Shown here one piece after another: positions 1 through 64,000 of a DNA stretch of 64,000 bases. A model generated the notes under the pieces. The model did no database searches. It was given only the letters and a program-made list of their open reading frames with translations, and was not told the origin of the DNA. The translations under genes were made by a program, and so were the position numbers. Origin of the DNA: an uncultured Anaerolineales bacterium (GTDB taxonomy: Bacteria > Chloroflexota > Anaerolineae > Anaerolineales > UBA6663); NCBI GenBank assembly GCA_964480865.1, contig CAYZRP010000006.1, positions 4,064 through 68,063 of the forward strand, read 5' to 3'. Positions within the stretch are counted from its first letter, which is position 1, and every line of letters starts with the position of its first letter.

Positions 1-1
1 G

Positions 2-1144
2 GCACCGGATCTGACGCGCACACGCATCCCGCTCGTGTTGTGGTCGACGCAGCAGCTCTCGGCCGTGACCCCGGCCATCACGAACTGGGATCTCGAGGAA
101 AACCACGGCGTGCACGGGACGCAGGATCTGGCCAACGTCCTGCGTCGGGCCGGCCGCCGCTTCGCCGTTCTGGCCGGTCACTGGCAGGATCCGGCCACGC
201 TTCAGCAGTTGAGCGAGTGGTTTGCGGCGGCCCGCGTCCATCATGCGCTGCTCGGCGCGCGCGTCGGTCTGATCGGGCATCCGATGGAGCACATGGGCGA
301 CTTCGGGCTCGACGAAACGGCCTTCGAAACGCAGTTGGGCGTTCACGTGCAGCATCTTCCGCAGCGCGCTCTGGCCATGGCGGCGCGTGAAGCCCCGGCC
401 GATGTCGTCAACGACCTGATGCGGAGGGATCGCGATCGGTTCCGCGCGCATGAGAGCCTGACTGAGGCGCAACACGAGGCCGCTGTTCGCTTGGAGTGGG
501 CCATCCGCCAGACGCTCGAACGAGACCACCTGATCGGCTTCGCGTCGCACTTTCTGGCGATCGCGCAGGAAGGCCTGTTCGACACCTTGCCGTTCCTGGC
601 GGCCTCGAATCTGCTGGCCGTCGGCTACGGTTACGGCGGCGAAGGCGACGTCACCAGCGCGGTGGCCGTGTGGATCCTGCAGCAACTCGCGGGGGCTGCG
701 ACCTTCACCGAGATGTTCACCATGGATTTCGCCGGCGACAGCCTGCTGATGAGCCACATGGGTGAAGGTAACTGGCAATTGGCCCGGACCGACCATCCGA
801 TTTCGCTTCGATCGGATCGATTCGACCTGGCGGCGTTCGCGGCGGATCCCGTCTCGCTGACCTTCACGTTGCGCCCGGGGCCGGCCACGCTACTCAACCT
901 CACGGTCGGGCCGGAGGGCCGTGTGCAGTGGATCGTCACGGAGGGCGACGTCATCGATGCGCCGCCTTTGCCGCAGTTGACTCCGGTGCACCATCGCTTC
1001 CGGTTCGCGCACCCTGTGGCGCGCTTTGTCGAGCGGTATGCCGAGTTGGGCGGGTCGCACCATCAGGCCCTGGCATACGGTCACCGCGCCTCGCTGCTGG
1101 GCAAGCTGGCCCGGCTGCTCGACGTGCCGTTCCACGTCATCTGA
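2..1144 (+). CDS. L-arabinose/L-fucose isomerase-family sugar isomerase, 5'-partial
   Basis: The reading frame is open from the window edge, with no stop before the GTG at 35. The 369-aa ORF has an isomerase-family-like C-terminal region (..SHMGEGN..). An aldolase gene follows 24 nt later. Confidence 0.55.
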   Translation, partial: APDLTRTRIPLVLWSTQQLSAVTPAITNWDLEENHGVHGTQDLANVLRRAGRRFAVLAGHWQDPATLQQLSEWFAAARVHHALLGARVGLIGHPMEHMGDFGLDETAFETQLGVHVQHLPQRALAMAAREAPADVVNDLMRRDRDRFRAHESLTEAQHEAAVRLEWAIRQTLERDHLIGFASHFLAIAQEGLFDTLPFLAASNLLAVGYGYGGEGDVTSAVAVWILQQLAGAATFTEMFTMDFAGDSLLMSHMGEGNWQLARTDHPISLRSDRFDLAAFAADPVSLTFTLRPGPATLLNLTVGPEGRVQWIVTEGDVIDAPPLPQLTPVHHRFRFAHPVARFVERYAELGGSHHQALAYGHRASLLGKLARLLDVPFHVI

Positions 1145-1167
1145 TCACGCCGGGGGATCGATCACGC

Positions 1168-1995
1168 ATGAACACCAAAGTACGTCTCCATCGTCTGTTC
1201 GCCGAGGATGGTCGTTGCGTCAACGTCGCTGTGGATCACGGCTTTTTCGGTGAGTACCCGTTCCTCGAGGGCATCGAGTCGATGCCCCAGGTGGTCACGC
1301 GGCTGGCGGCCGCGCAGCCCGACGCGATCCAGCTGTCGCTCGGCATGGCGCCGCTGCTGCAGAACCTGCCGGGGAAGCACAAGCCAGCCCTGGTGATGCG
1401 CGTCGACACGGCGAACATCTATGGACCGGCCGTGCCGGCGCAGGCGTTCAATTACGTCGTCGCCGGCGCCGTCGAGCAGGCGCTCGCCCTCGACGCGGCC
1501 TGTCTGTGCGCCAATCTGTTTCAGGTGCCGGGGCATCCCGAAGTTCACGCGCAATGCGTGGCCAACATCAGCCAGCTGAAGCCGGAGTGCGAGCGGTATG
1601 GCCTGCCGTTGATGGTGGAACCGTTGGTCTTTCAACCGAACCCGACCGGCGGCTATGCCAGCGATGGCGACCTGCGCAAGATCATGGCGAATGTGCGCCA
1701 GGCGGTTGAGCTCGGCGCCGATGTGATCAAAGCCGATCCGTGCAGCGACCTTACAGCCTATGGCCGCGTCATCGAAGTAGCCTCGGGTTGCCCGGTGTTG
1801 GTGCGCGGCGGCAGCAAGGCGCCGGAGGCCGAGCTGCTGCGACGAACCCAGGCGGTGCTGGCGCAGGGCGCGGTCGGCATCGTGTACGGCCGCAACATCA
1901 TCCAGCACCCGACACCGTCGAAAATCGTTCGATCCTTGATGGCTGTGGTGCATGAAGGCACGTCTTCCGAAGACGCGATTGAGTTGCTGGCCTGA
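1168..1995 (+). CDS. DeoC/LacD/FbaB-family class I aldolase
   Basis: ATG at 1168, in frame with track ORF 928..1995. The N-terminal extension of that ORF overlaps the upstream gene and is rejected. The family assignment is by sequence resemblance only, judged by eye (e.g. ..VAVDHGFF.., ..GADVIKA..). Confidence 0.65.
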   Translation: MNTKVRLHRLFAEDGRCVNVAVDHGFFGEYPFLEGIESMPQVVTRLAAAQPDAIQLSLGMAPLLQNLPGKHKPALVMRVDTANIYGPAVPAQAFNYVVAGAVEQALALDAACLCANLFQVPGHPEVHAQCVANISQLKPECERYGLPLMVEPLVFQPNPTGGYASDGDLRKIMANVRQAVELGADVIKADPCSDLTAYGRVIEVASGCPVLVRGGSKAPEAELLRRTQAVLAQGAVGIVYGRNIIQHPTPSKIVRSLMAVVHEGTSSEDAIELLA

Positions 1996-2028
1996 GCCGG
2001 CGTTTCGTTCAATCTGAAGAGGTCAACC

Positions 2029-3639
2029 GTGGACACTGTTGTGAACTCTCCGGCCGCGATGCTGGCCAGCCCCCACTTTTCGCTGGCCGCTTTGTTGGGC
2101 CGACCCTACGTTGAAGCGGTTTGCCAGGCCCGTGCCCTCCTGACCCATGAAGATCCCACGCAATTAGCGGCGATCGCAAACGAGGAAGTCGATTTCTTCC
2201 CGGTCGATCTTCAGGACCAGCTGGCCGAATTGATCGGATGCGTCGGCCAGGCGGTGGCTCCGGCGCTGGCGCAAACCAGCCCGGGAGCCGGGACGATCGC
2301 CTTCAACCGAGCCACTCAGTCGAGAATGGCGCCGGTCTCGGCCCTCGGGTTCATCCGGATCGGCGAAGACGGCAAGGCCTACCTGACCTCCAAGAGCGAG
2401 CACTACCACGCGTCGCTCGGGCACGGCTTCCCCGGCTATCGCCTGATCGATCTGGCCCGCCGACTCGGGGTGCCGAACGCTACGCACAACAACACGCGCG
2501 GCTACATCACGCGTCGACTGGAGGAGGATCTGATCCGGGTTGCCAACGGCCTGGCGGCGACGGATGCCGACGGTCTGCAGCGCGTGTTGAGTTCGCAGGA
2601 ACCGCACGTGCTCAACCGGGTGATCAACCTTGAGACGGGCAGCCTGGCGGTGGAGGCGGCGGTGAAAATGATGCTCGCCCGCTTCTATCGCCACGACGAG
2701 ACTCAGCCGGTGCCGCTGTACCAGGGCAGGATCCCGGTCTTCCTGGTGATCGGCGATCGGGCGGGGGGCACGAAGGCCAATTACCACGGCACCACGATGT
2801 TCACGCAATTCCTGCGCGGCATGTGGCCCGAACTGGCCGGGATGCTGGAACAGCATGGGCTCATGCTGGTCAGGCCTGTGCGCATTAATGACGCCGCGCA
2901 TTTCGAGGAGGTGCTGAAGGAGTACGATCGCCCGCCGTACAAGGTCGCCGGGTTCGCACACGAGATCGTGCTGATGAATTATGGCGGCATCCTGCTCGAC
3001 AAGACATTCCTGCAGGGCGCCTACCGGGCCTGCCAGGCCCATGACGTCCCGACGCTGGTGGACGAAATCCAGTCGTGCATCTGGTCGCCGGAGATGTTCA
3101 TGTTCCGCGAGTACGGCCTGGCGCCGGATTTCGTCTCGGTGGGCAAGGGTTTCCCGGGCGGCGAATACGCGGCGTCGCGCATTTTGACCACCTATCCCAT
3201 GGACAGCCTGACCCAGTTCGGCGCCCTGGTGACCAATGGCCAGGAGGAACTGGCCTCGCTGGCCTACCTGGTGACCATGAGGTTCCAGGAAGCCAACCGC
3301 GACTACATCAACGCGGTGGGCGAGTATTACGAGGCCGAGCTCAAACGCCTGGCGAAGCAGTACCCGGCATTGATCCAGTCGATCGAAGGCGCGCGCCACC
3401 TGTCGTCGATCTTCTTCTGGGAAGCTGAGCCGTCGCTGACGTTCATTCGTGCGCTCAATGCTGCCGGGATCGATATCAGTTCGCAGACGTACAAGGCGGA
3501 TTGTCCGCCTGCTGTGCTGAGCAAGATCCCGCTGATCGCGACGCCGCAGGTCGTGGACCATCTGATCAGGGTGATGCGTCAGGCGCTGGATGACCTGAGC
3601 TTGTCGACTGCGGATCAACCCGGCGCGCGCTCAGGCTGA
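2029..3639 (+). CDS. class-III PLP-dependent aminotransferase-like protein
   Basis: 536-aa ORF containing VDEIQSCIW and SVGKGFPGG (candidate PLP lysine), as in class-III aminotransferases. The long antisense ORF 2164..3618 is a shadow. Confidence 0.65.
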   Translation: MDTVVNSPAAMLASPHFSLAALLGRPYVEAVCQARALLTHEDPTQLAAIANEEVDFFPVDLQDQLAELIGCVGQAVAPALAQTSPGAGTIAFNRATQSRMAPVSALGFIRIGEDGKAYLTSKSEHYHASLGHGFPGYRLIDLARRLGVPNATHNNTRGYITRRLEEDLIRVANGLAATDADGLQRVLSSQEPHVLNRVINLETGSLAVEAAVKMMLARFYRHDETQPVPLYQGRIPVFLVIGDRAGGTKANYHGTTMFTQFLRGMWPELAGMLEQHGLMLVRPVRINDAAHFEEVLKEYDRPPYKVAGFAHEIVLMNYGGILLDKTFLQGAYRACQAHDVPTLVDEIQSCIWSPEMFMFREYGLAPDFVSVGKGFPGGEYAASRILTTYPMDSLTQFGALVTNGQEELASLAYLVTMRFQEANRDYINAVGEYYEAELKRLAKQYPALIQSIEGARHLSSIFFWEAEPSLTFIRALNAAGIDISSQTYKADCPPAVLSKIPLIATPQVVDHLIRVMRQALDDLSLSTADQPGARSG

Positions 3640-3766
3640 TTCTTTTCGACCGCCGCTTTGCAGAACCCGGATAGGGCGACAACGATCCACCCAGCAAGGC
3701 TCAACCGGTGTTCTCGCGGTTGGGCTTCGGTGGGGCCGACAGACGCCTTGGGATCGAGAACGGCGT

Positions 3767-4075
3767 CTATCGGCGATAGGCGCGGTAGGCCTCACCAAAG
3801 CGCAGGGTGAGTTCGCGCGTCTCGTGCACCGCGATATCGCGCAGGAGGCCGGTGACGATGACCACGGTCGAGGCGATGACGAAGCCTGAGCCGAGACCCA
3901 TACCCAGTCCCAAAAGAATGATCAGCGCGCTCAGCGTCATCGGGTTGCGACTCCAGGCGTAAGGTCCTGTCGTTACTGGCCGCTGTGTCGCCACCTGCGG
4001 CGCCGGTATGCCGTGTTCCTCGGTGTACTGTACGCCGATGGGCCCGAGCACCAGTGCCAATCCCACCAGTTCCAA
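3767..4075 (-). pseudogene. isoprenylcysteine carboxyl / phospholipid methyltransferase-family fragment (C-terminal ~100 aa only)
   Basis: TTGPYAWSRNPMTLS and ..ETRELTLRFGEAYRAYRR match the C-terminal half of the ICMT/PEMT family. The usual N-terminal TM helices are missing. The fragment abuts the 3' end of the tnpB relic. Confidence 0.45.
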
Positions 4076-4172
4076 CGCGGCACCGCACTCCGAAGTGTTA
4101 TCGTTTAGCGCAAGGCCAAACGAGCGTCGGTTCCTGCTTCCACGCTGGGCACCTGGCGAGCCCCATGGCTCG

Positions 4173-5359
4173 TCATGGACATCTCCGCTCCACAGGCGTC
4201 ACTTCCCGCGGCATGCCGCCGGAACTCGCGGTACGTTTCGTCACCAGCTGTGCCAGGTTCTGGGCGGCGTTCCAATCGCGGTCGTGCTCGGCGCCACAGC
4301 TCGGACAGGTCCAGCGCCGCACGTCCAGCGCCAGCTCCTCCAGCTTGTGCCCGCAGAGGTGGCACAGCCTGCTGGACGGATAGAACCGATCCGCCAGCAC
4401 CACCTGCCCGCCGCTCCACGCCGCCTTGTAGGTGAGCTGTCGCTTGAACTCCGCCCAGCTCACATCCGCGATCGCGTGCGATCGTGCGCGATCGCCGCCG
4501 CCAACCGATGGTTCTTCTGCATCCCGCGCAAATTCAGGTCTTCCACCACGAGCACGGCAGTACTCTGCCGCACCGACTTGGTTTTCGTCAGCCTCGTCGT
4601 CGCTTGATGCAATGTCTCTCGTCGGATGTTCGCCACCCGCGCATGCGCCTGCGCCAGCCGCTCGCGCGCCTTCTTTCGGTTCGCTTCGCCGCCCTTCTGG
4701 CGTCGGCTCACCCGCCGCTGCAGACGCTTCACCTGGCGCATGGCCGTCTTCAGCGGCCGCGGGTTGGCGATCACGGTCCCGGCGGCAGAGTACTGCCGAC
4801 ACTCGCCGTCGCCAGCGCCGTCAGCCCCGAGATCCACGCCCGCCATCGGCCTGTCGTTCGGCTTCGGATCCGGGAGCGTCTGCTCGACCTGCACGGCCAC
4901 GAACCAGCGCCCGGTCTTCTCGCTCACCGTGGCGCTGAGCACCTTCACCTCGGGCGTGCCGTCTACCGGCACGTAACCGCGCTGCTTGAGCCGCAGCTTG
5001 CCTAGGCGCGGCAGCTGGATGTGCCGCTCACCGATCCGGATCGTGCCGGTGAGCCGAAAGCTCCCGAGCCCGTGTTTCTTTGTCTTCGGTTTGGGAAAGC
5101 CGACATCGCCTTGCGCAGCGCTTCTCGCGGCGCGCACTTGGAGACGTCGTACATCCAGGGCACGACGGTCCGCTTGAGTTGATTGAGCCTGCGGTGTAGC
5201 TCCATCGCATACGGAGTCGGCTCACCCTGCTCATAGGCGGCGATGCGGACCGCCAGCCCCCAGTTGTACGCCCAACGCGCCGCCCCGGCATGCTGGACAC
5301 ACGCCCGGCGCTGCGCCGCCGTCAGGTCGAGCTCAGTCTGGTAGGCGCGGTGAATCACC
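4173..5359 (-). pseudogene. tnpB: IS200/IS605-family TnpB (OrfB) RNA-guided endonuclease gene, at least 2 frameshifts
   Basis: Three consecutive minus-strand frames carry TnpB segments in order. N-terminal: [23 protein letters not shown]. Middle: GFPKPKTKK..GVDLG..VVVEDLNLRGM. C-terminal: SWAEFKRQLTYKAAW..SSRLCHLCGHK..CPSCGAEHDRDWNAAQNL. No tnpA is present. Confidence 0.8.
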
Positions 5360-5650
5360 CTGGCGGTGCAGGGACAACCGCGGCTGGATTGCGCGCGGGC
5401 AAACCCAGTGTCAATTGCTCGTTTCTCCGCGACCAGCCGTTTTGGGGCTGGGCGATTCATGAGGCTGGCGCCGGCCGGGCCGCATCCCATTCCTCAAAAC
5501 AAGCTGACGATCGGACAACTCGCAACGGCGCTATCGACTGCGGTGCGCGACACGACTATTCGTGGGCGTGCCGCGCGGCTCGGGGATAAGATCAGAGCGG
5601 AAAACGGTGTCGCCCGCGCTATCGGGATCATCGAGACGGTGGCGCCCTAA
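5341..5650 (+). pseudogene. GT1-family (UDP-glycosyltransferase/MGT-like) C-terminal fragment with one frameshift
   Basis: [30 protein letters not shown] in one frame continues in a second frame as [45 protein letters not shown]. There is no N-terminal domain. Confidence 0.5.
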
Positions 5651-5745
5651 CGGCGCAAGAGCGTACCCGTGGCGTCTTCAGCTCGCATGATGTTGGCCGG
5701 GACAGGCCAAGACGGCCACGGTTTTCTCCCAAGATAACATCGTTG

Positions 5746-5774
5746 TTGACATCCACCGTCATTGGCCCTATCTT
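5746..5774 (+). promoter_or_regulatory. sigma70-like promoter of sRNA copy A
   Basis: TTGACA (5746-5751), a 17-nt spacer, then TATCTT (5769-5774). The conserved transcript block starts 7 nt downstream. Confidence 0.6.
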
Positions 5775-5780
5775 GAACCC

Positions 5781-5960
5781 CAACAACATCGATTGCCGGG
5801 CTCCCCACAACCACACCTCTCCGGGTTTTCGCTGCGCCGTGGCCCAACGGTCTGAAATGCGCGGCGACAGGATGGCAACTCATAACCCGGAGGTCGTAGG
5901 TTCGAATCCTGCCCCCGCTACTGAAAAGGCCGTGATCGATTGCGATCACGGCCTTTATAT
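5781..5960 (+). ncRNA. unclassified small RNA with tRNA-fMet 3'-half tail, copy A
   Basis: One of four aligned paralogues. The 3' part CTCATAACCCGGAGGTCGTAGGTTCGAATCCTGCCCCCGCTA is an initiator-tRNA 3' half (T-arm at 5896-5912). No 5' acceptor strand is present. It has its own promoter and terminator. Confidence 0.7.
5928..5960 (+). terminator. intrinsic terminator of sRNA copy A
   Basis: GGCCGTGATCG / CGATCACGGCC forms an 11-bp stem with loop ATTG, followed by TTTATATT. Confidence 0.7.
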
Positions 5961-5996
5961 TGCCACTGGCGCCGCGGAGAGACCTGGAATGGACTC

Positions 5997-7025
5997 TCAA
6001 TTGGCGAATTGAAAAGTCCAGAGAAAATCGGTCAAAGCCCACGTCTGTTCCTCAGTCAGGATCGGCCCCCAGAACGGCATCCCGGTCCCCATGCCGCCGC
6101 GGATGATCTTGCCCTGAAGACGAGCCGGGCTGAGGCCAAGCATGTGCTTGGCATCGGTGAAATCGGTCGGCGGCATCGTCATGTGCCCGAACATGGCCTG
6201 CACCGCGTCATTGCGGGCCGTCAGCGCCGGCGCCGCGATGCCATCTCCGCTACCCGTGTCGCCATGGCAGACGGCGCAGTTGTTGGCATACAGCGCTCGT
6301 CCCTCTTCGACGCGCTCCGGCGTCGTCTGGGCCTTCCAGAGGTACGCGACCACGTCCCACAGCGCTAAGTCGGAGACGGCGTACAGTGCATCTTCCTTCC
6401 GCAGGCGTTGCCAGATCTGCGCCGGGCTTTGTGAGCGCCAGGTAATTGGTGACTCAAAAGGCCAGGGGATCGAGGCTGCCAGCGCCTCGCCGCGTGAAAC
6501 CGAAGGACGGGCTGCGGGCAGGATCGCGGCCGGTGTTTGGACGGACTCATCCAGGTCGATGCCGAGTTGGGCGTAGAGGGGTGGCTCTGGCGGTGGTGGG
6601 CTGGCCGAGGACGTCTCTCCGTCCTCCGTGACCTCGATCGTCCCGCGCATGCGCCAATGCCCCATCCCGCACCAACGCGTGCAGTAGTACGTGTACCGCC
6701 CGGGCCGCTCGAAGACGAGCATCGTCTCCATCGGCGTGTTCGGCTTGAGTTCGATCTCGGGCCAGTCCATCTGGCCGACGGCGAAGCCGTGAGTCATGTC
6801 GTCCGAGACGAGCCGAAGACGCAGTGGCTCGCCCACCGTGGCGGTCAGGCCCGCGGACGACCACCCGCCCGCCTCGGCGATCCGGGCATGGACCTCGACG
6901 ACCTGCGCCCGGTCAAGCGCGTAGAGGGTCAGCGGGATGGTGATCGCCGCGACCACCGCCGCGGTGGCCAGGCCGTGTGCTCGCGTCAGGCGACGCGAAG
7001 AGAACAGCAACCCTTGAGTCGTCAC
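5997..7025 (-). CDS. CuA-type cupredoxin domain fused to a C-terminal cytochrome c domain (cytochrome oxidase subunit II-like, orphan)
   Basis: N-terminal TM helix. CuA ligands are present: ..MTHGF.. and YYCTRWCGMGHWRM (C-x3-C-x3-H-x2-M). A Pro-rich linker leads to the heme motif CAVCH. No subunit I gene is adjacent. Confidence 0.75.
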   Translation of the reverse strand: MTTQGLLFSSRRLTRAHGLATAAVVAAITIPLTLYALDRAQVVEVHARIAEAGGWSSAGLTATVGEPLRLRLVSDDMTHGFAVGQMDWPEIELKPNTPMETMLVFERPGRYTYYCTRWCGMGHWRMRGTIEVTEDGETSSASPPPPEPPLYAQLGIDLDESVQTPAAILPAARPSVSRGEALAASIPWPFESPITWRSQSPAQIWQRLRKEDALYAVSDLALWDVVAYLWKAQTTPERVEEGRALYANNCAVCHGDTGSGDGIAAPALTARNDAVQAMFGHMTMPPTDFTDAKHMLGLSPARLQGKIIRGGMGTGMPFWGPILTEEQTWALTDFLWTFQFAN

Positions 7026-7034
7026 GATCGATCC

Positions 7035-7484
7035 TCAGGGCAAGTTAGACGGGCCATAACGCGAGTAGGTGCCGTCGACATAGGCGCGGATGTCCTTCAG
7101 CGATTTGCCTTCCCTCAACAAACGCATGGCGTCCTGAGTGATGTCCACACAGATGCCGCAGCCCAGCGCATGTCCATCAAACGAGAGCGCGCCGGACGCC
7201 TCGGTTCCGGCGATGTAGCAATCGTAATTGCTCTTGTGCCCGATCGGGCCGCAGCCGCAGTAGCAGGGCAGCGCTCGCAGCGTGTCCGCATTGACGGCCG
7301 CGAACCGGTAGGCCTGGCTCACGGTGATGGCCGCCGATTGAACCTCCTCAGGCATATCGCCCATCGCGGCCATCGCGAGCATGTCGTGATCGCTGCCGGC
7401 TGTAGAGACCGGTGCGTTCGAACAACCGGCCGCAACGAAGCCGACCAGACTCAGCATCACAACGATGGACAGGGGGATACGCAT
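7035..7484 (-). CDS. PCYCGC-motif lipoprotein (putative metal-binding)
   Basis: Signal peptide with lipobox (VAAGC). The literal PCYCGCGP motif is present, plus GCGIC. Confidence 0.75.
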   Translation of the reverse strand: MRIPLSIVVMLSLVGFVAAGCSNAPVSTAGSDHDMLAMAAMGDMPEEVQSAAITVSQAYRFAAVNADTLRALPCYCGCGPIGHKSNYDCYIAGTEASGALSFDGHALGCGICVDITQDAMRLLREGKSLKDIRAYVDGTYSRYGPSNLP

Positions 7485-7510
7485 CGGCTTTACCCTCAGG
7501 GCAATGGTGG

Positions 7511-8008
7511 TTACGGCAGCCAGTTGGACAGAATCGTCACGGACTGAATGGATCCGGCGCCGTTGTTGTTGGCAATGTGCACGCGGAAGTTGTGCTTGCC
7601 GCCCATGTCGCCATGCATCATGAATGACACCGAAAGGGTGGTGCTCTCACCTGGCTTCAAGGACATCGACCCGATCGTCGGCGTGGGCGGGCAACAGCCT
7701 TCGACAACCTCGACGTACGGCGTTTCGGTGAAGGTCAGGGGCTGATCGCCGACGTTGGTCAACGTGAAGTCGACCTTCACGGTCTTGCCGAGTTGGACCA
7801 CACCGAGCTCAACTAGCTCGCGATCGACGCGCAGCCGCGGCGATCCGCTGACCTCGATGGCCGCGGCGGGTGCAGCCCGACCCGCTGTGAGAAAGTACAC
7901 GGCCAGCACCAGGAGCCCGGCCGCCACAATGAGCAGTGTGATGGGCCAGGGTGAACGGCCCGTCAGACCCTGCGGGCGACGGCTGCGAATGTGACGAAGC
8001 TGGCTCAT
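7511..8008 (-). CDS. DUF1573-like membrane-anchored beta-sandwich protein with Met/His-rich tail
   Basis: ATG at 8008 preceded by GAGGAG. One TM helix. FTLTNVGDQPL is a DUF1573-like motif. MMHGDMGGKH lies near the C-terminus. The upstream 154 aa of track ORF 7511..8470 are rejected. Confidence 0.65.
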   Translation of the reverse strand: MSQLRHIRSRRPQGLTGRSPWPITLLIVAAGLLVLAVYFLTAGRAAPAAAIEVSGSPRLRVDRELVELGVVQLGKTVKVDFTLTNVGDQPLTFTETPYVEVVEGCCPPTPTIGSMSLKPGESTTLSVSFMMHGDMGGKHNFRVHIANNNGAGSIQSVTILSNWLP

Positions 8009-8046
8009 GGAGGTCTCCTCAGGTTGTGGGTGTACGCCGGCGACCG

Positions 8047-8523
8047 TCACGCCATCAGCAACGCCGGGTTGAGCATGCCGAAGATCATGGCGACGTGCGC
8101 CACAACCAGAAAGAGACCGACGAAGCCGGCATGCACCTTGAGGTGGCCCTGATTGTCGAGGCCGCGACCAAGCACGCCGAGTTCGAGCAGGGCGATGCCG
8201 CCCAACGGCACGACGCCAAGCAGATAAAAGCCCACGGCGATCACGTCCGCGATGCCGCGCCAGGCGCCAGTGGTCGTGATCGGCCACACCGCATTCACCA
8301 TCAGATAGCCGAACACTCCCAGGAAGTACACGCCTACAGCGATGCCGGCCCAGCGGTTCAATCGGCGCCAGAGACCGGTGTAATCGCGCGAGAACAGGAT
8401 ATAGAGCTCGGTTATGGCGATAAACTCCGCCAGAACCACCGGAATGGCCATGAACAGGATCAGGTTCCACGGCTGGTTGCTGGCCAGAAGTTCCATGTAG
8501 TGAGTCATCGGAGTGTCATGCAT
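8047..8523 (-). CDS. hypothetical integral membrane protein
   Basis: ATG at 8523 preceded by AAGGA. About five hydrophobic helices. Same strand as, and adjacent to, the copper-cluster genes. Confidence 0.55.
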   Translation of the reverse strand: MHDTPMTHYMELLASNQPWNLILFMAIPVVLAEFIAITELYILFSRDYTGLWRRLNRWAGIAVGVYFLGVFGYLMVNAVWPITTTGAWRGIADVIAVGFYLLGVVPLGGIALLELGVLGRGLDNQGHLKVHAGFVGLFLVVAHVAMIFGMLNPALLMA

Positions 8524-8730
8524 GGTGAATTCCTTATCGGGCGAATGATGATGTCGATGAATTGAGTATAGGGAACGGTCCCTGGCTCCCAAACGGCCAG
8601 ATGACTGCGCGGCGTTACGCCGTTTCGCCGATCACAATTGCCATGGGTCGAGCATGACGAATGTCAGACACAGTGAAGCAGAGGGGCGGAGCCGCGTGGG
8701 CCAAGGGCGAGGCAGCGCCGGGCCGATCGA

Positions 8731-10434
8731 TCAAGTCGGCAAGTGGATGTCGATCGTCGTGCCCTGACCGGGCGAGGCGTGGACCTCGAGTTGAGCGCCA
8801 ATAAGGTCGGCCCGTTCGTGCATGCCCATGAGCCCGAAGTGCCCGTCCTGGCTCAAGCTGCTCAACCGCTCCGGTGGGGTGAAGCCCTGGCCGTCGTCGG
8901 CGATGTGGAGATGAAGCGCCCGATCCGTGAACGTCGCCCGGACCTGGATCGCGTGAGCGTGGGCATGTCGCGCGGCGTTGGCCAGGGCTTCCTGAACGAT
9001 CCGGTACAAACCGATCTCCTGAGCCGCCGCGAGCCGCTTCACCGGCCCGTCTACCGCGTAGGCCACCGGAATGCCGCTGGCTGTCTCAACATCGCGAGCC
9101 AGCATTTCGATCGCGGGCAGCAAGCCAAGGTCTTCGAGATAGATTGGGCGCATCGCACGGATGACGCGTCGAATGTCGGCGATGAGCGTCGAGGTCATCG
9201 AGCGCACCTCTTCGAGCCTGGCCCGCGTGGCGGGTGTGGCCTGGGCCGCGGCGCGTTGGGCCAGTTGAGCGCGCTGGTCGAGCGCGATCAGCGACTGCAC
9301 GGTATCGTCGTGAAGCTCGCGCGCCAGCCGCCGGCGCTCCTCCTCCTGTCCCGCCGTCATCGCCCCGAGGTAACCGCGCAAACCGGCCTGCGCCTGCTGC
9401 ACTTTGGCCGCCATGCGCGCCAGTTCGGCCTGAAGCCGCTGGATCTCGGTGATGCCTCCAACAGGTCGCTCGATCGCGGCGAAGTTCCCCTGGCCCAGGT
9501 CTGCCGCCTGACGCTCGAGCGCGCGTAGCGGCTGGACGATCTGACGCAGCCCAAAGGCCAGCACGACCAACGCCAGGATGATGGCGGGGATCAGGATCAG
9601 CGGCGCGATGAGCGAGCTCCTGAGGAGCGGCCCCTCGACCTGATCCCAGGGTTCTTCGGTCAGCAATGCCCAGGGCGTCCCCGAAACCGGGGCGTATGCC
9701 ACCACGTGCTCCTGCCCGTTTTCGCCCGGCAGAAACTGTGTGCCGCTGACGCCGCGCAAGGCATCGGCCACCCCCGGATGTTCCATCAGCGGGTCTTCCG
9801 ATAGGAGTTCGCCCTGCTTGAAGAGGAGGTTGCCCTGCGCCTCGACCAGGACCCACGACAGGCTCATGGTCATGCCCATGTCAGAGTCAAGAGCCAGGCC
9901 GCCGCGCACGAGGCCCTCCGGCGCAAAGGCGCCGACCACGAGGCGTTCGGCGTCGATACGAGTCGCCATCAAGACGCGCCGCAGGCCATCCGCATCCGGG
10001 AAGGACGCTGTCACGAAGGTCGGCGCTTCGGCCGGCCATTTGGCGAGAAGGCTCTGAAGGGGGCGGCTCGCCCAGGTTGCCGTGTCGCCGCTGGCCTCGA
10101 TCACAGTTCCATCCGACGTCAGCACGGCCACGCCGCCCTCGAAGCCGGCGGTCGTGCTTCCCAGCGTGGTCAACGACACGCGATTGTTTGGCGCTCTCAG
10201 AACCTGAGCCAGGCCTTCGAGCAGTTGCCGTCGATCGGTGACCTGCGCGGCGATGGCGGCTGCCGACGACTGGATCGAGCGCGCGTCACGCTCGGCGACC
10301 ATGGCGCGCATGGCCTGTTGATGGACCCACTGGCTGCCAAGCGCTACAGCGACGAGCGCGGTGGTCAACGGCAGGACGACGAACAGGAAGAACTGGCTGG
10401 TCAGGCCCTGACGCCAACCGATCCAGCGTCTCAT
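8731..10434 (-). CDS. sensor histidine kinase (NarL-partner, HisKA_3 type)
   Basis: Two TM helices flank an extracytoplasmic domain. H-box ARELHDDTVQSL. ATPase boxes DDGQGF and GLMGMHERA. Confidence 0.85.
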   Translation of the reverse strand: MRRWIGWRQGLTSQFFLFVVLPLTTALVAVALGSQWVHQQAMRAMVAERDARSIQSSAAAIAAQVTDRRQLLEGLAQVLRAPNNRVSLTTLGSTTAGFEGGVAVLTSDGTVIEASGDTATWASRPLQSLLAKWPAEAPTFVTASFPDADGLRRVLMATRIDAERLVVGAFAPEGLVRGGLALDSDMGMTMSLSWVLVEAQGNLLFKQGELLSEDPLMEHPGVADALRGVSGTQFLPGENGQEHVVAYAPVSGTPWALLTEEPWDQVEGPLLRSSLIAPLILIPAIILALVVLAFGLRQIVQPLRALERQAADLGQGNFAAIERPVGGITEIQRLQAELARMAAKVQQAQAGLRGYLGAMTAGQEEERRRLARELHDDTVQSLIALDQRAQLAQRAAAQATPATRARLEEVRSMTSTLIADIRRVIRAMRPIYLEDLGLLPAIEMLARDVETASGIPVAYAVDGPVKRLAAAQEIGLYRIVQEALANAARHAHAHAIQVRATFTDRALHLHIADDGQGFTPPERLSSLSQDGHFGLMGMHERADLIGAQLEVHASPGQGTTIDIHLPT

Positions 10435-10446
10435 AGGATCATGGGT

Positions 10447-11130
10447 TCAGGCGGTGGGTGGGCTGCCGAGGTCGGCCGGCAACCAGCCGAGCGCGACGGC
10501 GCGCATTACGGCCTCGGTGCGGCTGGCGACTTGAAGCTTGTCGTAGATCCGGGCCAAGTGCGCCTGGGCGGTGCGGTCGCTGATGTCGAGCTCAACGCCG
10601 ATGGCCTTGTTGGTCAGGCCCCGCGCCGCCAGCCGCAGCACGTCGAGCTCGCGCTCCGACAACGGCTCGGCCGCCGTGTCCGCGCCGACGCGCTCACTCG
10701 TGAACTGGCGCACCAGCAACTGCGCGATCTGCGGTGACAACGCCGACTGGCCTTCGTGCACGGCATGGACGGCGTCGACGATATCCTGGGCCTCGGCCGA
10801 TTTCAGCACATAGCCGTTGGCCCCCGCCGTCAAAACGGCTTTGACGTAGGGTGGATCGTCGAAGGCGGTGAGGATGAGAATGCCGACCTGGAGTTTCTCG
10901 GCGCGGATCGCGCGCGTGACGTCGATCCCGGAGCGACCCGGCATCTGGATGTCGAGGACGGCCACATCGGGGTTGTGTTCACGGATGCCCTCGAGTGCGG
11001 CGTTGCCGTTGTTCGCTTCCGCGACGACCTCGATAGTGCCGTTCATCTCAAGGAACTCGCGAATGCCCTTGCGCACGACGGCGTGATCGTCGGCCAACAG
11101 CACCCGAATCCGAGAAGGGGAATCGTTCAT
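10447..11130 (-). CDS. response regulator, NarL/LuxR family
   Basis: ATG at 11130 ([16 protein letters not shown]). Receiver domain plus LuxR HTH ([22 protein letters not shown]). Confidence 0.85.
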
Positions 11131-11639
11131 GGTTGCGTGCCCTGGGTCGTGACGGTCATCCACCATTGATACTCGCGATGCTCACGGCTCCAATGGCTCT
11201 TGATGAAGTCCAGGATGTCGCTGACCTGCGCCTCGGTCAGGGTCGCTCCGAAGCCCGGCATGACGCCATTGTAGGCCGGATCGCCGCCGTGAGTCACGAT
11301 CGAGACGAGCAGTGGGTCAGGATGATGCCAGGTGTGCCCGCTGTCGTCGTGCGGCGGCGGGGGCAGCGAACCATTCGGCAGGCGCACTTTCCAGTTCGGC
11401 GCGCCTTGCAGCTCGGCCCCGTGGCAGGCGGCGCAATACTGGGCGAACAGAGCCGTGCCGGCTTTCACGCGCTGCGCATCCAGTGTGGGCAGCGGCGGGA
11501 CGGCCGTGTTGTTGATCACGACCGGGGCATTCGGGTCTTGGCCGCCCGATGCCAGATTCCAGGCCGCTCCACCGACCAGAATGACACCGACCAGGATCGC
11601 TCCCAGGGTCGTGAAACTCGATCTCCAGGCGGCCTTCAT
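11127..11639 (-). CDS. membrane-anchored c-type cytochrome
   Basis: ATG at 11639 (MKAAWR..). TM anchor and heme motif CAACHG. Overlaps the start of the response-regulator gene by 4 nt. Confidence 0.75.
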
Positions 11640-12397
11640 CAGGGGTGTTCCACGGCTTGCAGGTGTCGCACATGATCCCCCAGGGTGCCGAGTGCTGCGT
11701 CGAGATATGGATAGGCGAAGGCCACGATCGCCACACCGAACAGGCCGCCGGTGATCAGGCGCATCCACGAGTTGAACGAGCCGAGCGCGTCGCCGGAATA
11801 AAACATCGCCGGCAGGACGTGGTTCGTGAGAGTCGCCAGCCAGGCATTCGAGTCGCGGAACCCTTGCCCGAGCCCTGCCAGATCGCTGACGAAGTGCGTG
11901 CTGCCATCGATCACCATCGGCGCGGCGACGAGCAGTGCGATCCACCACGGCATCGGCTTTCCCGTGCGCCGGCTCAGGCCATAGCCCAGGCTCGCCACGA
12001 ACATGCCGCCATACAACGACACCATGCGATCCGACCACGCGACCTTCCAGCCCATCTCAGCATTCCCGATGAACTGTCGAAGGATGAACGGACTGCCTGT
12101 CGTCTGCCAGTGTTGTTGGATCTCGCTCAGCGACCACATCGTCTTGGGTCCAAACAAAAAGAACGAACGCTCGGGGAGTTGATGACACTGTGTGGAGTAA
12201 ATGAGGTAGATGATGGTTGCCGGGCCCGTCCAACCAAGCTTCATGAACACGGGCGCGAGCCAGGGCAGGCCGGTGTAGAGGCCGAAGAAGACGGTCAGGA
12301 CCAGCATCCAATGCTCTCGCAGCCAGGATCCCAGGTGATTGGGGCCACTGCTCACGGACGATGCGGGGCGCGAAACGGCTCCAGGCATCCGGTTCAT
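11639..12397 (-). CDS. DUF2085 family membrane protein
   Basis: CHQLPERSF motif and multiple TM helices. Overlaps the stop of the YHS gene. Confidence 0.7.
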
Positions 12398-12633
12398 CCT
12401 TTCCCGTCCGACGCGGGTTCGTTTGGTTCGAGAGGATCCTCACGGATCGGGTGCTCGATCTCGCCGGCCATGAACCGGTCCGGATCCAATCGAAACACGC
12501 GTCGACAGGCGCGAGTGCAGAAGTACACGATCTTGCCTCGATAGAGGTCCGTAGGATAACCCGCCGGGTCTTTCAAGATCCCGTCGCAGGCGGTTCGGAC
12601 CAGCCCTTGTGGTTGAGGGGATGAGGATGTCAT
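12394..12633 (-). CDS. YHS/TRASH-domain metal-binding protein
   Basis: ATG at 12633 preceded by GAAGGG. ..GKIVYFCTRACRRVFRLDPDRF is a YHS-type motif. Confidence 0.65.
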   Translation of the reverse strand: MTSSSPQPQGLVRTACDGILKDPAGYPTDLYRGKIVYFCTRACRRVFRLDPDRFMAGEIEHPIREDPLEPNEPASDGKG

Positions 12634-12659
12634 CGAGCCCTTCTCTGTCGGCAAGACTC

Positions 12660-14288
12660 TCAGGCCTCGGCCGCGAAGTTGCGCATCATACCCTGGTCGG
12701 CGTGCTCCAGGTTGTGGCAATGATAGACAAATAGACCCGCCTGATCGGGACAGCGCATCAGCACCTGCACGGTCTCGCCCGGCATCACGAGCACTGTGTC
12801 CTTCCAGCCGTCGTCGACGAAGCCGGCACTGACCGACTCGTAGCCCGGCGCGAACTCGGGATAGTCGGTGCGCAACGTGCGACCCAATACCTGGAACTGG
12901 ACGCCGTGAATGTGGAAGGGATGGGCCATCCCGAGCGGATCCATCATCTCGCCCGGGGTGACCTCGTTCACGATCTCCCAGACCTCGAGGCTGCCGGCCT
13001 TGACCTTCTCGTCGTCGGCGACCCCGTCCATCTCGAAGGTCCGGCCGTTGATCAGCCAGGTCATGTGCTGGTGCGTGATGACGACCTGCCGCGGTTGGCT
13101 CGCGTTGGCTGCCTCTTCGACGTTCAATGGATTCAGTGGAACAAGCCTGGATGGCAAGGTCAGCGTCTCGGCTTCCTGACGATCCACCTTGATGGTGAGC
13201 AGATCCTGGGCCGTTCCGAGCGCCGGCCCGCCGGACATGGCGCCCATCATGCCGCCGCCCATCATGCCGCCCATCGATCCGCCCGAGTTCGGCACGATCC
13301 CTTCGGCGCCGGTGAAGGTCTGGCTGACCAGCTTGAATTCGTCGTTGACAGCCCTGGAACTGAAGTCAGCCCACAGCTCGAGGCGCTCACCGGGGGCGAG
13401 CATGGCGTAGTCGCGCGTGACCGGCGCTGCGAGCAGACCCCCATCCGTGCCGATCACGCTGAGCGGCGTGCCGTCGCTCCAGGCCAGTTTGTAGATCCGA
13501 CTGTTGGAGCCGTTGAGCACACGGAAGCGATAGGCGCGCGTCGCGACGGGCAGCGTGAGATCGGCCTGCCCGTTGATCAGGATGCGGTCGCCCAGAAAGC
13601 CCATCATGGCCGTCATCATGTCCTGGCCATAGAGTAACTGGTTGTCGGCGTCGAAGGCGCGATCCTGGATGACGAGCGGGACATCGAAGTCGCCGGTCGG
13701 CAGGGCGACGTTGCTCTCCTTATCGTCGCTGACGATGAAGAGGCCGGCCAGCCCCTGGATGACTTGCGAAGCGGTCAATCCGTGTGGATGCGGATGGAAC
13801 CAGTAGGTGCCGGCGCGATCCGTGACCTCGAACTCGTATACGAACTGTTCGCCGGGGGCGATGGCATCGCGCGGATGACCATCCATGACGGCGGGCACAC
13901 GCAGGCCGTGCCAGTGGATGATCGTCTCCTGACCGGCCGGCAGATCGTTCTGCAGCGTGATGCGCACCTTCTGGCCCTTGCGCACGCGGATGATCGGGCC
14001 CAAAAAGGAGCCTGGGATTGTCTGAACGCTTGAGGAATCGCCTGTGATGACGGAGCCCTGGTAGACCCAGGCCTTGGTCGTTGATCCGGGCAGAATGGCG
14101 ACATCGCCGGGTGTGGCCTTGAGGACGAGCTCGAGGTCGGGCTTGAAGTCAACGCTGGGCGTGGGCGATACGGTCGTGGGCAACGGCGCGCGGCAGGCCG
14201 CGAGGAGTGGGGTACCCGTCAGCGCCGCGGCGGTCAGGCCGGTGAGGCGCAGAAAGGCACGACGATCGATCAAGGCTTTGGAAAGCAT
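12660..14288 (-). CDS. multicopper oxidase (CopA/CueO-like) with Tat signal and Met/Gly-rich insert
   Basis: Tat signal RRAFLRLTGLTAAAL. Copper-ligand motifs IHWHGL, WFHPHPHG, HPFHIHG and HCHNLEHADQGMM. Insert GGSMGGMMGGGMMGAMSGG. Confidence 0.9.
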   Translation of the reverse strand: MLSKALIDRRAFLRLTGLTAAALTGTPLLAACRAPLPTTVSPTPSVDFKPDLELVLKATPGDVAILPGSTTKAWVYQGSVITGDSSSVQTIPGSFLGPIIRVRKGQKVRITLQNDLPAGQETIIHWHGLRVPAVMDGHPRDAIAPGEQFVYEFEVTDRAGTYWFHPHPHGLTASQVIQGLAGLFIVSDDKESNVALPTGDFDVPLVIQDRAFDADNQLLYGQDMMTAMMGFLGDRILINGQADLTLPVATRAYRFRVLNGSNSRIYKLAWSDGTPLSVIGTDGGLLAAPVTRDYAMLAPGERLELWADFSSRAVNDEFKLVSQTFTGAEGIVPNSGGSMGGMMGGGMMGAMSGGPALGTAQDLLTIKVDRQEAETLTLPSRLVPLNPLNVEEAANASQPRQVVITHQHMTWLINGRTFEMDGVADDEKVKAGSLEVWEIVNEVTPGEMMDPLGMAHPFHIHGVQFQVLGRTLRTDYPEFAPGYESVSAGFVDDGWKDTVLVMPGETVQVLMRCPDQAGLFVYHCHNLEHADQGMMRNFAAEA

Positions 14289-14342
14289 GTCTGGGTATTT
14301 GCTCCAGGACGTGACGTGTTGGTCATTCTGGGGATCTGGATC

Positions 14343-14693
14343 TCACCGACGTCCTCGCGACGGCAGCTCGGCCAGGATCTCAACGACGGTTTCGGCAAGA
14401 TCGGGAGCGACTCGGGTGTCGCCATCGTGGGGCACGCAGACCTCGGTGCAGCCGCACCATCCAGAGACAATAACAGGCAGAGGCTCTGCCCCTGATCCGT
14501 AGACCAGCAGCACCGCATATTGAACTGCTGAGGTCTCGCTGACCGCCTGTGAGCCGGATGTATCTGCCAGGCCTCGTCTCGAATCTTGCAGGTCGAAGCT
14601 TCGAACGACTGTGAACCCTCGCTGCGTCAGGGTATTGGCCATCGCTTCGAGGAACTCTCGGCCGTCAGCATTGAAAGTGAGCGTGGCGGGCAT
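14343..14693 (-). CDS. hypothetical small Cys-containing protein
   Basis: ATG at 14693, 116 aa, with a GWCGCTEVC cluster. The upstream 48 aa of the track ORF are rejected. Confidence 0.45.
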   Translation of the reverse strand: MPATLTFNADGREFLEAMANTLTQRGFTVVRSFDLQDSRRGLADTSGSQAVSETSAVQYAVLLVYGSGAEPLPVIVSGWCGCTEVCVPHDGDTRVAPDLAETVVEILAELPSRGRR

Positions 14694-14760
14694 GGCTGTC
14701 TCCCATTGGCAGTCTACGCGGGCTCTAATGCAGGCCGTAGCGCTGTTCGGCGGTGGCCGA

Positions 14761-14775
14761 TTAGGCCAAATGGCG
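14761..14775. promoter_or_regulatory. TTAGGCCAAATGGCG box, site 1
   Basis: A recurrent 15-nt motif containing the small inverted repeat GCCA-AA-TGGC. This site lies about 70 nt upstream of the 14693 start. Confidence 0.4.
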
Positions 14776-14866
14776 GGTTGCGACGGCCGGACAACGTGAA
14801 CGGCGTCCAGGGCAGGGGGCCCGGACGCCGTTCGCACTGAACTCGCGTTGGAGGCAGCCTCGCCGA

Positions 14867-15463
14867 TTACGGCACGGCCTGCGGAGTCACGGTGATCATA
14901 TGTCGCCCAGGCCCATATCCGCCGCCCATCGCACCCATATTCGCGAACATCGCTGCGCCCTGGGCGTTCATGTGGGTCGACATTTGATCGGCTTGAGCCT
15001 GGGTCAACACGCCGTCGGCGACAGCCTGCTTGAGCTCGTCGGCCATGGCGGACTGCAGCACCATCGTGAGTTGATCCTGGCTGACGTCCTGAGCCTCGGC
15101 GACCTCGGCCAACGTCTTGCCCGCCGCCAGCTGAGCCGACAGCTCATCCGGAGTGAGGTTCAGCGCGCCGGCCAGGCTGGCCCAAATCTCGGTGTGCATG
15201 CCACCCGTTTCGGTCATCCCCGCATGCATGGCGTTCATGTCCACGCCGGCCATCATCCCCTGTCCGGTTCCACGCATCCCGTAGCCGCCCATCATGCCGG
15301 GGCCCATGCCCGGGTAGGGCGTTACGGTGCCGGACATCATGCCGAAGCCGCCCCAGGGCGAACCGCCCTGAGCCTGCGCGAACCCGGCGCCCATAAGCGC
15401 GAAGGCGCCGATCACGACGGTGGCGGCGGCGGCTGCCGCGGCGATTTTGAGAGAAGTCTTCAT
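14867..15463 (-). CDS. secreted Met/Gly-rich protein (putative periplasmic Cu(I)-binding)
   Basis: ATG at 15463 preceded by AAGGAAG. Signal peptide. Long run of GMM/GMG repeats (GFGMMSG..GMGPGMMGGYGMRGTGQGMMAGVDMNAMHAGM). Confidence 0.7.
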   Translation of the reverse strand: MKTSLKIAAAAAAATVVIGAFALMGAGFAQAQGGSPWGGFGMMSGTVTPYPGMGPGMMGGYGMRGTGQGMMAGVDMNAMHAGMTETGGMHTEIWASLAGALNLTPDELSAQLAAGKTLAEVAEAQDVSQDQLTMVLQSAMADELKQAVADGVLTQAQADQMSTHMNAQGAAMFANMGAMGGGYGPGRHMITVTPQAVP

Positions 15464-15686
15464 CTTTGTTCTTCCTTCGGGCAAGCGCCCTGATGGTGTC
15501 GAGCGAATTGGCCACAGGATAGAGCCGGCGTTTGGAGAAGTTATGAAGACCGGATGCGCTTTGCGTGAAGGGCTGGCTGCCCCGGCTTTCACGAAATGTG
15601 GGCAGATCGTTCATGGGTTCTTCACAACTCTCCGCCAGACTCGCGAAGACGCCGCGGCTGTTCACCCGTCGGCGAGGGGAGAGATC

Positions 15687-16055
15687 ATGTCGAAAACACT
15701 GCAATGGATGGTGGGCGTGGCAGCCCTGTTGTTGGTTCTGGCTTTCGCTGCTGTGATGATCCTGCCCTTCTTCTTCCCGGCGACGGGCGGGTACGGCATG
15801 ATGGGCCAGGGCATGCTGGGACGCGGCATGATGGGCGGCTGGGGCCGCATGGGTGGCTTCGGTTCGGGGATGTTCATCTGGCCGCTGATCCTGATCGGGA
15901 TCGTTGTGGCCGTGGTCTTCTGGGTGGGGCGTGGCCAGCGGCCGGCCCCCGCGCCATCCGCCGCAGCACCTATCGCCTTGCCGGTTTGCAAGGCATGCGG
16001 CCAGACGTTGCAGCCGGACTGGAAGGCCTGTCCTCACTGTGGTGAACGCGTGTGA
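15687..16055 (+). CDS. Met/Gly-rich membrane protein with C-terminal zinc-ribbon
   Basis: ATG at 15687 preceded by GGGGAGAG. Two TM helices flank GGYGMMGQGMLGRGMMGGWGRMGG. The C-terminus carries CKACG..CPHCG. A response-regulator gene follows 18 nt later. Confidence 0.65.
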   Translation: MSKTLQWMVGVAALLLVLAFAAVMILPFFFPATGGYGMMGQGMLGRGMMGGWGRMGGFGSGMFIWPLILIGIVVAVVFWVGRGQRPAPAPSAAAPIALPVCKACGQTLQPDWKACPHCGERV

Positions 16056-16073
16056 AGTCTTATACTGACGCAT

Positions 16074-16751
16074 ATGCAAACGATCCTGGTCGTCGATGAT
16101 GAGCCGCAGATCGTCAAGGTCGTGCGCGGCTACCTGGAGCAGGCAGGCTTTCGAGTGGTCACGGCCAGTGATGGCCCCGCTGCCCTGGCTCAGTATCGGC
16201 ACGAGAAGCCGGACCTTGTCGTCCTCGATCTGAACCTCCCGGGCCTGGATGGCCTCGACGTCGCCCGTCAGATCCGGGCCCGAGACGCTACGCCGATCGT
16301 GATGTTGACGGCTCGCGCGGATGAGAGCGACCGACTCGTCGGTCTGGAGCTCGGCGCCGACGACTACGTGCTCAAACCGTTCAGTCCGAAAGAAGTCGTG
16401 GCACGGGTGCGGGCGGTGCTCCGCCGCAGCGCGACAGCGCCGCAGCCCAAAGTATTGCGCCTGGGCGACCTTGTCATCGACACGGATCGGCACGCCGTCC
16501 TACGTGGTGAGGACGTCCTGGAGCTGACGCCCACCGAGTTCAGACTCCTCTTGGTCTTGGCGCGCGAACCTGGCAGGGTGTTCAATCGCATGCAACTCCT
16601 GGAAGCCGTTGAAGGCGACTCCTTTGAGGGTTATGAGCGCACGATCGATGCGCACGTGAAGAACCTGCGCGCCAAGATTGAGCGCGATCCCAAAAAGCCG
16701 GTCTATGTCCTGACAGTGTTTGGCGTAGGCTATAAGGCTGTGGAAGGCTGA
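16074..16751 (+). CDS. response regulator, OmpR family (CopR/CusR-like)
   Basis: Receiver domain (ILVVDDE..DLVVLDLNLPGLDG) plus a winged-helix output domain (..YVLTVFGVGYK). Confidence 0.85.
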   Translation: MQTILVVDDEPQIVKVVRGYLEQAGFRVVTASDGPAALAQYRHEKPDLVVLDLNLPGLDGLDVARQIRARDATPIVMLTARADESDRLVGLELGADDYVLKPFSPKEVVARVRAVLRRSATAPQPKVLRLGDLVIDTDRHAVLRGEDVLELTPTEFRLLLVLAREPGRVFNRMQLLEAVEGDSFEGYERTIDAHVKNLRAKIERDPKKPVYVLTVFGVGYKAVEG

Positions 16752-16754
16752 GCC

Positions 16755-18113
16755 ATGCGACTGATGGCCAAACTCCAGTTGGCTTTCCTGGCCGTGGTCG
16801 TGGTGGGCATCGGCGTGGTTTCGCTTCTGGCGAACCAGGCGGCTGAGCGCGAGGTCCGCGCCTACATGCTCGGGAGCGGCATGGCCACGGCCAGCCAGCT
16901 CGCCCAGGATCTCGCCGACTACCGCGATCGCGAAGGATCCTGGGCCGGCGTCGAAACGCTGCTGGCCAGCGGCAACACCCATGGCATGGGCGGTATGGGC
17001 ATGGACCAGCGCCTGACGCTGACCGACCTGCAGGGCAACATCATTGCGGACAGCACGGGGACCGCTCCCGGGACGCCTTACGCCTCGACGTCCGCGACGT
17101 CGGTCGCCGTCACGCACTCGGGCGGTACCCTGGCGACCTTGTGGGTGGACGGTGGCATGTCGATGGGTGGCGGCGGCGATGCGCTGGGACTGCTCGATCG
17201 AGTCAATCGGGCCATCTGGCTGGCTGCGTTGGCGGCCGGCGCCGTGGGCCTGGCCCTCGGCGCGGCCTTCTCCTATGGTTTGACGCGTCCGTTACAGCGT
17301 CTCACCGCGGCCACGCGGGCTATCGCGGCCGGTGACTTGAGTCACCGTGTGGCGTCCGACTCTCGCGACGAGATCGGGGAGTTGGCTGGTTCTCTGGACT
17401 CCATGGCGGCCGCGTTGCAAAGAGCTGAACAGCAACGGCGTAGCCTGACGGCCGACATCGCCCACGAACTGCGTAACCCCCTGGCGGTCTTGCAAGGCAA
17501 CCTCGAGGCCCTCAACGACGGCGTGTTGCCGCCCACGCCCGAGAACCTCCAGCCGCTCATCGACCAATCGCGGCTGCTGGCCCGCATCGTCGACGATCTG
17601 CGCACGCTATCGCTGGCCGAAGCCGGCGAACTCCGCCTGGAGCGCGTGGATACGGCTCCCGACGAACTCGTCCGTGCCGTCGTCGCGCGCTTCCAAACTC
17701 AGGCCATGGCCCGGTCGATCGCGCTGAGTGTTGATGCCGATGGGTCATTGCCGGAGGTTGCCATCGACCCGCAACGTATTGAACAGGTGCTGGGCAATCT
17801 GCTCAGCAATGCGTTGCGTCACACCCCTGACGGCGGGCGCGTGACCTGTCGCGTGCAGCGAACCGCTTCGGATCCGGGAAGCATCGAGTTCTCGGTGGCG
17901 GACAGCGGACCCGGCATTCCGCCCGAGGCCCTGGCGCAGGTCTTCGATCGTTTCTATCGCGTCGATCGGGGGCGCGCTCGTGCGGATGGCGGAACGGGGT
18001 TGGGTCTGGCGATCGCCAGACAACTCGTGGCCGCCCACGGCGGCTCGATCCGAGCCGCGAACCAGCCAGGCGGAGGGGCGTGTGTGACATTCACGCTGCC
18101 CGTCCGCCGCTGA
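16755..18113 (+). CDS. sensor histidine kinase (CopS/CusS-like)
   Basis: Two TM helices, a HAMP domain, H-box IAHELRNPL and ATPase boxes (DSGPGIP, GGTGLGLAIA). Confidence 0.85.
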   Translation: MRLMAKLQLAFLAVVVVGIGVVSLLANQAAEREVRAYMLGSGMATASQLAQDLADYRDREGSWAGVETLLASGNTHGMGGMGMDQRLTLTDLQGNIIADSTGTAPGTPYASTSATSVAVTHSGGTLATLWVDGGMSMGGGGDALGLLDRVNRAIWLAALAAGAVGLALGAAFSYGLTRPLQRLTAATRAIAAGDLSHRVASDSRDEIGELAGSLDSMAAALQRAEQQRRSLTADIAHELRNPLAVLQGNLEALNDGVLPPTPENLQPLIDQSRLLARIVDDLRTLSLAEAGELRLERVDTAPDELVRAVVARFQTQAMARSIALSVDADGSLPEVAIDPQRIEQVLGNLLSNALRHTPDGGRVTCRVQRTASDPGSIEFSVADSGPGIPPEALAQVFDRFYRVDRGRARADGGTGLGLAIARQLVAAHGGSIRAANQPGGGACVTFTLPVRR

Positions 18114-18177
18114 AAGACGCCTGCCACACATCACGCGGGGTTTCCCGCTGGCCTGCCGCCCAGTAAAGAGGGTTGCG

Positions 18178-18192
18178 TTAGGCCGAATGGCC
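18178..18192. promoter_or_regulatory. TTAGGCCGAATGGCC box, site 2
   Basis: A variant of the recurrent box, about 105 nt upstream of the DUF305 gene start. Confidence 0.35.
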
Positions 18193-18297
18193 TAGACCCC
18201 CCGGCCTGTACGCCGACTCGATCTGTCAGCTTGTCCGATGTCTCTTTTTCGCCAACGCTCCTAGGGTTGGGGGAGGTCTGTATCCCCAAGGAGGTTC

Positions 18298-18741
18298 GTG
18301 ATGACGTACCGGAAGCTGGCGCTTGCCCTCTTGATCAATGCCGTGATCATGTATCTGGTCATGTACGTGATGATCGACAAACTGGAGTCCTTCTACCTCA
18401 ACATCAACAACGTCTACATGACGGTGATGATGGTGGCGCCGATGCTCATCGTCATGCTGCTCCTCATGCGCAGCATGTATCCGAACCCGCGCCTGAACAC
18501 CGGCCTGATCGCCACAGCCGCGCTGCTCTTTTTGGGGTGCTTTTTCTTGACCCGCCAGCAATGGCCGGTGGGCGACGTCCAGTTCCTGCGATCGATGATC
18601 CCACATCACTCCGGTGCGATCTTGATGTGCGGCCAGGCTCAGATCACCGATCCCGAGATCAAAACCTTGTGCGGTCAGATCATCGAGTCGCAGCAATCGG
18701 AGATCGATCAGATGCGAGCAATCCTGGATCGCCTGCGCTAG
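18298..18741 (+). CDS. DUF305 family protein
   Basis: TM-rich N-terminus followed by LRSMIPHHSGAILMC..IIESQQSEIDQM, typical of DUF305. Confidence 0.75.
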   Translation: MMTYRKLALALLINAVIMYLVMYVMIDKLESFYLNINNVYMTVMMVAPMLIVMLLLMRSMYPNPRLNTGLIATAALLFLGCFFLTRQQWPVGDVQFLRSMIPHHSGAILMCGQAQITDPEIKTLCGQIIESQQSEIDQMRAILDRLR

Positions 18742-18762
18742 GCGCCGCGACGACGATTGTCG

Positions 18763-21342
18763 CTAACGGTTGAGGCGCGCGTTGCGCAGCAGCACCGCAT
18801 TGACGGCCACCAGGATCGACGAGCCCGACATGAGCAGTGCGCCGAATGCGGGCTGCAGCAACCAGCCAAACGCCGGATACAGAAGCCCGGCCGCCAGCGG
18901 GATCGCCAGACTGTTGTAACCCACCGCCCAGGCCAGGTTCTGCTTCATCTTTCCAACGGTGGCGCGGCCGAGGCGGACGGCGCGGGCGATGTCGAGCGGA
19001 TCCGAGCGCATGAGCACGACGTCGGCGGTCTCCACGGCCACATCGGTGCCGGCGCCGATGGCGATGCCGAGGTCGGCCTGGGCCAGAGCGGGCGCGTCAT
19101 TGACTCCGTCCCCGACCATCGCGACCCGAAGCCTGGTCTGACCGTTCAAGCCGCCCTGCAGTTCCTTGACCCGCGCCGCCTTTTGATCCGGCTTGACCTC
19201 GGCCAGGACCGTGTCGATGCCCAGGTCCTGGGCGATGCGCTCCGCCGTGGCCCAGTTGTCGCCGGTGAGCATCACGGGTTTGAGGCCCAGGTCGCGAAGC
19301 TCGGCGATGGCCTGGCGAGCGGTCTCACGTGGCGCATCGGCGACCGCGATCAGCGCGGCGATCCTTTGATCCAGAGCGACGTAGACCACCGTGCGACCGC
19401 CGCCCGCGAGGGATGGTGCGCGATCCCCGAGAGCGCCGAGCTCGATGGTCGCATCGTCAAGCAACGCCCGATTGCCGATTAAGACCGATTGCTTCCCGAC
19501 GTGCGCGCGCAGGCCGTAGCCCGGCACCGCTTCGAAATGGTGGACAACTGGGAGTTCGAGGCCGCGGGCCTTTGCGGCCTGAACGATCGCGTGAGCCAGA
19601 GGATGCTCGCTGCCGGACTCGGCGGCTGCCGCGACGGCCAGCACATCTTCCACAGTGACTCCGTGTTCCTCGGCGAGGATGATCTCCACGACCTCGGGTT
19701 CGCCCTTGGTGAGCGTGCCGGTCTTATCGAGGACGATCACGTCGAGGCCGGCCGCGGCCTCGAGGGCTGCGGCGTCCTTGAAGAGGATGCCGTGCTGCGC
19801 GCCCAGGCCGGTCCCGACCATGATGGCGGTCGGGGTCGCCAGCCCAAGCGCGTCGGGGCAGGTGATCACCACCACCGTGATCGCGAACGTGAGCGAAAAA
19901 ACCAGCGGATCCAGGCCCTGCGGCATGTAGAGTGGGGCGAGCCAGAAGTACCAAAGCAAAAAGGTCAGCACGCCGGCGGTGACCGCCACGATGACCAGGT
20001 AGTGGGCGGCACGATCGGCCAGGCGCTGCGCCGGAGCCTTCGAGTTCTGAGCGGCCTGAACCAGCTTTACGATCTGGGCCAGGGCCGTGTCGGATCCGAC
20101 CTTCGTCGCGCGGAACGTGAAGGACCCGGCCTTGTTGAGCGTGGCGCCGATGACGGCGTCGCCCGGGCTTTTCTTGACCGGCGCCGATTCGCCCGTGAGC
20201 ATGCTCTCGTCCACGGTCGACCCGCCCTCGATCACGACTCCGTCGACGGCGACTTTCTCGCCGGGCCGCACTCTCACGACGTCGCCGGGCACGATCTGTT
20301 CGGTGGCGATCAGGTACTCCTGGCCATCCCGCAGGATTGTGGCTTTGGGTGGCGCGAGCTGCAGCAAGGCGCGCAAGGCCTGGCTCGTGCCGCGACGTGC
20401 GCGCATCTCCATCCAGTGGCCGAAGAGCACGAAGGTCACCAGCATGGCGGCTGCTTCGTAGAAGACCTCGCCCCTGAAGAGGAAGGTCGCGGCCACCGAG
20501 AACAGGTAGCCCGTGAGCACGCTGAGCGCGACCAGGACGCTCATGTTGAGCACACCCTGGCGCAGGCCGTTGCGTGCGCCGACGTAGAAGGGCCAGGCAC
20601 CATAGAGGACGACCGGCGTGGTCAGGAGGAAGCCGAAGAGCCGATCGTCAAGGCCGAAGGGCAGGGGCAGATGCAGCCCAAGGATCTGGGTCGCCAGGTG
20701 CGAGAACAGAAAGACCGGGATCGTCAACACCAGCGACAGCAGGAAACGGTTGCGCATGTCCCGCTCCATATCGGCCGCGGACATCCCTGCCTTGCCGCCG
20801 TGCGCCGAGTGGTCTTCGTGAAGCTCCGTGGCGGCTGCCGCCGCGGATGCCCCATGCGCGCCGTGGTCCATGGATTTGCCATGACTCTCGTGTGAGGAAG
20901 GCGTGGCTGGCGCGGGGGCATGGTGTTGATGAGCGTTGCTCTCTTCACGAACGGCGAGTGGCGCCATCTCGTGCCCGGCATGCTCGTCCGACGATGTGTT
21001 AGGTGAACGTGAACCCGGTGTGGTCGCGTGAAGGCCCGCGGCCGGGGAGTGCATGTTTGCTGGTGAGTCCGACGCCTGCAGACGGTCGGCTTCATAGGCG
21101 CTCGACTCATGTCGATGATGATCGGGTCGTGACTCGCCCTGGCAGACGTAGCCACAATCGCCGATCGACACCTCCAGCGCAGACGCCGTGACCTGCCGCT
21201 CATCGTAGTACACGGTGACGGTGCCGCTCAGGTAGTTGGCTGTCGCGTGGTGGACGCCGGGCGTTCGCGCCAGCGCGCGTTCGATCGTCGCGGCGCAGCC
21301 GGCATTGACAAAACCCTCAACCCGAAATGTATCCTCGCGCAT
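18763..21342 (-). CDS. P1B-type heavy-metal ATPase with His-rich N-terminus (CopB-like) and atypical CPD transmembrane motif
   Basis: DKTGTLT, TGDN and [11 protein letters not shown] motifs. An HMA-like N-terminal domain without CxxC ([12 protein letters not shown]). His-rich stretch. The TM6 motif reads [13 protein letters not shown]. Confidence 0.85.
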
Positions 21343-21366
21343 CGTGCTCTTCCCTTCGACCCCCCG

Positions 21367-21380
21367 TTGGCCGAATCACT
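21367..21380. promoter_or_regulatory. TTGGCCGAATCACT partial box, site 3
   Basis: A partial copy of the box, 25-40 nt upstream of the ATPase start (21342, minus strand). Confidence 0.25.
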
Positions 21381-21511
21381 CGGCGGGCAATCTATTTGAC
21401 GAAGACACCTTATCTGGTGCCAGGGGCGAACGGTAGCGCCGAGTCCTCTACGTCAAACGGCGGAGACTGGGCCATCGCTCAGCGCCACTTGGCCATGCAG
21501 CGCTACCCCAC

Positions 21512-21525
21512 CTGGCCAAATGGCG
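21512..21525. promoter_or_regulatory. CTGGCCAAATGGCG box, site 4
   Basis: A copy of the recurrent box. A related TTGGCCATGCAGCG lies 23 nt upstream (21489-21502). Confidence 0.35.
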
Positions 21526-21559
21526 CTCGACACAGACTGAGGAGCGCCCTACGCTTGAG

Positions 21560-21982
21560 TTGATCGGTGCTTCGATTTCGCATCCGAAGCTGGAGAGCCA
21601 TGCGCCCTACTCATCGGCCGTTCTGACCCTGGGTGGTGCCCTTTTGATGGGGCTGGGCGTCTATTTTGTGGCGCTGCGGCCGCCCTTGCTGGCGGAGGAC
21701 CTGCGCTTCATCGGGCTCTCACTCGGGGAGGTCTAGCGAGACGCCCCCGGTCTGTTCCACTGGCTGCCGCATGTGTTCTCCGTGCTGGGCGGTCAGGCCC
21801 TGGCGGCCGGGCTGCTGACCATCTATCTTGCGCAGACCACCTTTCGGCGGCGCGAGCGCGGCGCCTGGCTAATGGCGGCCCTCTCGGGAGCCGGTTCGCT
21901 GGCCGGGATGGCGCTCGTTATCTTCGGCCCGCGGCTTCTGGCCTGTACGGCTTCGAACGCCCTCGGACCGAGCCCAGGCTAA
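21560..21982 (+). pseudogene. small membrane protein gene interrupted by an in-frame TAG
   Basis: A single frame reads ..VLTLGGALLMGLGVYFVALRPPLLAEDLRFIGLSLGEV-TAG-RDAPGLFHWLPHVFSVLGGQALAAGLLTIYL... The start is uncertain (TTG at 21560). Confidence 0.35.
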
Positions 21983-22407
21983 GGCGCTTTGACAGTCAAG
22001 GTGCCGTGCATGCCCGCCTCCTTGTGGCCGGCCACGGTGCAGAAGTACTCGTAGGTGCCAGGCTTCGAAGGCGTGAACTCGATCTGGGAGGAGCCGCCTG
22101 CGGGGGCGGCCGCGTGTAGTTCAGGCTGCACGGTCAGGTTGCTCATGTCATGGCCCGCCATGGACTCGGAGCTCTCCGACATATGGCTCGTGGGGATTTC
22201 CAAGATGCTGAAGTCGTGTTCGACCGTGTCATCGTTCTTGAAGATGAGCCGAACGGGTTGGCCGGCCGTGACTTCAAAGGACGCGGGTTCGTATTGCATC
22301 GCCTTGGCGTCGATCGTGATCTCCTGGACCACGGGGCTGCTCGAGCAGGCGCTGAGGAGCCCCGCCAGGAGGGCCAAGGTGAGGAAGCTCAAACGTGACC
22401 GTCGCAT
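21979..22407 (-). CDS. blue-copper (type 1 cupredoxin) lipoprotein
   Basis: ATG at 22407 preceded by AGGAGAAAG. Lipobox LLSAC. Copper ligands VEHDF and YFCTVAGHKEAGMHG. Confidence 0.8.
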   Translation of the reverse strand: MRRSRLSFLTLALLAGLLSACSSSPVVQEITIDAKAMQYEPASFEVTAGQPVRLIFKNDDTVEHDFSILEIPTSHMSESSESMAGHDMSNLTVQPELHAAAPAGGSSQIEFTPSKPGTYEYFCTVAGHKEAGMHGTLTVKAP

Positions 22408-22470
22408 GTGTTCTTTCTCCTGTCTGTTGACTTCGACTAAACCATACAAAAGAAGTCCATTTATGCGTAG

Positions 22471-22485
22471 CGCCATTTGGCCTAA
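22471..22485. promoter_or_regulatory. CGCCATTTGGCCTAA box (reverse orientation), site 5
   Basis: Exact reverse complement of site 1, about 65 nt upstream of the cupredoxin start. Confidence 0.4.
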
Positions 22486-22750
22486 CGCCCTTTCCAACCA
22501 GGGTCGATCCAGGACTCAGCCGACCATGGCGATGAGCGCTGGCGAGCCCTGATCTGTCCCACAGACTGTTGAAAAGACGAACGTCTCGCACTCCGAATAC
22601 GGCCCGAGGAGAGGCCAGGCTGGCTCACTCGTGTGGCTTAATGTCCCAGCCCAGATGGGACCCGTGCCAGTGTCGCTGTCTTCCTTCCACGTCTACAGTG
22701 TTGCTCAATCGCTTTCGTTCAAGTCCGATAGGGCTCCCTAGGAGGATGAG

Positions 22751-23302
22751 ATGCATCTCACAGATCGTGAACTCTGGACGTTGGTCCATGGCATGGGCTT
22801 CGGAGCGTTGTACCTCCTGGCCTTCGCCGGCGGCATCGCCGGCCTGTACAGCCTGCGCACCAAACTGGTGACGGTCGAAGGCATTATCGATCGCGTCAGC
22901 CGCCTGCGCTGGGGCAGCGCCGTCATGGCGGTCTGCGTCTGGCTGACCGTGATCGTCGGCACTTTCATCGTCTACCCCTGGTATCGCGCGAAGCCGCCGG
23001 AAGCCATCGACACCAAGGCCCAATCGGCCGAGTTGATGGACTACCCGCGCTACTGGCTGCTGGCCAGCGAAGAGACGGCGGAGTATCACCACTTCGGCAT
23101 GGAGTGGAAGGAACACGTGGCCTGGATCACGCCCTTCCTGGCGACGGCGGTGGCGGTGGGCGTCTTCGCCTATGGCAAGGAACTCTCGACCGATCGGCGC
23201 GCGCGCTTCATCCTGATGGGCCTGTTCATCCTGTCGTTCGCGCTCTCGGGGGTGGCGGGCCTCTTCGGAGCCCTGATCACCAAAGCGGCGCCCATCATCT
23301 GA
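22751..23302 (+). CDS. hypothetical membrane protein
   Basis: ATG preceded by TAGGAGGATGAG. Four or five TM helices. I recognise no family. Confidence 0.55.
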   Translation: MHLTDRELWTLVHGMGFGALYLLAFAGGIAGLYSLRTKLVTVEGIIDRVSRLRWGSAVMAVCVWLTVIVGTFIVYPWYRAKPPEAIDTKAQSAELMDYPRYWLLASEETAEYHHFGMEWKEHVAWITPFLATAVAVGVFAYGKELSTDRRARFILMGLFILSFALSGVAGLFGALITKAAPII

Positions 23303-23335
23303 TCCAGACCCTGACCAACTCCAGAGGACATCACC

Positions 23336-23722
23336 ATGGCTACACAATCCGTTCCCGCCGACAAGGTTGTTGAGAAGGCTGCCGGGTACGTCAGCGCCGC
23401 CGACCGCGTGATGAACGCGGCCATGATCGCCAGCGGCGTCGGCTCGGCTGTGCTCGGCCTGATGGTCGTCGGCGCCGAAATGAACGCGGGCCTCAAAGCC
23501 TTCCTGACCTGGGACACGGGCGTCGGTCCGCTGGCCGGCAAGGCCGGCGTCGCCGTGATCGCTTTCTTGATCAGCTGGGTGGCGATGCACGTCGCCTTCC
23601 AGAAGCAGTCACCCAAGCTCATGACCGCGCTCTGGATCACGATCGGGCTGCTGGTCGTGGGCGTGGCCCTGACCTTCCCGCCGATCTATATGGGCATTGC
23701 CGCGGCGTTTGCACCCCAATAA
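23336..23722 (+). CDS. hypothetical membrane protein
   Basis: 128 aa with three TM helices, in tandem with the preceding gene. Confidence 0.5.
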   Translation: MATQSVPADKVVEKAAGYVSAADRVMNAAMIASGVGSAVLGLMVVGAEMNAGLKAFLTWDTGVGPLAGKAGVAVIAFLISWVAMHVAFQKQSPKLMTALWITIGLLVVGVALTFPPIYMGIAAAFAPQ

Positions 23723-23828
23723 GCCAATCGCCTGACCGCAGGGGCGCCTCATGGCGAGGCGCCCCTGATTGCGTTCTGGCCCCCGTTGAGGTGACAATGG
23801 GTCAGGCGCCCTGGATGGGCCGGTCGTC

Positions 23829-25211
23829 ATGAACCCAGGCTTCTTCGTCTTCAACCGCCCGCTGGTATTGTTCGGCTATGGTTTGACGTTCTTCGTCATG
23901 GGCCTGGCGATCTTTCTCCAGTCGCGGCGCTACAGCCGGCTGCGTCTGGCGCGCGATCTGCGCTGGTTGGCCGGCTTCGGCATCTTGCACGGCATCTATG
24001 AGTGGGGGGCCCTCTTCATCCCCATGCAGATCGCCGAACTGTCCCGCCCGGTGGTCGAGCTTCTGTTCACGGTGCAAATTGTGTTGCTGGGCGCGTCCTT
24101 CGCGTGTCTGGTCTTGTTCGGCGCCGCGGCCACCGAGGGACGCTGGGGACGCCTGCATTGGCTCGGTGTAGGCGCCATCGGCGTGTGGGGGGCGAGTTTC
24201 TGGTTCTCCTTCTACCTCTTTCAGTCGACGGAGCAATGGCTCCTGGCCGGGAATGTCTGGGCGCGCTATCTGCTGGGGTTCACCGGGAGTTTACTCTCCG
24301 CGTTCGGTCTGTATCGCTTGGCCCGGGAGACGGTCGCGCCGCTTGGCGCGAACTATCTGTATCGTTCCCTCCAGGTGGCCGGTACGGCGCTGGTTGCGTA
24401 TGGCGTGGTCGCCGGATTGGTCGTTCCAGCGATGCCCTTTCCGCCGGCCGTTTGGATCAATCGAGACACGGTTCAGGCCCTCGTCGGCGTCCCGATTGAA
24501 GTCTTCCGCTCGTTGGCCGGGCTGGTGTTGGCGGTTGCGATCATCCGAGCCCTTGAAGTGTTCGAGGCTGAACTGGATGAGATGATTGGAACCATGGAAG
24601 CCGAGCGGATCCAGAGCGCAGAACGCGCCCGGATCGGCCAGGAGATCCACGACGGCGCCCTGCAGGGCGTGTACTCGGCATCCTTGATTCTCTCCACGCT
24701 GACGCCCCAACTCGAGGGCCAGCCCGACGCCCTCCGCCGGCTTGAACAGGCGCAACAGGTCTTGAGCCACGCCAACCATGATCTGCGCGCCTACATGGGC
24801 ACCTTGCGGGCCGAGGAAGCGCCGGTCTCGATTGTCGAGGCCTTGCGGGTCATGATCCGCGATCCCCGTTACCGTGGCCTCGTGGACATCCAGCTTGAGT
24901 GCAAGGGCGATTGCGTCCTGCACAATGGCCAAGCCCATCATGTTCTGGCCATCGTTCAGGAGTGTCTGGCCAACGTGATCCGACACGCTCAGGCCGAGCG
25001 CGTCTGGATCACGCTCACCCGGCGCGCGGAAGGCCTTGAGGTCCAGGTTCGGGATGATGGGCACGGGTTCGATCCGGATGCGATTGCGCCCGGCTGGGGG
25101 CTGCGAGCCATGCAAGACCGCGCGAAGCTGGCCAGTGGCCAACTCACGATTGAGAGCCAACCTGGGCAGGGGACCACGGTCACGTACCTGGCGCCCGAGG
25201 AGCCGGCATGA
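23829..25211 (+). CDS. polytopic sensor histidine kinase (HisKA_3 type)
   Basis: About six N-terminal TM helices. H-box QEIHDGALQGV. ATPase boxes DDGHGF and GLRAMQDRA. Confidence 0.85.
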   Translation: MNPGFFVFNRPLVLFGYGLTFFVMGLAIFLQSRRYSRLRLARDLRWLAGFGILHGIYEWGALFIPMQIAELSRPVVELLFTVQIVLLGASFACLVLFGAAATEGRWGRLHWLGVGAIGVWGASFWFSFYLFQSTEQWLLAGNVWARYLLGFTGSLLSAFGLYRLARETVAPLGANYLYRSLQVAGTALVAYGVVAGLVVPAMPFPPAVWINRDTVQALVGVPIEVFRSLAGLVLAVAIIRALEVFEAELDEMIGTMEAERIQSAERARIGQEIHDGALQGVYSASLILSTLTPQLEGQPDALRRLEQAQQVLSHANHDLRAYMGTLRAEEAPVSIVEALRVMIRDPRYRGLVDIQLECKGDCVLHNGQAHHVLAIVQECLANVIRHAQAERVWITLTRRAEGLEVQVRDDGHGFDPDAIAPGWGLRAMQDRAKLASGQLTIESQPGQGTTVTYLAPEEPA

Positions 25212-25864
25212 AACGAACCTTGCGGATCGTCCTGGCCGACGACCATGACGTGGTGCGCCTCGGGCTCAAGATGGTGCTGGAGCAAGATGAGGCCAACCGC
25301 GTCGTCGCGGAGGCGGCCACCGCCGAAGCCGCGCTGCAGGCCTGCGAAGCCCATCAGCCCGACGTTGTCATTCTCGACATCCGAATGCCGCCAGGCGCCA
25401 GCGGGCTCGAGGCCTGTCGCACGATCGTCGCGCGCTGGCCCGAAACCCAGGTCATCATGCTGACGTCGTACGCCGACGATGCGGTCATCGCCGACGCGGT
25501 CGAGGCCGGGGCAGTGGGGTATCTGCTCAAAGCCGGTGATCCCCGCGAACTGATCCGGGCGCTGGACGCCGTGCGCGAAGGTGCCTCGGTGCTCGATCCG
25601 ACTGTGACGCGCCGGGTGCTGGCGCTGCTGCGCGGACGATCGAAGGCGACGCCCGATCCGCTTGGCGTCCTCACCACCCGCGAACGCGAGATCCTGGCGT
25701 TGGTGGCCGAAGGCCGCTCCAACGCCGACATCGCCGAACGGCTGGTGCTCAGTGAGAAGACCGTCCGCAACCACCTCAGCGGCGTGTTCGAGAAGCTGGG
25801 TGTGAGCAACCGCATCGAGGCCGCCGCCCTGGCGGCGCGCCATCGCCTCCCGCCGACTAGCTGA
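25208..25864 (+). CDS. response regulator, NarL/LuxR family
   Basis: Overlaps the kinase stop by 4 nt. Receiver domain plus LuxR HTH (LTTREREILALVAEGRSNADIA). Confidence 0.85.
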   Translation: MKRTLRIVLADDHDVVRLGLKMVLEQDEANRVVAEAATAEAALQACEAHQPDVVILDIRMPPGASGLEACRTIVARWPETQVIMLTSYADDAVIADAVEAGAVGYLLKAGDPRELIRALDAVREGASVLDPTVTRRVLALLRGRSKATPDPLGVLTTREREILALVAEGRSNADIAERLVLSEKTVRNHLSGVFEKLGVSNRIEAAALAARHRLPPTS

Positions 25865-25908
25865 CCGCCGCTCAACGGTTTCTGTCTCTGACGCATGGAA
25901 CCCTCCTC

Positions 25909-25937
25909 TTGACTCTTGGCTAACCGTGTCTTATTAT
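25909..25937 (+). promoter_or_regulatory. sigma70-like promoter of padR
   Basis: TTGACT (25909-25914), a 17-nt spacer, then TATTAT (25932-25937), within an AT-rich patch. Confidence 0.55.
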
Positions 25938-25962
25938 CGAATACCGATAACGGAATTCGATA
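25935..25962. promoter_or_regulatory. inverted repeat TATCGAAT-N12-ATTCGATA (candidate PadR operator)
   Basis: Perfect 8-bp arms at 25935-25942 and 25955-25962. A nested TTATCG-N5-CGATAA is also present. The repeat overlaps the -10 element and the 5' UTR of padR. Confidence 0.5.
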
Positions 25963-25973
25963 TAGGAGGCTGC

Positions 25974-26291
25974 ATGGCCCTGACCCGCGACCTATTCCTT
26001 GGCTTTATTCGACTGCATGTCCTTCACCACGCGGCGCAGGAGCCGATCTTTGGGCTGGACATGATCCGCGAGCTGGCCCGGCACGGCTATGACCTCAGCC
26101 CCGGCACGCTCTACCCGATCCTGCACAGCCTCGAGCAGGCTGGCTGGCTGGCCAGCGAGAAACAGGTTGTTGGCGGCAAGACGCGCAAGTACTACACGGC
26201 CACGCGCAAGGGCAAGACGGCCTTGAAGGAGGCCCGGATCAAGGCCCGTGAGCTGCTCGCCGAACTCGATGAACCTCCACCCCGAAAGTGA
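25974..26291 (+). CDS. PadR family transcriptional regulator
   Basis: ATG at 25974 preceded by AGGAGG. GYDLSPGTLYPILHSLEQAGWL is a PadR winged-helix signature. Confidence 0.85.
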   Translation: MALTRDLFLGFIRLHVLHHAAQEPIFGLDMIRELARHGYDLSPGTLYPILHSLEQAGWLASEKQVVGGKTRKYYTATRKGKTALKEARIKARELLAELDEPPPRK

Positions 26292-26297
26292 CACCCG

Positions 26298-27542
26298 ATG
26301 ACCACCCTGTCTGAAACCACCACACCCTCTGAGCCGCAACCCGCGCCACTCTCCGCCGGTCGGGCGCTGAGCTTTGTCGTGTTGCTTGGCGTCGTCAGCC
26401 TGTTCGCCGATCTGACCTACGAGGGCGCTCGGGGCCTGAACGGCCCGTATCTGAGCTTCCTGGGCGCCAGCGCCACGGCGGTCGGGCTGGCGGCGGGCGC
26501 GGGCGAATTGCTCGGCTACGCGCTGCGCTTCTTCACAGGCTATCTCTCCGATCGGACGCAGCGCTACTGGGCCATGACCTTTGCGGGCTATCTCGTCAAC
26601 CTGCTGGCCGCGCCGGCGCTGGCGCTGGTGGGGCGCTGGGAGTGGGCCGTCGGCCTGATCTTCGCCGAGCGGATCGGCAAGGCCATCCGCAACCCGGCCC
26701 GCGACGCCATGCTCTCCTATGCATCCTCGCAGCTCGGCGCCGGCAAGAGCTTTGGCCTGCACGAGGCGCTGGACCAGATCGGCGGCGTGCTGGGCCCGAC
26801 CTTCGTCGCCGTGGTGCTCATGACCCGGGCGCCGGGCGCGGTTGGCCTGGAGACCTATCACGTCGGCTATGCCCTGCTTCTGATCCCGGCGGTCGTGGCG
26901 CTGGCGATCCTGACTGTCGCGCGCTGGCGCTTCCCGCACCCGGCTCAACTCGCCAGCAAGACGCCGCGGATCGCGGCGCACGGATACGCGCCGGCCTACT
27001 GGTGGTACCTGGCCGCAGCCGGTCTAGTGGCGGCCGGCTTCGCCGACTATCCGCTCATCGCCTACCACTTCGAGAAGGTGGGGCGTCTCGGTGTGGAATG
27101 GATCCCGGCGCTGTATGCACTGGCGATGGCCATGGACGCCGTGGCGGCGCTGCTGCTCGGGCGCTGGTTCGATCAGAAGGGGCTGGTGATCGTCATCGGC
27201 GCCTTCGCGGTCTCGGCGCTGGCGGCGCCGCTGGCGTTCTTTGGCGACGCCACGGTGGCCGTGATCGGCGTGATCCTGTGGGGCGTGGGCATGGGCGCCC
27301 AGGAGTCGGTGCTGCGGGCGGCGCTGGTGGGTTTTGTGCCGACCGAGCGTCGCGCCACGGCCTTCGGGCTGTTCCACACCGTCTTCGGGGTCTGCTGGTT
27401 TGCGGGCAGCGCGCTGATGGGCATCCTCTATGACCGATCCTTGTTCGGGGTCGTCCTGTTCTCGGTGGCCGCGCAGGTCGCTGCGTTGCCGCTCTTCTGG
27501 ATCGCGGCCTGGCGGGCTCGCTCACAGGCTCTGGCGAAGTAA
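26298..27542 (+). CDS. MFS transporter
   Basis: 414 aa with about 12 TM helices, 6 nt after padR. Confidence 0.8.
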   Translation: MTTLSETTTPSEPQPAPLSAGRALSFVVLLGVVSLFADLTYEGARGLNGPYLSFLGASATAVGLAAGAGELLGYALRFFTGYLSDRTQRYWAMTFAGYLVNLLAAPALALVGRWEWAVGLIFAERIGKAIRNPARDAMLSYASSQLGAGKSFGLHEALDQIGGVLGPTFVAVVLMTRAPGAVGLETYHVGYALLLIPAVVALAILTVARWRFPHPAQLASKTPRIAAHGYAPAYWWYLAAAGLVAAGFADYPLIAYHFEKVGRLGVEWIPALYALAMAMDAVAALLLGRWFDQKGLVIVIGAFAVSALAAPLAFFGDATVAVIGVILWGVGMGAQESVLRAALVGFVPTERRATAFGLFHTVFGVCWFAGSALMGILYDRSLFGVVLFSVAAQVAALPLFWIAAWRARSQALAK

Positions 27543-27545
27543 GCA

Positions 27546-28217
27546 ATGAACGGGCGTCTGACTCGCTGGCTGGGGTGGCTCCTGCTTGGCATCATCGGCG
27601 TTGGCGTGCTCTGGCGTTGGGCCAGCCGTCAGCGCTCACTCCCCTTTCCCAGCTGGCTGGCCGTATTGATCAACAACCCGCTCGCCGATTGGCTCGGCGG
27701 CACAACGACGACGCTGGACCGTATTGGCCTGCGCCCGGGCGATCACGGCCTGGATGTAGGTTGCGGCCCCGGCCGGCTCAGCCTGCCGGCGGCCCGACGC
27801 GTTGGGCCCGAGGGCGCGATCACGGCGCTGGACGTGCAGGAGGGGATGGTGGCCCGTGTGCGCCGACGGGCCGCCGAGCTCGGTCTCACGAATATCCGCA
27901 CGCTGTGCGGCGATTGCACTGAGCCGGGTCTGCTGCCTGAGGACACGTTCGACCGCGCCTGGTTGGTGACGGTGTTGGGCGAGATCCCGGATCAGGTGGC
28001 TGCCCTGCGCCAGATCTATGAGGCGCTGAGGCCCGGCGGGACCCTGGCCGTGGCCGAGGTCTTTGGCATCGACCCACACTATCAAAGTCCCCAAACGGTG
28101 CTACGTCTGGGTCTGGCTGCAGGCTTCGAGCCAGGCGCAAGGCTCGGTCCCTGGTGGTTCTTCACGCAGCGGTTAACCAAGCCGCTGAGGATCGTGGAAG
28201 GGCATCTGGATGTCTGA
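27546..28217 (+). CDS. class I SAM-dependent methyltransferase with N-terminal TM helix
   Basis: Motif I LDVGCGPGRLS, followed by post-I and post-II acidic residues. Confidence 0.75.
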   Translation: MNGRLTRWLGWLLLGIIGVGVLWRWASRQRSLPFPSWLAVLINNPLADWLGGTTTTLDRIGLRPGDHGLDVGCGPGRLSLPAARRVGPEGAITALDVQEGMVARVRRRAAELGLTNIRTLCGDCTEPGLLPEDTFDRAWLVTVLGEIPDQVAALRQIYEALRPGGTLAVAEVFGIDPHYQSPQTVLRLGLAAGFEPGARLGPWWFFTQRLTKPLRIVEGHLDV

Positions 28218-29352
28218 ACCCGACACGCGCAGCGCTCGCCTCCGCGAGGTCATCGGGCTGTTTCTCAAGCTCGGTGCGACGGCCTTCGGTGGACCCGCGG
28301 CACACATCGCTCTGATGCGGGACGAGGTGGTGCGGCGTCGGCGTTGGATCGATGATCAGCACTTCCTCGACCTTCTGGGCGCCACCAACCTGATCCCGGG
28401 GCCGAACTCGACCGAGATGGCGATCCACCTGGGCTACCTGCGCGCCGGCTGGCCCGGGCTGATCGCGGCTGGTGTGAGTTTCATCGCGCCCGCGATGCTG
28501 ATCGTGCTGGCCCTGGCCTGGGCGTACGCCACCTACGGCACGACGCCGGCGGCCGGCGGCCTGCTGTACGGCATCAAGCCGGTGGTGATCGCGATCGTGG
28601 CGCAGGCGCTCTGGGAGCTTGGCCGAAAAGCCGTAAAGGGGCCGCTCACGGCCATCGTCGGCGCGACCGCCCTGATCCTCTATCTGCTTGGCCAGAATGA
28701 GATCGCGCTCCTGGTGGCCGGAGGCCTGGCCGTGATGCTGATCGCCAATCGCGACCGATGGCGGCGAACGCCGCTCAGGGTCGTGGCCCCGCTAGGGCTT
28801 GTGGTGGCGCCGCTGGCCGCTGAGCCGTTCGGGCTGGCGCCATTGTTCTGGATCTTCCTCAAGATCGGGTCGGTGCTGTATGGCAGCGGCTACGTGTTGC
28901 TGGCGTTTCTGCGCGCCGACTTTGTCGTTCGGCTCGGCTGGCTGACCGACGCGCAGCTGATCGACGCCATCTCGATCGGCCAGGTCACGCCAGGCCCGGT
29001 GTTCACCACCGCGACCTTCGTCGGCTATCTGTTGGGCGGTGTGCCGGGCGCCTTGCTCGCGACGCTCGGCATTTTCCTGCCCTCCTTTGTGTTCGTGGCC
29101 ATCAGCAACCCGTTTGTGGCCAGGCTGCGCAACTCGCCCTGGACGTCGGCGTTGCTCGATGGCGTGAATGTCGCCTCGCTGGGGTTAATGGCGGGCGTCA
29201 CGCTCGAGCTCGGTCAGGCGGCGCTGGTGGACCCGCTCACGGTTGTCATCCTGGTGGCCACGGGCGTGGCGCTGGTCCGCTTCAAGCTCAACGCGACCTG
29301 GCTGGTGCTGGCTGGTGGGGTGGTGGGGTTTGTGAAGATGGCGGTGGGCTGA
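28210..29352 (+). CDS. chrA: chromate transporter (CHR family)
   Basis: FGGPAAHIALMRDEVVRRRRWI and GQVTPGPVFTTATFVGY are CHR-family signatures. Duplicated 2x ~190-aa architecture. Confidence 0.85.
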   Translation: MSEPDTRSARLREVIGLFLKLGATAFGGPAAHIALMRDEVVRRRRWIDDQHFLDLLGATNLIPGPNSTEMAIHLGYLRAGWPGLIAAGVSFIAPAMLIVLALAWAYATYGTTPAAGGLLYGIKPVVIAIVAQALWELGRKAVKGPLTAIVGATALILYLLGQNEIALLVAGGLAVMLIANRDRWRRTPLRVVAPLGLVVAPLAAEPFGLAPLFWIFLKIGSVLYGSGYVLLAFLRADFVVRLGWLTDAQLIDAISIGQVTPGPVFTTATFVGYLLGGVPGALLATLGIFLPSFVFVAISNPFVARLRNSPWTSALLDGVNVASLGLMAGVTLELGQAALVDPLTVVILVATGVALVRFKLNATWLVLAGGVVGFVKMAVG

Positions 29353-29410
29353 TCGCGAGGCACGGTAGGGGCAAGTTCCCACCGTGCCTCGGCTCGCCGC
29401 AACACGATGT

Positions 29411-30223
29411 ATGGCGATCGACATCCAGGGTCTGTGGGATTTTGAACAGCCGGCCCTCAGCGAGGCGCGTTTTCGCGCGGCGCTGGCCGACGCCTCCGCC
29501 GAGGAGCGCCTCATCTTGCAGACGCAGATCGCGCGTTCCTATGTCCTCCGTGGCGATCTGGCCCGGGCCATGGGAATCCTCGAGTCCATGGCGGACGAGA
29601 TCGTGGCGGCCGGCGTCGAAGCCCAGGTGCGCTATGAACTGGAGCGTGGACGCGCGCAGGCCTCTCCCACGCATCCGCCCGAAACCCTGACCTGGCGCGC
29701 CCTCGCCGAGGCTCGCCAGGCCTTCGAGCGCGCGTTCCGGCGGGCCAAGGCGGCGGAACGGGATGCTCTGGCGATCGAGGCACTGCATGGGTGGGCCTTC
29801 ACCGAGACCGACCCTCAACGCCAGCTCGACCTGGAGCAGGATGCGCTCCGGTTCATTGAACATTCCTCGCAGGAAACCGCGCAGCGCTGGGGCTGCGCCA
29901 TCCGGATCGGGATCGCCCAGGCATTGATCAAGCTACAAAGACAGGATGAAGCCATCGCTGAGCTCCAGGCCGCTGCCCTCATCGGAGAACGACTGGGCGC
30001 GACCCCCTGCCCCCATCATGCCCGGTGGCTCCTCGGCTGGATCTACCGGATGATGGGACGGGTGCACGATGCGCTCGAGCTTCAGCTCAGGCTGGAGCAA
30101 GCGGTGTCTTCGCCGTACCTGCGTCGCGCTGTGTTCGATGAGATTGAAAGACTCTATCGGGCCTTGAGCGACGACGAACAGGCGCACCGGTATCGTGCGA
30201 AAGCCCTGGCGCTATCAGATTGA
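29411..30223 (+). CDS. TPR-like helical repeat protein (hypothetical)
   Basis: Helical-repeat composition. The start is ambiguous (alternative start at 29384, ATG at 29411). Confidence 0.5.
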   Translation: MAIDIQGLWDFEQPALSEARFRAALADASAEERLILQTQIARSYVLRGDLARAMGILESMADEIVAAGVEAQVRYELERGRAQASPTHPPETLTWRALAEARQAFERAFRRAKAAERDALAIEALHGWAFTETDPQRQLDLEQDALRFIEHSSQETAQRWGCAIRIGIAQALIKLQRQDEAIAELQAAALIGERLGATPCPHHARWLLGWIYRMMGRVHDALELQLRLEQAVSSPYLRRAVFDEIERLYRALSDDEQAHRYRAKALALSD

Positions 30224-30235
30224 ACGACCCTGGGC

Positions 30236-30457
30236 TTACTTCTTCCAGACGGTTTCAGAGCGCTGCTCATAATGCTCGTACGCCGTGAGAAGGCCCTGCA
30301 ATACCTCGGCTGTGACCTCAAACAGCGCTTGAGCTTTGGGGTCAGTGACCTGACCGGTGTCTTCCCGCACGTGGCCCTGGATCTCGTTCAACATCCGTTT
30401 GATGTTGCCTGTGTGATGCCTGGGGTCTGACGTGTTTGAAGGGGATGTCGACGTCAT
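30236..30457 (-). CDS. hypothetical small protein
   Basis: ATG at 30457 preceded by GGAGGA. 73 aa. No family recognised. Confidence 0.4.
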   Translation of the reverse strand: MTSTSPSNTSDPRHHTGNIKRMLNEIQGHVREDTGQVTDPKAQALFEVTAEVLQGLLTAYEHYEQRSETVWKK

Positions 30458-30774
30458 GGTGTCCTCCACGCAAAGAGATCGGGGATGGAGGCGGCTCAGC
30501 GTCGAGGGCAGGGGCAAGACGGTGATCGGGCACTACTCCAAGTGATGGAAAGCGATTCTATCAATCGCACACGAGAGCGTCCAACTGCGTGAGCGATGTG
30601 GCCGATGCGGGCGGTCTTCTCGCCCAATATCGCCGATGAGAGCGGTGAGCGATACGTTTTGAACACACGTTTTCGTCGAAGCCCTCTGTGGCTGAGGGTG
30701 TGAGTTCGAACCGGCCTTTCCGTCTAGGTGTTCAAACACAGGACGTGGACAACCGGGCCGGCGTGGAGAGCGAC

Positions 30775-33417
30775 ATGGTAGAACAAGGCAGCGCGCCCGC
30801 TGATCAGCGGGTAAGCCCATCCTGGTGGTCACAGCCGGCCGACGAACTCCTTCAAACACTGAGCCTTGATCCGAAACGAGGGCTGTCTCAGGATCAGGTC
30901 GCCCGGAATCGAGAGCTATACGGCAGCAACCACCTCGGCGAAAACGGGCCAACAAGTCTTTGGGTGCTTCTGGGGGAGAGCGTCAAGTCTCCGATGATGG
31001 TGTTACTCCTGGTGATCGCCGGGATCTCGCTTGCGCTCGGGCAGACGCGTGAGGCCGTCGTGATGGCCGTGGTCGTGGCGATGTACGTCGGCATCCATCT
31101 GCTCAACAAGGCCCGATCGGATCGCACGATGGCCCGGCTTCGGGAGGTGCAGGCACAAAAGGCCACAGTGCTGCGCGCTGGAGATCAGCGGGAGGTTGCG
31201 ATCGACGAGGTCGTCGTCGGCGACATCTTGCCGCTGCGTTCGGGCATCCGGATCCCCGCTGACGCTCGGCTGATCGAGTCGGCCGGCCTGATCGTCAGCG
31301 AGAGTGCACTGACCGGCGAGTCGGCACCGGTCCACAAAGAGGCCGTGGCCGAAGTCCCCGAGAAGGCGCCGCTTGCGGAGCGCCCCACCGCGCTCTTCGC
31401 CGGCACGACCGTGCTGGACGGCGATGGCCACGCCCTGGTCATGGCCGTTGGCGCGCAGAGCGAGCTCGGCCAGGTCGCCGGGCTGTCCACACCGCACGAC
31501 AACGAGCCGACCCCGTTGCAGGCGGAAATGAACGATCTGGCACGAACACTGGCGTTTGTGGCCGTCGGAGTCAGCCTGCTGATCCCGTTGGTGGGCGTGC
31601 TGCGCGGCTTTGACCTCCAGCAAATGATCCTGACCTGGCTGTCATTGACGTTCTTGATGGTCCCTGGCCAGCCCCCCATCATCATCGCCCTGGCTCTGGC
31701 CCTGGCTGCTCTGGAACTGGCGCGCCGGCAGGTCATTGTCCGCCGCCTACAGGGCGCCGAGACGTTGGGATCTGTCAACGTCGTGCTCAGCGACAAAACC
31801 GGAACTCTGACACAGAACAAGATGGAGCTCTCCGGCGTCTTGCTGCCCGACGGAAAGCTGATCCAGTTCAACGATCCGACAGAGAGCGACCGCAACCGGC
31901 TGGTGGAGTTCCTGCGTGCGGCGTTGCCGGCCATCCCACAAAACGCGAATGATCCGACCGACCTGGCCATTGTTCAGGCGGCTGATCGGTTGGGCGATGC
32001 CAAACGAACGCAACAGGGCGTCGTAACGAATGCCCTTGGTTTTTCGCGGACCGGAACGTTTCGCAGCCTCGAGTACCGCCAGAACGGCACCGACCAGGTG
32101 TACCTGACCGGCCGGCCCGATTACCTCATTGATCGATCTGAACACTGGATTCAACCTGACCATGGAATGGACGCGGCGCATGCGTGGAGTCCGAAGGATC
32201 GGGCCGCACTGAAGTCGAGGATCACCGAGTTGGCGGGGCAGGGGAATCGAATGGCGGCCTACGCTCTTCGATCGGGACCCGTGGCGGAGGGTGAGCCGCA
32301 AGGGCTCTCGTTCGTGGGCGTGGCGGTGATCAGCGATCCGATCCGTCCCGAAGTCAAGGGTGCCGTACAAAAGCTCAAGGAAGCCGGCGTGCGAACAGTA
32401 ATGGTTACCGGCGATATTCTGGAGACTGCCGCGTCGGTGGCACGCCAGGTGGGTCTGGACGATCGCAAGCCCGTGGCGGGCAGAGACCTGGAGGGCAAGA
32501 GCCAGGAGGAGCTCGAGGCCATTGTTCAAGAGACGGAGGTGTTCGCCCGGATCGCGCCAGATCAGAAACTGAACCTTGCGCAGGCCTGTCAACGGCTGGG
32601 CCAGGTGGTGGCGGTCACCGGTGACGGCATTAACGATGCGCCCGCCTTGACTGCGGCGCACATCGGAATCGCCATGGGCCAGAAAGGAACCGATGTCGCC
32701 CGGGAGGCGGCTGATCTGGTCTTGACCGATGACAATCTCGCGCACTTGCCGGATGGCGTCGCCATCGGACGCAAGGCCTACGACAATTTCCGTAAGGGGA
32801 TCACCTACTATCTATCTGCCAAAGCGATCCTGTTGACGATCTTTGTCGTGCCGATGCTGGCTGGCGTTCCGTTCCCATTGGCACCGATACAGATCATCTT
32901 CACGGAGCTCTTGATGGACCTGGCCTCGTCGACCATTTTCGTCACGGAAGCGGCCGAGCCTGACGTGATGAAACGTAAGCCCCGCACACGAGGCCGTTTT
33001 CTGACGTGGCAGGTCGCCCTCCGGATCTTGCGAAACATGTCGGGGCTGACGATCGCCATTCTGTTGGTCTACTTCGGTTCGCTGGCCCTGGGTCTGGCGA
33101 TCGACAGCGCCCGCACCGCAGCATTTGCGACCTGGCTTCTTGGACACATCGTGCTGGCGCTCAATCTCAAGCAAGACCGGATACCGCTTCTCCGTCAGGG
33201 CCTGCTGTCCAATCGATTCGCTGCCGCCTGGCTGGCGGGGATGAGCGTCCTTGTCGTCGTCATGACCCTGTTCCCCGGGGCTCAGTCTGTGTTTCAGACC
33301 ACGAGCCTGGAACCCATCCAGTGGGGCATGGTGATTGCCGCCGCTTTGCTGGGGAGCATGTGGATGGAGATCCTCAAGTGGTTACGGCAAGATCGGAATG
33401 ACCACGTAGCCCGTTGA
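30775..33417 (+). CDS. P-type cation ATPase (P2/P3-like architecture) with non-canonical TM4 motif PGQPP
   Basis: ATG at 30775 preceded by GGAGAG. Cation_ATPase_N-like N-terminus. DKTGTLT, TGD and VTGDGINDAPAL motifs. TM4 reads MVPGQPPII where PEGLP is expected. Confidence 0.85.
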   Translation: MVEQGSAPADQRVSPSWWSQPADELLQTLSLDPKRGLSQDQVARNRELYGSNHLGENGPTSLWVLLGESVKSPMMVLLLVIAGISLALGQTREAVVMAVVVAMYVGIHLLNKARSDRTMARLREVQAQKATVLRAGDQREVAIDEVVVGDILPLRSGIRIPADARLIESAGLIVSESALTGESAPVHKEAVAEVPEKAPLAERPTALFAGTTVLDGDGHALVMAVGAQSELGQVAGLSTPHDNEPTPLQAEMNDLARTLAFVAVGVSLLIPLVGVLRGFDLQQMILTWLSLTFLMVPGQPPIIIALALALAALELARRQVIVRRLQGAETLGSVNVVLSDKTGTLTQNKMELSGVLLPDGKLIQFNDPTESDRNRLVEFLRAALPAIPQNANDPTDLAIVQAADRLGDAKRTQQGVVTNALGFSRTGTFRSLEYRQNGTDQVYLTGRPDYLIDRSEHWIQPDHGMDAAHAWSPKDRAALKSRITELAGQGNRMAAYALRSGPVAEGEPQGLSFVGVAVISDPIRPEVKGAVQKLKEAGVRTVMVTGDILETAASVARQVGLDDRKPVAGRDLEGKSQEELEAIVQETEVFARIAPDQKLNLAQACQRLGQVVAVTGDGINDAPALTAAHIGIAMGQKGTDVAREAADLVLTDDNLAHLPDGVAIGRKAYDNFRKGITYYLSAKAILLTIFVVPMLAGVPFPLAPIQIIFTELLMDLASSTIFVTEAAEPDVMKRKPRTRGRFLTWQVALRILRNMSGLTIAILLVYFGSLALGLAIDSARTAAFATWLLGHIVLALNLKQDRIPLLRQGLLSNRFAAAWLAGMSVLVVVMTLFPGAQSVFQTTSLEPIQWGMVIAAALLGSMWMEILKWLRQDRNDHVAR

Positions 33418-33585
33418 GTGGCTGTCCCTGGACCTCATCTCGGATGTCGCGAAGCCTCGTGGTTCGCCTCTCGGGTGAATCTGGTACACCGCATTGAAGT
33501 ATGCTCCCGGTGACCCGACTGTTGGACGAGTCGAGAAACCTTGCTGTTCGAGGTGCGCAATTGAGAATCATTCTACAGTCTGACG

Positions 33586-33614
33586 TTGACATGCCCTTGA
33601 AGTAGCCGTACAGT
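33586..33614 (+). promoter_or_regulatory. sigma70-like promoter of sRNA copy B
   Basis: TTGACA (33586-33591), a 17-nt spacer, then TACAGT (33609-33614). Confidence 0.6.
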
Positions 33615-33620
33615 AAGCCC

Positions 33621-33797
33621 CAACAACATCGATTGCCGGGCTCCCCACAACCCCACCTCTCCGGGTTATCCCTGCGCCGTGGCTCTACGGTCTGAAATCG
33701 CGCGGCGACAGGATGGCAACTCATAACCCGGAGGTCGTAGGTTCGAATCCTGCCCCCGCTACTGAAAGGCCGTGATCTTGCGATCGCGGCCTTTTTC
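33621..33797 (+). ncRNA. unclassified small RNA with tRNA-fMet 3'-half tail, copy B
   Basis: Aligns with copy A end to end, with a few substitutions and a 1-nt insertion. The terminator stem 33768-33777/33782-33791 is followed by TTTTT. Confidence 0.7.
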
Positions 33798-33845
33798 TTG
33801 GCCAGCTGTTCTTCTCCACGTTCAGTACGTGCAAAGGCAAGAACC

Positions 33846-34724
33846 CTATAGGCCTTCTTGTTCATCGAGCATTCGGCGAGCCATTCCCAAAGGCTCGCCG
33901 ACGTACGCGTAGATCTTCTCAACGACGGTGGCCAGTGAAGGCGCCTCGAGCCCATTCTTGGTTAAGAACGCCTCCCACTGAGTTGTTCTCTCTGAGTCTG
34001 TCGAGTACTCAGCGGTGAGGCCCAGGGGAGTCGTGGGTGGCAAGGTCGTGGCCCGCCGACGAAACGTCGCCGCGATCGCTGAGGCGATCTCGGTCGGATC
34101 GAGGGTGTTTTCGGCGGCAAGGACGTACAGGTCAAAGTAGTCTTTGAGGCGCGTGTTGGCCATGCCGAAACTGACGATGATCTCAAGTTTCTCGGCGATG
34201 ACGGTGGCACGGGGATACGTCCGCAGTTCGACGGGCGGAAGATCGGGCAATAACGAGGGAAGGCTCGCTTCGACGGGCCCGGGCGTCACGGCATCGCCGA
34301 AGCCAATATCCAGTTGCACCGTGATCCGGGCACTGCCAAGCTTTCCGACGAGCCGGACGCGTAGCCCCTGGTACCGCGATGCCTCACGGATCTCCTCGAT
34401 CCGAGCGGTGGTCGGATCAAAGGTCATTCCATCCGCCGTGTCGACGGCGCAGGCCGCGTGGATCACTCGTTCCAGACTCTGAGCACTCCAATCACCGAGG
34501 CCAAGCAGGTCCGCGTCGCGTGTCGGACGATGAGGGGTATCGAACCACAGTTCAAACAAAAGAGCGCCCTTCAGAAGAAAGGTGTGGCGTTCAGGAAGCT
34601 GTGTGAGACGGTAGAGAAATCGCTCAAGCGCAAACCGTGTCAGAACGAGATTGAAGTCCTCGCGGCGTTGTCGAGCGAGACTCAGCAAACGCGCATGAAT
34701 GGACGCGGCGTTTGGGGTCGTCAT
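33846..34724 (-). CDS. abiEii: AbiEii/AbiGii-family nucleotidyltransferase toxin (DUF1814)
   Basis: ..FALERFLYRL..LLKGALLFELW..RPTRDADLLG.. matches the DUF1814 NTase family. A 4-nt ATGA overlap links it to the upstream antitoxin gene. Confidence 0.85.
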   Translation of the reverse strand: MTTPNAASIHARLLSLARQRREDFNLVLTRFALERFLYRLTQLPERHTFLLKGALLFELWFDTPHRPTRDADLLGLGDWSAQSLERVIHAACAVDTADGMTFDPTTARIEEIREASRYQGLRVRLVGKLGSARITVQLDIGFGDAVTPGPVEASLPSLLPDLPPVELRTYPRATVIAEKLEIIVSFGMANTRLKDYFDLYVLAAENTLDPTEIASAIAATFRRRATTLPPTTPLGLTAEYSTDSERTTQWEAFLTKNGLEAPSLATVVEKIYAYVGEPLGMARRMLDEQEGL

Positions 34725-35320
34725 GCGAGCGACTCCAGGTACGGGCGCATGACATTGGCGACGCGCTGCAGCCTGGCGTATCGCCAGAGGTCATCCAGAC
34801 GAATGTGGCGATCGCGATAGGCCTCACGCAGGGCTTCGATGGCCACCTCAAGCCCGATCTTGTTCCTGAACTTGAAACAGTCCACCACGGTCCGGGCCGG
34901 GTTGGTCAGCCGGATCGTCACGCCATCCACTTTGCGGGCCTCGACTCCCTCCACAAGCGCTTGCGCCGAGAACCGCACCGCGCGGAGCGGGGGATAGGCT
35001 ATGCGAGGCGGGTAATCCTTGTTCGCGATGGCGATCCAGACTTCGTGCGGCGCTTGGGTTGTCAGGTCATGTAGGCGTAGGGCGGTTAGCAGGCAAAAGA
35101 CCACCTCGGGTTTTCGGCCAGCCACCAGTGCGACGGCGCCATGTTCGCCGAGTTGATGGTCCGGAAGCGCATACACGCCACGATCGACGGGGACGAGAAC
35201 GCCTGCGCGTTTCAGGCGCGTGATCTGGCTGCGTGTCAGGCCCTTGGCGACAAGATCTCGGGATCGTGCGGTCCCCTGACGGGCGAGCCAGTTGCGGAGA
35301 GGAGCCGTGAGATCTGTCAT
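34721..35320 (-). CDS. abiEi: AbiEi-family type IV antitoxin / transcriptional autoregulator
   Basis: ATG at 35320 (MTDLTAPLRNWLARQGTARSRDLV..RLKRAGVLVPVDRGVY), an N-terminal wHTH. The track ORF's 36-aa extension runs through the operator palindrome and is rejected. Confidence 0.8.
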   Translation of the reverse strand: MTDLTAPLRNWLARQGTARSRDLVAKGLTRSQITRLKRAGVLVPVDRGVYALPDHQLGEHGAVALVAGRKPEVVFCLLTALRLHDLTTQAPHEVWIAIANKDYPPRIAYPPLRAVRFSAQALVEGVEARKVDGVTIRLTNPARTVVDCFKFRNKIGLEVAIEALREAYRDRHIRLDDLWRYARLQRVANVMRPYLESLA

Positions 35321-35328
35321 AGGGGAAT

Positions 35329-35376
35329 TGTTCCATAGTTTCGGTAAATGCGCAAATTTACCGAAACTATGGAACA
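35329..35376. promoter_or_regulatory. perfect 21-bp inverted repeat (candidate AbiEi operator)
   Basis: TGTTCCATAGTTTCGGTAAAT (35329-35349), spacer GCGCAA, then ATTTACCGAAACTATGGAACA (35356-35376). It begins 9 nt upstream of the abiEi start. Confidence 0.65.
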
Positions 35377-35455
35377 GTTCGATTAAGGCCTTCTCCTGGC
35401 TACATCCCGATTCGCGTAAGGGCTTCAAGACGTGAGCGATCTACTCCTCGGGGCG

Positions 35456-35484
35456 TTGACAATTGGTGGAAGAGGCCGTAGTGT
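35456..35484 (+). promoter_or_regulatory. sigma70-like promoter of sRNA copy C
   Basis: TTGACA (35456-35461), a 17-nt spacer, then TAGTGT (35479-35484). Confidence 0.6.
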
Positions 35485-35490
35485 GTTTGC

Positions 35491-35680
35491 CAACAACATC
35501 GATTGCCGGGCTCCCAACAACCACACCTCTCCGGGTTTTCGCTGCGCCGTGGCTTTACGGTCTGAAGTGCGCGGCGACAGGATGGCAACTCATAACCCGG
35601 AGGTCGTAGGTTCGAATCCTGCCCCCGCCCGAAATACAGAAGGCTCGCCTCTGGATGGAGGCAAGCCTTCTTGTTCGTTC
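35491..35680 (+). ncRNA. unclassified small RNA with tRNA-fMet 3'-half tail, copy C
   Basis: Near-identical to copies A and B up to CCTGCCCCCGC. It then has a different terminator (AAGGCTCGCCTC/GAGGCAAGCCTT, 35640-35669) followed by CTTGTTCGTT. Confidence 0.7.
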
Positions 35681-35793
35681 TCCTGACAGTGTCCAGGGTC
35701 TTGCACCGGAGCTTATTGCCGTTAGTTCTGTTGTCCATCGTGGCCCGTTGCCACACTGTTCTGTGCCAGGCGACGAGGTTGGATAGGCTTGTC

Positions 35794-37086
35794 CTAGGTT
35801 GGCGACAACAGCCAATCGGCAATGGACTGCACATGAATCGTGCCGGCGGACACCGAAATGGGCGCAGCGTTGACATTCGTCAGCAAGAGCCCCGCCGGGA
35901 GGTTCAAGGCCCGCATACCCTCATCCAACGACCGTAGCTCGCGTTCGCGGGTTGTCGGTTGGTCAATCGAAGCGGAAACTTGGATGAGCAGCTTCTTCTC
36001 GGGCACATAGAAGTCCACTTCCTGGCCTGATGGCGCCGCCCAATAGTACACACTCTGTTCGAGTCGCCTCAGCGCCAAAAACACAAGGTTCTCAAGCAAG
36101 TGGCCAGTGTTTGGAGACGCGGCGTAACCAACGGCCTGAGTCAAACCGGTATCAATGGCATAGACTTTTTTGGGCGCGATCTGCTGGCGCCTGACAGATG
36201 GATCATAAACGTTCGTCGTGAGGAGCAGCCAGCTGTTTTCCAGATACTCGATGAAATTCTTGACTGTGTTGACGCTACCGAGTTGCAGCTGCGCTTTCAG
36301 TTTGTTGAAAGAAATTAACCGAGAGGGATTGCTCATCAGGTAGAAAGCCAATTCCTTCAGTTCGCGCACGGCTTCCAATCGATAACGTGTCGCAATGTCG
36401 CGGTAAAGCACGTCTTCATACAAACGGCGTCTCAAATCGATCTCCGGATATCTCAGGAACTCCGGCAAGCCCCCTTGGCGAAGATAATCGGCGAGCAAAC
36501 CCTGCAAGCGGCCTGCATCGGCGGTGGTGCGTGGTGTCGGGAAGGGGGCGTCGACGCCGCGCCAGTGGAGATACTCGCCAAACGAAAACGGAAACAGCTC
36601 GACCTGCTGGTAGCGACCGGTCAAGCGTGTGCCCAGTTCGCCACTCAACAGGGCCGCATTGGAGCCCGTGATGAAGAATTTGTGCCCGAGGTCCATAAAG
36701 CGGCGCACGAATCGCTCCCAACCCGGGATGTTCTGGATCTCATCGACGATGAAGATGCGCCGTTCGCCATAGAGCTCAACCAGGTGTTGATAGAGGTGGG
36801 AAGCGTCATCCGCTTGGAAGCCCAGGAAACGATCGTCTTCGAAGTTGATGTAATAGAAGCGTTCCTCGCCCAACCGGTGAGCGAGCTGGGCCAAGAGCGT
36901 GGACTTGCCGACCCGGCGCAACCCAGAGATGATGACCGCATGCGGGATGGTTTCGGCTTTCATGACTTCACTCAACCGATCGCGCACAAGGCCGACATCT
37001 CTGCTCCAAAAGGCCTGACGCTGTTCAATCAACATGGCTTTGAGTTGATCAGGATCCCATTTGGCTCGCCAATTGTTTTCATTCAT
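35794..37086 (-). CDS. AAA+ ATPase with DUF4143 domain (COG1373-like)
   Basis: Walker A GLRRVGKST and Walker B IFIVDEIQ. C-terminal DUF4143-like region. Confidence 0.8.
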   Translation of the reverse strand: MNENNWRAKWDPDQLKAMLIEQRQAFWSRDVGLVRDRLSEVMKAETIPHAVIISGLRRVGKSTLLAQLAHRLGEERFYYINFEDDRFLGFQADDASHLYQHLVELYGERRIFIVDEIQNIPGWERFVRRFMDLGHKFFITGSNAALLSGELGTRLTGRYQQVELFPFSFGEYLHWRGVDAPFPTPRTTADAGRLQGLLADYLRQGGLPEFLRYPEIDLRRRLYEDVLYRDIATRYRLEAVRELKELAFYLMSNPSRLISFNKLKAQLQLGSVNTVKNFIEYLENSWLLLTTNVYDPSVRRQQIAPKKVYAIDTGLTQAVGYAASPNTGHLLENLVFLALRRLEQSVYYWAAPSGQEVDFYVPEKKLLIQVSASIDQPTTRERELRSLDEGMRALNLPAGLLLTNVNAAPISVSAGTIHVQSIADWLLSPT

Positions 37087-37107
37087 AGTGAAATAATATT
37101 ACAAATA

Positions 37108-37128
37108 GTTTTCATTGTCAATGAAAAC
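37108..37128. promoter_or_regulatory. palindrome GTTTTCATTG-T-CAATGAAAAC upstream of the ATPase gene
   Basis: Perfect 10-bp arms in an AT-rich patch, 22 nt upstream of the 37086 start. Confidence 0.35.
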
Positions 37129-37292
37129 AATAGCATTCCGCCAGGGTCAGCTGCGACCCCATAGCCAGGCTCTTCGCTATAGGGTGAGCGTCCTGAGGCG
37201 AAAGTGACCTAATTGCCATTAGGTCCAGAGGATAGGACTCGGACTGATACTAGAGAAATGGATTTCGACGTTCAGTATGTCTGCGCGAGCTG

Positions 37293-37859
37293 GTGCAGGC
37301 CGGCCTGGCTGCTGGCGAGGATCCGATGGTCCTCATGGCGGACTGCCGGGAGGGCATGGCCGGCGTCGGCAAGCGCTACGAAAGCGGCGAGTACTTCGTC
37401 TCGGACCTGATCATGGCTGGCGAGGTCTTCAAGGAAGTCATGGCCCTGATCGGCACTCGCTTCCAGGGCGACACCGGCACCAAACGCGGGGCCGTCGTGG
37501 TCGGGACGGTCAAGGGTGACATCCACGACATCGGCAAGGACATCGTCGTCAGCCTGCTGCGCGCTGGGAACTACGACGTGGTGGATCTGGGCGTGAACGT
37601 GCCGGCGGAGAAGTTCGTCGAGTCTGTGCAACAAAGCGGGGCTTCAGTGGTCGGCCTCTCCGGGCTGTTGACGATCTCGTTCGACGCCATGAAAGAGACG
37701 GTGGCGGCCCTGGCCGCGGCCGGGCTTCGCGAGAAGGTCAAGATCATGGTCGGCGGTGGGCCTGTCAACGAACAGGTGCGCGAGTTGGTCGGCGCTGACG
37801 CGCTGGGCGGGGACGCTCAGGCGGCGGTGAACCTCTGTGACATGTGGATCGCAGCCTAA
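37293..37859 (+). CDS. cobalamin-binding corrinoid protein (MtaC/MtbC-like), N-terminus short or uncertain
   Basis: B12-binding motif GDIHDIGKDIV (DxHxxG) and a helical cap ..LVQAGLAAGEDP... The frame opens only at 37254 after a TAG stop, and the first usable start is GTG at 37293. Confidence 0.7.
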   Translation: MQAGLAAGEDPMVLMADCREGMAGVGKRYESGEYFVSDLIMAGEVFKEVMALIGTRFQGDTGTKRGAVVVGTVKGDIHDIGKDIVVSLLRAGNYDVVDLGVNVPAEKFVESVQQSGASVVGLSGLLTISFDAMKETVAALAAAGLREKVKIMVGGGPVNEQVRELVGADALGGDAQAAVNLCDMWIAA

Positions 37860-37871
37860 GGAGAAGAGAAC

Positions 37872-39005
37872 ATGGAAAACGTGGCGCTGATGGAAGAACG
37901 CCTTGAGCGCATCCGCAAAGTCATCCGGTTCGAGCCGGTCGACCGTCTGCCGATCATCCAGAACGCCTCGGCCTGGGGGCCGCGCTACACCGGCCATACC
38001 GTGGCCGAGTTCTGCACCGTCAACGAAGCCTCAGCCCGGATCACGATCGAAGCGATGGACAAGCTTGGCGGCGTGGACGGAGTCAATATGGCGATGGTCG
38101 GGCGCACCCCGGCGATTCTGACCACCGCCTGGCTGTCGCGCATCGGCGTGCCCGGCCGCGATCTGCCGCCCGACAGCCTGTGGCAGGTGCGCGAGGCCGA
38201 GGTCATGACGCTCGAGGACTACGACACCATCCTTGAGAAGGGCTGGCCGGCGTTCCTCGACGGCTATATGCCGCGGGTGATCGACCCGGCCGACCTGGGC
38301 GACGCCCTGGGCTTTCTGATGGGCAACCTGAACCCGATGCTGCAGACGTACCACCAGCACGGCTATGTCACCATGGCCTCGACGGCGATCGCGACGCCGT
38401 TCGACTACCTGTGCGGCGGCCGATCGATGTCGCGGTTCTTCGTCGATCTGCACCGCATACCGGACAAGATCCAGGCTGTCATGGACGTCAGCCTTCCGGC
38501 CATCATCGGCCAGGGCATCGGCATCTCGAAGTCAGCCGGTGTGCCCGGCATCTGGATCGGCGGCTGGCGCACGGGGAGCGCGCTTGTGGCGCCGAAGCTG
38601 TGGAACCGCTTTGTCTGGCCGTATCTGGTGCAGTGCGTGCACGTTGTCGCGGCGGCGGGCCTCATCCCGATCTTGCACCTGGATCAGGACTGGACGCGTG
38701 ACCTAGCCCGGTTCCGCGAGTTGCCAGCCAAGACCTGCGTGATGAACCCTGACGGCCTGACCAGCCCGACGAAGTTCAAGGAGATCCTGGGCGATCACAT
38801 GACGTGGATGGGCGACACGCCCGCCACCCTGTTCGCGGCCGGCACGCCGGATGACATCTACGCCTACGTGCGCGATCAGGTCCAGCTGTTTGAGGGCCGC
38901 GGCCTCATCATCGCCCCCGGTTGCGATGCTCCGATCAACACGAAAACCGAGAACATGGAGGCCTTTGTCGCGGCCGCGAAAGAATTTGGCGCGGTGACGG
39001 CGTAG
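37872..39005 (+). CDS. uroporphyrinogen decarboxylase-family methyltransferase (MtaA/CmuA-like)
   Basis: 377 aa, URO-D-like, 12 nt after the corrinoid protein gene. This is the typical pairing in a corrinoid methyltransfer system. Confidence 0.7.
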   Translation: MENVALMEERLERIRKVIRFEPVDRLPIIQNASAWGPRYTGHTVAEFCTVNEASARITIEAMDKLGGVDGVNMAMVGRTPAILTTAWLSRIGVPGRDLPPDSLWQVREAEVMTLEDYDTILEKGWPAFLDGYMPRVIDPADLGDALGFLMGNLNPMLQTYHQHGYVTMASTAIATPFDYLCGGRSMSRFFVDLHRIPDKIQAVMDVSLPAIIGQGIGISKSAGVPGIWIGGWRTGSALVAPKLWNRFVWPYLVQCVHVVAAAGLIPILHLDQDWTRDLARFRELPAKTCVMNPDGLTSPTKFKEILGDHMTWMGDTPATLFAAGTPDDIYAYVRDQVQLFEGRGLIIAPGCDAPINTKTENMEAFVAAAKEFGAVTA

Positions 39006-39090
39006 GGAGGACAGTCACAATAGACACGAATTCACGGCGAATGGGCGCGAGGGACGCGTGGCGATGGTCCCAGGTCTCGGGTATGTGATT

Positions 39091-39176
39091 GGCGCTCATC
39101 ACGCAGAGGTCGCAGGTTGGAATCCAGTCTTCCGCTGGAAAAACACAAGGCCCGCCTCTGGATGGAGGCGGGCCCT
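39091..39176 (+). repeat. degenerate relic (R1) of the sRNA/tRNA-fMet tail plus copy-C-type terminator
   Basis: GGCGCTCATCACGCAGAGGTCGCAGGTTGGAATCCAGTCTTCCGCT aligns with the tRNA-like tail. The hairpin GGCCCGCCTC/GAGGCGGGCC and the next ~60 nt (CTTGTTCGTTCTCCTGACA..) are homologous to 35640-35740. Confidence 0.6.
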
Positions 39177-39230
39177 CTTGTTCGTTCTCCTGACATTATC
39201 CCAGGTCATGCATTAGAGCTACTTACCATT

Positions 39231-39305
39231 GGGTCCGGTGTAGAGCAAAGGCAGCACGTCGGGCTGTTCCCTCGGAGGTCGTCAGTTCGAATCTTGTCCC
39301 CGCTA
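39231..39305 (+). pseudogene. decayed initiator tRNA-Met gene (R2)
   Basis: ..GTAGAGCAAAGGCAGCACGTCGGGCTGTTCCCTCGGAGGTCGTCAGTTCGAATCTTGTCCCCGCTA keeps a tRNA-fMet-like D region and GTCGGGCT. The anticodon loop (CTGTTCC), the T-stem and the acceptor pairing are all broken. Confidence 0.55.
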
Positions 39306-39311
39306 CTTGAA

Positions 39312-39345
39312 AGGCCTGGATCTTGAAGAGATCCGGGCCTTTTTG
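39312..39345 (+). terminator. intrinsic terminator after R2 (homologous to copy B terminator)
   Basis: GGCCTGGATCT / AGATCCGGGCC forms an 11-bp stem with one G-U pair, followed by TTTTTGTTTG. Confidence 0.6.
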
Positions 39346-39818
39346 TTTGTCTCACCAGCCTGCTTGGCGCCCATAACCGGCGGGTCGAAGGTCCGAATCT
39401 CAGTTGGAGCGAATTGTGACCATCAGACTGCTCACACGTGGGCTGATCAATTTGGTTTGCCTCAACGAAACAGCGCGGCCAATAGCCGGTCGCTGCGTCG
39501 ATCGCGGTGGTGTGGTCGCGAGACGCCGATCCACGGCCACAACCTCAGTCATAGACCCAGATCCAGATAGGTTTCGTGACCCGGACAAACGAGCTGCAGG
39601 ACCCTGGCGGATATCGTCGGTTGGACGCGATACTCCGTGGTTGAACCCGTGTGCCTGTTGGCCGCCGACGAAGCATGTCCGATCCAGAAAAGGCGCCCAC
39701 CTCCTTAGAGGCCAATGCCCGATGCCCGGGTCAACGGCGGAGTGAACTTCATTACAATGGGCGTAACCGGACGTATCCGTTGAGGCCGCTCCCTATCGGA
39801 GCCAGCAGGGCGCTGACG

Positions 39819-40607
39819 ATGACGATCGCGTTTCAGAAGCTGCCAGGAGAACCTCACCTGGGTGTTGCGTTCTTCTGGCGCCTGGCCATCCACACCCCTC
39901 GGCCCGCCACGCGCATCGACCATTTCATCCCGGAGCTGTTCTACGACTACTTCCTGGTCGAGACAGGCGCCGTCCATGTGCGGCTGGTGCCAGGCCCACA
40001 CTCCGATCGGCTGCCCGACCAGTCGCTGAAGACACTCCATACGCACCCATTGACGTTTGTCTTCACCACGCCGCTCGTCTTGTATGGCGCACGCTTCACG
40101 CTGCGTTTTGCCGAACTGTGCTGGGAGCCGCGGCTGAGTGCCAACCGTTTCATTGAGGAGTCGTGGGTATCGCCCAAGCCTCGTAAGCTGTCGGTCTTTG
40201 CCGACCAACTCACCCGCCATCTGCGGGCGCACCAGACTCGCCGACACCCCTACCCGCTGCTTGCGCCGGGGCTGCGGGAATGTGACGAGCTCGCTCATCT
40301 GTCGGCCAGACACAAGCGCCGACTTTACCAGTCGACCTTCGGCGTCAGCCGCCAGGCCCTCCAGCGCCTCGCTTCCATTCAAGCCTTCTTGCAGCAAACC
40401 TGCGATTTTGGCGATGAAACGCCGCACATCATCAGCCACCTGGACCCCGATGTGTTCTATGACCAGGCACATCTCAATCACACCTTCAAGCGGCTCACGG
40501 GATTTTCGCCGAGCGAGTACTTCCAAGCGAACTCGATCCTGCAGGACAACCTGATGGCCGTTTCGTACAATGAGCTGCCGGCTGACCAGACTAGACTGGC
40601 TTCATGA
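39819..40607 (+). CDS. AraC family transcriptional regulator
   Basis: ATG at 39819. C-terminal HTH (..VFYDQAHLNHTFKRLTGFSPSEYF). Confidence 0.7.
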   Translation: MTIAFQKLPGEPHLGVAFFWRLAIHTPRPATRIDHFIPELFYDYFLVETGAVHVRLVPGPHSDRLPDQSLKTLHTHPLTFVFTTPLVLYGARFTLRFAELCWEPRLSANRFIEESWVSPKPRKLSVFADQLTRHLRAHQTRRHPYPLLAPGLRECDELAHLSARHKRRLYQSTFGVSRQALQRLASIQAFLQQTCDFGDETPHIISHLDPDVFYDQAHLNHTFKRLTGFSPSEYFQANSILQDNLMAVSYNELPADQTRLAS

Positions 40608-40963
40608 ATGACATCCCATCCCAAAACGACATCGTTAACGAGTATCTGGCTGCGCTCGACCCCACGATCGCGCCCCTCTTTCACGCGGTTCGCGCCGTGA
40701 TCCTGACCGCCGGCCCGGCCCTCCATGAGAGCATCAAGTGGAAGAATTGCCTGGTGTATGGCACCACCCGCAACCACATCCAGACAGTGGTCGGCAAAGG
40801 CAAGATTTCGCTGATCTTCCTGGAGGGCGTCGCGCTGGACGACACGTATGGGCTCCTCGAAGGCGACGGCAACAAGGCTCGCACCCTGCGCATCACGTCA
40901 CCGGACTTCAATCAGCCGGCTCTGCGCAACTACGTCAGGCAGACCCTGGCCAGAAACAAGTAG
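40604..40963 (+). CDS. DUF1801 (YdhG-like) domain protein
   Basis: ..LHESIKWKNCLVYG.. is a DUF1801-type motif. Overlaps the AraC stop by 4 nt. Confidence 0.65.
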   Translation: MNDIPSQNDIVNEYLAALDPTIAPLFHAVRAVILTAGPALHESIKWKNCLVYGTTRNHIQTVVGKGKISLIFLEGVALDDTYGLLEGDGNKARTLRITSPDFNQPALRNYVRQTLARNK

Positions 40964-40977
40964 CGGGAGTCGTCACA

Positions 40978-41400
40978 GTGAAGAGATACGCTGCCGCCAT
41001 TACCATCCAGGCTGCTCCTGAGGTTGTCTGGAAGATCCTCACCGACGCCGCCGGCTATCCGCGCTGGGACAAGACCATGAACCGTATTGAGGGCCGGTTG
41101 GCGTCCGGCGAGAGGGTGACGTTTCATACCAGGTTGAGTGACCAGGCCTTTCCGGTGCGCGTGACCGAGTTCCGCCCGATGGAGAAACTGGTGCTCACCG
41201 GTGGAATGCCGCTGGGCTTGTTTAGGTCAGAGCGCACCCACCGCCTGGCGGCGGTTGGAGACGGACAAACCAGATTCACGACCGAAGAGATTTTCAGCGG
41301 GCTGCTGTTGCCGATCTTCGGCAAGAATATCCCGGACCTGACGGAAAACTTCCAGGGGTTTGTGGTCGCGCTTAAGCAGGCGGCGGAACAGGGAATCTGA
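40978..41400 (+). CDS. SRPBCC (START/polyketide cyclase-like) family protein
   Basis: GTG at 40978 preceded by GGGAG. ..APEVVWKILTDAAGYPRWD.. is SRPBCC-like. Confidence 0.65.
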   Translation: MKRYAAAITIQAAPEVVWKILTDAAGYPRWDKTMNRIEGRLASGERVTFHTRLSDQAFPVRVTEFRPMEKLVLTGGMPLGLFRSERTHRLAAVGDGQTRFTTEEIFSGLLLPIFGKNIPDLTENFQGFVVALKQAAEQGI

Positions 41401-41415
41401 TCCCATAGCAAGCGA

Positions 41416-41640
41416 TCAGGCGGGTGTAAAGATCGGGGTGTGGGGCTTACGCAGCACCATGTCGCTTGCCTCCGGCGCCAGCCGCGCCATCAGTGCATCC
41501 GTGTGGACGCGACAACATATGTTGCCGTTGATCAGAAATGCCACGCCGCCGAACACCGCTTCTCGACAAGCCCATCCTGATCTGCCAGTTGCTTTCGCAT
41601 GCGTTCGGCCAGCGTATCGTCGAATGCCATGTGGTCCCTC
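41416..41640 (-). pseudogene. TfoX N-terminal-domain protein gene with 1-nt frameshift
   Basis: MAFDDTLAERMRKQLADQDGLVEKR, then shifted by one nt, MFGGVAFLINGNICCRVHTDALMARL... The shift lies near 41555/41556. Confidence 0.5.
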
Positions 41641-41823
41641 CCATCAACCAGAGGCCTTGCATGCGCGCCCGAGTTTGTCGGCTGACGGCGGTTGGGCACG
41701 CAGCATACAGCCAACATGGCCACTGTCTGGCGGTGCCACCAACGTGCCTGCTATGAGTTACCGGGGGCGAGCCTGAAGGCAGCATCCCAACCGGCTCTTG
41801 CGCCAGAACCTCGCTTGGCTGAT

Positions 41824-43053
41824 CTACGCTGATGAGAGTCGACGCCGGAGGAGATCGCGCACGGCCGATGTCGGAGCGGACTCCAGGGCAGCGGCTTTGA
41901 AACGTCGCGCTGTGTCAACGTCGCCGGTTCGGCGGTGCAAGTCCGCCAGAACTGCCAGCCACATGTAGTTGCCTGCCAGCCACGCAGGGGGTTCGAAACC
42001 TTTGAGGACCTCGAGGCCGGCGGCCGGCCCACACCACTCGGCGATAGCCACCGCCCGGTTGAGGCGATGTAACGCCGATGAAGTCAGGTGCTCGAGAAGT
42101 GCATAGCATTCCGCGATGCGATCCCAACGTGTCTCAGCATAGCTGGCGGCCAGACAATGTTCCGCAGCGATCGCGGCCTCGGCATGGTAGCGCGAGAAGT
42201 GGTCGCCTTGCGCGGACCGGGCCAGCCAGGTCATCCCGGCCTGGATGCGATCGGGTTCCCAGAGCGAACGGTCCTGCTCTTCCAGAAGCAGCAGCCCGCC
42301 AGATGCGTCCTGGCGCGCGGAGAGCCTCGCCCTGTGAAAGTGCATCAGGGACATCAACGCAAACATCTCGGGTGTGCGGCCGACGGGATGCTCGGCCAAC
42401 AGCGTTCCAAGCCGCAGCGCCTCGTCACACAACTCGCGTCGAATCGATTGCACCTGATGAGCGGAGAGGTAGCCTTCGGTGAACAGGAGATACAGAACCT
42501 GCAGCACGGCGGGAAGACGTCGGGCGTGTGGCTCGCTATTCAGCGCGAGCGGCAGACCTCTGTGTTCGCGCAGCCAGGCCCGCCCCCGGCTGTAGCGTTT
42601 GTAGACGTTGGCCTCGCTCAAGAATAATCTCAACCCGATCTCTCGCACGTCGAAGCCGCAAAGGATCTTGAGCGCAAGGACGAGCTGAGACTCGACCGGG
42701 ATGGCTTCGTCACAACAGACGAAGAGCATGCGAAGGAGATCGTCGCCGACGGCGCTGATCGGGAGATCATCCTCGATGACCTCAGGCTCGACGTTTTCCG
42801 CCAGGATGCGCTGTCGTCGAGCCTGTTGCCGAAGTTCTCCGATCACGCGGTTGTAGGCAACCCGGTAGAGCCAGGCCGACGGATTGTCCGGTTCGCCGGT
42901 CCGCGTCCAGGTCTCGAGAGCAGCGAGGAGCGCCGATTGGACGGCGTCTTCGACAGAGTCCAGATGGACGAGGCCGACCCGGCCCACGAGTATGGCCACC
43001 AGGCGGCCATACTCGTGGCGGAAGAAGTGCTCGACGAGCGGGGCGCCGGTCAA
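41824..43053 (-). CDS. ECF sigma factor with long C-terminal helical-repeat extension (ECF42-like)
   Basis: Sigma region 2 (..AVQSALLAALETW..PSAWLYRVAYNRVIGELR) and region 4, followed by about 220 aa of TPR-like extension. A 4-nt overlap links it to the upstream YCII gene. Confidence 0.8.
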   Translation of the reverse strand: MTGAPLVEHFFRHEYGRLVAILVGRVGLVHLDSVEDAVQSALLAALETWTRTGEPDNPSAWLYRVAYNRVIGELRQQARRQRILAENVEPEVIEDDLPISAVGDDLLRMLFVCCDEAIPVESQLVLALKILCGFDVREIGLRLFLSEANVYKRYSRGRAWLREHRGLPLALNSEPHARRLPAVLQVLYLLFTEGYLSAHQVQSIRRELCDEALRLGTLLAEHPVGRTPEMFALMSLMHFHRARLSARQDASGGLLLLEEQDRSLWEPDRIQAGMTWLARSAQGDHFSRYHAEAAIAAEHCLAASYAETRWDRIAECYALLEHLTSSALHRLNRAVAIAEWCGPAAGLEVLKGFEPPAWLAGNYMWLAVLADLHRRTGDVDTARRFKAAALESAPTSAVRDLLRRRLSSA

Positions 43054-43403
43054 AGGGCCGCGAACTCCCGGATCTCAAGGCTGGCGCCAGGCGCGATCAC
43101 GCCTGGGCACTGCCGCGCCACATCGATCGCCTCCTCGATCGTGGCGGCGGAGAGGATCATGTAGCCGCCCACCACTTCTTTGACCTCCACGAAGGGGCCA
43201 TCGCTCACCCCTTCAGGCGTGACCACGCGCGCGGCCTCGGTCAACTTGCCGCCCAAATCGACGATATTCGCCTGGAACCTCTCGCGCCAGGCGTTGAAGC
43301 GCGCGTACATCTCTTCCATTTGAGCCGGGGAGGGCATGGCGCCTACGGCTTGCGGATCAGGCTGGCCGGGTTGGCTGCGGCGGATGCAAAGGTACTTGGG
43401 CAT
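43050..43403 (-). CDS. YCII/DGPF-domain protein
   Basis: ATG at 43403. ..VSDGPFVEVKEVVGGYMIL.. is the DGPF signature. Confidence 0.75.
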   Translation of the reverse strand: MPKYLCIRRSQPGQPDPQAVGAMPSPAQMEEMYARFNAWRERFQANIVDLGGKLTEAARVVTPEGVSDGPFVEVKEVVGGYMILSAATIEEAIDVARQCPGVIAPGASLEIREFAAL

Positions 43404-43653
43404 GGTGGGTCCTTTTCTCGATCGGATGGATCGCCCTGACAACCCTATGACGCGCGACAGGCCCGACCTTGGACACTTGGGAGCGCCCACATATCGCCCT
43501 GACAGGATGATCGTCCACCGTTCGGGTGAGAAACGTCAGTGTAACCCGAAGTCTGATCGCGGGCATCCTAGTTAGGGCCTGACCCGCGCAGCATGGCTCT
43601 CGTTGCCAACCGTGCCTGGAGCAGACGTGCGTACTCCTTCTTTGTCCCACTTC

Positions 43654-45228
43654 ATGGATGCAATCCTGGCTGTGCCGGTCCAGTACAAGATCATCGGCAT
43701 TGTGATGCTGCCCGTGTTGATCCTGGGCTTGACGCTCAATTACTGGATTACCACGGGGCTTTCCGACTGGCTGTCCTACTTCGTCATGGATCAGCGTGTG
43801 CAGGCAGCGATGGCGAACGGCAGCCGCAGCGTTCTGCTGGTGACGCTGCTCTCGGCCGCGGGCAGCATCGTCTTCGCTTACCTGTTGATCTTTTTGCTCA
43901 CCCGACCCCTGGCCGAGCTGCGCCAGGTGGCCGAGGACGTCAGCACGGGCCGCCTCGACGCCCGCGCCCGTGTGTACACCGACGACGACATCGGCAAGGT
44001 GGCCGGCTCGGTCAACACGATGCTCGACCGTCTGGTCGAGACCCAGCGCAGCCTGGGGGAGGCCAACCAGCGCCTCGAAGTGATGAACCGTGTCGCGATG
44101 GCCGCCGGCCGCGAGCAGGAGCTCCCGGAAGTGCTCGACGCGATCCTGCAGGGCTTCGAGCATCTCGGGCTCGATCGTGGGTGGATCTATCTGCGCGACA
44201 GCGACACCGGCGCGTTCTATCTGGCGCACCAGCGCAACCTACCTAAGGAGGCGCTCGTGCACCTGGCCGCGCAGGATGATGGGCCGGCCCTGTGCGCGTG
44301 CCAGAAGGATCTCGTTGGCGCGGGCCTCGACCACGCCATGATGCGGACCTCGTGTCGTCGGCTCGGCCAGGCGATCGGCGACGATACCGCCACGCACATC
44401 AGCATCCCGATGACGGCGCGCGGCCAGGCGATGGGGATCGTCAACCTGTGGTGCCCGGACGGCTACGCGCCCAGCTCGGCGGACTTCGACATGCTCACCG
44501 CGACGGGGACTCAGGCGGCCGAAATCGTCAGCAATGCCTGGTTACGCGCGCGTCTTGTGGAGAAGGAAGCCGCGCGCCGCGCCCTGCTCGAATCTCTGGT
44601 GCGCACACAAGAGGCCGAGCGATCGCGTCTGGCGCGTGAGCTGCACGACGGCGCCGGGCAGACCCTGACGACGTTGCTGGTGCGGCTCAAGGCCCTCGAA
44701 CGCCAGGCCAGCGGATCCCAACAGGCCGATCTGGCGCGCCTGCAGGAGCTTGTCGCCGACAGCATCGAACAGGTGCGCGATCTGTCGTACCAGCTGCGGC
44801 CCGCAACGCTCGAGGAGTTCGGCCTCGCCCGCGCGCTGGACCATCTGGTGAACGAGACCGTGCGCCAGGCCGGACTGGAGGTGGTGACCCAGCTTCACAT
44901 CCGACGCAGCCTGCCGGGCGAGGTCGAGACCGCCCTGTATCGCATCGCCCAGGAGGGGCTTGCCAACATCCTCAAGCACGCGCACGCCTGGAAGGTCGAG
45001 GTCGAGCTCCTCGAGACGCCGTTCGGCGTGGCGCTGCGCATCGAGGATAACGGCCGCGGCTTCGACCCTTCGACTGTCGCTCAACGTGCTGACCGCCCAC
45101 ATCTGGGCCTGATCGGCATGCAGGAGCGGGTCGAGCTGCTCGGCGGGTCGCTAACCGTGGAGGCCGCTCCCGGCGCCGGGACCTCGGTGCAGGTGCGCAT
45201 CCCGATCCTCGAGGGAGAGGGGACATGA
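43654..45228 (+). CDS. sensor histidine kinase (TM-HAMP-GAF-HisKA_3-HATPase)
   Basis: ATG at 43654 (a TTG at 43603 is also possible). HAMP domain, GAF-like middle region, H-box ARELHDGAGQTL, ATPase box EDNGRGF. Confidence 0.85.
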   Translation: MDAILAVPVQYKIIGIVMLPVLILGLTLNYWITTGLSDWLSYFVMDQRVQAAMANGSRSVLLVTLLSAAGSIVFAYLLIFLLTRPLAELRQVAEDVSTGRLDARARVYTDDDIGKVAGSVNTMLDRLVETQRSLGEANQRLEVMNRVAMAAGREQELPEVLDAILQGFEHLGLDRGWIYLRDSDTGAFYLAHQRNLPKEALVHLAAQDDGPALCACQKDLVGAGLDHAMMRTSCRRLGQAIGDDTATHISIPMTARGQAMGIVNLWCPDGYAPSSADFDMLTATGTQAAEIVSNAWLRARLVEKEAARRALLESLVRTQEAERSRLARELHDGAGQTLTTLLVRLKALERQASGSQQADLARLQELVADSIEQVRDLSYQLRPATLEEFGLARALDHLVNETVRQAGLEVVTQLHIRRSLPGEVETALYRIAQEGLANILKHAHAWKVEVELLETPFGVALRIEDNGRGFDPSTVAQRADRPHLGLIGMQERVELLGGSLTVEAAPGAGTSVQVRIPILEGEGT

Positions 45229-45887
45229 GCGCGCAACCGCTGCGGATCGTCCTCGTCGACGACCACCAGATCCTGCGGGACGGCATCCGGGTGCTGCTCG
45301 AGGGTGAGCCCGGCGTTCGAGTGATCGGCGAGTGCGGCTCGGGCGTCGAGGCGCTTGAGTTGTGCGCGCGCGAGCAGCCCGACCTTGTCGTCCTCGACCT
45401 GAGCCTGCCCGACATGAGCGGGCTCGACGTCCTGCATCAACTCCAGGAGAAACAGCCGGCCGTGCGCGTGGTGGTGCTGTCGATGCACACCCAGCGCGAG
45501 TTCGTCCTGCAGGCCCTGGCCGGTGGCTGCGCGGCCTACGTGCCCAAGGCCACGGCCCACACCAGCCTGGTCGAGGCGATCCAGGCGGTGCGGCGCGGCG
45601 AGCGCTTCCTGCACCCCAAGGTCGCGGCCGTCCTGCTCGAGTCCTTTGGCGGCGACATGAGCGAAGTCCAGCAGTTCCAGGCGCTGTCGGACCGCGAGCG
45701 GGACGTGCTGCAGATGACGGCCTGGGGTTTCAACAGCCGCGAGATCGGCGAAAAGCTGGCCCTCAGCCCCAAGACCATCGAGACCTATCGGCAGCGCGCC
45801 ATGGAGAAACTCGGTCTTGAGCACCGGACGGATCTGATCCGCTTTGCCCTGCGAGCCGGCATTCTGGGCGAGCACGGCCCGGGCTGA
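45225..45887 (+). CDS. response regulator, NarL/LuxR family
   Basis: Receiver domain plus LuxR HTH (LSDRERDVLQMTAWGFNSREIG). Overlaps the kinase stop by 4 nt. Confidence 0.85.
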   Translation: MSAQPLRIVLVDDHQILRDGIRVLLEGEPGVRVIGECGSGVEALELCAREQPDLVVLDLSLPDMSGLDVLHQLQEKQPAVRVVVLSMHTQREFVLQALAGGCAAYVPKATAHTSLVEAIQAVRRGERFLHPKVAAVLLESFGGDMSEVQQFQALSDRERDVLQMTAWGFNSREIGEKLALSPKTIETYRQRAMEKLGLEHRTDLIRFALRAGILGEHGPG

Positions 45888-45995
45888 TCCCAACGGGTCC
45901 ACTCATTGCGCAACCCGAAGGAATCAGCGCGGGAAGCGGGTGCTCCGCCTGTCCCTTCCCGGCATGGCTGTGCAGTTCCGCCGGGTCGGGAAAAT

Positions 45996-46025
45996 CCGGA
46001 CAGGATTTCAGGTTTCGCCGGACAG
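45996..46025 (+). promoter_or_regulatory. direct repeat CCGGACAG x2 (22-bp phasing) upstream of rdhA
   Basis: CCGGACAG at 45996-46003 and 46018-46025. The first copy overlaps the inverted repeat AAATCC-N5-GGATTT. The sites lie about 100-125 nt upstream of the rdhA ATG. Confidence 0.3.
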
Positions 46026-46122
46026 AGAATCGGGTCTTTCCGCTCAGAGCGTTGCGTCGAAACCGTTACAGTCGTATCGACCCCTGGTCACAACGTATTC
46101 ATCATACCCAAGGAGGGAGTCG

Positions 46123-47544
46123 ATGAGCGACACAGACAAGGCCAAGCGGAAGTTTGGCCGACGAGAGTTCTTCAAGATGGCCGGCCTTGGCACCGGCGCG
46201 GCGGTGGCCGCGTCGTCGCTGCAACCGGTCAAGACGGCCAACGCCTCGGCCGCGCCGTACACGGATCCCGCTGGCCGGCCGGCCCGCCCGTGGTGGGTCA
46301 AGACGGTCGATCAGCCCACGACCGAGATCGACTGGGCCAAGATGAAGCGCTACAACGAGCGCTACGTCCAGGAAGAGGGCGCGGGCACGGTGCGCGGCGG
46401 CGGGTTTGCCGGTTATCTCGGCAAGGAAGAAGCCGAACGCCTGGTCAAGATGGGCGACGACAAGAACCTGCAACGGATCCGCGACAACGTCGACGGCTAC
46501 ACGCTCAAGGACTTCGCCCTGAGCGCCGGTCAGTCGGCCACAAGCGTCGGGCGCAGCTTCCTGGGCCCGCAGAAGGCCCAGACCCCCGAAGAGCGCGGCG
46601 TTCCGGCCTGGAAGGGCACGCCGGCCGAAGCGGCCAAGATGCTCCGCGCGGCGATGCGGCACATGGGCGCCTCGACGATCGGTTTCGTCGAGCTCGATGA
46701 CAACACCCGCAAGCTGATCTACTCGATCGATCCCGACGGGCACATCATGGAGTTCACCGACGACCCGGTGGCCTCCGAGACCGAGACGCATCGCTACATC
46801 CCCAATAGCTGCAAGTACGCGATCGTCTACACGGTCCAGATGTCGGAAGAGGCGATGAAGCGCTCGCCCACGATGACGGCTTCGCAGACGACGACCGGCG
46901 CGTATTCGCGCGGCGCGCAGATCGCGGCCGGCACCCAGGAGTTCCTGCGCTCGCTCGGATATCAGTGCCTGAGCGAGGCGTCGACAAACGCACTGGGCAT
47001 CGCCCCGGCCTTCGGTGTGCTCGCCGGCCTGGGCGAGATGTCGCGCATGAACCGCATGATCTCGCCCGAGTTCGGGCCCATGGTGCGCGTCTTCAAGATG
47101 CTCACCGATCTGCCGGTCGAGGTCGACAAGCCGATCAACGCCGGGATCATGGAGTTCTGCAAGTCTTGCAAGAAGTGCGCTGAGGCGTGCCCGTCGGGCG
47201 CCCTGAGCTTTGAGAGCGAGCCGTATTGGGAAACCAAGGGCGGCTGGAACAACCCGGGTCACAAGGCCTGGTTCGAAGACGCCGTCAAGTGCCGCACGTA
47301 CTGGGTCTCAGAGGCCGGCACGAACTGCGGCATCTGTTTCGGGGTGTGCCCGTTCTCCAAGAAGGACAAGGCCTGGATCCACGACTGGGTCAAGGCCGGC
47401 ACAAGCAGCGCTCCGTTCCTCGCGTCCTTCTTCCGCAGCATGGACGATGCCTTTGGGTACGGCGTCCAGAAGAGCGGCGAGGAATGGTGGAACCTGGATC
47501 AACCGGAATACGGCGTTGACAGTTCGATTGTCGTGAAGGGGTGA
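46123..47544 (+). CDS. rdhA: reductive dehalogenase catalytic subunit
   Basis: ATG at 46123 preceded by AAGGAGGGAG. Tat signal RREFFKMAGLG. Fe-S motifs CKSCKKCAEACP and C-x13-CGICFGVCP. Confidence 0.85.
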   Translation: MSDTDKAKRKFGRREFFKMAGLGTGAAVAASSLQPVKTANASAAPYTDPAGRPARPWWVKTVDQPTTEIDWAKMKRYNERYVQEEGAGTVRGGGFAGYLGKEEAERLVKMGDDKNLQRIRDNVDGYTLKDFALSAGQSATSVGRSFLGPQKAQTPEERGVPAWKGTPAEAAKMLRAAMRHMGASTIGFVELDDNTRKLIYSIDPDGHIMEFTDDPVASETETHRYIPNSCKYAIVYTVQMSEEAMKRSPTMTASQTTTGAYSRGAQIAAGTQEFLRSLGYQCLSEASTNALGIAPAFGVLAGLGEMSRMNRMISPEFGPMVRVFKMLTDLPVEVDKPINAGIMEFCKSCKKCAEACPSGALSFESEPYWETKGGWNNPGHKAWFEDAVKCRTYWVSEAGTNCGICFGVCPFSKKDKAWIHDWVKAGTSSAPFLASFFRSMDDAFGYGVQKSGEEWWNLDQPEYGVDSSIVVKG

Positions 47545-47548
47545 GGCC

Positions 47549-47767
47549 ATGAAGTCCTATACGCTTCAAATCGCAAAGCGCCCGTGGTACGAATGGGCGT
47601 TGTGGGTGGTGTGGTTCCTGGTCGAGATCTTTATCCTGCAGAACGCGATCGCCAGCGGCGCCGAGCTTGAGCCGCGCGCGGCCTCGATCTTCTGGATGAC
47701 CTTCATCGTCCTGTTGTTGGGCGGTGGCATCGTCTGGTTCGTGCGACGCGCGCGCCTGGCGAAGTAA
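47549..47767 (+). CDS. rdhB: reductive dehalogenase membrane anchor-like protein
   Basis: 72 aa with two hydrophobic helices. Starts 4 nt after the rdhA stop. The position and size are typical of RdhB. Confidence 0.65.
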   Translation: MKSYTLQIAKRPWYEWALWVVWFLVEIFILQNAIASGAELEPRAASIFWMTFIVLLLGGGIVWFVRRARLAK

Positions 47768-47797
47768 TTCCGCTCGAAGGCAAGCGTCTGATATCTG

Positions 47798-47823
47798 GAG
47801 AGGAAGGGCGATCCCTTCCTCTC
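47798..47823 (+). terminator. perfect 11-bp hairpin after rdhB (attenuator/stabiliser or weak terminator)
   Basis: GAGAGGAAGGG-cgat-CCCTTCCTCTC followed by CTTTC. It lies between rdhB and rdhC. Confidence 0.45.
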
Positions 47824-47838
47824 CTTTCGGCTACAGAG

Positions 47839-49071
47839 ATGACATCGATCCCGCCGACAGCCCCCGAGACCGATCGCGCCCCCGCCGGGCCGCGCGCCGA
47901 AAAATCGCGCCGCCAGCGCTGGCTGGTGCTCGCCACCCTGCTCGCCGTCGTGGCGGCCTGGGTCTATGGATGGCTGACGGCGGGCTTCGACGTGGCGCCC
48001 GAGGCCCTGGCGGCCATCGCCGGCGCCACCCGGGTTGAGGCTCGCGGTTCGATCTACTACGGCTACGACGGCGCCGGGCAGTTGGTCGGCTATGCGGGGA
48101 AGGGCGAGGCGCCGGGCTACGGCGGCCCGATCACGCTTGTCGTCGGGCTGGATCTCGCCGGCGCCGTGACCGAGGTGCGGGTCGTTCAGCAGCGCGAGAC
48201 ACCCAGCTTCTTCAGGCTGCTGGATCGCGAGGGCTACTACGACCAGTTCCAGGGTCAGCCGTACGACGCGAACTTCCAGCTCGGCCAGGGCATCGACGGA
48301 GTCAGCGGCGCGACCTTCAGCGCCGATGGCGTCGCCGCGGCGACGCGGCAGGCCATCCGGTCCGTGGCAGCCGAGGGTCTCGGGCAATCGCTGCCCGCCG
48401 ACGATGTCCCGATCCGTTTCGGCATCCCAGAAGTCGTCCTCATCCTGCTGTACGTTGTCGGCTACATCGGACACCGCCTGCGCAGCGCCCTCTGGCGCAC
48501 ACGTGTGCGCTGGGCGACGCTCCTGACCGGCCTTGTTGTCGTCGGCTTCATCTACACCATGCCGTTCACGATCACGCAGGTCGTATCGCTTCTCAGCGGC
48601 TACTGGCCCGACTGGCGCACCAACCTGTACTGGTACCTGCTCCTGGGCGGCATCGCCTTCGTCACGACGGTCGACGCCAAGAACCCGTACTGCAGCTGGT
48701 TCTGCCCGTTCGGAGCCTTTCAAGAGTGCCTGGGCACGATCTCGGGCGCGAAGCTGTATCGTCCCAGACAATGGGCTTCTGCGCTCACCTGGCTCCAGCG
48801 CGGGTTGGCCGGTGTGGCCATCGTGCTGGGGCTGGCGCTACGCCGACCGGGCGTGGCCGGGTATGAGCCCTTTGGCACGCTCTTCGATCTGCGCGGCACG
48901 ACCGTGCAGTGGGCCTTCCTGCTGCTCGTCGTGCTCGCCAGTCTTGTGATCTACCGACCGTTCTGCAACTACCTGTGCCCGATCGACCCCGTGGTGGAGT
49001 TCATCGCCGAGGTCCGGCGACAGGTCCGGGAAGGATGGCGCCGATGGCAGAGCCGCCACGCAAAGATCTGA
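47839..49071 (+). CDS. rdhC: RdhC/PceC-like membrane flavoprotein (FMN-binding domain + NosR/NapH-type polytopic Cys-motif domain)
   Basis: FMN_bind motif GIDGVSGATFS, about six TM helices, and the motifs CSWFCPFG and CNYLCP. Confidence 0.75.
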   Translation: MTSIPPTAPETDRAPAGPRAEKSRRQRWLVLATLLAVVAAWVYGWLTAGFDVAPEALAAIAGATRVEARGSIYYGYDGAGQLVGYAGKGEAPGYGGPITLVVGLDLAGAVTEVRVVQQRETPSFFRLLDREGYYDQFQGQPYDANFQLGQGIDGVSGATFSADGVAAATRQAIRSVAAEGLGQSLPADDVPIRFGIPEVVLILLYVVGYIGHRLRSALWRTRVRWATLLTGLVVVGFIYTMPFTITQVVSLLSGYWPDWRTNLYWYLLLGGIAFVTTVDAKNPYCSWFCPFGAFQECLGTISGAKLYRPRQWASALTWLQRGLAGVAIVLGLALRRPGVAGYEPFGTLFDLRGTTVQWAFLLLVVLASLVIYRPFCNYLCPIDPVVEFIAEVRRQVREGWRRWQSRHAKI

Positions 49072-49283
49072 AGCGGCCGTTCTTCGTCGCCTGGCTGGCG
49101 TTCTGCCTGGTGCTCGTGGTCCTGGTCTGGGTCGACAACCTCGGACCGGGCGAGGTTGCAGCGCCGCAGCCGGGCTTCGTGCGCAGCACCGCGCCGGTCA
49201 GCGTCGGCACGGTGACGCCAACTGTCAGCGTCGTGGCCACACCCGGCGAGGCGCCCACTCAAGATGTCACCGATGATCAGTGA
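49035..49283 (+). CDS. hypothetical small membrane protein
   Basis: ATG at 49035, one TM helix, and overlaps with both neighbouring genes. Weak call. Confidence 0.3.
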   Translation: MAPMAEPPRKDLKRPFFVAWLAFCLVLVVLVWVDNLGPGEVAAPQPGFVRSTAPVSVGTVTPTVSVVATPGEAPTQDVTDDQ

Positions 49284-50295
49284 GATAGCCCGTGTGAACA
49301 CTCATCCTGCCCGGGGTATCCGAGGCGTCTCGCGCCGCCGTTTTCTGAGGATCGTGGCGTTTGGCGGCCTCGCCGCCGGCCTCGGTGCCGCGACGGTCCG
49401 CCGACTGGCGCCGACAGCTGCGCGGGCCAGCCGGGTGCTGATGGGCACCGTGGTCAATCTGGCGATCGTCAGCGACGATGAACGCCGGGCAACCGAGGGC
49501 CTGACCGCGGCCTTCGCCGAGATGGAACGCCTGATTGCGCTGTTTGACCACCGCCGCCCGGAGAGCACGCTGGGGCGCCTCAACGCGTCAGGGTCGTTGA
49601 GCGAGCCGCCGGCCGAGTTTGTCGAGGTCCTGGCGCATGCGCTGGCCCTCAGTGCGTTGACCGACGGCGCTTTCGATGTCACAGTCCAACCCGTGATCGA
49701 CGCCTACCGCGACGGCATGACGATGGTTGACAGCCTGCGTGAGAGGATCGACTATCGACTGGTCGCGCTGAGCGATCGCGAGGTGCGCCTCGGCCGTCCC
49801 GGCATGGCGCTGACGTTCGATGGCCTCGCCAAGGGCCGCGTCGTCGACGGCGCGGTGGGCGCGTTGCGCTCGCTGGGCTTCGAGCGAGTCCTTGTCGAGG
49901 CCGGCGGCGACCTGTTTGCGTCGCGCACCGGCATCGATGGCCAACCCTGGCGCATCGGCATCCGTGACCCGCATGGCGCAGCCGACAATGCCGTCCTCAC
50001 ATTCGGGGCGGCCGATCTTGCCGTGGCGACGTCCGGCGACTATCTCAACGCCTTCACGATCGATCACGCGCTGCACCACATCATCGACCCGCGAACCCTG
50101 CGGTCGCCGGCGGAACTATCCAGCGCGACGGCGCTTGCGCCCACGGCCATGGCCGCCGATGCCCTGAGCACGGCCCTGCTCGTGCTCGGCGTCGATGCGG
50201 GCCTTGCCCTGGCGGAGTCGTTGCCGGGTGTAGAGGCCTTGCTGATCACCAAGGACGACCGACGTGTCGCCACGTCGGGCTTTCCGACTGCGTGA
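49264..50295 (+). CDS. apbE: FAD:protein FMN transferase (ApbE family) with Tat-type signal
   Basis: RRRFLRIVAFGGLAAGLG signal. ApbE-like core (..AFDVTVQP..ATSGDYLNAF..HIIDPRT). Confidence 0.8.
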   Translation: MSPMISEIARVNTHPARGIRGVSRRRFLRIVAFGGLAAGLGAATVRRLAPTAARASRVLMGTVVNLAIVSDDERRATEGLTAAFAEMERLIALFDHRRPESTLGRLNASGSLSEPPAEFVEVLAHALALSALTDGAFDVTVQPVIDAYRDGMTMVDSLRERIDYRLVALSDREVRLGRPGMALTFDGLAKGRVVDGAVGALRSLGFERVLVEAGGDLFASRTGIDGQPWRIGIRDPHGAADNAVLTFGAADLAVATSGDYLNAFTIDHALHHIIDPRTLRSPAELSSATALAPTAMAADALSTALLVLGVDAGLALAESLPGVEALLITKDDRRVATSGFPTA

Positions 50296-50317
50296 CAGGT
50301 GCGCTCAAGAGGATCCC

Positions 50318-51445
50318 ATGACCGATCACCCCACAGACCCGACCCTGGCCGAACCGTCGAGCGTCGCCCTCAAGGCTGCACTGGCGCGCGCTGAAGTTGA
50401 CGGCGACCTCGCTGCCCAGAACGTGCTCGCCGGAAAGCTCGGCCGCGCCCTGTTGGACGAGAACGAGGCGCTGCCGGCGTTGGCGTATTTCGAGCAGGGC
50501 GTCAAGATCGCGCAGCAACTTGACGACAAGGAGTCGGGCGCGCGGCATCTTGCCAATCAGGGCCTGGCGCTCGGTCAGATCGGGAACTACACCCTGGCCA
50601 TGCGCGCTTTCCGGAAAGCCTACGGTTTCGCGCGCGAGCTCTCGGACGATCCGCTGACGTTCGACCTGTTGCTGCGAATGGCGGAACTTGAGCGGGCCCG
50701 CAAGAACCCTGAGAGCGCGATCGGCCATCTCGAGGAGGCGCTCGACATCGCCAACCGTCATCGGAGCATCAGCCGCGCCCTGCGCGTCCATCTTGAGCAC
50801 GGCCAGGCGAGCTGGGATCTCGACGAGACCGACGTCGCCGTCGAGCACTTCGAGACGGCTCTGCGACTGGCGCGGGATGCCGGGGACGTCGCCGCACAGG
50901 GTCAGTGCCTGAACACCCTGGGCGCCTTCGCGCGCTCGCGTCGCGACATGAAGGGAGCCGCCGATTATTTCGCCGCGGCGCTGGCGCTCTCCCCGGCCGC
51001 GCTCTCAAAGCCGCAGCGATTGGCCCTCCTGGCTCAGCTCGGCGACATCCGCTTCAGCCAGGGCGAGTTTGACGCTTCGCGCGAGCTCTTCACCGAGGGG
51101 TTGACGATCGCCCAGAGCCTCGGCGATCGCGCCTCCGAATGCCGGATCCTGGGGAGCCTCGGCCTGATTGCGGCTGATCTCGGGGACTCAGACGAGGCCC
51201 TGCGCCTCGCCAATCAGGGCGTGGCCCTGGCCCGCGAGTTGGGCGATGCCCGGCTGCAGGGCGAACAACTGCTGTACCAGTCCATGGCGCTGAGCGACCA
51301 CGGCCTTGCTGAACAATCGCTTGAGGCCTGCGACGCGGCCATCGCCCTGTTTGAGAGCATCGAGGCCTCGTCACTTGTCCAGAAGGCGTACGAGCTGCGA
51401 GAAAAGCTGGTCAGCGAACCGGCTGACGATGCCGAAGACCTCTGA
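50318..51445 (+). CDS. tetratricopeptide-repeat protein
   Basis: ATG at 50318. Repeated ~34-40-aa helical units (..A..Y..AL.IA...GD...). Confidence 0.65.
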   Translation: MTDHPTDPTLAEPSSVALKAALARAEVDGDLAAQNVLAGKLGRALLDENEALPALAYFEQGVKIAQQLDDKESGARHLANQGLALGQIGNYTLAMRAFRKAYGFARELSDDPLTFDLLLRMAELERARKNPESAIGHLEEALDIANRHRSISRALRVHLEHGQASWDLDETDVAVEHFETALRLARDAGDVAAQGQCLNTLGAFARSRRDMKGAADYFAAALALSPAALSKPQRLALLAQLGDIRFSQGEFDASRELFTEGLTIAQSLGDRASECRILGSLGLIAADLGDSDEALRLANQGVALARELGDARLQGEQLLYQSMALSDHGLAEQSLEACDAAIALFESIEASSLVQKAYELREKLVSEPADDAEDL

Positions 51446-51745
51446 CCGGTCCGTGTTGGCCCACCCGTAGGGCGCGGTCGCACCACCCCAATCGTCTGGA
51501 ACCGTCCCGCTGACGCCGGGCGCGATCCGGTGACACGCTCGGCGCGACGGTAAACCTCGCCTCACGGCCTCCAACCGCTGTCTCTCGAGGCGCTTGCTCC
51601 TCAGGCGTCGGGCGCATCGCCGCGGTTGCCGGCTCTCCGCAGACGCACAACCGAGGTAAGGATTTCGGGCATCACCCCGTCTATACGCCAGAACCCGCAG
51701 GCCTGTTCGGGTGGCAACGCCTGCCTGCTGACGCTGGAGGTTGCG

Positions 51746-53470
51746 ATGGACATGATCCCCGAGCGCTATTCGGTCGCCATCATCGGTTCGGGCATGGGTG
51801 GCTCGACGCTGGCCAGCGTCCTCGCCCGGCAGGGGCTTTCGGTGATCGTCTTCGAGGGCGGGGTGCATCCACGCTTCACCATCGGCGAGTCCATGATCCT
51901 CGAGACGTCCGAGGCCATGCGGGCATTGGCCGAGTTCTACGACGTGCCTGAACTGGCCTACTACTCGTCCGAGAATTTCTACACCGACATCGGCACCTCG
52001 CACGGCGTCAAGCGCCACTTCAGCTTCGTCCATCACACGCCGGGCCGGCCCGCCACGGCCGAGCGCAGCCTGCAGGCCGTCATCCCGCGGATGCCGTACG
52101 GGCACGAGATCCACATCAACCGGCAGGACTCCGACTACTTCCTGACCTCGGTGGCCGTCTCGTACGGCGCCGACGTGCGCCAGGGCACATTGATCCAGGA
52201 TGTGCGCATCGGGCCGGACGGCGTCGAGATCGTGACCCAGAAGGGCGAGGTCTTCCACGCCGACTACGTCATCGATGCCGGCGGGATGAAGTCGCTCCTG
52301 GCTCAGCAGTTCGGGTGGCGTCATCGGGACATGCTGACCCACTCGCGCACGATCTTCACGCACATGATCGACGTGCCGTGCTTCACCGAGGTCTCGGCCG
52401 GGATGCGCGCCTCCGGCCATCCGTTTCGATTATCGGAGGGCACGCTGCATCATCTTTTCCGCGGGGGCTGGCTGTGGGTGATCCCGTTCAACAATCATCC
52501 GGCCGCCACGAACCCGCTGTGCAGCGTCGGCCTGCAGCTGGATCCGCGGCTGCATCCGCAACGACCCGACCTGTCGCCGGAGGCCGAGTTCCTGGACTTC
52601 ATTAAGGATTACCCCGATGTGCAGGCCCAGTTCGCGGGAGCCCGGGCGGTGCGCGACTGGATGCGCATCGATCGGCTGCAGTATTCGGCTCACCACATCG
52701 TTGGCGATCGCTGCGCGCTGCTGGCGCACGCCGCCGGGTTCGTCGATCCGCTGTACTCGAAAGGCCTGTACGTCACCCATGCCAGCCTGTTCCTGTTGGC
52801 GGACCTGCTGATCAAGGCGCACCGGACCGGGGATTATTCGGCAGCGGCGTTCGCGCCGCTCGAGCGCATGACCCTCGATTACGTCGGCATGCACGACAGG
52901 CTGGTCGCCAGTTCATTCAAGTCGTGGCGCAACTTCAAACTCTGGAACGCCTATGAGGTCCTCTGGCTGTTGGGGGCGTACCTGGAATACCTGCGCCTGA
53001 TCATCAACCGCTACCGCGCGAAGGGCGACCGCGGTCGTTACCTGGAGCTGATGCGGTCGCACCGGCTCGTCGGGGGCGGGTTCGACAAGTTCTTCGACGT
53101 GCAGGAGAAGATCGATGCGATCCTGGACGCCGTCGATCCCGATGACGAAGCCGCTGTCGATCGCGCGGTCGCGGCGATCAAGGCCGAGTTCGCGCGCTTT
53201 CCGTGGATCCCGACGACGATCCGCGACCTCCTGGAGGGCAAGAACCATCTGCCCGACAACAAGCTGCGCCTCAACCTGCTCAACCCGAAGACGGGCTTCT
53301 TCGGCGATGGCCCTTACCGCGAACACTTCTTCGGCGAGGCTACGCCGGTCGAGCTCCTGGCGCGGGCCGGGCAAGACCAGCTGCGCTACTCGGTTCCCGC
53401 GCTGAGAAACCGGCGTCGGCGCCGTGCCCGATTGGCCTGGCAGAGCCCCTCGGAGCGCCGACATGTTTGA
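51746..53470 (+). CDS. flavin-dependent halogenase
   Basis: ATG at 51746 preceded by GGAGG. GxGxxG (IIGSGMGG), WxWxIP (GGWLWVIPF) and FxxPxxSxG (FVDPLYSKG) motifs are all present. Confidence 0.8.
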
Positions 53471-54062
53471 CACCACGTTGCGCCAGGCCAAGGATCGCGT
53501 CGGAACGCCGCTCGCGTTGCGTCTCGGCGCCGTCTCGCCGAACGCCGTGTCGGTCGGCGGGTTCGTGGTCGGGCTCATCGCGGCCTGGCAGGCCAGCCAG
53601 GGGAACGGCGTCGCGGCCGTGATCCTGTGGCTGTTCAGCCGGATCCTCGACGGCCTCGACGGCCTGATCGCGCGCCTGCACGGAAAGCAAAGCGACTTCG
53701 GCGGCTACCTCGACATCGTGCTGGACTTCGTCGTCTACGCGGCCGTGCCAATCGGGTTGACGCTGAACGAGCCCGGACTGGATCGCTTCATCGCGCTTGC
53801 CGTTATGCTGTCGAGCTTCTACGTCAACGCGGCCTCGTGGATGATGCTGGCCGCGATCCTCGAGAAGCGCGGGCGTATCGAGGACGGGCTCACGACGGTC
53901 ACGATGCCGCCCGGCCTGATCGGCGCCCTCGAGACCATCGCGGCCTACACCGCCTTCTTGCTCTGGCCCGAGCAGACGGTGTGGTTGTTCAGTGTCTTCG
54001 CGGCCCTGGTGGGTGCCACGATCATCCAGCGACTCGTCTGGGCCTGGCGCCATCTGCGCTGA
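53463..54062 (+). CDS. CDP-alcohol phosphatidyltransferase family protein
   Basis: ATG at 53463 overlaps the halogenase 3' end by 8 nt. Motif [26 protein letters not shown] (DG-x2-AR-x8-G-x3-D-x3-D). Confidence 0.8.
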
Positions 54063-54085
54063 GGCTGAACAAGAGGGAACCTTTG

Positions 54086-54643
54086 ATGACTCATCTGCGA
54101 CTGGGCGAGCCCGCACCGGATTTCACGTTGACAACTGTGGAAGGCGAAGCGCTCACGCTTCGCGACGTTCTGGCGGACGGACGTTCGGTCGTGCTTGTCT
54201 TCCTCCGTCACCTGGGGTGTCTGCCCTGCCGCGCGCATGTGACCGAGTTGTGCAACCGAAGCCATACGCTCTCGGCCCTGAACGCTCGCGTGCTGGTTGT
54301 TTCGTTCGGGACGCTGCCGGCCGTGCAGCGCTGGCTCGCCGAGACCTGCGGCGAGTTTCGCGTCGGCATTGATCGCGATCGCTCGGTGTACACGGCCTAC
54401 GGCCTCGAGCGATCGTTCTGGCGCTCGCGCAGCCTGCGCACGCGCTGGTTCTACTTCCGCGCCTGGCTGGCCGGGACGCCGACCCACACGTCGCAGGGCG
54501 AGGACCTGTCGCAGCTCGGCGGCGACTTCATCGTCGATCCCGCCGGTCGGCTGCGCCTGGTCCACCCGAGCCGCGAGCCTGTCGATCGGCCCTCGGTCGA
54601 CCAGTTGATCGACTCGCTCACGGCGATCAAGGTTGAGTCTTAA
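54086..54643 (+). CDS. AhpC/TSA (redoxin) family thioredoxin-fold protein
   Basis: ATG at 54086. ..APDFTLTTVEGEALTL..VVLVFLRHLGCLPCRAH.. is redoxin-like. The 150-aa N-terminal extension in the track ORF is rejected. Confidence 0.7.
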   Translation: MTHLRLGEPAPDFTLTTVEGEALTLRDVLADGRSVVLVFLRHLGCLPCRAHVTELCNRSHTLSALNARVLVVSFGTLPAVQRWLAETCGEFRVGIDRDRSVYTAYGLERSFWRSRSLRTRWFYFRAWLAGTPTHTSQGEDLSQLGGDFIVDPAGRLRLVHPSREPVDRPSVDQLIDSLTAIKVES

Positions 54644-54879
54644 GTTTCACACGTGCTGCCGCTTGAAGGTCCACGGATTCTGGCCGCTCATTTCGCGAAT
54701 GGATGAGCTTCAACCCCAGTGGCTTTGCAGGGACCAGTTCGCGTCATTCGCGATATTCGCGGCAAGAGAACTCTGACCTGCCGGGAGGGTGTGTCGAACT
54801 GCAAGATCCCTCCCAATCGAGGTTGTTCATAGCCGGAGCGTGGTGTCATCCAGCCAATCCCGGGATCGACCGAGATCAG

Positions 54880-55917
54880 TCAGGCTTCGAGCGCGAAGAG
54901 GTGCTCGGCCGGAAAGCCGACGTGGACCGACGCGCCGTGCGCGAACATCGGTGCCGGCATCGCCAGCCGTGCCCGCACGACGAGATCCCCGACCGCGATC
55001 GTGTATTCCAACTGCTCGCCGCGAAACACGCACTCCACGACGGTTCCGACCCAGGTATTCGGCCCCGGCTCGGCCTGCACCTTGATGTGCTCCGGGCGGA
55101 TGGCAAAGAGGCCGTGTCCCGCGGGCAGGTCCGTGCCCAGGTGAAGCCGACCATGCGCGGTCTCGAGCCAGTCTGCCTCACGCCGCCCGCTGATGAAGGT
55201 CGTGATGCCCATGAAGCCGGCCACCGGTCGATGGGCCGGTCGATGAAAGAGGCGTTGCGGAGCGTCAAGGCCGATGATGGCGCCGTCTTGGATCACGGCC
55301 ATTCGATCCGACATCGCCATCGCTTCGCCGAGGTCGTGGGTTACCAGGATCGTCGTGATGGCGAGCTCGCGCTGCAGACTTCGGATCGCGGATTGCAGAT
55401 GCTGGCGCGCGGCGGTGTCGAGGCTGCTGAGGGGTTCATCCAGCAGGAGCACATTGGGCCGTGTGACGAGCGCCCGTGCCAGCGAGACGCGCTGTTGCTC
55501 GCCGCCTGAGAGTTGCGCGGGCCGCCGGCGCTCGATCCCGGGCAGGCCGATCAGGTCGAGCATCCGGCCGACCTCGCGCTGGATGTCGCGGGCGCTGTGC
55601 CCCTTGACCTTGAGCCCGAACCCGATGTTGTCGGCCACCGAGAGAAACGGGAACAGATACGCCTTCTGGAACATGAACACGGCGCCGCGCTTGTTGGGTG
55701 CGAGATCCAGGATCGACTCGCCATCGAAGTGCACGTCACCGGCATCGGGCCGTTCGAGGCCCGCGATCACTTTGAGCAGCGTGGACTTCCCCGCGCCTGA
55801 GGGGCCCAGGAGCGCGACAAGCTCGCCGGGCACCACCGACAGAGACAGGTCGGCCAGCACCGGTGCGCCGCGGCCGGGATAGCGTTTATGGAGGGCGATC
55901 AGGTCGACGCGGGTCAT
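54880..55917 (-). CDS. ABC transporter ATP-binding protein (PotA/FbpC-like)
   Basis: ATG at 55917. Walker A GPSGAGKST, signature LSGGEQQR, Walker B LLLDEP. C-terminal TOBE-like domain. Confidence 0.85.
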   Translation of the reverse strand: MTRVDLIALHKRYPGRGAPVLADLSLSVVPGELVALLGPSGAGKSTLLKVIAGLERPDAGDVHFDGESILDLAPNKRGAVFMFQKAYLFPFLSVADNIGFGLKVKGHSARDIQREVGRMLDLIGLPGIERRRPAQLSGGEQQRVSLARALVTRPNVLLLDEPLSSLDTAARQHLQSAIRSLQRELAITTILVTHDLGEAMAMSDRMAVIQDGAIIGLDAPQRLFHRPAHRPVAGFMGITTFISGRREADWLETAHGRLHLGTDLPAGHGLFAIRPEHIKVQAEPGPNTWVGTVVECVFRGEQLEYTIAVGDLVVRARLAMPAPMFAHGASVHVGFPAEHLFALEA

Positions 55918-56714
55918 CAGAAGGGCTCGTGGATGGGACCGTCGGGCTGGCGCAGCTGCCACGCGGTCGCGGCGATGACCACCAAAGGCGGCCCCAGAAA
56001 GATGAGCGAGAGCGCGGCGGTCGTGGCCGGGTTGCCGCCGGCTGCGGCCGAGAAGACGAGCACGGGCAGAGTCAGGATGCGTCCCGAGCCCACCAGCAAC
56101 GTCAACAGGTACTGGCTCCACGAGATCAGGAACGCAAACAACCCGGCCACCAGCAGGCCCGGCGCGAGCAGGGGCAGGCTGATCGTGAGCAGCGTGCGCA
56201 GGCGGCCCGCGCCCAGGGCCAACGCCTGATGCTCGAAACCTTCGTCATAGCGGGCAAAGGCCCCGGCCAGCGTGAAGATCACGTAGGGCAGGGTCGGGAC
56301 GAGATGGGCGAGGATGACGCCGATGAGCGTGCCGGCCAGCCCGGCCCTGAGGAAGAAGATGTTGAGGCCCATGCCGATGGCCAGCGGCGGCACCACGGTC
56401 GGGAGGAAGAGCAAGGTCCAGGCCGCCTGACGTCCCGCGAACCGGCGCAGGCCCAGCACGCGCGCGGCCGGGTAACCGATCGCGAGCGACAACGCCGTGA
56501 CAGCGATCGCGATCGTCAGACCGTCGCGAGCACCGGCGATGACCTGCGGGTCGCTCAGGGTGCGTTGCAGAGTCGTGATCGTCCACTCGGTCGGAAACGG
56601 CTGCGGGTAGAACCAGCGCAGCGACAACGCCGACAGCGCGAAGACCCCCAGCGGCGCGAGCAGCGCGACCGCCAGGCCGCCTCGCCCGGCTCGGTGCAGC
56701 AGCGCGCGCCTCAC
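55917..56714 (-). CDS. ABC transporter permease
   Basis: 265 aa with six TM helices. Overlaps both neighbouring genes. Confidence 0.8.
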   Translation of the reverse strand: MRRALLHRAGRGGLAVALLAPLGVFALSALSLRWFYPQPFPTEWTITTLQRTLSDPQVIAGARDGLTIAIAVTALSLAIGYPAARVLGLRRFAGRQAAWTLLFLPTVVPPLAIGMGLNIFFLRAGLAGTLIGVILAHLVPTLPYVIFTLAGAFARYDEGFEHQALALGAGRLRTLLTISLPLLAPGLLVAGLFAFLISWSQYLLTLLVGSGRILTLPVLVFSAAAGGNPATTAALSLIFLGPPLVVIAATAWQLRQPDGPIHEPF

Positions 56715-57649
56715 GCGTCAGCACTCCGGCGCTGAGCCAGCAGCGCCACGCCAACCACGAACAGCGTGACGATCAGGCTGATCGCCATCCCATCCGCGCG
56801 CGCGTGAAGATCGGGGTCGTTGAAGAAGCGCAGCGCCAGCACCGGCAACATCCGCGGATACGTGACACCGAGCAGCGCGGGCACCTCATAGCTGCTGAAC
56901 ACAAAGCCGAAGACCAGCAACGCGCCGGACGTCAGCGCCGGCGCGATCAGGGGCAAGGTGACGAGGCGCAGCCGCTGCCAGCGTGTCGCGCCCAGGTTCT
57001 CGGCGACCCACCCATAGGCGCCGGGCTGAGCGCGCAGGACGGCCAACAGCAACAGGGTCAGAAAGGGCGTCTCCTTGGTCACGTACTGCAGCAGGATCCC
57101 GATCCCAAACCGATCGCGAACCAGGACCGGGAAGTCCGCCGGGATCTGGATCCAACCCAGCGCCGCAACCCACCGCGCGAGGAGGCCGCTCTGAGCCAGC
57201 AGGAGCAGGAGCAGCACCGACCACACGAGATGCGGGAACGCCAGGTTCCAGTTCAAGACGAACGTGACGCTCGGCGAAGCCGCCTGACGCCGTTCGGTCA
57301 GCCAGAGCGCCAGCGCCACGGCCAACGCCGAAGCGAGAACCGTGGATCCGGCGCTGACCCAGAGCGAGAAGGCGAGCGAGCCCCAGAACTCACGCCCGGC
57401 CAGGCCTTCGCCGAGCGCGAGCTGGCGATAGGCCTCGAGGCTCGGCGTGGTCTGCCCGATCTCGGGCTGAAATCCGACGCTCTGCGCCACGCCATAGCCG
57501 AGGCCGACGCCGACCAGCACAGTCACCAGGACCAGAGCCGGGGCCAGCGCCAACCACGGCGCCAGGAGCGCGCCGCGTGAGACACGCGCGCCGGGCCGAA
57601 CACGCGCCTCGCGTGGAACACGCGCCTCGCGTGGAACACGCGCCCTCAC
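56711..57649 (-). CDS. ABC transporter permease (true start probably downstream of 57649, e.g. TTG at 57553)
   Basis: Six TM helices. The first ~30 codons of the ORF are the tandem palindromic repeat directly after the SBP stop and are unlikely to be coding. Confidence 0.7.
   Translation of the reverse strand: MRARVPREARVPREARVRPGARVSRGALLAPWLALAPALVLVTVLVGVGLGYGVAQSVGFQPEIGQTTPSLEAYRQLALGEGLAGREFWGSLAFSLWVSAGSTVLASALAVALALWLTERRQAASPSVTFVLNWNLAFPHLVWSVLLLLLLAQSGLLARWVAALGWIQIPADFPVLVRDRFGIGILLQYVTKETPFLTLLLLAVLRAQPGAYGWVAENLGATRWQRLRLVTLPLIAPALTSGALLVFGFVFSSYEVPALLGVTYPRMLPVLALRFFNDPDLHARADGMAISLIVTLFVVGVALLAQRRSADA
57598..57645. repeat. 18-nt tandem repeat (2.7 copies), each unit an inverted repeat CACGCG-cct-CGCGTG
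   Basis: GAACACGCGCCTCGCGTG at 57598-57615 and 57616-57633, with a partial third copy running to 57645. It abuts the SBP stop codon (57646-57648). Confidence 0.7.
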
Positions 57650-58935
57650 TTCTGCACCACCTCCGCCAGCCAGCCCTGTTCGACAAGGTTCTGGTATTCG
57701 GCGGCCGTGTCGCCGACCAGCGAACGCGCGAGATCCGCCGCCGGCGTGGCCGAGTCGCCCAGGCGCGTGGCCGAGGACTTGAGGTGCTCGATGGCGGCCG
57801 ACCCGCTGACTCGAGTCACGTCGATGGCATAGCCCAGGCCGAAGCCGTTCTCGGGCAGGATCTGCGCGGCCTGGAACTCGGGCTCGAGGAGCAGGTTGGC
57901 GAGCACCAACGCCGCGGCCTTGTGCGGCGCGTTGGCCGGGATCGCGACGTAGTTGAAGTCGCCGATCATGTTCGCATCGAAGACGAAGGCCCGCGATGTC
58001 GCCGGGAGCAGCCCGGCCTGGATGCCCGTGCCCGCGCCGGTGATGTCGTTGGTCATGCTGAAGTCGACCTCGCGATTGGCGAACAGGCCCTTGAGCTCCG
58101 CTTCATCCTTTGGATAGGTCTCGCCCTGGCGCCACAGGCACGGCTCGAGCCCGTTGAGGTATCCCCACAACTCAGACGCCCAGCGCTCCCACGTCGCAGG
58201 ATCGAACGACTGCCACGCGGCGGGGCCACCGCTGAGTTCGTACAGCGCGCCCTTGACGAACCGGGTCCCGAGGAAGCCGCCCGGCCCGGGCGCGATGTAC
58301 GTGAACCGGCCCGGGTGTTCGCAGGCCCAGGTCTTGAGCTCCGCGTAGGAGCGGGGCAGATCGGCCGCCGTCATTCGTTCGGAGTCGTAGACGAACTGGA
58401 ACTGCGCCGACGACCACGGGCTCTCGTAGGTCTCGACGGGGTGCCCGAAGTCGAGGTTGAGGGCCGGGTTGTCCCAGTCGACAAGGGCGCTGTTGGGCAG
58501 ACGGCGAGACCAGCCGCCATAGAGCAGGTCGGCCTGCCGCAGGGTGAAGAAGTTCTCACCGTTGATCCAGATCAGATCGACGACGCCCGGGTCGACGCCG
58601 GCCTGCTTCTCGCTGAGCACCTGGTTGACGGCGTCGACCGTGTCGGCCACCGGAACGCGGTTGAGCGTGATGCCGTAGCGTTCCTTCAGGGCCTTGCCGT
58701 AGAAGCCGTCGACGAAGGCGTTGATGCTGTCAGAGCCGCCCCAGATGTACCAGTTGACGGTCTGGCCGCGAGCTGCAGCGATGACGCTGTCCCAGTCGTC
58801 GAGAGCCGGGTCCGAGCTGGTGGTCTCGTGGGTTGGCGCCGGCACGGTTGTGGGCGCCGTGGGTTGGGGCGGCGTGCCAGCGCAAGCCGCCAGGAAGGCA
58901 GCGATCAGGATCAGAAGACTGGGTCGCAATCGCAT
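57646..58935 (-). CDS. ABC transporter substrate-binding lipoprotein
   Basis: ATG at 58935 preceded by AAGGGAG (MRLRPSLLILIAAFLAAC lipobox). Family-1 solute-binding-like. Confidence 0.8.
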   Translation of the reverse strand: MRLRPSLLILIAAFLAACAGTPPQPTAPTTVPAPTHETTSSDPALDDWDSVIAAARGQTVNWYIWGGSDSINAFVDGFYGKALKERYGITLNRVPVADTVDAVNQVLSEKQAGVDPGVVDLIWINGENFFTLRQADLLYGGWSRRLPNSALVDWDNPALNLDFGHPVETYESPWSSAQFQFVYDSERMTAADLPRSYAELKTWACEHPGRFTYIAPGPGGFLGTRFVKGALYELSGGPAAWQSFDPATWERWASELWGYLNGLEPCLWRQGETYPKDEAELKGLFANREVDFSMTNDITGAGTGIQAGLLPATSRAFVFDANMIGDFNYVAIPANAPHKAAALVLANLLLEPEFQAAQILPENGFGLGYAIDVTRVSGSAAIEHLKSSATRLGDSATPAADLARSLVGDTAAEYQNLVEQGWLAEVVQK

Positions 58936-58958
58936 CAGTTGGGCTCCCTTTTGCATGA

Positions 58959-60389
58959 CTATTTTGAACCGACGACCGGTCGTGCGAAACGGTAGCGCAG
59001 GTAGGCGCCGATCTCGCGGCTCAGGTGGGTCAACGTCTCGCGCAGGAAGAGATCGCCGACCTTGAGGATCCCGCTCGAGTAGGTGGGATAGGGGTACACC
59101 AGCCGCTGCAGCTGATAGAGCGAGATCCGCTGGCTCATCGCGAGGGTGAAGAGCGAGATCATCTCCGACGCGCGTGGCCCGACGATGGTGGCGTGCAGGA
59201 TCTGGCCGGTCAGGCGCACCGCATCGACGATGATGAAGCCGTTTTCGACGTCGTCGGTGTAGCCGCGATCGGTCTGCGTCTTAAAGTCCACGCGCACGCG
59301 GGTGACGGCCTCTGGGTGACAGCGCTGCGCGAGCTGCTGCGCCGACAGGCCGACCGTGGCGACCTCGGGGTCGCTGAAGGTCGCGCTCGGGAACAGCGGC
59401 TCCTGGCGCGCGAGCGGCAGCCACGGGAAGGCGATCCGTTGGGTCACGCGCCGGCCCTGGGCGTTGGCCGAATGCGTGAAGGCCGAGGTGGGTGTGACGT
59501 CGCCGATAGCGTAGACGCCCTTGACGCTGGTCTCTCCGTAGCTGTTCACCAGGATGCCCTGTCGCGGATCGGTGCGGATCCCGGCGGTTTCGAGGCCGAG
59601 CTGATCGATGTTGCGCACGCGCCCGACGGCGACCAGGACTTTGTCGACGTCCGTCAGCGTGATCTCGTCTGAGCCGGTCTCGATTGTGAGCGCCCGCGTC
59701 GCAGCATCGAATCTTTTCGCGGCGGAATCGCAGTGCAGGGTGATCCCGCGCCGACATAGTTCGGCCTGGATGGCTTCCGAGGCTTCGGGGATCGCTCTGG
59801 CCAATGGCCGCCGGTCGCGCGTGCACAGAGTGACGCGGGTGCCGAGCTTGTGGAACGCGAACGCCATCTCGAGCGCGATCACGCCGGCGCCGACGATCAC
59901 GAGATGCTCGGGCACCGCGCGCAGATCGAACAGGCTCTCGTTGGTGAGGATCATCTCGGCCGGCATTCCCGGGATGTCGATCAGACGCGGGCGGGCGCCG
60001 GTGGCGATGACGATGTGATCGCCCGACATCTGGCGCGTGCCTTCCGGACCGGTGACCTCGAGCGTCTTCGGCCCGACGAAGCGTGCCCGGCCGCGCACGA
60101 AGGTCAGGTTCGGCGTGTGTTCGACCTCCTCGGTCTCCTTGTCGCGTAACGCGTCGCGCTTGCGGGTTACCTCGCGCGCGACAGCATCTGGATCCATGCC
60201 GGGCTTGAAGTGCCTGGCCAGGTGGATGAGCGTCTTCGAGGGCACACAGCCGACGTTGGTGCAGTCGCCGCCGACGTGAAGGGCTTCGATCAACGTCACG
60301 GGCCGGCCGAGGCCCGCGAGCCCGATGGCGACCGTCATCCCGCCTGAGCCGGACCCAATGACGATATGGGGGTGATGTTCGGTTGTCAT
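58959..60389 (-). CDS. class I pyridine nucleotide-disulfide oxidoreductase (dihydrolipoamide dehydrogenase / mercuric reductase-like)
   Basis: ATG at 60389. FAD motif IVIGSGSGG, redox disulfide GGDCTNVGCVPSK, NAD motif VIVGAGVIALE. Confidence 0.85.
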   Translation of the reverse strand: MTTEHHPHIVIGSGSGGMTVAIGLAGLGRPVTLIEALHVGGDCTNVGCVPSKTLIHLARHFKPGMDPDAVAREVTRKRDALRDKETEEVEHTPNLTFVRGRARFVGPKTLEVTGPEGTRQMSGDHIVIATGARPRLIDIPGMPAEMILTNESLFDLRAVPEHLVIVGAGVIALEMAFAFHKLGTRVTLCTRDRRPLARAIPEASEAIQAELCRRGITLHCDSAAKRFDAATRALTIETGSDEITLTDVDKVLVAVGRVRNIDQLGLETAGIRTDPRQGILVNSYGETSVKGVYAIGDVTPTSAFTHSANAQGRRVTQRIAFPWLPLARQEPLFPSATFSDPEVATVGLSAQQLAQRCHPEAVTRVRVDFKTQTDRGYTDDVENGFIIVDAVRLTGQILHATIVGPRASEMISLFTLAMSQRISLYQLQRLVYPYPTYSSGILKVGDLFLRETLTHLSREIGAYLRYRFARPVVGSK

Positions 60390-61114
60390 GCGGACGTCCC
60401 TTCGCGTCGGCGGAACCATTGAGCCAGGAGCAGGCTGAGCGCAAACACGGCCAGCGATGACAGCAAAGTCACCGGGTTGAGCGTCGGCAGTGAGCCATCG
60501 AACCGTTCGATCGAAGCGCCGAACCCGACGAAGGCCAGGGTGCCCGGGATGGAACCCAGCGCCGTCGCCAACAAGAACGGGAGGAACTTGATGCGCAGGA
60601 AGCCGGCCACATACGTGACGAGATCGTAGGGCAGGAAGATGAACCGCATGATCAGGACGGTCTCAAAGCTCCTGTCGCGCAGCCGGGCCGTGTAGCGCTC
60701 GATCCAGTTCGTCGTGCCGGCTTCGGGGATCAGGCCCTTGCCGAAGAAGCGCCCGAGCAGATAGGCCAGGGCCGTCGAGGCGTTGCTGGCCAGGATCGTG
60801 TAGAGGACACCCAGCGTGGGCCCGAACACATGACCGCCCAGCACGGTCAGCACCGTGGAAGGGAAGAAGATGAACGGGCGGACCACATACAGCACGATAT
60901 AGAGCAGCGGCCCCCAAAACGACGACCGGAGGAAGTCCGCCAGGCGTGTGGCCACGTCGAGCGGCGACAGATTCTGGCTCAGGGTGTACCCGAAATACGT
61001 CGCCAGAAGACCGAGCCACACGCCGCCCGCGACAATCTGAAGAAGGTGGCGTCTGGCCCAGCCCGGGCCGGATCGAGAAGGCGAACTCAAAGTCGGTGTT
61101 TCCATGATCCCCAT
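60386..61114 (-). CDS. TVP38/TMEM64 (DedA-related) family membrane protein
   Basis: ..FFPSTVLTVLGGHVFGPTLGVLYTILASNASTALAYLLGRFFG.. A 4-nt overlap links it to the oxidoreductase gene. Confidence 0.8.
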   Translation of the reverse strand: MGIMETPTLSSPSRSGPGWARRHLLQIVAGGVWLGLLATYFGYTLSQNLSPLDVATRLADFLRSSFWGPLLYIVLYVVRPFIFFPSTVLTVLGGHVFGPTLGVLYTILASNASTALAYLLGRFFGKGLIPEAGTTNWIERYTARLRDRSFETVLIMRFIFLPYDLVTYVAGFLRIKFLPFLLATALGSIPGTLAFVGFGASIERFDGSLPTLNPVTLLSSLAVFALSLLLAQWFRRREGTSA

Positions 61115-61169
61115 TCAGACTCATTCATCAGACAAAAACCTTACGTACGGGTGACAGTCGATTCGTCAT

Positions 61170-61359
61170 CTACCCGACGGCTGTCGCGCAGCGCCTGACA
61201 CTCGAGGTGGTCGAGACCGCATACGGCACGATCGCCGTCAACGTGATTCGGAAGGCGCGGGCCCCCGTCGATCTCGCCGCGTAGGAGAGCCGCGCCATGG
61301 TTGATGGCAGTCAGCAGACAACCGACGGCCAGGGCTGCGAGGGCCGCGCGCCGGACCAC
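61170..61359 (-). pseudogene. NrtS-like small membrane protein gene with frameshift in a G/C homopolymer
   Basis: VVRRAALAALAVGCLLTAINHGAALLRGEIDGG, then in another frame ARAFRITLTAIVPYAVSTTS. The shift falls at GGGCCCCC (61259-61266). Confidence 0.35.
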
Positions 61360-61555
61360 TATTGGAGTGGTCGCCAGCGGGAGCCAGGTCGGTCGCTGGT
61401 TAGCCGTTATCGGATCGCGTCCATCTGGCGAACTGGATCGGCGGCTATTGGGCTCTAGACGACGTGAACAGGGCGATTCTTACCCCGCGGGCCTATGGTG
61501 AGCAGCCCGTCGTCAGGGCGTGATGGAGTTGGGGAGGGTCGACGGAGGCGAGCGG

Positions 61556-61873
61556 TCAGGCAGTCAGATCGGTGTGGCTGTTCTTCAGCACGCGAAGCAA
61601 GGCCTCGAATTCGTCATGACAGTCGGGACAGTGGTCCAGATGGTGCTGGACGAGGGGCATCAGCGCGGCGGCATCCTCGCCGCGGAGGGCCGATTCCGCG
61701 AACTGGTCGAGGACCGCGAGCACGTCGTCGCAGGACAACTCGATCTCGCGTGTGTCCTCGAGTTGAGACAGCAGCATGATCGTCGCGTCGCTGCGAGGCG
61801 CGCGGGTGGGCTCGGGATGTCTCCGCCTGAGCCAGTTGAGTAGCCGATCAAAGAGCTCCATCGTGTCCTTCAC
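61556..61873 (-). CDS. anti-sigma factor (zf-HC2 type)
   Basis: HLDHCPDCHDEF is the H-x3-C-x2-C motif. It lies immediately downstream of the ECF sigma gene. Confidence 0.7.
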   Translation of the reverse strand: MKDTMELFDRLLNWLRRRHPEPTRAPRSDATIMLLSQLEDTREIELSCDDVLAVLDQFAESALRGEDAAALMPLVQHHLDHCPDCHDEFEALLRVLKNSHTDLTA

Positions 61874-61900
61874 ATCTAGACGTCTTTGGTAAGCCGCCTC

Positions 61901-62635
61901 TTACTTCGCCGCGAAAATCGTCAGGGCCTCGGCCGGCGTCAGGCCTTCGCGCTCCAGACGGCGCTTGAGCCTGACGCGAGCGTCGTGGAGCAGCTTATAG
62001 AGCGCATTTCGTTCGGTGCCCATGCGGCGCGCCACTTCCTCAAGCGGGAGCCCCTGGATCGCCAGGGCCACCATCGCCTGCCGCTGGCGATCGGTCAGTT
62101 CTTCCTGAAGCATGCGCTCCACCCGGGTGAGCAAATCGTTGCGTTCGGTGAGCGTCTCGGGGCCGGCTGCCGGGTCCGCAGCCCAGTGCGGCTCCTCGGC
62201 CGAGGGCGTGCTCTCCATCTGCGCCTCGAGCGAGACATCCTGCCACTTACGACGTCGCAGTTCTGTCAGGGCGATGCGAACGGCGATTTTGTGGACCCAG
62301 GTGGTGAACTGGCTGCGACCTTCGAAAGAGTCAAGGCGTTCGAGGACGCGCACCAACGTGTTCTGCGCGACTTCGTCGGCAAGCGGGCTGAACGCCGGAT
62401 CGTCGGGTTTGAGCCAGGTGGAGAGGGCGTAGGGCAGGCCGCTCAGGACGATCGCGCGCAAATCGGCGAGCGCAGCATCCCGGGTCGGTTCGGCCCCGCG
62501 AAGGTCGTGCAGCCATTCGTCGTTTGAGCGATGAACCACGCTGGCATTGTAGTCGGCCCGCGCAACACAGTGACCGTTCCGCAGACGTTCGTACAACGCT
62601 CGCCGATGAGATAAGGGATCGTCAGCCCATGGCAT
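61901..62635 (-). CDS. ECF (sigma-70 family) sigma factor
   Basis: Region 2 (..FTTWVHKIAVRIALTELRRR) and region 4 (LTDRQRQAMVALAIQGLPLEEVARRMGTERNALYKLLHDARVRLK). The N-terminal start is uncertain. Confidence 0.8.
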   Translation of the reverse strand: MPWADDPLSHRRALYERLRNGHCVARADYNASVVHRSNDEWLHDLRGAEPTRDAALADLRAIVLSGLPYALSTWLKPDDPAFSPLADEVAQNTLVRVLERLDSFEGRSQFTTWVHKIAVRIALTELRRRKWQDVSLEAQMESTPSAEEPHWAADPAAGPETLTERNDLLTRVERMLQEELTDRQRQAMVALAIQGLPLEEVARRMGTERNALYKLLHDARVRLKRRLEREGLTPAEALTIFAAK

Positions 62636-62681
62636 CCAGAGGGGATTCGGCTATGTCGGCCGATCTCCTGAGGAACGACTC

Positions 62682-63110
62682 ATGTCGACCCTGACTTTGA
62701 AGGCGAACACGACCCATCACATTCTGTCCGGTGCGTTGGCCGGGCTGATCGGTGGCGCGGTCTTCGGAGTGCTGATGACGGGCATGCTGCCGAGGGTCGG
62801 AAGGCTCGTGGGGCAGGAGAAAAACATCGTTGGTCTGACCGTGCATCTCGCAATCAGCGCGATCATCGACGTGATCCATGCCGTAGCTGCGGCTCGCTTG
62901 CTCGCGGGCCGACTCCCGGCCGTCCTGACGGGCATGGCCAACGGCGGGATATGGTGGGCATTGGGCGTTGTCGTGCTCATGCCGCTCGGGCTGGGGATGC
63001 CGCAGATGGTCTTCGCCCTGGGCATGCCCCAGTGGATGAGTCTGATGGGCCATCTGATCTTCGGCATCGTTTCCGCCCTGGCGTTGGCGCCCATTCAGAA
63101 GCGGATCTGA
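62682..63110 (+). CDS. hypothetical membrane protein
   Basis: 142 aa with four TM helices, divergent from the sigma operon. Confidence 0.5.
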   Translation: MSTLTLKANTTHHILSGALAGLIGGAVFGVLMTGMLPRVGRLVGQEKNIVGLTVHLAISAIIDVIHAVAAARLLAGRLPAVLTGMANGGIWWALGVVVLMPLGLGMPQMVFALGMPQWMSLMGHLIFGIVSALALAPIQKRI

Positions 63111-63250
63111 CAGATCCTGACGGGCGGGGCTGCGTCGTCGTAGGGGTCGCCGCACCCAAAGGTCCAAACGATCCTGTTGATCGGGTTTGCACGGGTTGAA
63201 CCCGAATGATCAATCCGACCTGCGGATGATCTGGACTCGCATCGACAGCG

Positions 63251-63279
63251 TTGATATATGCCCAGCCGGGCTGTACTGT
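63251..63279 (+). promoter_or_regulatory. sigma70-like promoter of sRNA copy D
   Basis: TTGATA (63251-63256), a 17-nt spacer, then TACTGT (63274-63279). Confidence 0.55.
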
Positions 63280-63285
63280 ATCTGC

Positions 63286-63465
63286 CAACAATGCACTTTG
63301 CCGGGCTCCCCATAACCCCGCCTCTCCGGGGTTTCGTCGCGCCGTGGCTCAACGGTCTGAAATGCGCGGCGACAGCATGACAACTCGTAAGCCGGGGGTG
63401 TAGGTTCGAATCCTGCCCGTGCTTCTTAAATGCCGTGATCGATTGCGATCACGGCATTCTTCTTT
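63286..63465 (+). ncRNA. unclassified small RNA with tRNA-fMet 3'-half tail, copy D (diverged)
   Basis: Collinear with copies A-C but carries many substitutions (CTCGTAA instead of CTCATAA). The T-arm GTAGGTTCGAATCCTGC is intact. The terminator is TGCCGTGATCG/CGATCACGGCA (63431-63456) followed by TTCTTCTTT. Confidence 0.6.
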
Positions 63466-63692
63466 GCCTGCTGGTGATCTTGGGCGCTCGTCATCAGCGG
63501 GCAGCAGCTCAATGCCCAATTGCCGACGTTCACTGGATCGGGCCGGCGCACCTCGTGTCTTTTCTTCTATCAGGATGTTGCCGCACGCCTGGAAGAAGTG
63601 GTTCGCGACCAGTTCATGCAAGGCCCAGCGAATGGCCGGAATGCGCGATAATCCCGCATCGTTACAGTCACGGCCAAGAGATAGGAGAGCCG

Positions 63693-64000
63693 ATGAAATT
63701 CCTCATGACGTACATCCCCTCGACTGATCCCTCCACAGCAGAGCCGGACCTGGCAAAGCTGGTCGAGATCCAACGCCTGACCAAGGAGATGATGGATGCC
63801 GGTATCGTGAAAGTGACCGGCGGGCTGCTCCCACTGAGCCAGGGTGGCGCACGCGTGCGCTCTCGCCGGGGCAAGTTTGAAGTCGTGGACGGACCTTACG
63901 CAGAGGCTAAGGAAGTGGTCGTGGGCTTTTCGATCGCTGAAGCCGAATCGCTCGAGCAGGCGATCCTACTGACTCAACGCTTCATGGCCGTGGCTGGCGA
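63693..64000 (+). CDS. YCII/DGPF-domain protein, 3'-partial at window edge
   Basis: ATG at 63693 preceded by TAGGAGAG. ..VVDGPYAEAKEVVVGFSI.. is DGPF-like. It runs off the window. Confidence 0.65.
   Translation, partial: MKFLMTYIPSTDPSTAEPDLAKLVEIQRLTKEMMDAGIVKVTGGLLPLSQGGARVRSRRGKFEVVDGPYAEAKEVVVGFSIAEAESLEQAILLTQRFMAVAG

What the first reader, a model, noticed from the sequence alone, without database searches (positions are those of the whole stretch)
43654..50295. Complete respiratory-type reductive dehalogenase module (TCS - rdhA - rdhB - rdhC - apbE) in a GC-rich, oxidase- and copper-rich genomic context
RdhA has a Tat signal and both Fe-S motifs. It is followed by a 72-aa anchor-like protein, an FMN-binding NosR/NapH-like RdhC, and an ApbE flavin transferase with its own Tat-type signal. 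ApbE could flavinylate the RdhC FMN domain. A GAF-containing kinase and a LuxR-type regulator sit directly upstream.

The module is compact and looks functional. It lies in a window otherwise full of aerobic-lifestyle genes (multicopper oxidase, CuA protein, cytochromes c). That is unusual compared with the classical obligate organohalide respirers.

A tightly linked apbE is notable, because maturation of RdhC/PceC-type flavoproteins is poorly characterised.
Basis: partly seen in the sequence, partly recalled or inferred. Interest (0 to 1): 0.6.

Follow-up and report, generated by a model that had tools for sequence, protein, structure and literature searches.

The report
Anaerolineae respiratory-type reductive dehalogenase operon
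This is an intact membrane-bound reductive dehalogenase gene cluster with its own sensor-regulator pair and flavin-attachment enzyme; it is conserved across many uncultured filamentous Chloroflexi from sewage, soil and sediment, so it is a well-supported but unsurprising new member of a known kind of system.

Summary
Window 43654-51445 (+ strand) encodes, in order:
- a HAMP-GAF histidine kinase
- a NarL/LuxR response regulator
- a Tat-exported RdhA
- a 72-aa RdhB
- an FMN-binding RdhC
- a small lineage-specific ORF
- a Tat-exported ApbE

All checkable family signatures are present:
- **RdhA:** TIGR02486 at 300 bits, two Fe-S motifs, and the catalytic Tyr/Asn/Arg of PceA.
- **RdhB:** the ExE motif.
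- **RdhC:** SGAT(159)FS plus two CX3CP motifs.

The same gene order recurs in most of 80 related loci, nearly all Anaerolineae-class genomes assembled from metagenomes. A palindrome, TCAGGAAA-N21-TTTCCTGA, occurs only in front of rdhA-type genes (30 of 30 sites).

The nearest relatives from cultured organisms are RdhAs of Desulfitobacterium (48% identity), Dehalogenimonas and Dehalococcoides, not the cytoplasmic catabolic type.

The "aerobic" context is a copper-homeostasis island 24-40 kb away, not a respiratory oxidase. Reductive dehalogenases in Anaerolineae, flavinylation of PceC by ApbE, and PceA genes inside flavinylation gene clusters are all already published.

Substrate and physiological role are unknown.

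Side observation: a CtcP/PltM-type flavin-dependent halogenase lies directly downstream.

The parts
43654..45228 (+). Sensor histidine kinase: two transmembrane helices with a short outer loop, then HAMP, GAF, HisKA_3 and HATPase_c
   Evidence: Pfam; gene call in identical contigs. In 63 orthologues the TM1-loop-TM2 region is strongly conserved, and the GAF domain has near-invariant C214-x-C216, C234 and H248, plus C267 in 66%. Present in 43 of 46 well-flanked loci.
45225..45887 (+). NarL/LuxR-type response regulator (receiver plus GerE helix-turn-helix); overlaps the kinase stop by 4 nt
   Evidence: Pfam and NCBIfam; present in 43 of 46 well-flanked loci.
45985..46072 (+). Putative operator and promoter of rdhA. 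Diverged half-sites are GTCGGGAAAA (45985-45994) and CTTTCCGCTCAG (46036-46047), with an internal ~21-nt duplication. A -10-like TACAGT lies at 46067-46072, and a GGAGG Shine-Dalgarno precedes ATG 46123.
   Evidence: In relatives the palindrome TYRGGRA-N21-25-TYCCYRA occurs at 30 sites in 1.24 Mb. 28 sites lie within 400 nt upstream of rdhA. The other 2 lie just after rdhB; in L063 that site precedes a second rdhA-rdhB pair, and in L078 a 506-aa ORF that was not annotated. The window's copy is assigned only by alignment to close relatives. The half-site alone is not enriched in the window. Binding by the response regulator is inferred.
46123..47544 (+). RdhA: Tat-exported corrinoid/Fe-S reductive dehalogenase catalytic subunit (473 aa)
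   Evidence: TIGR02486 at 299.8 bits, cutoff 160; PF13486. Best solved structure is S. multivorans PceA, E=1.6e-56. Y261, N289 and R322 align with PceA Y246, N272 and R305 and are invariant in alignment A1, as are all 8 Fe-S cysteines and the RR motif. RRxF is present in 68 of 70 orthologues.
47549..47767 (+). RdhB: 72-aa, two-helix membrane anchor with an E39-L-E41 motif
   Evidence: Precomputed PF27193 VcrB. Conserved at 50-89% identity directly downstream of rdhA. ExE is present in 68 of 72 orthologues, within a conserved QNAxxSGxELEPRAA block. Hydropathy.
47839..49071 (+). RdhC: NapH/NosR-like membrane protein with an outward-facing FMN-binding domain (T159 in SGATFS) and two CX3CP motifs; no C-terminal ferredoxin domain
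   Evidence: FMN_bind and Fer4_5; RnfG and NosR partial hits; RnfG FMN domains in the PDB. Motif conservation 57 of 58. Positions. Family definition from PMC5928378.
49044..49283 (+). 79-aa ORF with one hydrophobic helix, overlapping the end of rdhC and the start of apbE; uncertain gene
   Evidence: Called as a gene on the identical contigs. tblastn matches at the same position in eight loci: L007, L008, L009, L011, L015, L041 and L054, at 37-72% identity. No family hit.
49264..50295 (+). ApbE-family FAD:protein FMN transferase with a twin-arginine signal (RRRFLR)
   Evidence: PF02424 at 214 bits. A twin-arginine motif is present in 48 of 50 orthologues. It co-occurs with RdhC in 37 of 46 loci and never occurs without it.
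50318..51445 (+). Cytoplasmic TPR-repeat protein, the last gene of the conserved cluster; role unknown. An assembly or chaperone role is a guess.
   Evidence: TPR_12 and related hits. A TPR gene at the same position in 33 of 46 loci, confirmed by Pfam for L024. No hydrophobic segment.

Best explanation
This is a chromosomal operon for a membrane-bound, outward-facing reductive dehalogenase of the quinone-dependent respiratory type. The host is an uncultured GC-rich Anaerolineae-class Chloroflexota bacterium found in sewage and activated sludge.

**Shown from sequence**
- RdhA is Tat-targeted. It has both [4Fe-4S] motifs and the Tyr/Asn/Arg catalytic set of PceA.
- RdhB is a two-helix anchor with the ExE motif.
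- RdhC has the ApbE recognition motif (Thr159) and two CX3CP motifs.
- ApbE itself carries a twin-arginine signal.
- The gene set, including a two-component system and a TPR protein, is conserved as a block across Anaerolineae.
- An rdhA-specific palindrome is conserved in front of rdhA.

**Inferred mechanism**
1. The NarL-type regulator, phosphorylated by the HAMP-GAF kinase, binds the palindrome. The palindrome overlaps the -35 region, and binding turns on rdhA through the TPR gene. The kinase's conserved Cys-x-Cys/Cys/His GAF domain and conserved membrane loop suggest a redox, O2, metal or lipophilic-ligand signal.
2. RdhA receives its cobamide and Fe-S clusters in the cytoplasm and is exported by Tat. 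It then docks on RdhB at the outer face of the membrane.
3. ApbE is exported and uses FAD to attach FMN to Thr159 of RdhC.
4. Menaquinol electrons reach the RdhA clusters and the cobamide. The route is the RdhA/RdhB quinol site (as in PceA2B2), the RdhC membrane module plus its FMN, or both. An organohalide is then dehalogenated.

The substrate is unknown. Strong conservation (RdhA 52-89% tblastn identity across the 80 loci, mostly 55-70%, and higher than its neighbours) suggests one shared, probably natural, substrate class.
For: - **Domain and motif evidence:**
- **Synteny:** of 46 loci with enough flanking sequence, HK is present in 43, RR 43, RdhB 42, RdhC 40, ApbE 37 and TPR 33. All six are present in 31. 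ApbE never occurs without RdhC.
- **Motif conservation in orthologues:** RdhC FMN motif 57/58; two CX3CP 57/58; RdhB ExE 68/72; Tat motif in RdhA 68/70 and in ApbE 48/50.
- **Operator:** all 30 palindrome sites lie in front of rdhA or just after rdhB, one of them confirmed in front of a second rdhA-rdhB pair in L063.
- **Nearest named relatives** are RdhAs of real organohalide respirers: Desulfitobacterium dehalogenans/hafniense 48%, Dehalogenimonas 44%, Dehalococcoides mccartyi CBDB1 42%.
- **Module swap:** in the Desulfitobacterium homologue's cluster, the slot after rdhAB holds a NapG-like ferredoxin and a NapH-like protein. There a NapH-type membrane module follows rdhAB with an Fe-S partner instead of a fused FMN domain. 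This fits an electron-delivery role for RdhC.
- **Literature:** PceC Thr168 is flavinylated by Ftp/ApbE and faces outward (PMC5928378). PceA2B2 binds menaquinone, with the PceB glutamates important (PMC10624902).
- **Locus stability:** GC content matches the surroundings, and the flanks are syntenic in L009, so this is not an obvious island.
Against: - No activity, expression or cofactor data exist for any member of this clade, and all relatives found are genomes assembled from metagenomes.
- PceC is about 50-fold less abundant than PceA in Desulfitobacterium and Dehalobacter, and its function is described as still unknown (PMC10624902). A main electron-path role for RdhC is therefore not established.
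- Six of 46 well-flanked loci, mostly a ~55-59% identity subclade, lack rdhC and apbE nearby.
- No cobamide biosynthesis genes, cobamide uptake genes or RdhT-like chaperone are in the window, and there is no cobalamin riboswitch.
- The window's own operator copy is diverged and is assigned only by alignment.
- The AlphaFold model was too poor to use (mean pLDDT 56).
Confidence: 0.7

Rival explanations
1. The enzyme is a real outward-facing reductive dehalogenase, but RdhC and ApbE are not the main electron route. Electrons come from menaquinol at the RdhA/RdhB interface. RdhC acts as NosR is thought to act for NosZ: a low-abundance maintenance or reactivation module that keeps the cobamide and Fe-S centres reduced, for example after oxygen exposure in a facultative aerobe.
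For: - PceA2B2 alone forms a menaquinone site, and PceC is about 50 times less abundant than PceA (PMC10624902).
- The ExE motif needed for that route is conserved here.
- A subclade keeps HK-RR-rdhAB without rdhC or apbE.
- A membrane flavoprotein paired with a Tat-exported ApbE-family protein mirrors the NosR/ApbE arrangement (PMC12052999). The comparison with Tat-exported NosX is from my own knowledge.
Against: - rdhC and apbE are kept in the operon in 37 of 46 loci, and apbE never occurs without rdhC.
- In the Desulfitobacterium relative the same slot holds a NapGH-like quinol dehydrogenase, which points to bulk electron delivery.
- Gene order alone cannot separate the two roles.
Confidence: 0.3
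2. The cluster serves detoxification, or acts as a non-energy-conserving electron sink for halogenated compounds met in sewage or soil, rather than supporting growth by organohalide respiration.
For: - There is a single rdhA in the window, unlike the many copies in obligate respirers.
- The copper island with an O2-dependent CueO-like oxidase indicates an oxygen-exposed lifestyle.
- Identical sequences come from sewage metagenomes.
Against: - The architecture (Tat export, RdhB with ExE, a quinol-linked module on the outer face) is the one that conserves energy in known quinone-dependent respirers (PMC10624902).
- Facultative organohalide respirers with few rdhA genes are well known.
- Sequence cannot distinguish growth-coupled from non-coupled use.
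Confidence: 0.15
3. The RdhA-family protein reduces a non-halogenated substrate. It would be a conserved housekeeping reaction, in the way QueG is a family member with different chemistry.
For: - Unusually high conservation and near-single-copy distribution across a whole class, whereas substrate-specialised RdhAs are usually highly divergent.
- No substrate is known for any member.
Against: - The catalytic Tyr/Asn/Arg of PceA are invariant.
- The TIGR02486 score is far above cutoff, and the QueG model reaches only 37 bits.
- The closest named relatives are all RdhAs of organohalide respirers.
Confidence: 0.07
4. It is a cytoplasmic catabolic dehalogenase of the NpRdhA/BhbA type, which removes halogens so that the carbon skeleton can be degraded aerobically.
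For: The host probably tolerates oxygen, and catabolic RdhAs are the type usually reported from aerobes.
Against: - The Tat signal is conserved in 68 of 70 orthologues.
- An adjacent conserved RdhB is present.
- There is no fused reductase or vestigial B12 domain; the protein is 473 aa.
- It scores lower against NpRdhA (112 bits) than against PceA (195 bits).
Confidence: 0.02

Closest known systems
pceABCT of Desulfitobacterium hafniense TCE1 / Dehalobacter restrictus (PceA2B2 menaquinol:organohalide oxidoreductase plus the PceC flavoprotein)
   Same: - Tat-exported RdhA with two Fe-S motifs.
- A small RdhB with the ExE motif directly downstream.
- RdhC with an outward FMN domain, the [S/T]G[A/S]TX[S/T] threonine motif and two CX3CP motifs, and no C-terminal ferredoxin domain.
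- Flavinylation by an ApbE/Ftp enzyme.
   Different: - RdhA matches this PceA only moderately (139 bits, 8q4h).
- RdhB has two helices here, against three in PceB.
- There is no PceT trigger-factor chaperone; a TPR protein occupies the operon end instead.
- apbE is inside the operon and Tat-targeted. In D. hafniense the ftp genes lie in a separate operon of unknown function, and in D. restrictus the gene sits in the Tat operon (PMC5928378).
- Regulation is by a HAMP-GAF/NarL two-component system. The CprK-type and constitutive transposon promoter regulation of the Firmicutes clusters is from my own knowledge and PMC10624902.
- The host phylum differs.
Uncharacterised rdhA cluster of Desulfitobacterium dehalogenans / hafniense / sp. 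PCE1 (AFM02356.1, WP_019851504.1)
   Same: - Nearest RdhA from cultured organisms: 48% identity over the full length.
- Also TCS-rdhA-rdhB(VcrB), followed by a NapH-like (Fer4_5) membrane protein.
   Different: - The electron module is a separate NapG-like ferredoxin plus a NapH-like protein without an FMN domain, and no apbE is called in the 8 kb retrieved on either side.
- The two-component system is OmpR/HisKA type.
- An extra 403-aa unknown gene lies upstream.
PceAB of Sulfurospirillum multivorans
   Same: Closest solved structure (4uqu, 195 bits over residues 210-467), with the catalytic Tyr246/Asn272/Arg305 equivalents conserved. A short two-helix PceB and two-component regulators in the organohalide region are features I recall from the literature, not tested here.
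   Different: - The N-terminal half does not align by phmmer.
- More than 150 cluster representatives score higher than the 195 bits PceA reached in the PDB search.
- S. multivorans has no rdhC/apbE pair in its cluster (my own knowledge).
NosR plus ApbE/NosX in nitrous-oxide reductase clusters
   Same: A NapH-like membrane protein with an outward FMN-binding domain is flavinylated on a threonine by an ApbE-family enzyme. It supports a Tat-exported periplasmic metalloenzyme reductase (PMC12052999). RdhC gives a partial NosR hit.
   Different: - NosR has a C-terminal double [4Fe-4S] domain that RdhC lacks.
- The partner enzyme is copper-based NosZ, not a corrinoid enzyme.
Catabolic NpRdhA / BhbA-type reductive dehalogenases of aerobes
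   Same: The same catalytic superfamily (112 bits to 4ras), and hosts that live with oxygen.
   Different: Those enzymes are cytoplasmic, larger, lack a Tat signal and RdhB, and are NAD(P)H-linked. This one has Tat, RdhB and RdhC.

Membership tests
RdhA (reductive dehalogenase catalytic subunit, TIGR02486 / PF13486) | Profile match above the curated cutoff | tested here: met
   TIGR02486 at 299.8 bits against a cutoff of 160.35; PF13486 at 124 bits against 24.3.
RdhA, respiratory type | N-terminal twin-arginine (Tat) signal | tested here: met
   R13-R14-E-F-F-K followed by a hydrophobic stretch and A-N-A. R13, R14 and F16 are invariant in A1. RRxF is present in 68 of 70 orthologues.
RdhA | Two Fe-S cluster motifs (CX2CX2CX3CP and CXnCX2CX3CP) | tested here: met
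   C346/349/352/356 and C390/402/405/409; all eight are invariant in A1.
RdhA | Catalytic Tyr/Asn/Arg of PceA (Y246/N272/R305) | tested here: met
   Y261, N289 and R322 align to them in the phmmer alignment with 4uqu and are invariant in A1.
RdhA | Bound cobamide and measurable reductive dehalogenation | not testable with these tools
   Needs protein chemistry. No cobamide synthesis or uptake genes and no riboswitch are in the window.
RdhA, respiratory type | Groups with RdhAs of organohalide-respiring bacteria rather than with catabolic enzymes | tested here: met
   The nearest named cluster representatives are from Desulfitobacterium (48%), Dehalogenimonas (44%) and D. mccartyi CBDB1 (42%). 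PceA scores 195 bits and NpRdhA 112 bits. No formal tree against curated ortholog groups was built.
RdhB (membrane anchor; PF27193 VcrB) | Small protein with 2-3 helices encoded directly after rdhA, carrying a conserved ExE motif | tested here: met
   A 4-nt gap after rdhA; two hydrophobic helices; E39-L-E41; ExE in 68 of 72 orthologues. PF27193 is recorded for the identical protein. The local Pfam copy lacks that model.
RdhC (as defined in PMC5928378) | FMN-binding motif [S/T]G[A/S]TX[S/T] with the flavinylated threonine | tested here: met
   S156-G-A-T159-F-S inside the FMN_bind domain; present in 57 of 58 orthologues.
RdhC | Two CX3CP motifs in the membrane module and no C-terminal 4Fe-4S domain | tested here: met
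   CSWFCP at 285 and CNYLCP at 376. The protein ends at residue 410. 57 of 58 orthologues have two motifs.
RdhC | Six transmembrane helices with the FMN domain facing outward | tested here: inconclusive
   A simple hydropathy scan finds four clear membrane helices at threshold 1.6, plus one above-threshold segment (98-116) that lies inside the FMN-binding domain. Two weaker segments, around 262-278 and 317-335, are visible by eye. No dedicated topology predictor was available.
ApbE (FAD:protein FMN transferase, PF02424) | Profile match above cutoff and extracytoplasmic targeting | tested here: met
   PF02424 at 214 bits against 25.6 over the full profile. RRRFLR signal; a twin-arginine motif in 48 of 50 orthologues. 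It is below the E. coli ApbE equivalog cutoff (87 against 498), as expected for a distant member.
ApbE-RdhC enzyme/substrate pair | ApbE actually flavinylates this RdhC | not testable with these tools
   Supported only by co-occurrence (37 loci with both, 0 with ApbE alone) and by the motif.
Organohalide respiration (energy-conserving) | Growth or proton-motive force coupled to dehalogenation | not testable with these tools
   No isolate is available; all 80 related loci are from genomes assembled from metagenomes.
NarL/LuxR two-component system | HisKA_3 kinase paired with a receiver plus GerE regulator | tested here: met
   The signal sensed is unknown, and the GAF/sensor part has no PDB relative by sequence.

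The most novel reading that the evidence does not exclude
This cluster could be a core trait of the Anaerolineae class. Filamentous, oxygen-tolerant Chloroflexi that dominate activated sludge and many soils would then respire a shared class of natural organohalides under anoxia, switched on by a Cys/His-GAF redox sensor acting through the rdhA-specific palindrome. In this lineage the adjacent CtcP/PltM-type flavin-dependent halogenase could make the very compounds, or related ones, that the dehalogenase reduces. That would be a self-contained halogenation/dehalogenation cycle.
Probability: 0.1. Interest if true: 0.7.

Novelty: new member of a known kind. Interest (0 to 1): 0.38.

Why it matters
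If the cluster is active, abundant filamentous Anaerolineae in wastewater plants, soils and sediments would be overlooked organohalide reducers. A survey of wastewater Chloroflexota searched only Dehalococcoidia genomes for reductive dehalogenases and found none (PMC10746286). Yet a Candidatus Leptofilum proximum genome assembled from a metagenome (L024), a genus named in that survey, carries the full cluster.

The clade also bears on the disputed role of RdhC:
- rdhC and apbE are strictly linked.
- A NapGH-like pair replaces them in the nearest Desulfitobacterium cluster.
- A subclade lacks both.

The conserved palindrome gives a concrete, testable operator for a reductive dehalogenase regulon.

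None of this changes the known picture of how reductive dehalogenases work. It extends that picture to a new, large and ecologically important host group.

Tried and rejected
- **AlphaFold2 of RdhA** from the 20-sequence clade alignment gave mean pLDDT 56 and pTM 0.54. That is too poor for a fold search, so none was run.
- **Rfam** scan of the whole window at gathering thresholds found nothing, so there is no cobalamin riboswitch.
- **The operator half-site in the window alone:** 10 matches against 7.25 expected. It is not significant by itself, and the assignment rests on comparative data.
- **The consensus promoter scan** did not flag the rdhA upstream region.
- **PDB sequence search** with the kinase sensor region found no informative relative.
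- **Corrinoid protein plus MtaA/CmuA-like methyltransferase** (37293-39005): I considered whether they are part of the module. They are not conserved near rdhA in relatives. Only one unrelated B12-domain hit turned up, in L073. They show only that the organism uses corrinoids.
- **An "aerobic respiration" context:** rejected in favour of a copper-homeostasis island.
- **Horizontal-transfer island:** GC content matches the surroundings and the flanks are syntenic in L009. The low-GC insert at 33.4-37.1 kb is a separate AbiE toxin-antitoxin plus ATPase block.
- **The 79-aa ORF** has tblastn matches in only eight loci, so it is left as uncertain.
- **Literature searches** found no paper describing this specific Anaerolineae operon. 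The library is incomplete, so this is not proof that none exists.

Full report

Yes. ORF listing and profile searches show a co-directional gene row on the + strand.

| Gene | Coordinates | Key evidence |
|---|---|---|
| Histidine kinase | 43654-45228 | Two membrane helices, then HAMP, GAF_2, HisKA_3 and HATPase_c |
| Response regulator | 45225-45887 | Receiver plus GerE; overlaps the kinase stop by 4 nt |
| RdhA | 46123-47544 | GGAGG ribosome-binding site upstream; TIGR02486 299.8 bits against a 160 cutoff |
| RdhB | 47549-47767 | 72 aa, two helices |
| RdhC | 47839-49071 | FMN_bind plus Fer4_5 |
| ApbE | 49264-50295 | PF02424 at 214 bits |

The gene starts agree with gene calls on independent contigs that carry a 100% identical RdhA. 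Those calls also record PF27193 (VcrB) for the 72-aa protein, a model missing from the local Pfam copy.

Two features extend the finding. A conserved TPR gene lies at 50318-51445, 22 nt after apbE. A 79-aa one-helix ORF at 49044-49283 overlaps the rdhC/apbE junction.

**2. Sequence signatures**

- **RdhA:** Tat motif R13-R14-E-F-F-K. Fe-S motifs C346-x2-C-x2-C-x3-CP and C390-x11-C-x2-C-x3-CP.
- **RdhA catalytic residues:** in the phmmer alignment with S. multivorans PceA (4uqu, E=1.6e-56), Y261, N289 and R322 sit opposite catalytic Y246, N272 and R305. All of these residues are invariant in a 20-sequence clade alignment.
- **RdhB:** carries E39-L-E41.
- **RdhC:** carries D153-G-V-S-G-A-T159-F-S, which fits the RdhC consensus [S/T]G[A/S]TX[S/T] of Buttet et al. 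(PMC5928378). It also has CSWFCP (285) and CNYLCP (376), and ends at residue 410 without a ferredoxin domain.
- **ApbE:** begins with a twin-arginine signal (R24-R-R-F-L-R).

**3. Who carries it, and is it conserved?**

The identical RdhA occurs on sewage and other metagenome contigs with the same gene order. More than 1000 homologues were found. Hundreds have 65-68% identity, and where these are named they come from Anaerolineales, Ardenticatenaceae, Caldilineaceae and Chloroflexota genomes assembled from metagenomes.

A scan of one genome per species found 161 loci encoding a relative. The best 80 are almost all Anaerolineae-class assembled genomes, with a few labelled Acidobacteriota or Actinomycetota. 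None is an isolate.

tblastn of the window's proteins against these loci shows the same order throughout: HK-RR-rdhA-rdhB-rdhC-apbE-TPR. Among 46 loci with at least 3 kb upstream and 5 kb downstream:

| Gene | Loci with gene (of 46) |
|---|---|
| HK | 43 |
| RR | 43 |
| RdhB | 42 |
| RdhC | 40 |
| ApbE | 37 |
| TPR | 33 |
| All six | 31 |

ApbE is never present without RdhC: 37 loci have both, 3 have RdhC only, and 6 have neither.

Motifs are also conserved:
- RdhC FMN motif in 57 of 58 orthologues, and two CX3CP motifs in 57 of 58.
- RdhB ExE in 68 of 72, inside a conserved QNAxxSGxELEPRAA block.
- Tat motifs in 68 of 70 RdhA and 48 of 50 ApbE orthologues.

The 72-aa ORF is therefore a real, conserved gene, and the module is a stable unit rather than a chance adjacency.

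**4. Regulation**

The rdhA upstream regions of the relatives share an over-represented palindrome: TGTCAGGAAAA-N~17-TTTTCCYGATACC. About 20 nt downstream lies a -10-like TAnAnT.

The pattern TYRGGRA-N21-25-TYCCYRA occurs at 30 sites in 1.24 Mb of loci.
- 28 sites lie within 400 nt upstream of rdhA.
- The other two lie directly after rdhB in L063 and L078.
- In L063 that site precedes a second Tat-rdhA/rdhB pair.
- In L078 it precedes a 506-aa ORF that I did not annotate.

The element is therefore specific to the rdh cluster. I infer that it is the operator of the adjacent NarL-type regulator. Its downstream half sits where a -35 would be, as at activator-dependent promoters.

In the window and its closest relatives the element is diverged. 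It is expanded by a ~21-nt internal duplication (45985-46047; -10-like TACAGT at 46067-46072). The half-site alone is not enriched in the window, so this local assignment has only moderate confidence.

In 63 kinase orthologues the GAF domain has near-invariant C214-x-C216, C234 and H248, plus C267 in 66%. The TM1-loop-TM2 segment is unusually conserved. This hints at a bound metal, Fe-S or redox cofactor, or at a membrane-borne signal. It is a hint only, and no structural relative was found by sequence.

**5. Placement among known dehalogenases**

A full scan of 1.84 billion cluster representatives gave 464 hits at E<=1e-30. Identity falls continuously from 57% to about 35% over full-length, Tat-bearing proteins.

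The nearest named relatives are RdhAs of genuine organohalide respirers:
- Desulfitobacterium dehalogenans / hafniense / sp. PCE1: 48%
- Dehalogenimonas sp.: 44%
- Dehalococcoides mccartyi CBDB1: 42%

Among solved structures, respiratory PceA (195 and 139 bits) beats catabolic NpRdhA (112 bits) and QueG (38 bits). The catabolic, anchor-less alternative is rejected.

The Desulfitobacterium homologue sits in a cluster of the form TCS - unknown gene - rdhA - rdhB(VcrB) - NapG-like ferredoxin - NapH-like protein. There a NapH-type membrane module follows rdhAB with a separate Fe-S partner. In Anaerolineae the same slot holds an FMN-fused NapH-like protein plus its flavin transferase. This is the modular pattern described for NapH-like systems (PMC8238504), and it supports an electron-delivery role for RdhC.

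**6. How it most likely works**

Shown from sequence:
- RdhA and ApbE carry export signals.
- RdhB carries the anchor and ExE motif.
- RdhC carries the flavinylation site.
- The genes are co-inherited, and the cis-element is specific to the rdh cluster.

Inferred:
- Tat export of cofactor-loaded RdhA, which then docks on RdhB.
- ApbE transfers FMN from FAD to RdhC Thr159 on the outer face, as shown for PceC Thr168 (PMC5928378).
- Menaquinol electrons reach the two Fe-S clusters and the cobamide. They travel via the RdhA/RdhB quinol pocket (PMC10624902), via RdhC, or via both.
- Transcription is activated by the two-component system.

The role of RdhC is the weakest link. In Desulfitobacterium and Dehalobacter it is about 50-fold sub-stoichiometric and its function is described as still unknown. 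A NosR-like maintenance or reactivation role is therefore a serious rival, at about 0.3. This would be especially plausible in an oxygen-exposed host.

The substrate is unknown. RdhA is more conserved (typically 65-68%) than HK (~50%), RR (~54%), RdhC (~56%) or ApbE (~48%). This suggests one shared substrate class.

**7. Context claims**

The window is uniformly 60-69% GC. The "oxidase- and copper-rich" part lies at 6-22.5 kb and reads as a copper-homeostasis island:
- a CueO-like multicopper oxidase (12660-14288)
- an HMA-domain P-type ATPase (18763-21342)
- a CopI-like cupredoxin (21979-22497)
- DUF305 and PCYCGC proteins
- a weak CuA-like domain fused to a cytochrome c (5997-7025)
- an OmpR/HisKA two-component system

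No terminal oxidase catalytic subunit turned up among the ORFs I annotated. A CueO-type oxidase does imply exposure to O2. Aerobic respiration genes have been reported for the Anaerolineae isolate Levilinea saccharolytica (PMC11218635). A facultative lifestyle is therefore plausible, but the window does not demonstrate it.

No cobamide synthesis or uptake genes and no riboswitch are present. A corrinoid protein and an MtaA/CmuA-like methyltransferase at 37293-39005 show that the organism uses corrinoids, but they are not linked to rdh in relatives.

**8. Novelty**

Every component belongs to a described family, and the overall logic is known.
- The RdhC definition and ApbE/Ftp-dependent flavinylation are published (PMC5928378).
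- PceA genes within flavinylation-associated clusters have been catalogued across genomes (PMC8238504).
- rdhA in Anaerolineales was reported in 2016 (PMC4959059).
- Anaerolineae were called the main Chloroflexota reductive dehalogenase hosts in the ocean in 2025 (PMC12660952).

I did not find described, within an incomplete library, the following:
- the class-wide conserved operon HK(GAF)-RR-rdhABC-apbE(Tat)-TPR
- its palindromic operator
- its presence in abundant wastewater Chloroflexota

A wastewater survey searched only Dehalococcoidia genomes for reductive dehalogenases (PMC10746286). Yet a Candidatus Leptofilum proximum assembled genome (L024), a genus named in that survey, has the full cluster.

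I rate this a new member of a known kind. Its ecological interest is moderate, and it offers useful comparative leverage on the RdhC question.

**9. Side observation: a halogenase next door**

Directly downstream, at 51746-53470 on the same strand and ~300 nt after the TPR gene, lies a flavin-dependent halogenase.
- It is strongly similar to tetracycline 7-halogenase CtcP (350 bits, E=1e-103) and to the phenolic halogenase PltM (308 bits).
- It has the GxGxxG and WLWVIP motifs.
- It overlaps a CDP-alcohol phosphatidyltransferase gene (53424-54062).
- The adjacency is kept in L009, with the halogenase 94% identical.
- A 57% homologue lies 8.5 kb downstream of rdhA in L024, next to a VTT/DedA plus pyridine-nucleotide-disulfide oxidoreductase pair. 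The same pair is present in the window at 58959-61114.

Two independent lineages out of about 46 testable loci is suggestive but weak. A functional halogenation/dehalogenation link is speculation, with a probability of about 0.1.

Noticed in passing
window 51746-53470 (+), with 53424-54062 (+): A flavin-dependent halogenase of the CtcP/PltM type lies ~300 nt downstream of the rdh cluster on the same strand. PDB matches are 7v0b at 350 bits and 6bza at 308 bits, and it has the GSGMGG and WLWVIP motifs. It overlaps a CDP-alcohol phosphatidyltransferase gene. The adjacency is conserved in L009 (94% identity), and a 57% homologue lies 8.5 kb from rdhA in L024. Pfam and NCBIfam alone were ambiguous (Trp_halogenase, or CmlS far below cutoff).
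   Followed up: partly
window 58959-61114 (-); L024 17448-19776 (+): A VTT/DedA-domain membrane protein paired with a Pyr_redox_2 flavoprotein occurs in the window ~5.5 kb from the halogenase. In L024 the pair sits immediately upstream of the halogenase homologue, so it may be a functional partner, for example a flavin reductase.
   Followed up: partly
window 5997-22497: A copper-homeostasis island: CuA-like plus cytochrome c fusion, PCYCGC protein, DUF6803, a Cache-like (weak match)/HisKA_3 kinase with a LuxR regulator, DUF2085, a CueO-like multicopper oxidase, an OmpR/HisKA two-component system, DUF305, an HMA P-type ATPase and a CopI-like cupredoxin.
   Followed up: partly
window 33374-37086 (-): A lower-GC stretch (0.58-0.60 against ~0.65) carries an AbiEii/AbiEi type IV toxin-antitoxin pair and an AAA_14/DUF4143 ATPase. 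It is probably a small acquired defence or mobile insert.
   Followed up: no
window 37293-39005 (+): A methyltransferase-cognate corrinoid protein (TIGR02370-like, 142 bits, below its 215-bit cutoff) is followed by an MtaA/CmuA-family (URO-D fold) methyltransferase. They indicate corrinoid use by the host, but they are not linked to rdh in related loci.
   Followed up: partly
window 4460-5137 (-): A truncated IS605 OrfB-type transposase ORF (225 aa, PF01385).
   Followed up: no
L063 11661-13559; L078 11845-13501: In these two relatives the rdhA-specific palindrome recurs right after rdhB. In L063 it precedes a second, divergent Tat-rdhA (495 aa) with a 100-aa RdhB (about three hydrophobic stretches by eye), ahead of rdhC. 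In L078 it precedes a 506-aa ORF that was not annotated. The regulon can therefore hold more than one promoter with this operator.
   Followed up: partly
L087 4408-11470 (Desulfitobacterium dehalogenans-type contig): The nearest homologue from a cultured organism (48% identity) lies in a cluster of the form TCS(OmpR) - unknown 403-aa gene - rdhA - rdhB - NapG-like - NapH-like. A ferredoxin plus NapH pair sits where Anaerolineae have the FMN-NapH fusion plus ApbE.
   Followed up: partly
window 43654-45228 (kinase residues 214-267 and 1-80): The GAF domain has near-invariant Cys-x-Cys, Cys and His (C214, C216, C234, H248) across 63 orthologues, and the two membrane helices with their short loop are unusually conserved. 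This suggests a bound cofactor or a membrane-borne signal. No solved homologue was found.
   Followed up: partly
L058, L066, L076, L085, L086 and L040; on visual inspection also L060, L062, L069 and L075: A lower-identity subclade (~55-59% RdhA identity), including Black Sea and other marine or sediment assembled genomes, keeps HK-RR-rdhA-rdhB. It has no rdhC or apbE within the retrieved flanks. This is a natural comparison set for the role of RdhC.
   Followed up: partly
L047 and L077 (both on contig DASWJQ010000195.1): The same contig carries two copies of the cluster about 83 kb apart, with identical match statistics. In both, the two-component genes lie between rdhB and rdhC. This is either a real duplication or an assembly artefact.
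   Followed up: no

Follow-up and report, generated by a model that had tools for sequence, protein, structure and literature searches.

The 64-kb stretch of DNA analyzed here (the window) carries a flavin-dependent halogenase (FDH) gene that heads a three-gene operon on the + strand, where it is followed by genes for a YnjF-like CDP-alcohol phosphotransferase and a SelL-like CxxC redoxin. The FDH (574 aa; 51746 to 53470, +), which runs from an ATG at 51746 to a TGA at 53468-53470, was assigned to the PltM/CtcP type on the basis of phmmer searches, alignment, AF2/Foldseek comparison and an NJ tree. An earlier note on this DNA had recognized a halogenase by three signatures, leaving its catalytic lysine and its phylogeny to be checked. 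The signatures were confirmed: residues G14, G16 and G19 of the GxGxxG motif (IIGSGMGG) and W242, W244, I246 and P247 of the WxWxIP motif (GWLWVIPF) were invariant in two alignments (A1 and A4), as were D334, S338 and G340 of the FxxPxxSxG motif (FVDPLYSKG) in A1, the latter motif being invariant across the FDH subfamily in both. Residue K89 (within GVKRHFSF) was also invariant in the subfamily (A1 and A4), and in both phmmer alignments it fell on PltM Lys87 and CtcP Lys98, the catalytic lysines as numbered in PMC12400496.

The phmmer matches of the FDH to CtcP (1e-103) and PltM (8e-91) in the PDB spanned residues 7-431 only, and the likeness in fold was near-full-length: an AF2 model of the FDH (pTM 0.80) gave Foldseek TM values of 0.82 against CtcP (over 544 columns) and 0.75 against PltM, vs. 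0.45 or less against monooxygenases, at full-length identities of 31-34% to CtcP/PltM. The C-terminal 140 residues were tried as a novel domain and rejected, since, though diverged in sequence, they superpose on the helical region at the C-terminus of CtcP. As in PltM and CtcP, the substrate cleft of the model is covered by this region and a carrier protein would not be needed; enzymes of the PltM/CtcP type take small molecules resembling phenol or pyrrole in free form and not bound to a carrier. Judged by its FAD, WxWxIP and FxxPxxSxG motifs, its catalytic lysine and its modelled fold, the ORF encodes a genuine flavin-dependent halogenase of the two-component kind, with PltM/CtcP architecture, and not a monooxygenase look-alike. 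It departs from PltM and CtcP in several respects, however. The NJ tree placed it in a clade apart, characterized by a common C-terminal motif and a basic tail, so that in terms of sequence it founds a separate subfamily, with 70-95% identity among the best 120 database matches and high conservation phylum-wide. Moreover, it lies outside a biosynthetic gene cluster, together with a membrane phosphotransferase and a CxxC redoxin in one operon, and has no flavin reductase beside it; among the genes of the module described below, too, no canonical flavin reductase was identified, the class-I disulfide reductase found there belonging to a different family.

The phosphotransferase (199 aa; 53463 to 54062, +) was identified by Pfam PF01066 (49.3 bits, cut-off 22), by an intact CDP-alcohol motif (D-x2-DG-x2-AR-x8-G-x3-D-x3-D) and by its match to YnjF (33% identity, E 5e-20), the closest E. 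coli protein tested; its homologues align from residue 1. Since its ATG lies at 53463, ATGTTTGA is common to the transferase start and the FDH stop. Coordinates, motif and Pfam match agree with the 8-nt overlap with a CDP-alcohol phosphatidyltransferase that had been described earlier, and an identical overlap is annotated in two related loci (L004 and L006). The protein scored under every named NCBIfam synthase cut-off (PgsA, PssA, PIP/AIP synthase, Pcs and ClsA), the best match being archaetidylinositol phosphate synthase (67 bits, cut-off 180; others lower). Its nearest solved structures, DIPPS (4mnd) and AF2299, use soluble CDP-inositol, so that a non-lipid product is equally possible.

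The third gene encodes a SelL-related / AhpC-TSA_2 thioredoxin-fold redoxin (185 aa; 54086 to 54643, +) with the redox CxxC motif CLPC. It scored 146.9 bits against NCBIfam NF040769 (SelL-related redox protein, cut-off 120) and 65 bits against AhpC-TSA, in keeping with the AhpC/TSA-like thioredoxin-fold protein that had been noted after the transferase, and its best PDB matches were BCP thiol peroxidase and ResA. The true start is the ATG at 54086, which matches the gene call in L006; the long GTG ORF from 53627 does not represent the redoxin gene. An FDH encoded beside a Cys protein of the thioredoxin/peroxiredoxin fold recalls Bmp2/Bmp8, reportedly a pair of halogenase and thiol-dependent dehalogenase in bromopyrrole biosynthesis, as well as the iodothyronine deiodinases, which are peroxiredoxin-like. 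By analogy, the window redoxin might in principle carry out a reductive dehalogenation, which is taken here as a lead only; Bmp8 presumably belongs to a different fold family, and the redoxin reached only 24 bits against the deiodinase-family NCBIfam (cut-off 250).

Facing the trio is a convergent operon on the − strand for a DedA protein, a reductase and an ABC importer, which is the second arm of the FDH module. It comprises a YdjX-like DedA / VTT-domain membrane protein (60386 to 61114; PF09335, 86 bits; 27% identity to YdjX), a class-I flavoprotein disulfide reductase with a CxxxxC motif (58959 to 60419; Pfam Pyr_redox_2 and dimerisation domain), a YnjB-family periplasmic solute-binding protein (57646 to 58956; NCBIfam PRK11622, 402 bits, cut-off 203; 40% identity to YnjB, E 3e-59), two ABC permeases (55917-56714 and 56711-57649) that match the two halves of E. 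coli YnjC (blastp, 1.5e-14 and 1.7e-11; BPD_transp_1 annotated in L006), and a YnjD-like ABC transporter ATPase with a TOBE_2 domain (54880 to 55917; 37% identity to YnjD), the start of which was inferred from homologues (the raw ORF reaches 56121, and the gene call in L006 has 345 aa). The reductase stayed under the cut-off of all the named NCBIfam families (lipoamide dehydrogenase, MerA, glutathione reductase, mycothione reductase and RclA), and a PDB sequence search with the binding protein returned no solved relative, and so no hint of the ligand.

Upstream of the trio, and outside the module, lies a reductive-dehalogenase (rdh) cassette of the order HK-RR-RdhA-B-C-ApbE-TPR (43603 to 51445, +). 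It consists of an HK (43603-45228), a LuxR-type RR (45225-45887), an RdhA with the Tat signal RREFFK (~46126-47544; TIGR02486, 300 bits; PceA, 1.6e-56), the small anchor RdhB (47549-47767), an RdhC-like FMN_bind/Fer4_5 protein (47839-49071), ApbE (49264-50295) and a TPR protein (50264-51445), all encoded on the + strand. All but the last of these components are shared with PceA-type operons, from which the cassette differs by its conserved TPR gene; the whole order was kept in more than 40 metagenome loci. The distance of 1.4 kb between FDH and dehalogenase given in the earlier note holds if measured to the apbE stop (50295), but the rdhA gene stops at 47544, 4.2 kb short of the FDH, and the TPR gene occupies most of the apbE-FDH gap, with 300 nt left before the FDH. 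This TPR gene was tried as a member of the FDH module and rejected, as it follows ApbE in rdh cassettes; a TPR gene found beside the sigma factor in L167 was unrelated to it in sequence.

Both arms of the module are preceded by a promoter-like motif, TAAGGAT-N16-TCTA at 51657 to 51683 (+), 63 nt upstream of the FDH start codon, and TAAGAAT-N16-TCTA at 61456 to 61482 (−), upstream of the DedA-reductase-ABC operon. The pattern TAAGRAY-N16-TCTW had two matches in the 64 kb, one before each operon, vs. 0.01 expected. The motif was derived partly by eye and does not occur in every lineage. In at least 11 loci a related motif stands 48-98 nt ahead of the gene that opens the FDH operon, and equivalent sites precede VTT or reductase operons in L006, L167 and L016. 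When the FDH leader was compared with that of L006, the last ~110 nt before the ATG were ~98% identical, vs. ~70% further upstream. Neither the rdh cassette nor the sigma factor's own promoter carries the motif. A scan of 51300-55000 for sigma-70 promoters and intrinsic terminators detected none on the + strand between the TPR gene and the FDH, and an Rfam scan of the whole window detected no riboswitch or other known RNA, before the FDH or elsewhere.

Next to the convergent operon are encoded a soluble anti-sigma factor of the ZAS type (105 aa; 61556 to 61873, −), with an HxxxCxxC motif read in the translation (HLDHCPDC), and an ECF-type sigma factor (61901 to 62635, −; Sigma70_r2 and Sigma70_r4_2). 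Weak Pfam zf-HC2 matches were obtained for the anti-sigma homologues of L001 and L004, and none for the window copy. The pair adjoins the module in the window and in L001, L004, L006, L167 and L168. The trio and the convergent operon were read as co-regulated because of their common promoter-like motif and, from the adjacency, the motif before both operons and the ZAS analogy, we infer that the sigma factor would switch on both arms, the trigger probably being thiol-oxidative or electrophile stress. The analogy is with SigR-RsrA of Streptomyces, an ECF sigma / zinc anti-sigma (ZAS) pair governing a thiol-stress regulon: in both systems a soluble HxxxCxxC anti-sigma factor of ~100 aa lies beside an ECF sigma factor, and thioredoxin-fold proteins and disulfide reductases abound among the presumed targets. 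The motif of the window (TAAGRAN-N16-TCTW) differs from the SigR consensus, however, and we know of no halogenase in any SigR-RsrA-like ECF/ZAS regulon.

The trio is one arm of a larger module conserved across Chloroflexota, which the earlier note had not foreseen. Unbiased ORF clustering over 49 loci of the FDH subfamily, many of them truncated, recovered the CDP-alcohol transferase in 31 and the redoxin in 26, so that the coupling of the FDH to both, first noticed in the window, proved strongly conserved. Other recurrent families were the reductase (22 loci), DedA (21), a YdjM-like protein (21), the ABC importer (17-20), the ECF sigma factor (13), the anti-sigma factor (12) and thioredoxin (8), and a SAM methyltransferase recurred in seven loci. 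Gene orders were shuffled between loci, yet the genes were always clustered, in some cases as single-strand operons (L020, L045, L052, L038 and L026); in Chloroflexales both arms are merged into one operon. Thiol-redox genes near the FDH included those for thioredoxin, glutaredoxin-like, DsbD_TM and DsbA-like proteins, the SelL-like redoxin and disulfide reductases. In about one third of the subfamily loci the FDH stands alone (Caldilineaceae L003, L012 and L023; cyanobacterial loci), with uninformative neighbors in Caldilineaceae L003 and L023 and in cyanobacterial L040, except that in the latter a MerR regulator gene, a DUF6326 gene and then a SAM methyltransferase gene lie directly upstream of the FDH. 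No description of the module, no report joining a halogenase with a CDP-alcohol phosphatidyltransferase and nothing functional on Chloroflexi halogenases was found in the literature searched.

Part of the module has a counterpart in E. coli, where the window transferase, importer and DedA protein correspond to ynjF, ynjBCD and ydjX/ydjZ, respectively, at a locus that reads ydjX-ydjY-ydjZ-ynjA-ynjB-ynjC-ynjD-ynjE, with ynjF alongside. Both clusters bring together DedA proteins, an importer made of a YnjB-family binding protein, permease and ATPase, a CDP-alcohol transferase of the YnjF type and a small redox protein with a CxxC motif, with pairwise identities of 27-40%. In contrast, the E. coli locus has no halogenase, flavoprotein disulfide reductase or ECF/ZAS pair, its redox protein is AhpD-like instead of AhpC/TSA-like, and it holds in addition YdjY and the rhodanese YnjE. 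No functional study of ynjF or ydjX/ynjB was found in the literature searched, and the parallel provides a first contextual handle on the uncharacterised ydjX, ydjZ, ynjBCD and ynjF.

With moderate confidence, we read the locus as a conserved, sigma-controlled FDH module in which a halogenase and a transferase act together with the redox, DedA and importer proteins, and to which the rdh genes are secondary. The components that also occur in E. coli (importer, DedA and YnjF-like transferase) may take up a small alcohol or solute, which would be attached to an acceptor, membrane or polyol, by a phosphodiester linkage, the lipid-linked species then being moved by DedA; this lipid or head-group step is suggested by family membership and by the uncharacterised E. 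coli locus. The FDH, with FADH2, O2 and halide, would halogenate an aromatic or enolic partner of this phosphodiester chemistry, and the redoxin, thioredoxin and disulfide reductase might either provide reductant or take off or exchange the halogen again (cryptic halogenation).

Other explanations were weighed against this reading. A role in defence or detoxification without any lipid product, in which a stress-induced FDH and thiol-redox proteins process exogenous phenolics or electrophiles, or reactive halogen species, was considered unlikely. Here the halogenated compound would be dehalogenated or conjugated in a thiol-dependent step, O-methylated, and exported or imported, a scheme that accords with the clustering of thiol-redox genes around the FDH, the adjacent ZAS anti-sigma factor, the recurrent methyltransferase and the distant similarity of the reductase to RclA and hypothiocyanite reductase. 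The reductase is no closer to RclA than to other class-I reductases, however, and neither the tight, often overlapping coupling of FDH and CDP-alcohol transferase nor the recurrent DedA and YdjM/phospholipase-C-like genes would be explained. It is very improbable that the FDH simply tailors the product of a small cryptic secondary-metabolite cluster, in the usual manner of such halogenases, and that the transferase and redoxin are just neighbors. Its closest characterised relatives, CtcP and PltM, do belong to secondary metabolism, as does PrnC, another close relative, and member proteins carry the source annotations "tetracycline 7-halogenase" or "tryptophan 7-halogenase"; but no PKS or NRPS was detected among ten large ORFs scanned in 8.7-43 kb of the window or among the genes of 43.6-63.1 kb, and no scaffold enzyme, whether PKS, NRPS, carrier protein, terpene or RiPP core, in those ORFs of the window that were examined, as the earlier note had stated for NRPS, PKS and carrier proteins, or in the 10-kb flanks of related loci. 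In addition, the translational coupling is conserved, and an FDH identity of 70-75% between loci labelled Anaerolineales and Caldilineaceae, with neighbors conserved across classes, is atypical of accessory clusters. Least credible was a halogenase fold that has lost halogenation and serves as a lipid-acting flavin monooxygenase or reductase, like geranylgeranyl reductases: the lipid-flavored genomic context and weak matches to the geranylgeranyl reductase family (65 bits, cut-off 159) and FAD_binding_3 point that way, against the invariance across the subfamily of the catalytic lysine, FxxPxxSxG and WxWxIP, the last of which keeps the substrate away from the flavin, and against a full-length fold far nearer to CtcP/PltM than to any monooxygenase.

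The neighboring dehalogenase had suggested, in the earlier note, a locus that both produces and consumes an organohalide. In such a locus the FDH product, free or phospho-linked, would be the physiological substrate or inducer of RdhA. What stands of this proposal is that cassettes of the same type adjoin the module in three arrangements: in the window and L006 the FDH follows the cassette, in L043 (Ca. Leptofilum) the cassette precedes the DedA gene, from which a glucoamylase gene separates it, and L049 (Anaerolineales) has the order FDH-CDPOH-redoxin-HK-RR-RdhA. Three of ~48 module lineages exceeds random placement, which by a rough estimate would bring a rare gene within 10 kb in well under one of them, and the three independent juxtapositions leave room for a loose FDH-rdh link. 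The FDH module and the rdh cassette were not consistently co-localised, however: 45 of the ~48 lineages had no rdhA within 10 kb, the FDH, CDP-alcohol transferase and redoxin were near none of the ~15-20 metagenomic rdh cassettes with usable flanks, in L090, the cassette of which is closely related to that of the window (RdhA 79%, HK 83%), no FDH follows the TPR gene, and the sister loci of L043 (L035, L037 and L071) lacked the cassette. Furthermore, the cassette has its own HK-RR, and the FDH its own conserved leader with a motif absent from the cassette. The rdh cassette is an independently regulated respiratory unit, its adjacency to the module is secondary, and a self-contained organohalide locus seems quite improbable. 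There is likewise little probability that the product of the module is a halogenated compound of the cell's own, such as a phospho-linked lipid head group or cofactor carrying a halogen, and that those Chloroflexota lineages which acquired the cassette reduce it or sense it through HK-RR; if this were so, an intracellular halogen cycle would link a stress-induced halogenase to organohalide respiration, and the three juxtapositions would reflect selection, not chance. Proximity of a halogenase alone is no evidence of a halogen cycle.

To our knowledge, flavin-dependent halogenases are treated as tailoring enzymes of secondary-metabolite clusters. The window FDH departs from this picture, as it belongs to a subfamily conserved in Chloroflexota with no scaffold-forming genes alongside, is coupled to a membrane phosphotransferase among thiol-redox, DedA and importer genes, and is apparently under ECF/anti-sigma control. 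If the proposed function is correct, halogenation would serve housekeeping or the stress response in a major, poorly cultured phylum, possibly by way of membrane chemistry. The subfamily also offers a well-defined new FDH clade for biocatalysis screening. Finally, the comparison defined a portable HK-RR-RdhABC-ApbE-TPR cassette which occurs in Chloroflexota outside the classical Dehalococcoidia, in Anaerolineales (L049) and Ca. Leptofilum (L043) loci.

In the region of 51.7-54.6 kb of the window, three closely packed genes were found on the + strand. The flavin-dependent halogenase (FDH) gene (ATG at 51746 to TGA at 53470; 574 aa), whose product contains FVDPLYSKG, overlaps by 8 nt (common string ATGTTTGA) the start of a gene for a YnjF-like CDP-alcohol phosphotransferase (53463-54062; 199 aa; perfect CDP-alcohol motif, 49 bits against PF01066), and is followed by an AhpC/TSA-type redoxin with a CLPC motif (54086-54643), which passed the NCBIfam profile "SelL-related redox protein" (147 bits vs. 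a cut-off of 120). The redoxin start was placed at the ATG at 54086, the upstream GTG of the raw open reading frame being rejected. The overlapping transferase and the AhpC/TSA-like protein behind it had been proposed in an earlier note on this DNA, and both were borne out, as was its halogenase call.

When compared with the sequences of solved structures, the FDH matched CtcP (1e-103) and PltM (8e-91), the carrier-dependent pyrrole halogenases scoring approximately 1e-24 and the tryptophan halogenases being barely detectable. The lysine of GVKRHFSF aligned with the catalytic lysine (Lys87 in PltM, Lys98 in CtcP; numbering from PMC12400496) and was invariant in two alignments, comprising 11 and 31 homologues, respectively, as were both Trp residues, Ile and Pro of WxWxIP, and the Asp, Ser and Gly of FxxPxxSxG. 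The AlphaFold model (pLDDT 75, pTM 0.80) could be superimposed on CtcP with a TM of 0.82 over 544 columns and on PltM with a TM of 0.75, and flavin monooxygenases reached at most ~0.45. Based on these matches, the aligned lysine, the invariant motifs and the shared fold, the protein was accepted as a genuine halogenase of the PltM/CtcP type, with a predicted "free phenol/pyrrole substrate" architecture.

In a neighbour-joining tree the FDH fell into a separate clade, away from CtcP and PltM. This clade, recognisable by a common C-terminal motif, included Chloroflexota together with some cyanobacteria and a small number of other MAGs; judging from these comparisons, the FDH is not orthologous to any characterised enzyme. 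When 1.8 billion cluster representatives were searched, full-length matches to the protein were confined to a handful of clusters, all others matching only its first ~420 residues. Sequence conservation inside the clade is striking: the best 120 database matches were 70-95% identical, the few with source names being assigned to Chloroflexota, Anaerolineales or Caldilineaceae, and databases label the FDH generically. The C-terminus (window 53380-53470, residues ~545-574) forms a strongly basic tail, modelled with low confidence, for which a membrane-surface or partner-binding role is possible; an ARL-x-WQ motif is kept across the subfamily and absent from CtcP and PltM.

In order to evaluate the genomic context of the FDH, 80 genomic loci fetched with the FDH profile, plus several contigs obtained by exact protein look-up, were compared both by tblastn and by clustering all their ORFs against each other in an unbiased manner. 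Family counts were based on 49 loci of the FDH subfamily, many of them on short contigs. The translational coupling to a YnjF-like transferase (present in 31 loci) and a SelL-like CxxC redoxin (26) is conserved, within a larger module that includes a class-I flavoprotein disulfide reductase (22), a DedA/VTT protein (21), a YdjM/phospholipase-C-like membrane protein (21), ABC importer components (17-20), an ECF sigma factor (13) and a small anti-sigma factor (12). Less frequent were thioredoxin (8), DUF1684 (7), a SAM methyltransferase (7), YjeF_N (6) and the SDR family (5, as an adjacent gene pair in four of them). Gene order differed between lineages, the genes remaining clustered. The main evidence that they constitute one functional unit is that they are interleaved in a single operon on one strand in the Chloroflexales-type loci L020, L045, L052 and L038 and in L026, in the order reductase-FDH-DedA-transferase-DedA-binding protein-permeases-ATPase-SDR-SDR.

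The second arm of the module in the window is a convergent operon on the - strand, composed of DedA (60386-61114), disulfide reductase (58959-60419), a binding protein of the YnjB family (57646-58956; 402 bits), and two permeases and an ATPase (54880-57649). Next to it are encoded an ECF sigma factor (61901-62635) and a soluble protein of 105 aa, in which HLDHCPDC corresponds to the signature of zinc anti-sigma factors, HxxxCxxC. The YdjM/zinc-phospholipase-C-like gene, usually directly downstream of the FDH or redoxin in the 21 loci carrying it (e.g., L015 11804-12385, L043 11729-12280, L001 14476-15060), had no detectable copy across the whole 64-kb window. In other lineages, thioredoxin, DUF1684, glutaredoxin-like, DsbD_TM or YjeF_N genes precede the FDH, with a DsbA-like gene nearby (L009 8536-9981, L004 8094-9979, L167 5668-8286, L168 11939-13366); none of these was seen around the module in the window. 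A cyanobacterial member of the subfamily (Calothrix MAG, L040 1984-7009) lacks the transferase and redoxin, and is preceded by a MerR regulator, a DUF6326 protein and a SAM methyltransferase similar to that of seven Chloroflexota module loci.

Over the ~110 nt directly preceding the FDH start codon, the window and its relative L006 (95% identity) were nearly the same in sequence, vs. only ~70% identity further upstream. This conserved leader contains TAAGGAT-N16-TCTA (51657-51683, +), and the pattern TAAGRAY-N16-TCTW had exactly two matches in the 64-kb window (0.01 expected), the second being located upstream of the DedA-reductase-ABC operon (61456-61482, -), so that each convergent operon has one copy. 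In at least 11 loci, a slightly relaxed motif was found upstream of the FDH operon, 48-98 nt from its first gene, whether this gene was FDH, thioredoxin or DUF1684; in L006, L167 and L016, the motif also precedes the DedA or reductase operon (motif sites included L001 9941, L006 9912, L010 2129, L054 9956, L008 9062 and L016 8166). Scans of the spacer before the FDH detected no Rfam family and neither a sigma-70-type promoter nor a terminator. We infer that the motif may represent a specialised promoter common to both operons, for which the adjacent ECF sigma factor would be the simplest candidate.

A parallel to the module was found in E. coli K-12 (NC_000913.3 1833401-1841403, compared with window 53463-61114), where ydjX (DedA), ydjY, ydjZ (DedA), ynjA (AhpD-like CxxC), ynjB, ynjC, ynjD and ynjE lie in this order, with ynjF (CDP-alcohol transferase) alongside. 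Identities to the window proteins were 40% for YnjB, 37% for YnjD, 33% for YnjF and 27% for YdjX, and YnjC was matched by both window permeases. Counterparts of ydjX, ydjZ, ynjB, ynjC, ynjD and ynjF, uncharacterised in E. coli, are clustered in the Chloroflexota module at 27-40% identity. Since the two loci parallel each other, the association of importer, DedA, transferase and a small CxxC protein appears to be old, and the first three are suggested to form one ancient functional unit, to which Chloroflexota added the halogenase, the disulfide reductase and further thiol-redox proteins. The transferase did not reach the cut-off of any named phospholipid synthase, and its nearest solved relatives were the CDP-inositol enzymes DIPPS and AF2299. 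Our literature search retrieved no functional study of ynjF or of the ydj/ynj operon.

In the proposed mechanism, the ECF sigma factor would switch the module on, probably under thiol-oxidative or electrophile stress. Importer, DedA and transferase would create a phosphodiester bond between an alcohol, either imported or endogenous, and a membrane or polyol acceptor, the FDH would halogenate an aromatic or enolic partner, and the thioredoxin-fold proteins together with the disulfide reductase would either provide electrons or act in the removal or replacement of the halogen. The weakest step is the chemical identity of substrate and product, and detoxification of exogenous phenolics is a serious rival as the role of the module. 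The protein families involved are all known; no description of the FDH subfamily, its non-BGC stress-module context or the E. coli ydj/ynj parallel was found in the literature search.

A further reading, raised in the earlier note, is that the FDH and the neighbouring reductive dehalogenase form a locus that both produces and consumes organohalides, which would be of high value if true. The rdh cassette (43603-51445, +) comprises a histidine kinase and a LuxR-type regulator, RdhA (Tat signal; TIGR02486, 300 bits; PceA match 1.6e-56), a small RdhB, an FMN_bind/Fer4_5 RdhC-like protein, ApbE and a TPR protein, the genes of the last two overlapping by 32 nt. The separation of 1.4 kb reported for FDH and dehalogenase corresponds to apbE; rdhA ends 4.2 kb upstream, and the TPR gene occupies the gap, leaving a 300-nt spacer before the FDH. 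A reciprocal search from RdhA recovered 79 metagenomic loci, dozens of which kept the order HK-RR-RdhA-RdhB-RdhC-ApbE-TPR; FDH, transferase or redoxin occurred in none of the 15-20 with usable flanks. In L090, whose cassette is closely related to that of the window (RdhA 79%, HK 83%, TPR 76% identical), an unrelated opposite-strand gene occupies the position expected for the FDH. From the FDH side, the cassette was adjacent in only three of ~48 lineages, each arranged differently: upstream of the FDH (L006 and the window), upstream of the DedA gene and separated from it by a glucoamylase gene (L043), and downstream of the redoxin (L049); sister loci of each lacked it. The FDH module and the rdh cassette can clearly be separated, are regulated independently and usually do not lie together, and the proposed halogen cycle is of low probability. 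Three independent juxtapositions in ~48 lineages nonetheless exceed random placement of a rare gene, and a loose ecological or functional link may therefore exist.

The rdh cassette is apparently portable (window and L088-L138), with the TPR protein as a constant member. Approximately 5 kb upstream of it lies a protein of the URO-D family (37872-39005, +), which includes corrinoid-dependent methyltransferases. An HMA-domain heavy-metal P-type ATPase (18763-21342, -), a chromate transporter (28210-29352, +) and a cation P-type ATPase (30688-33417, +) point to a putative metal-resistance region in the central part of the window.
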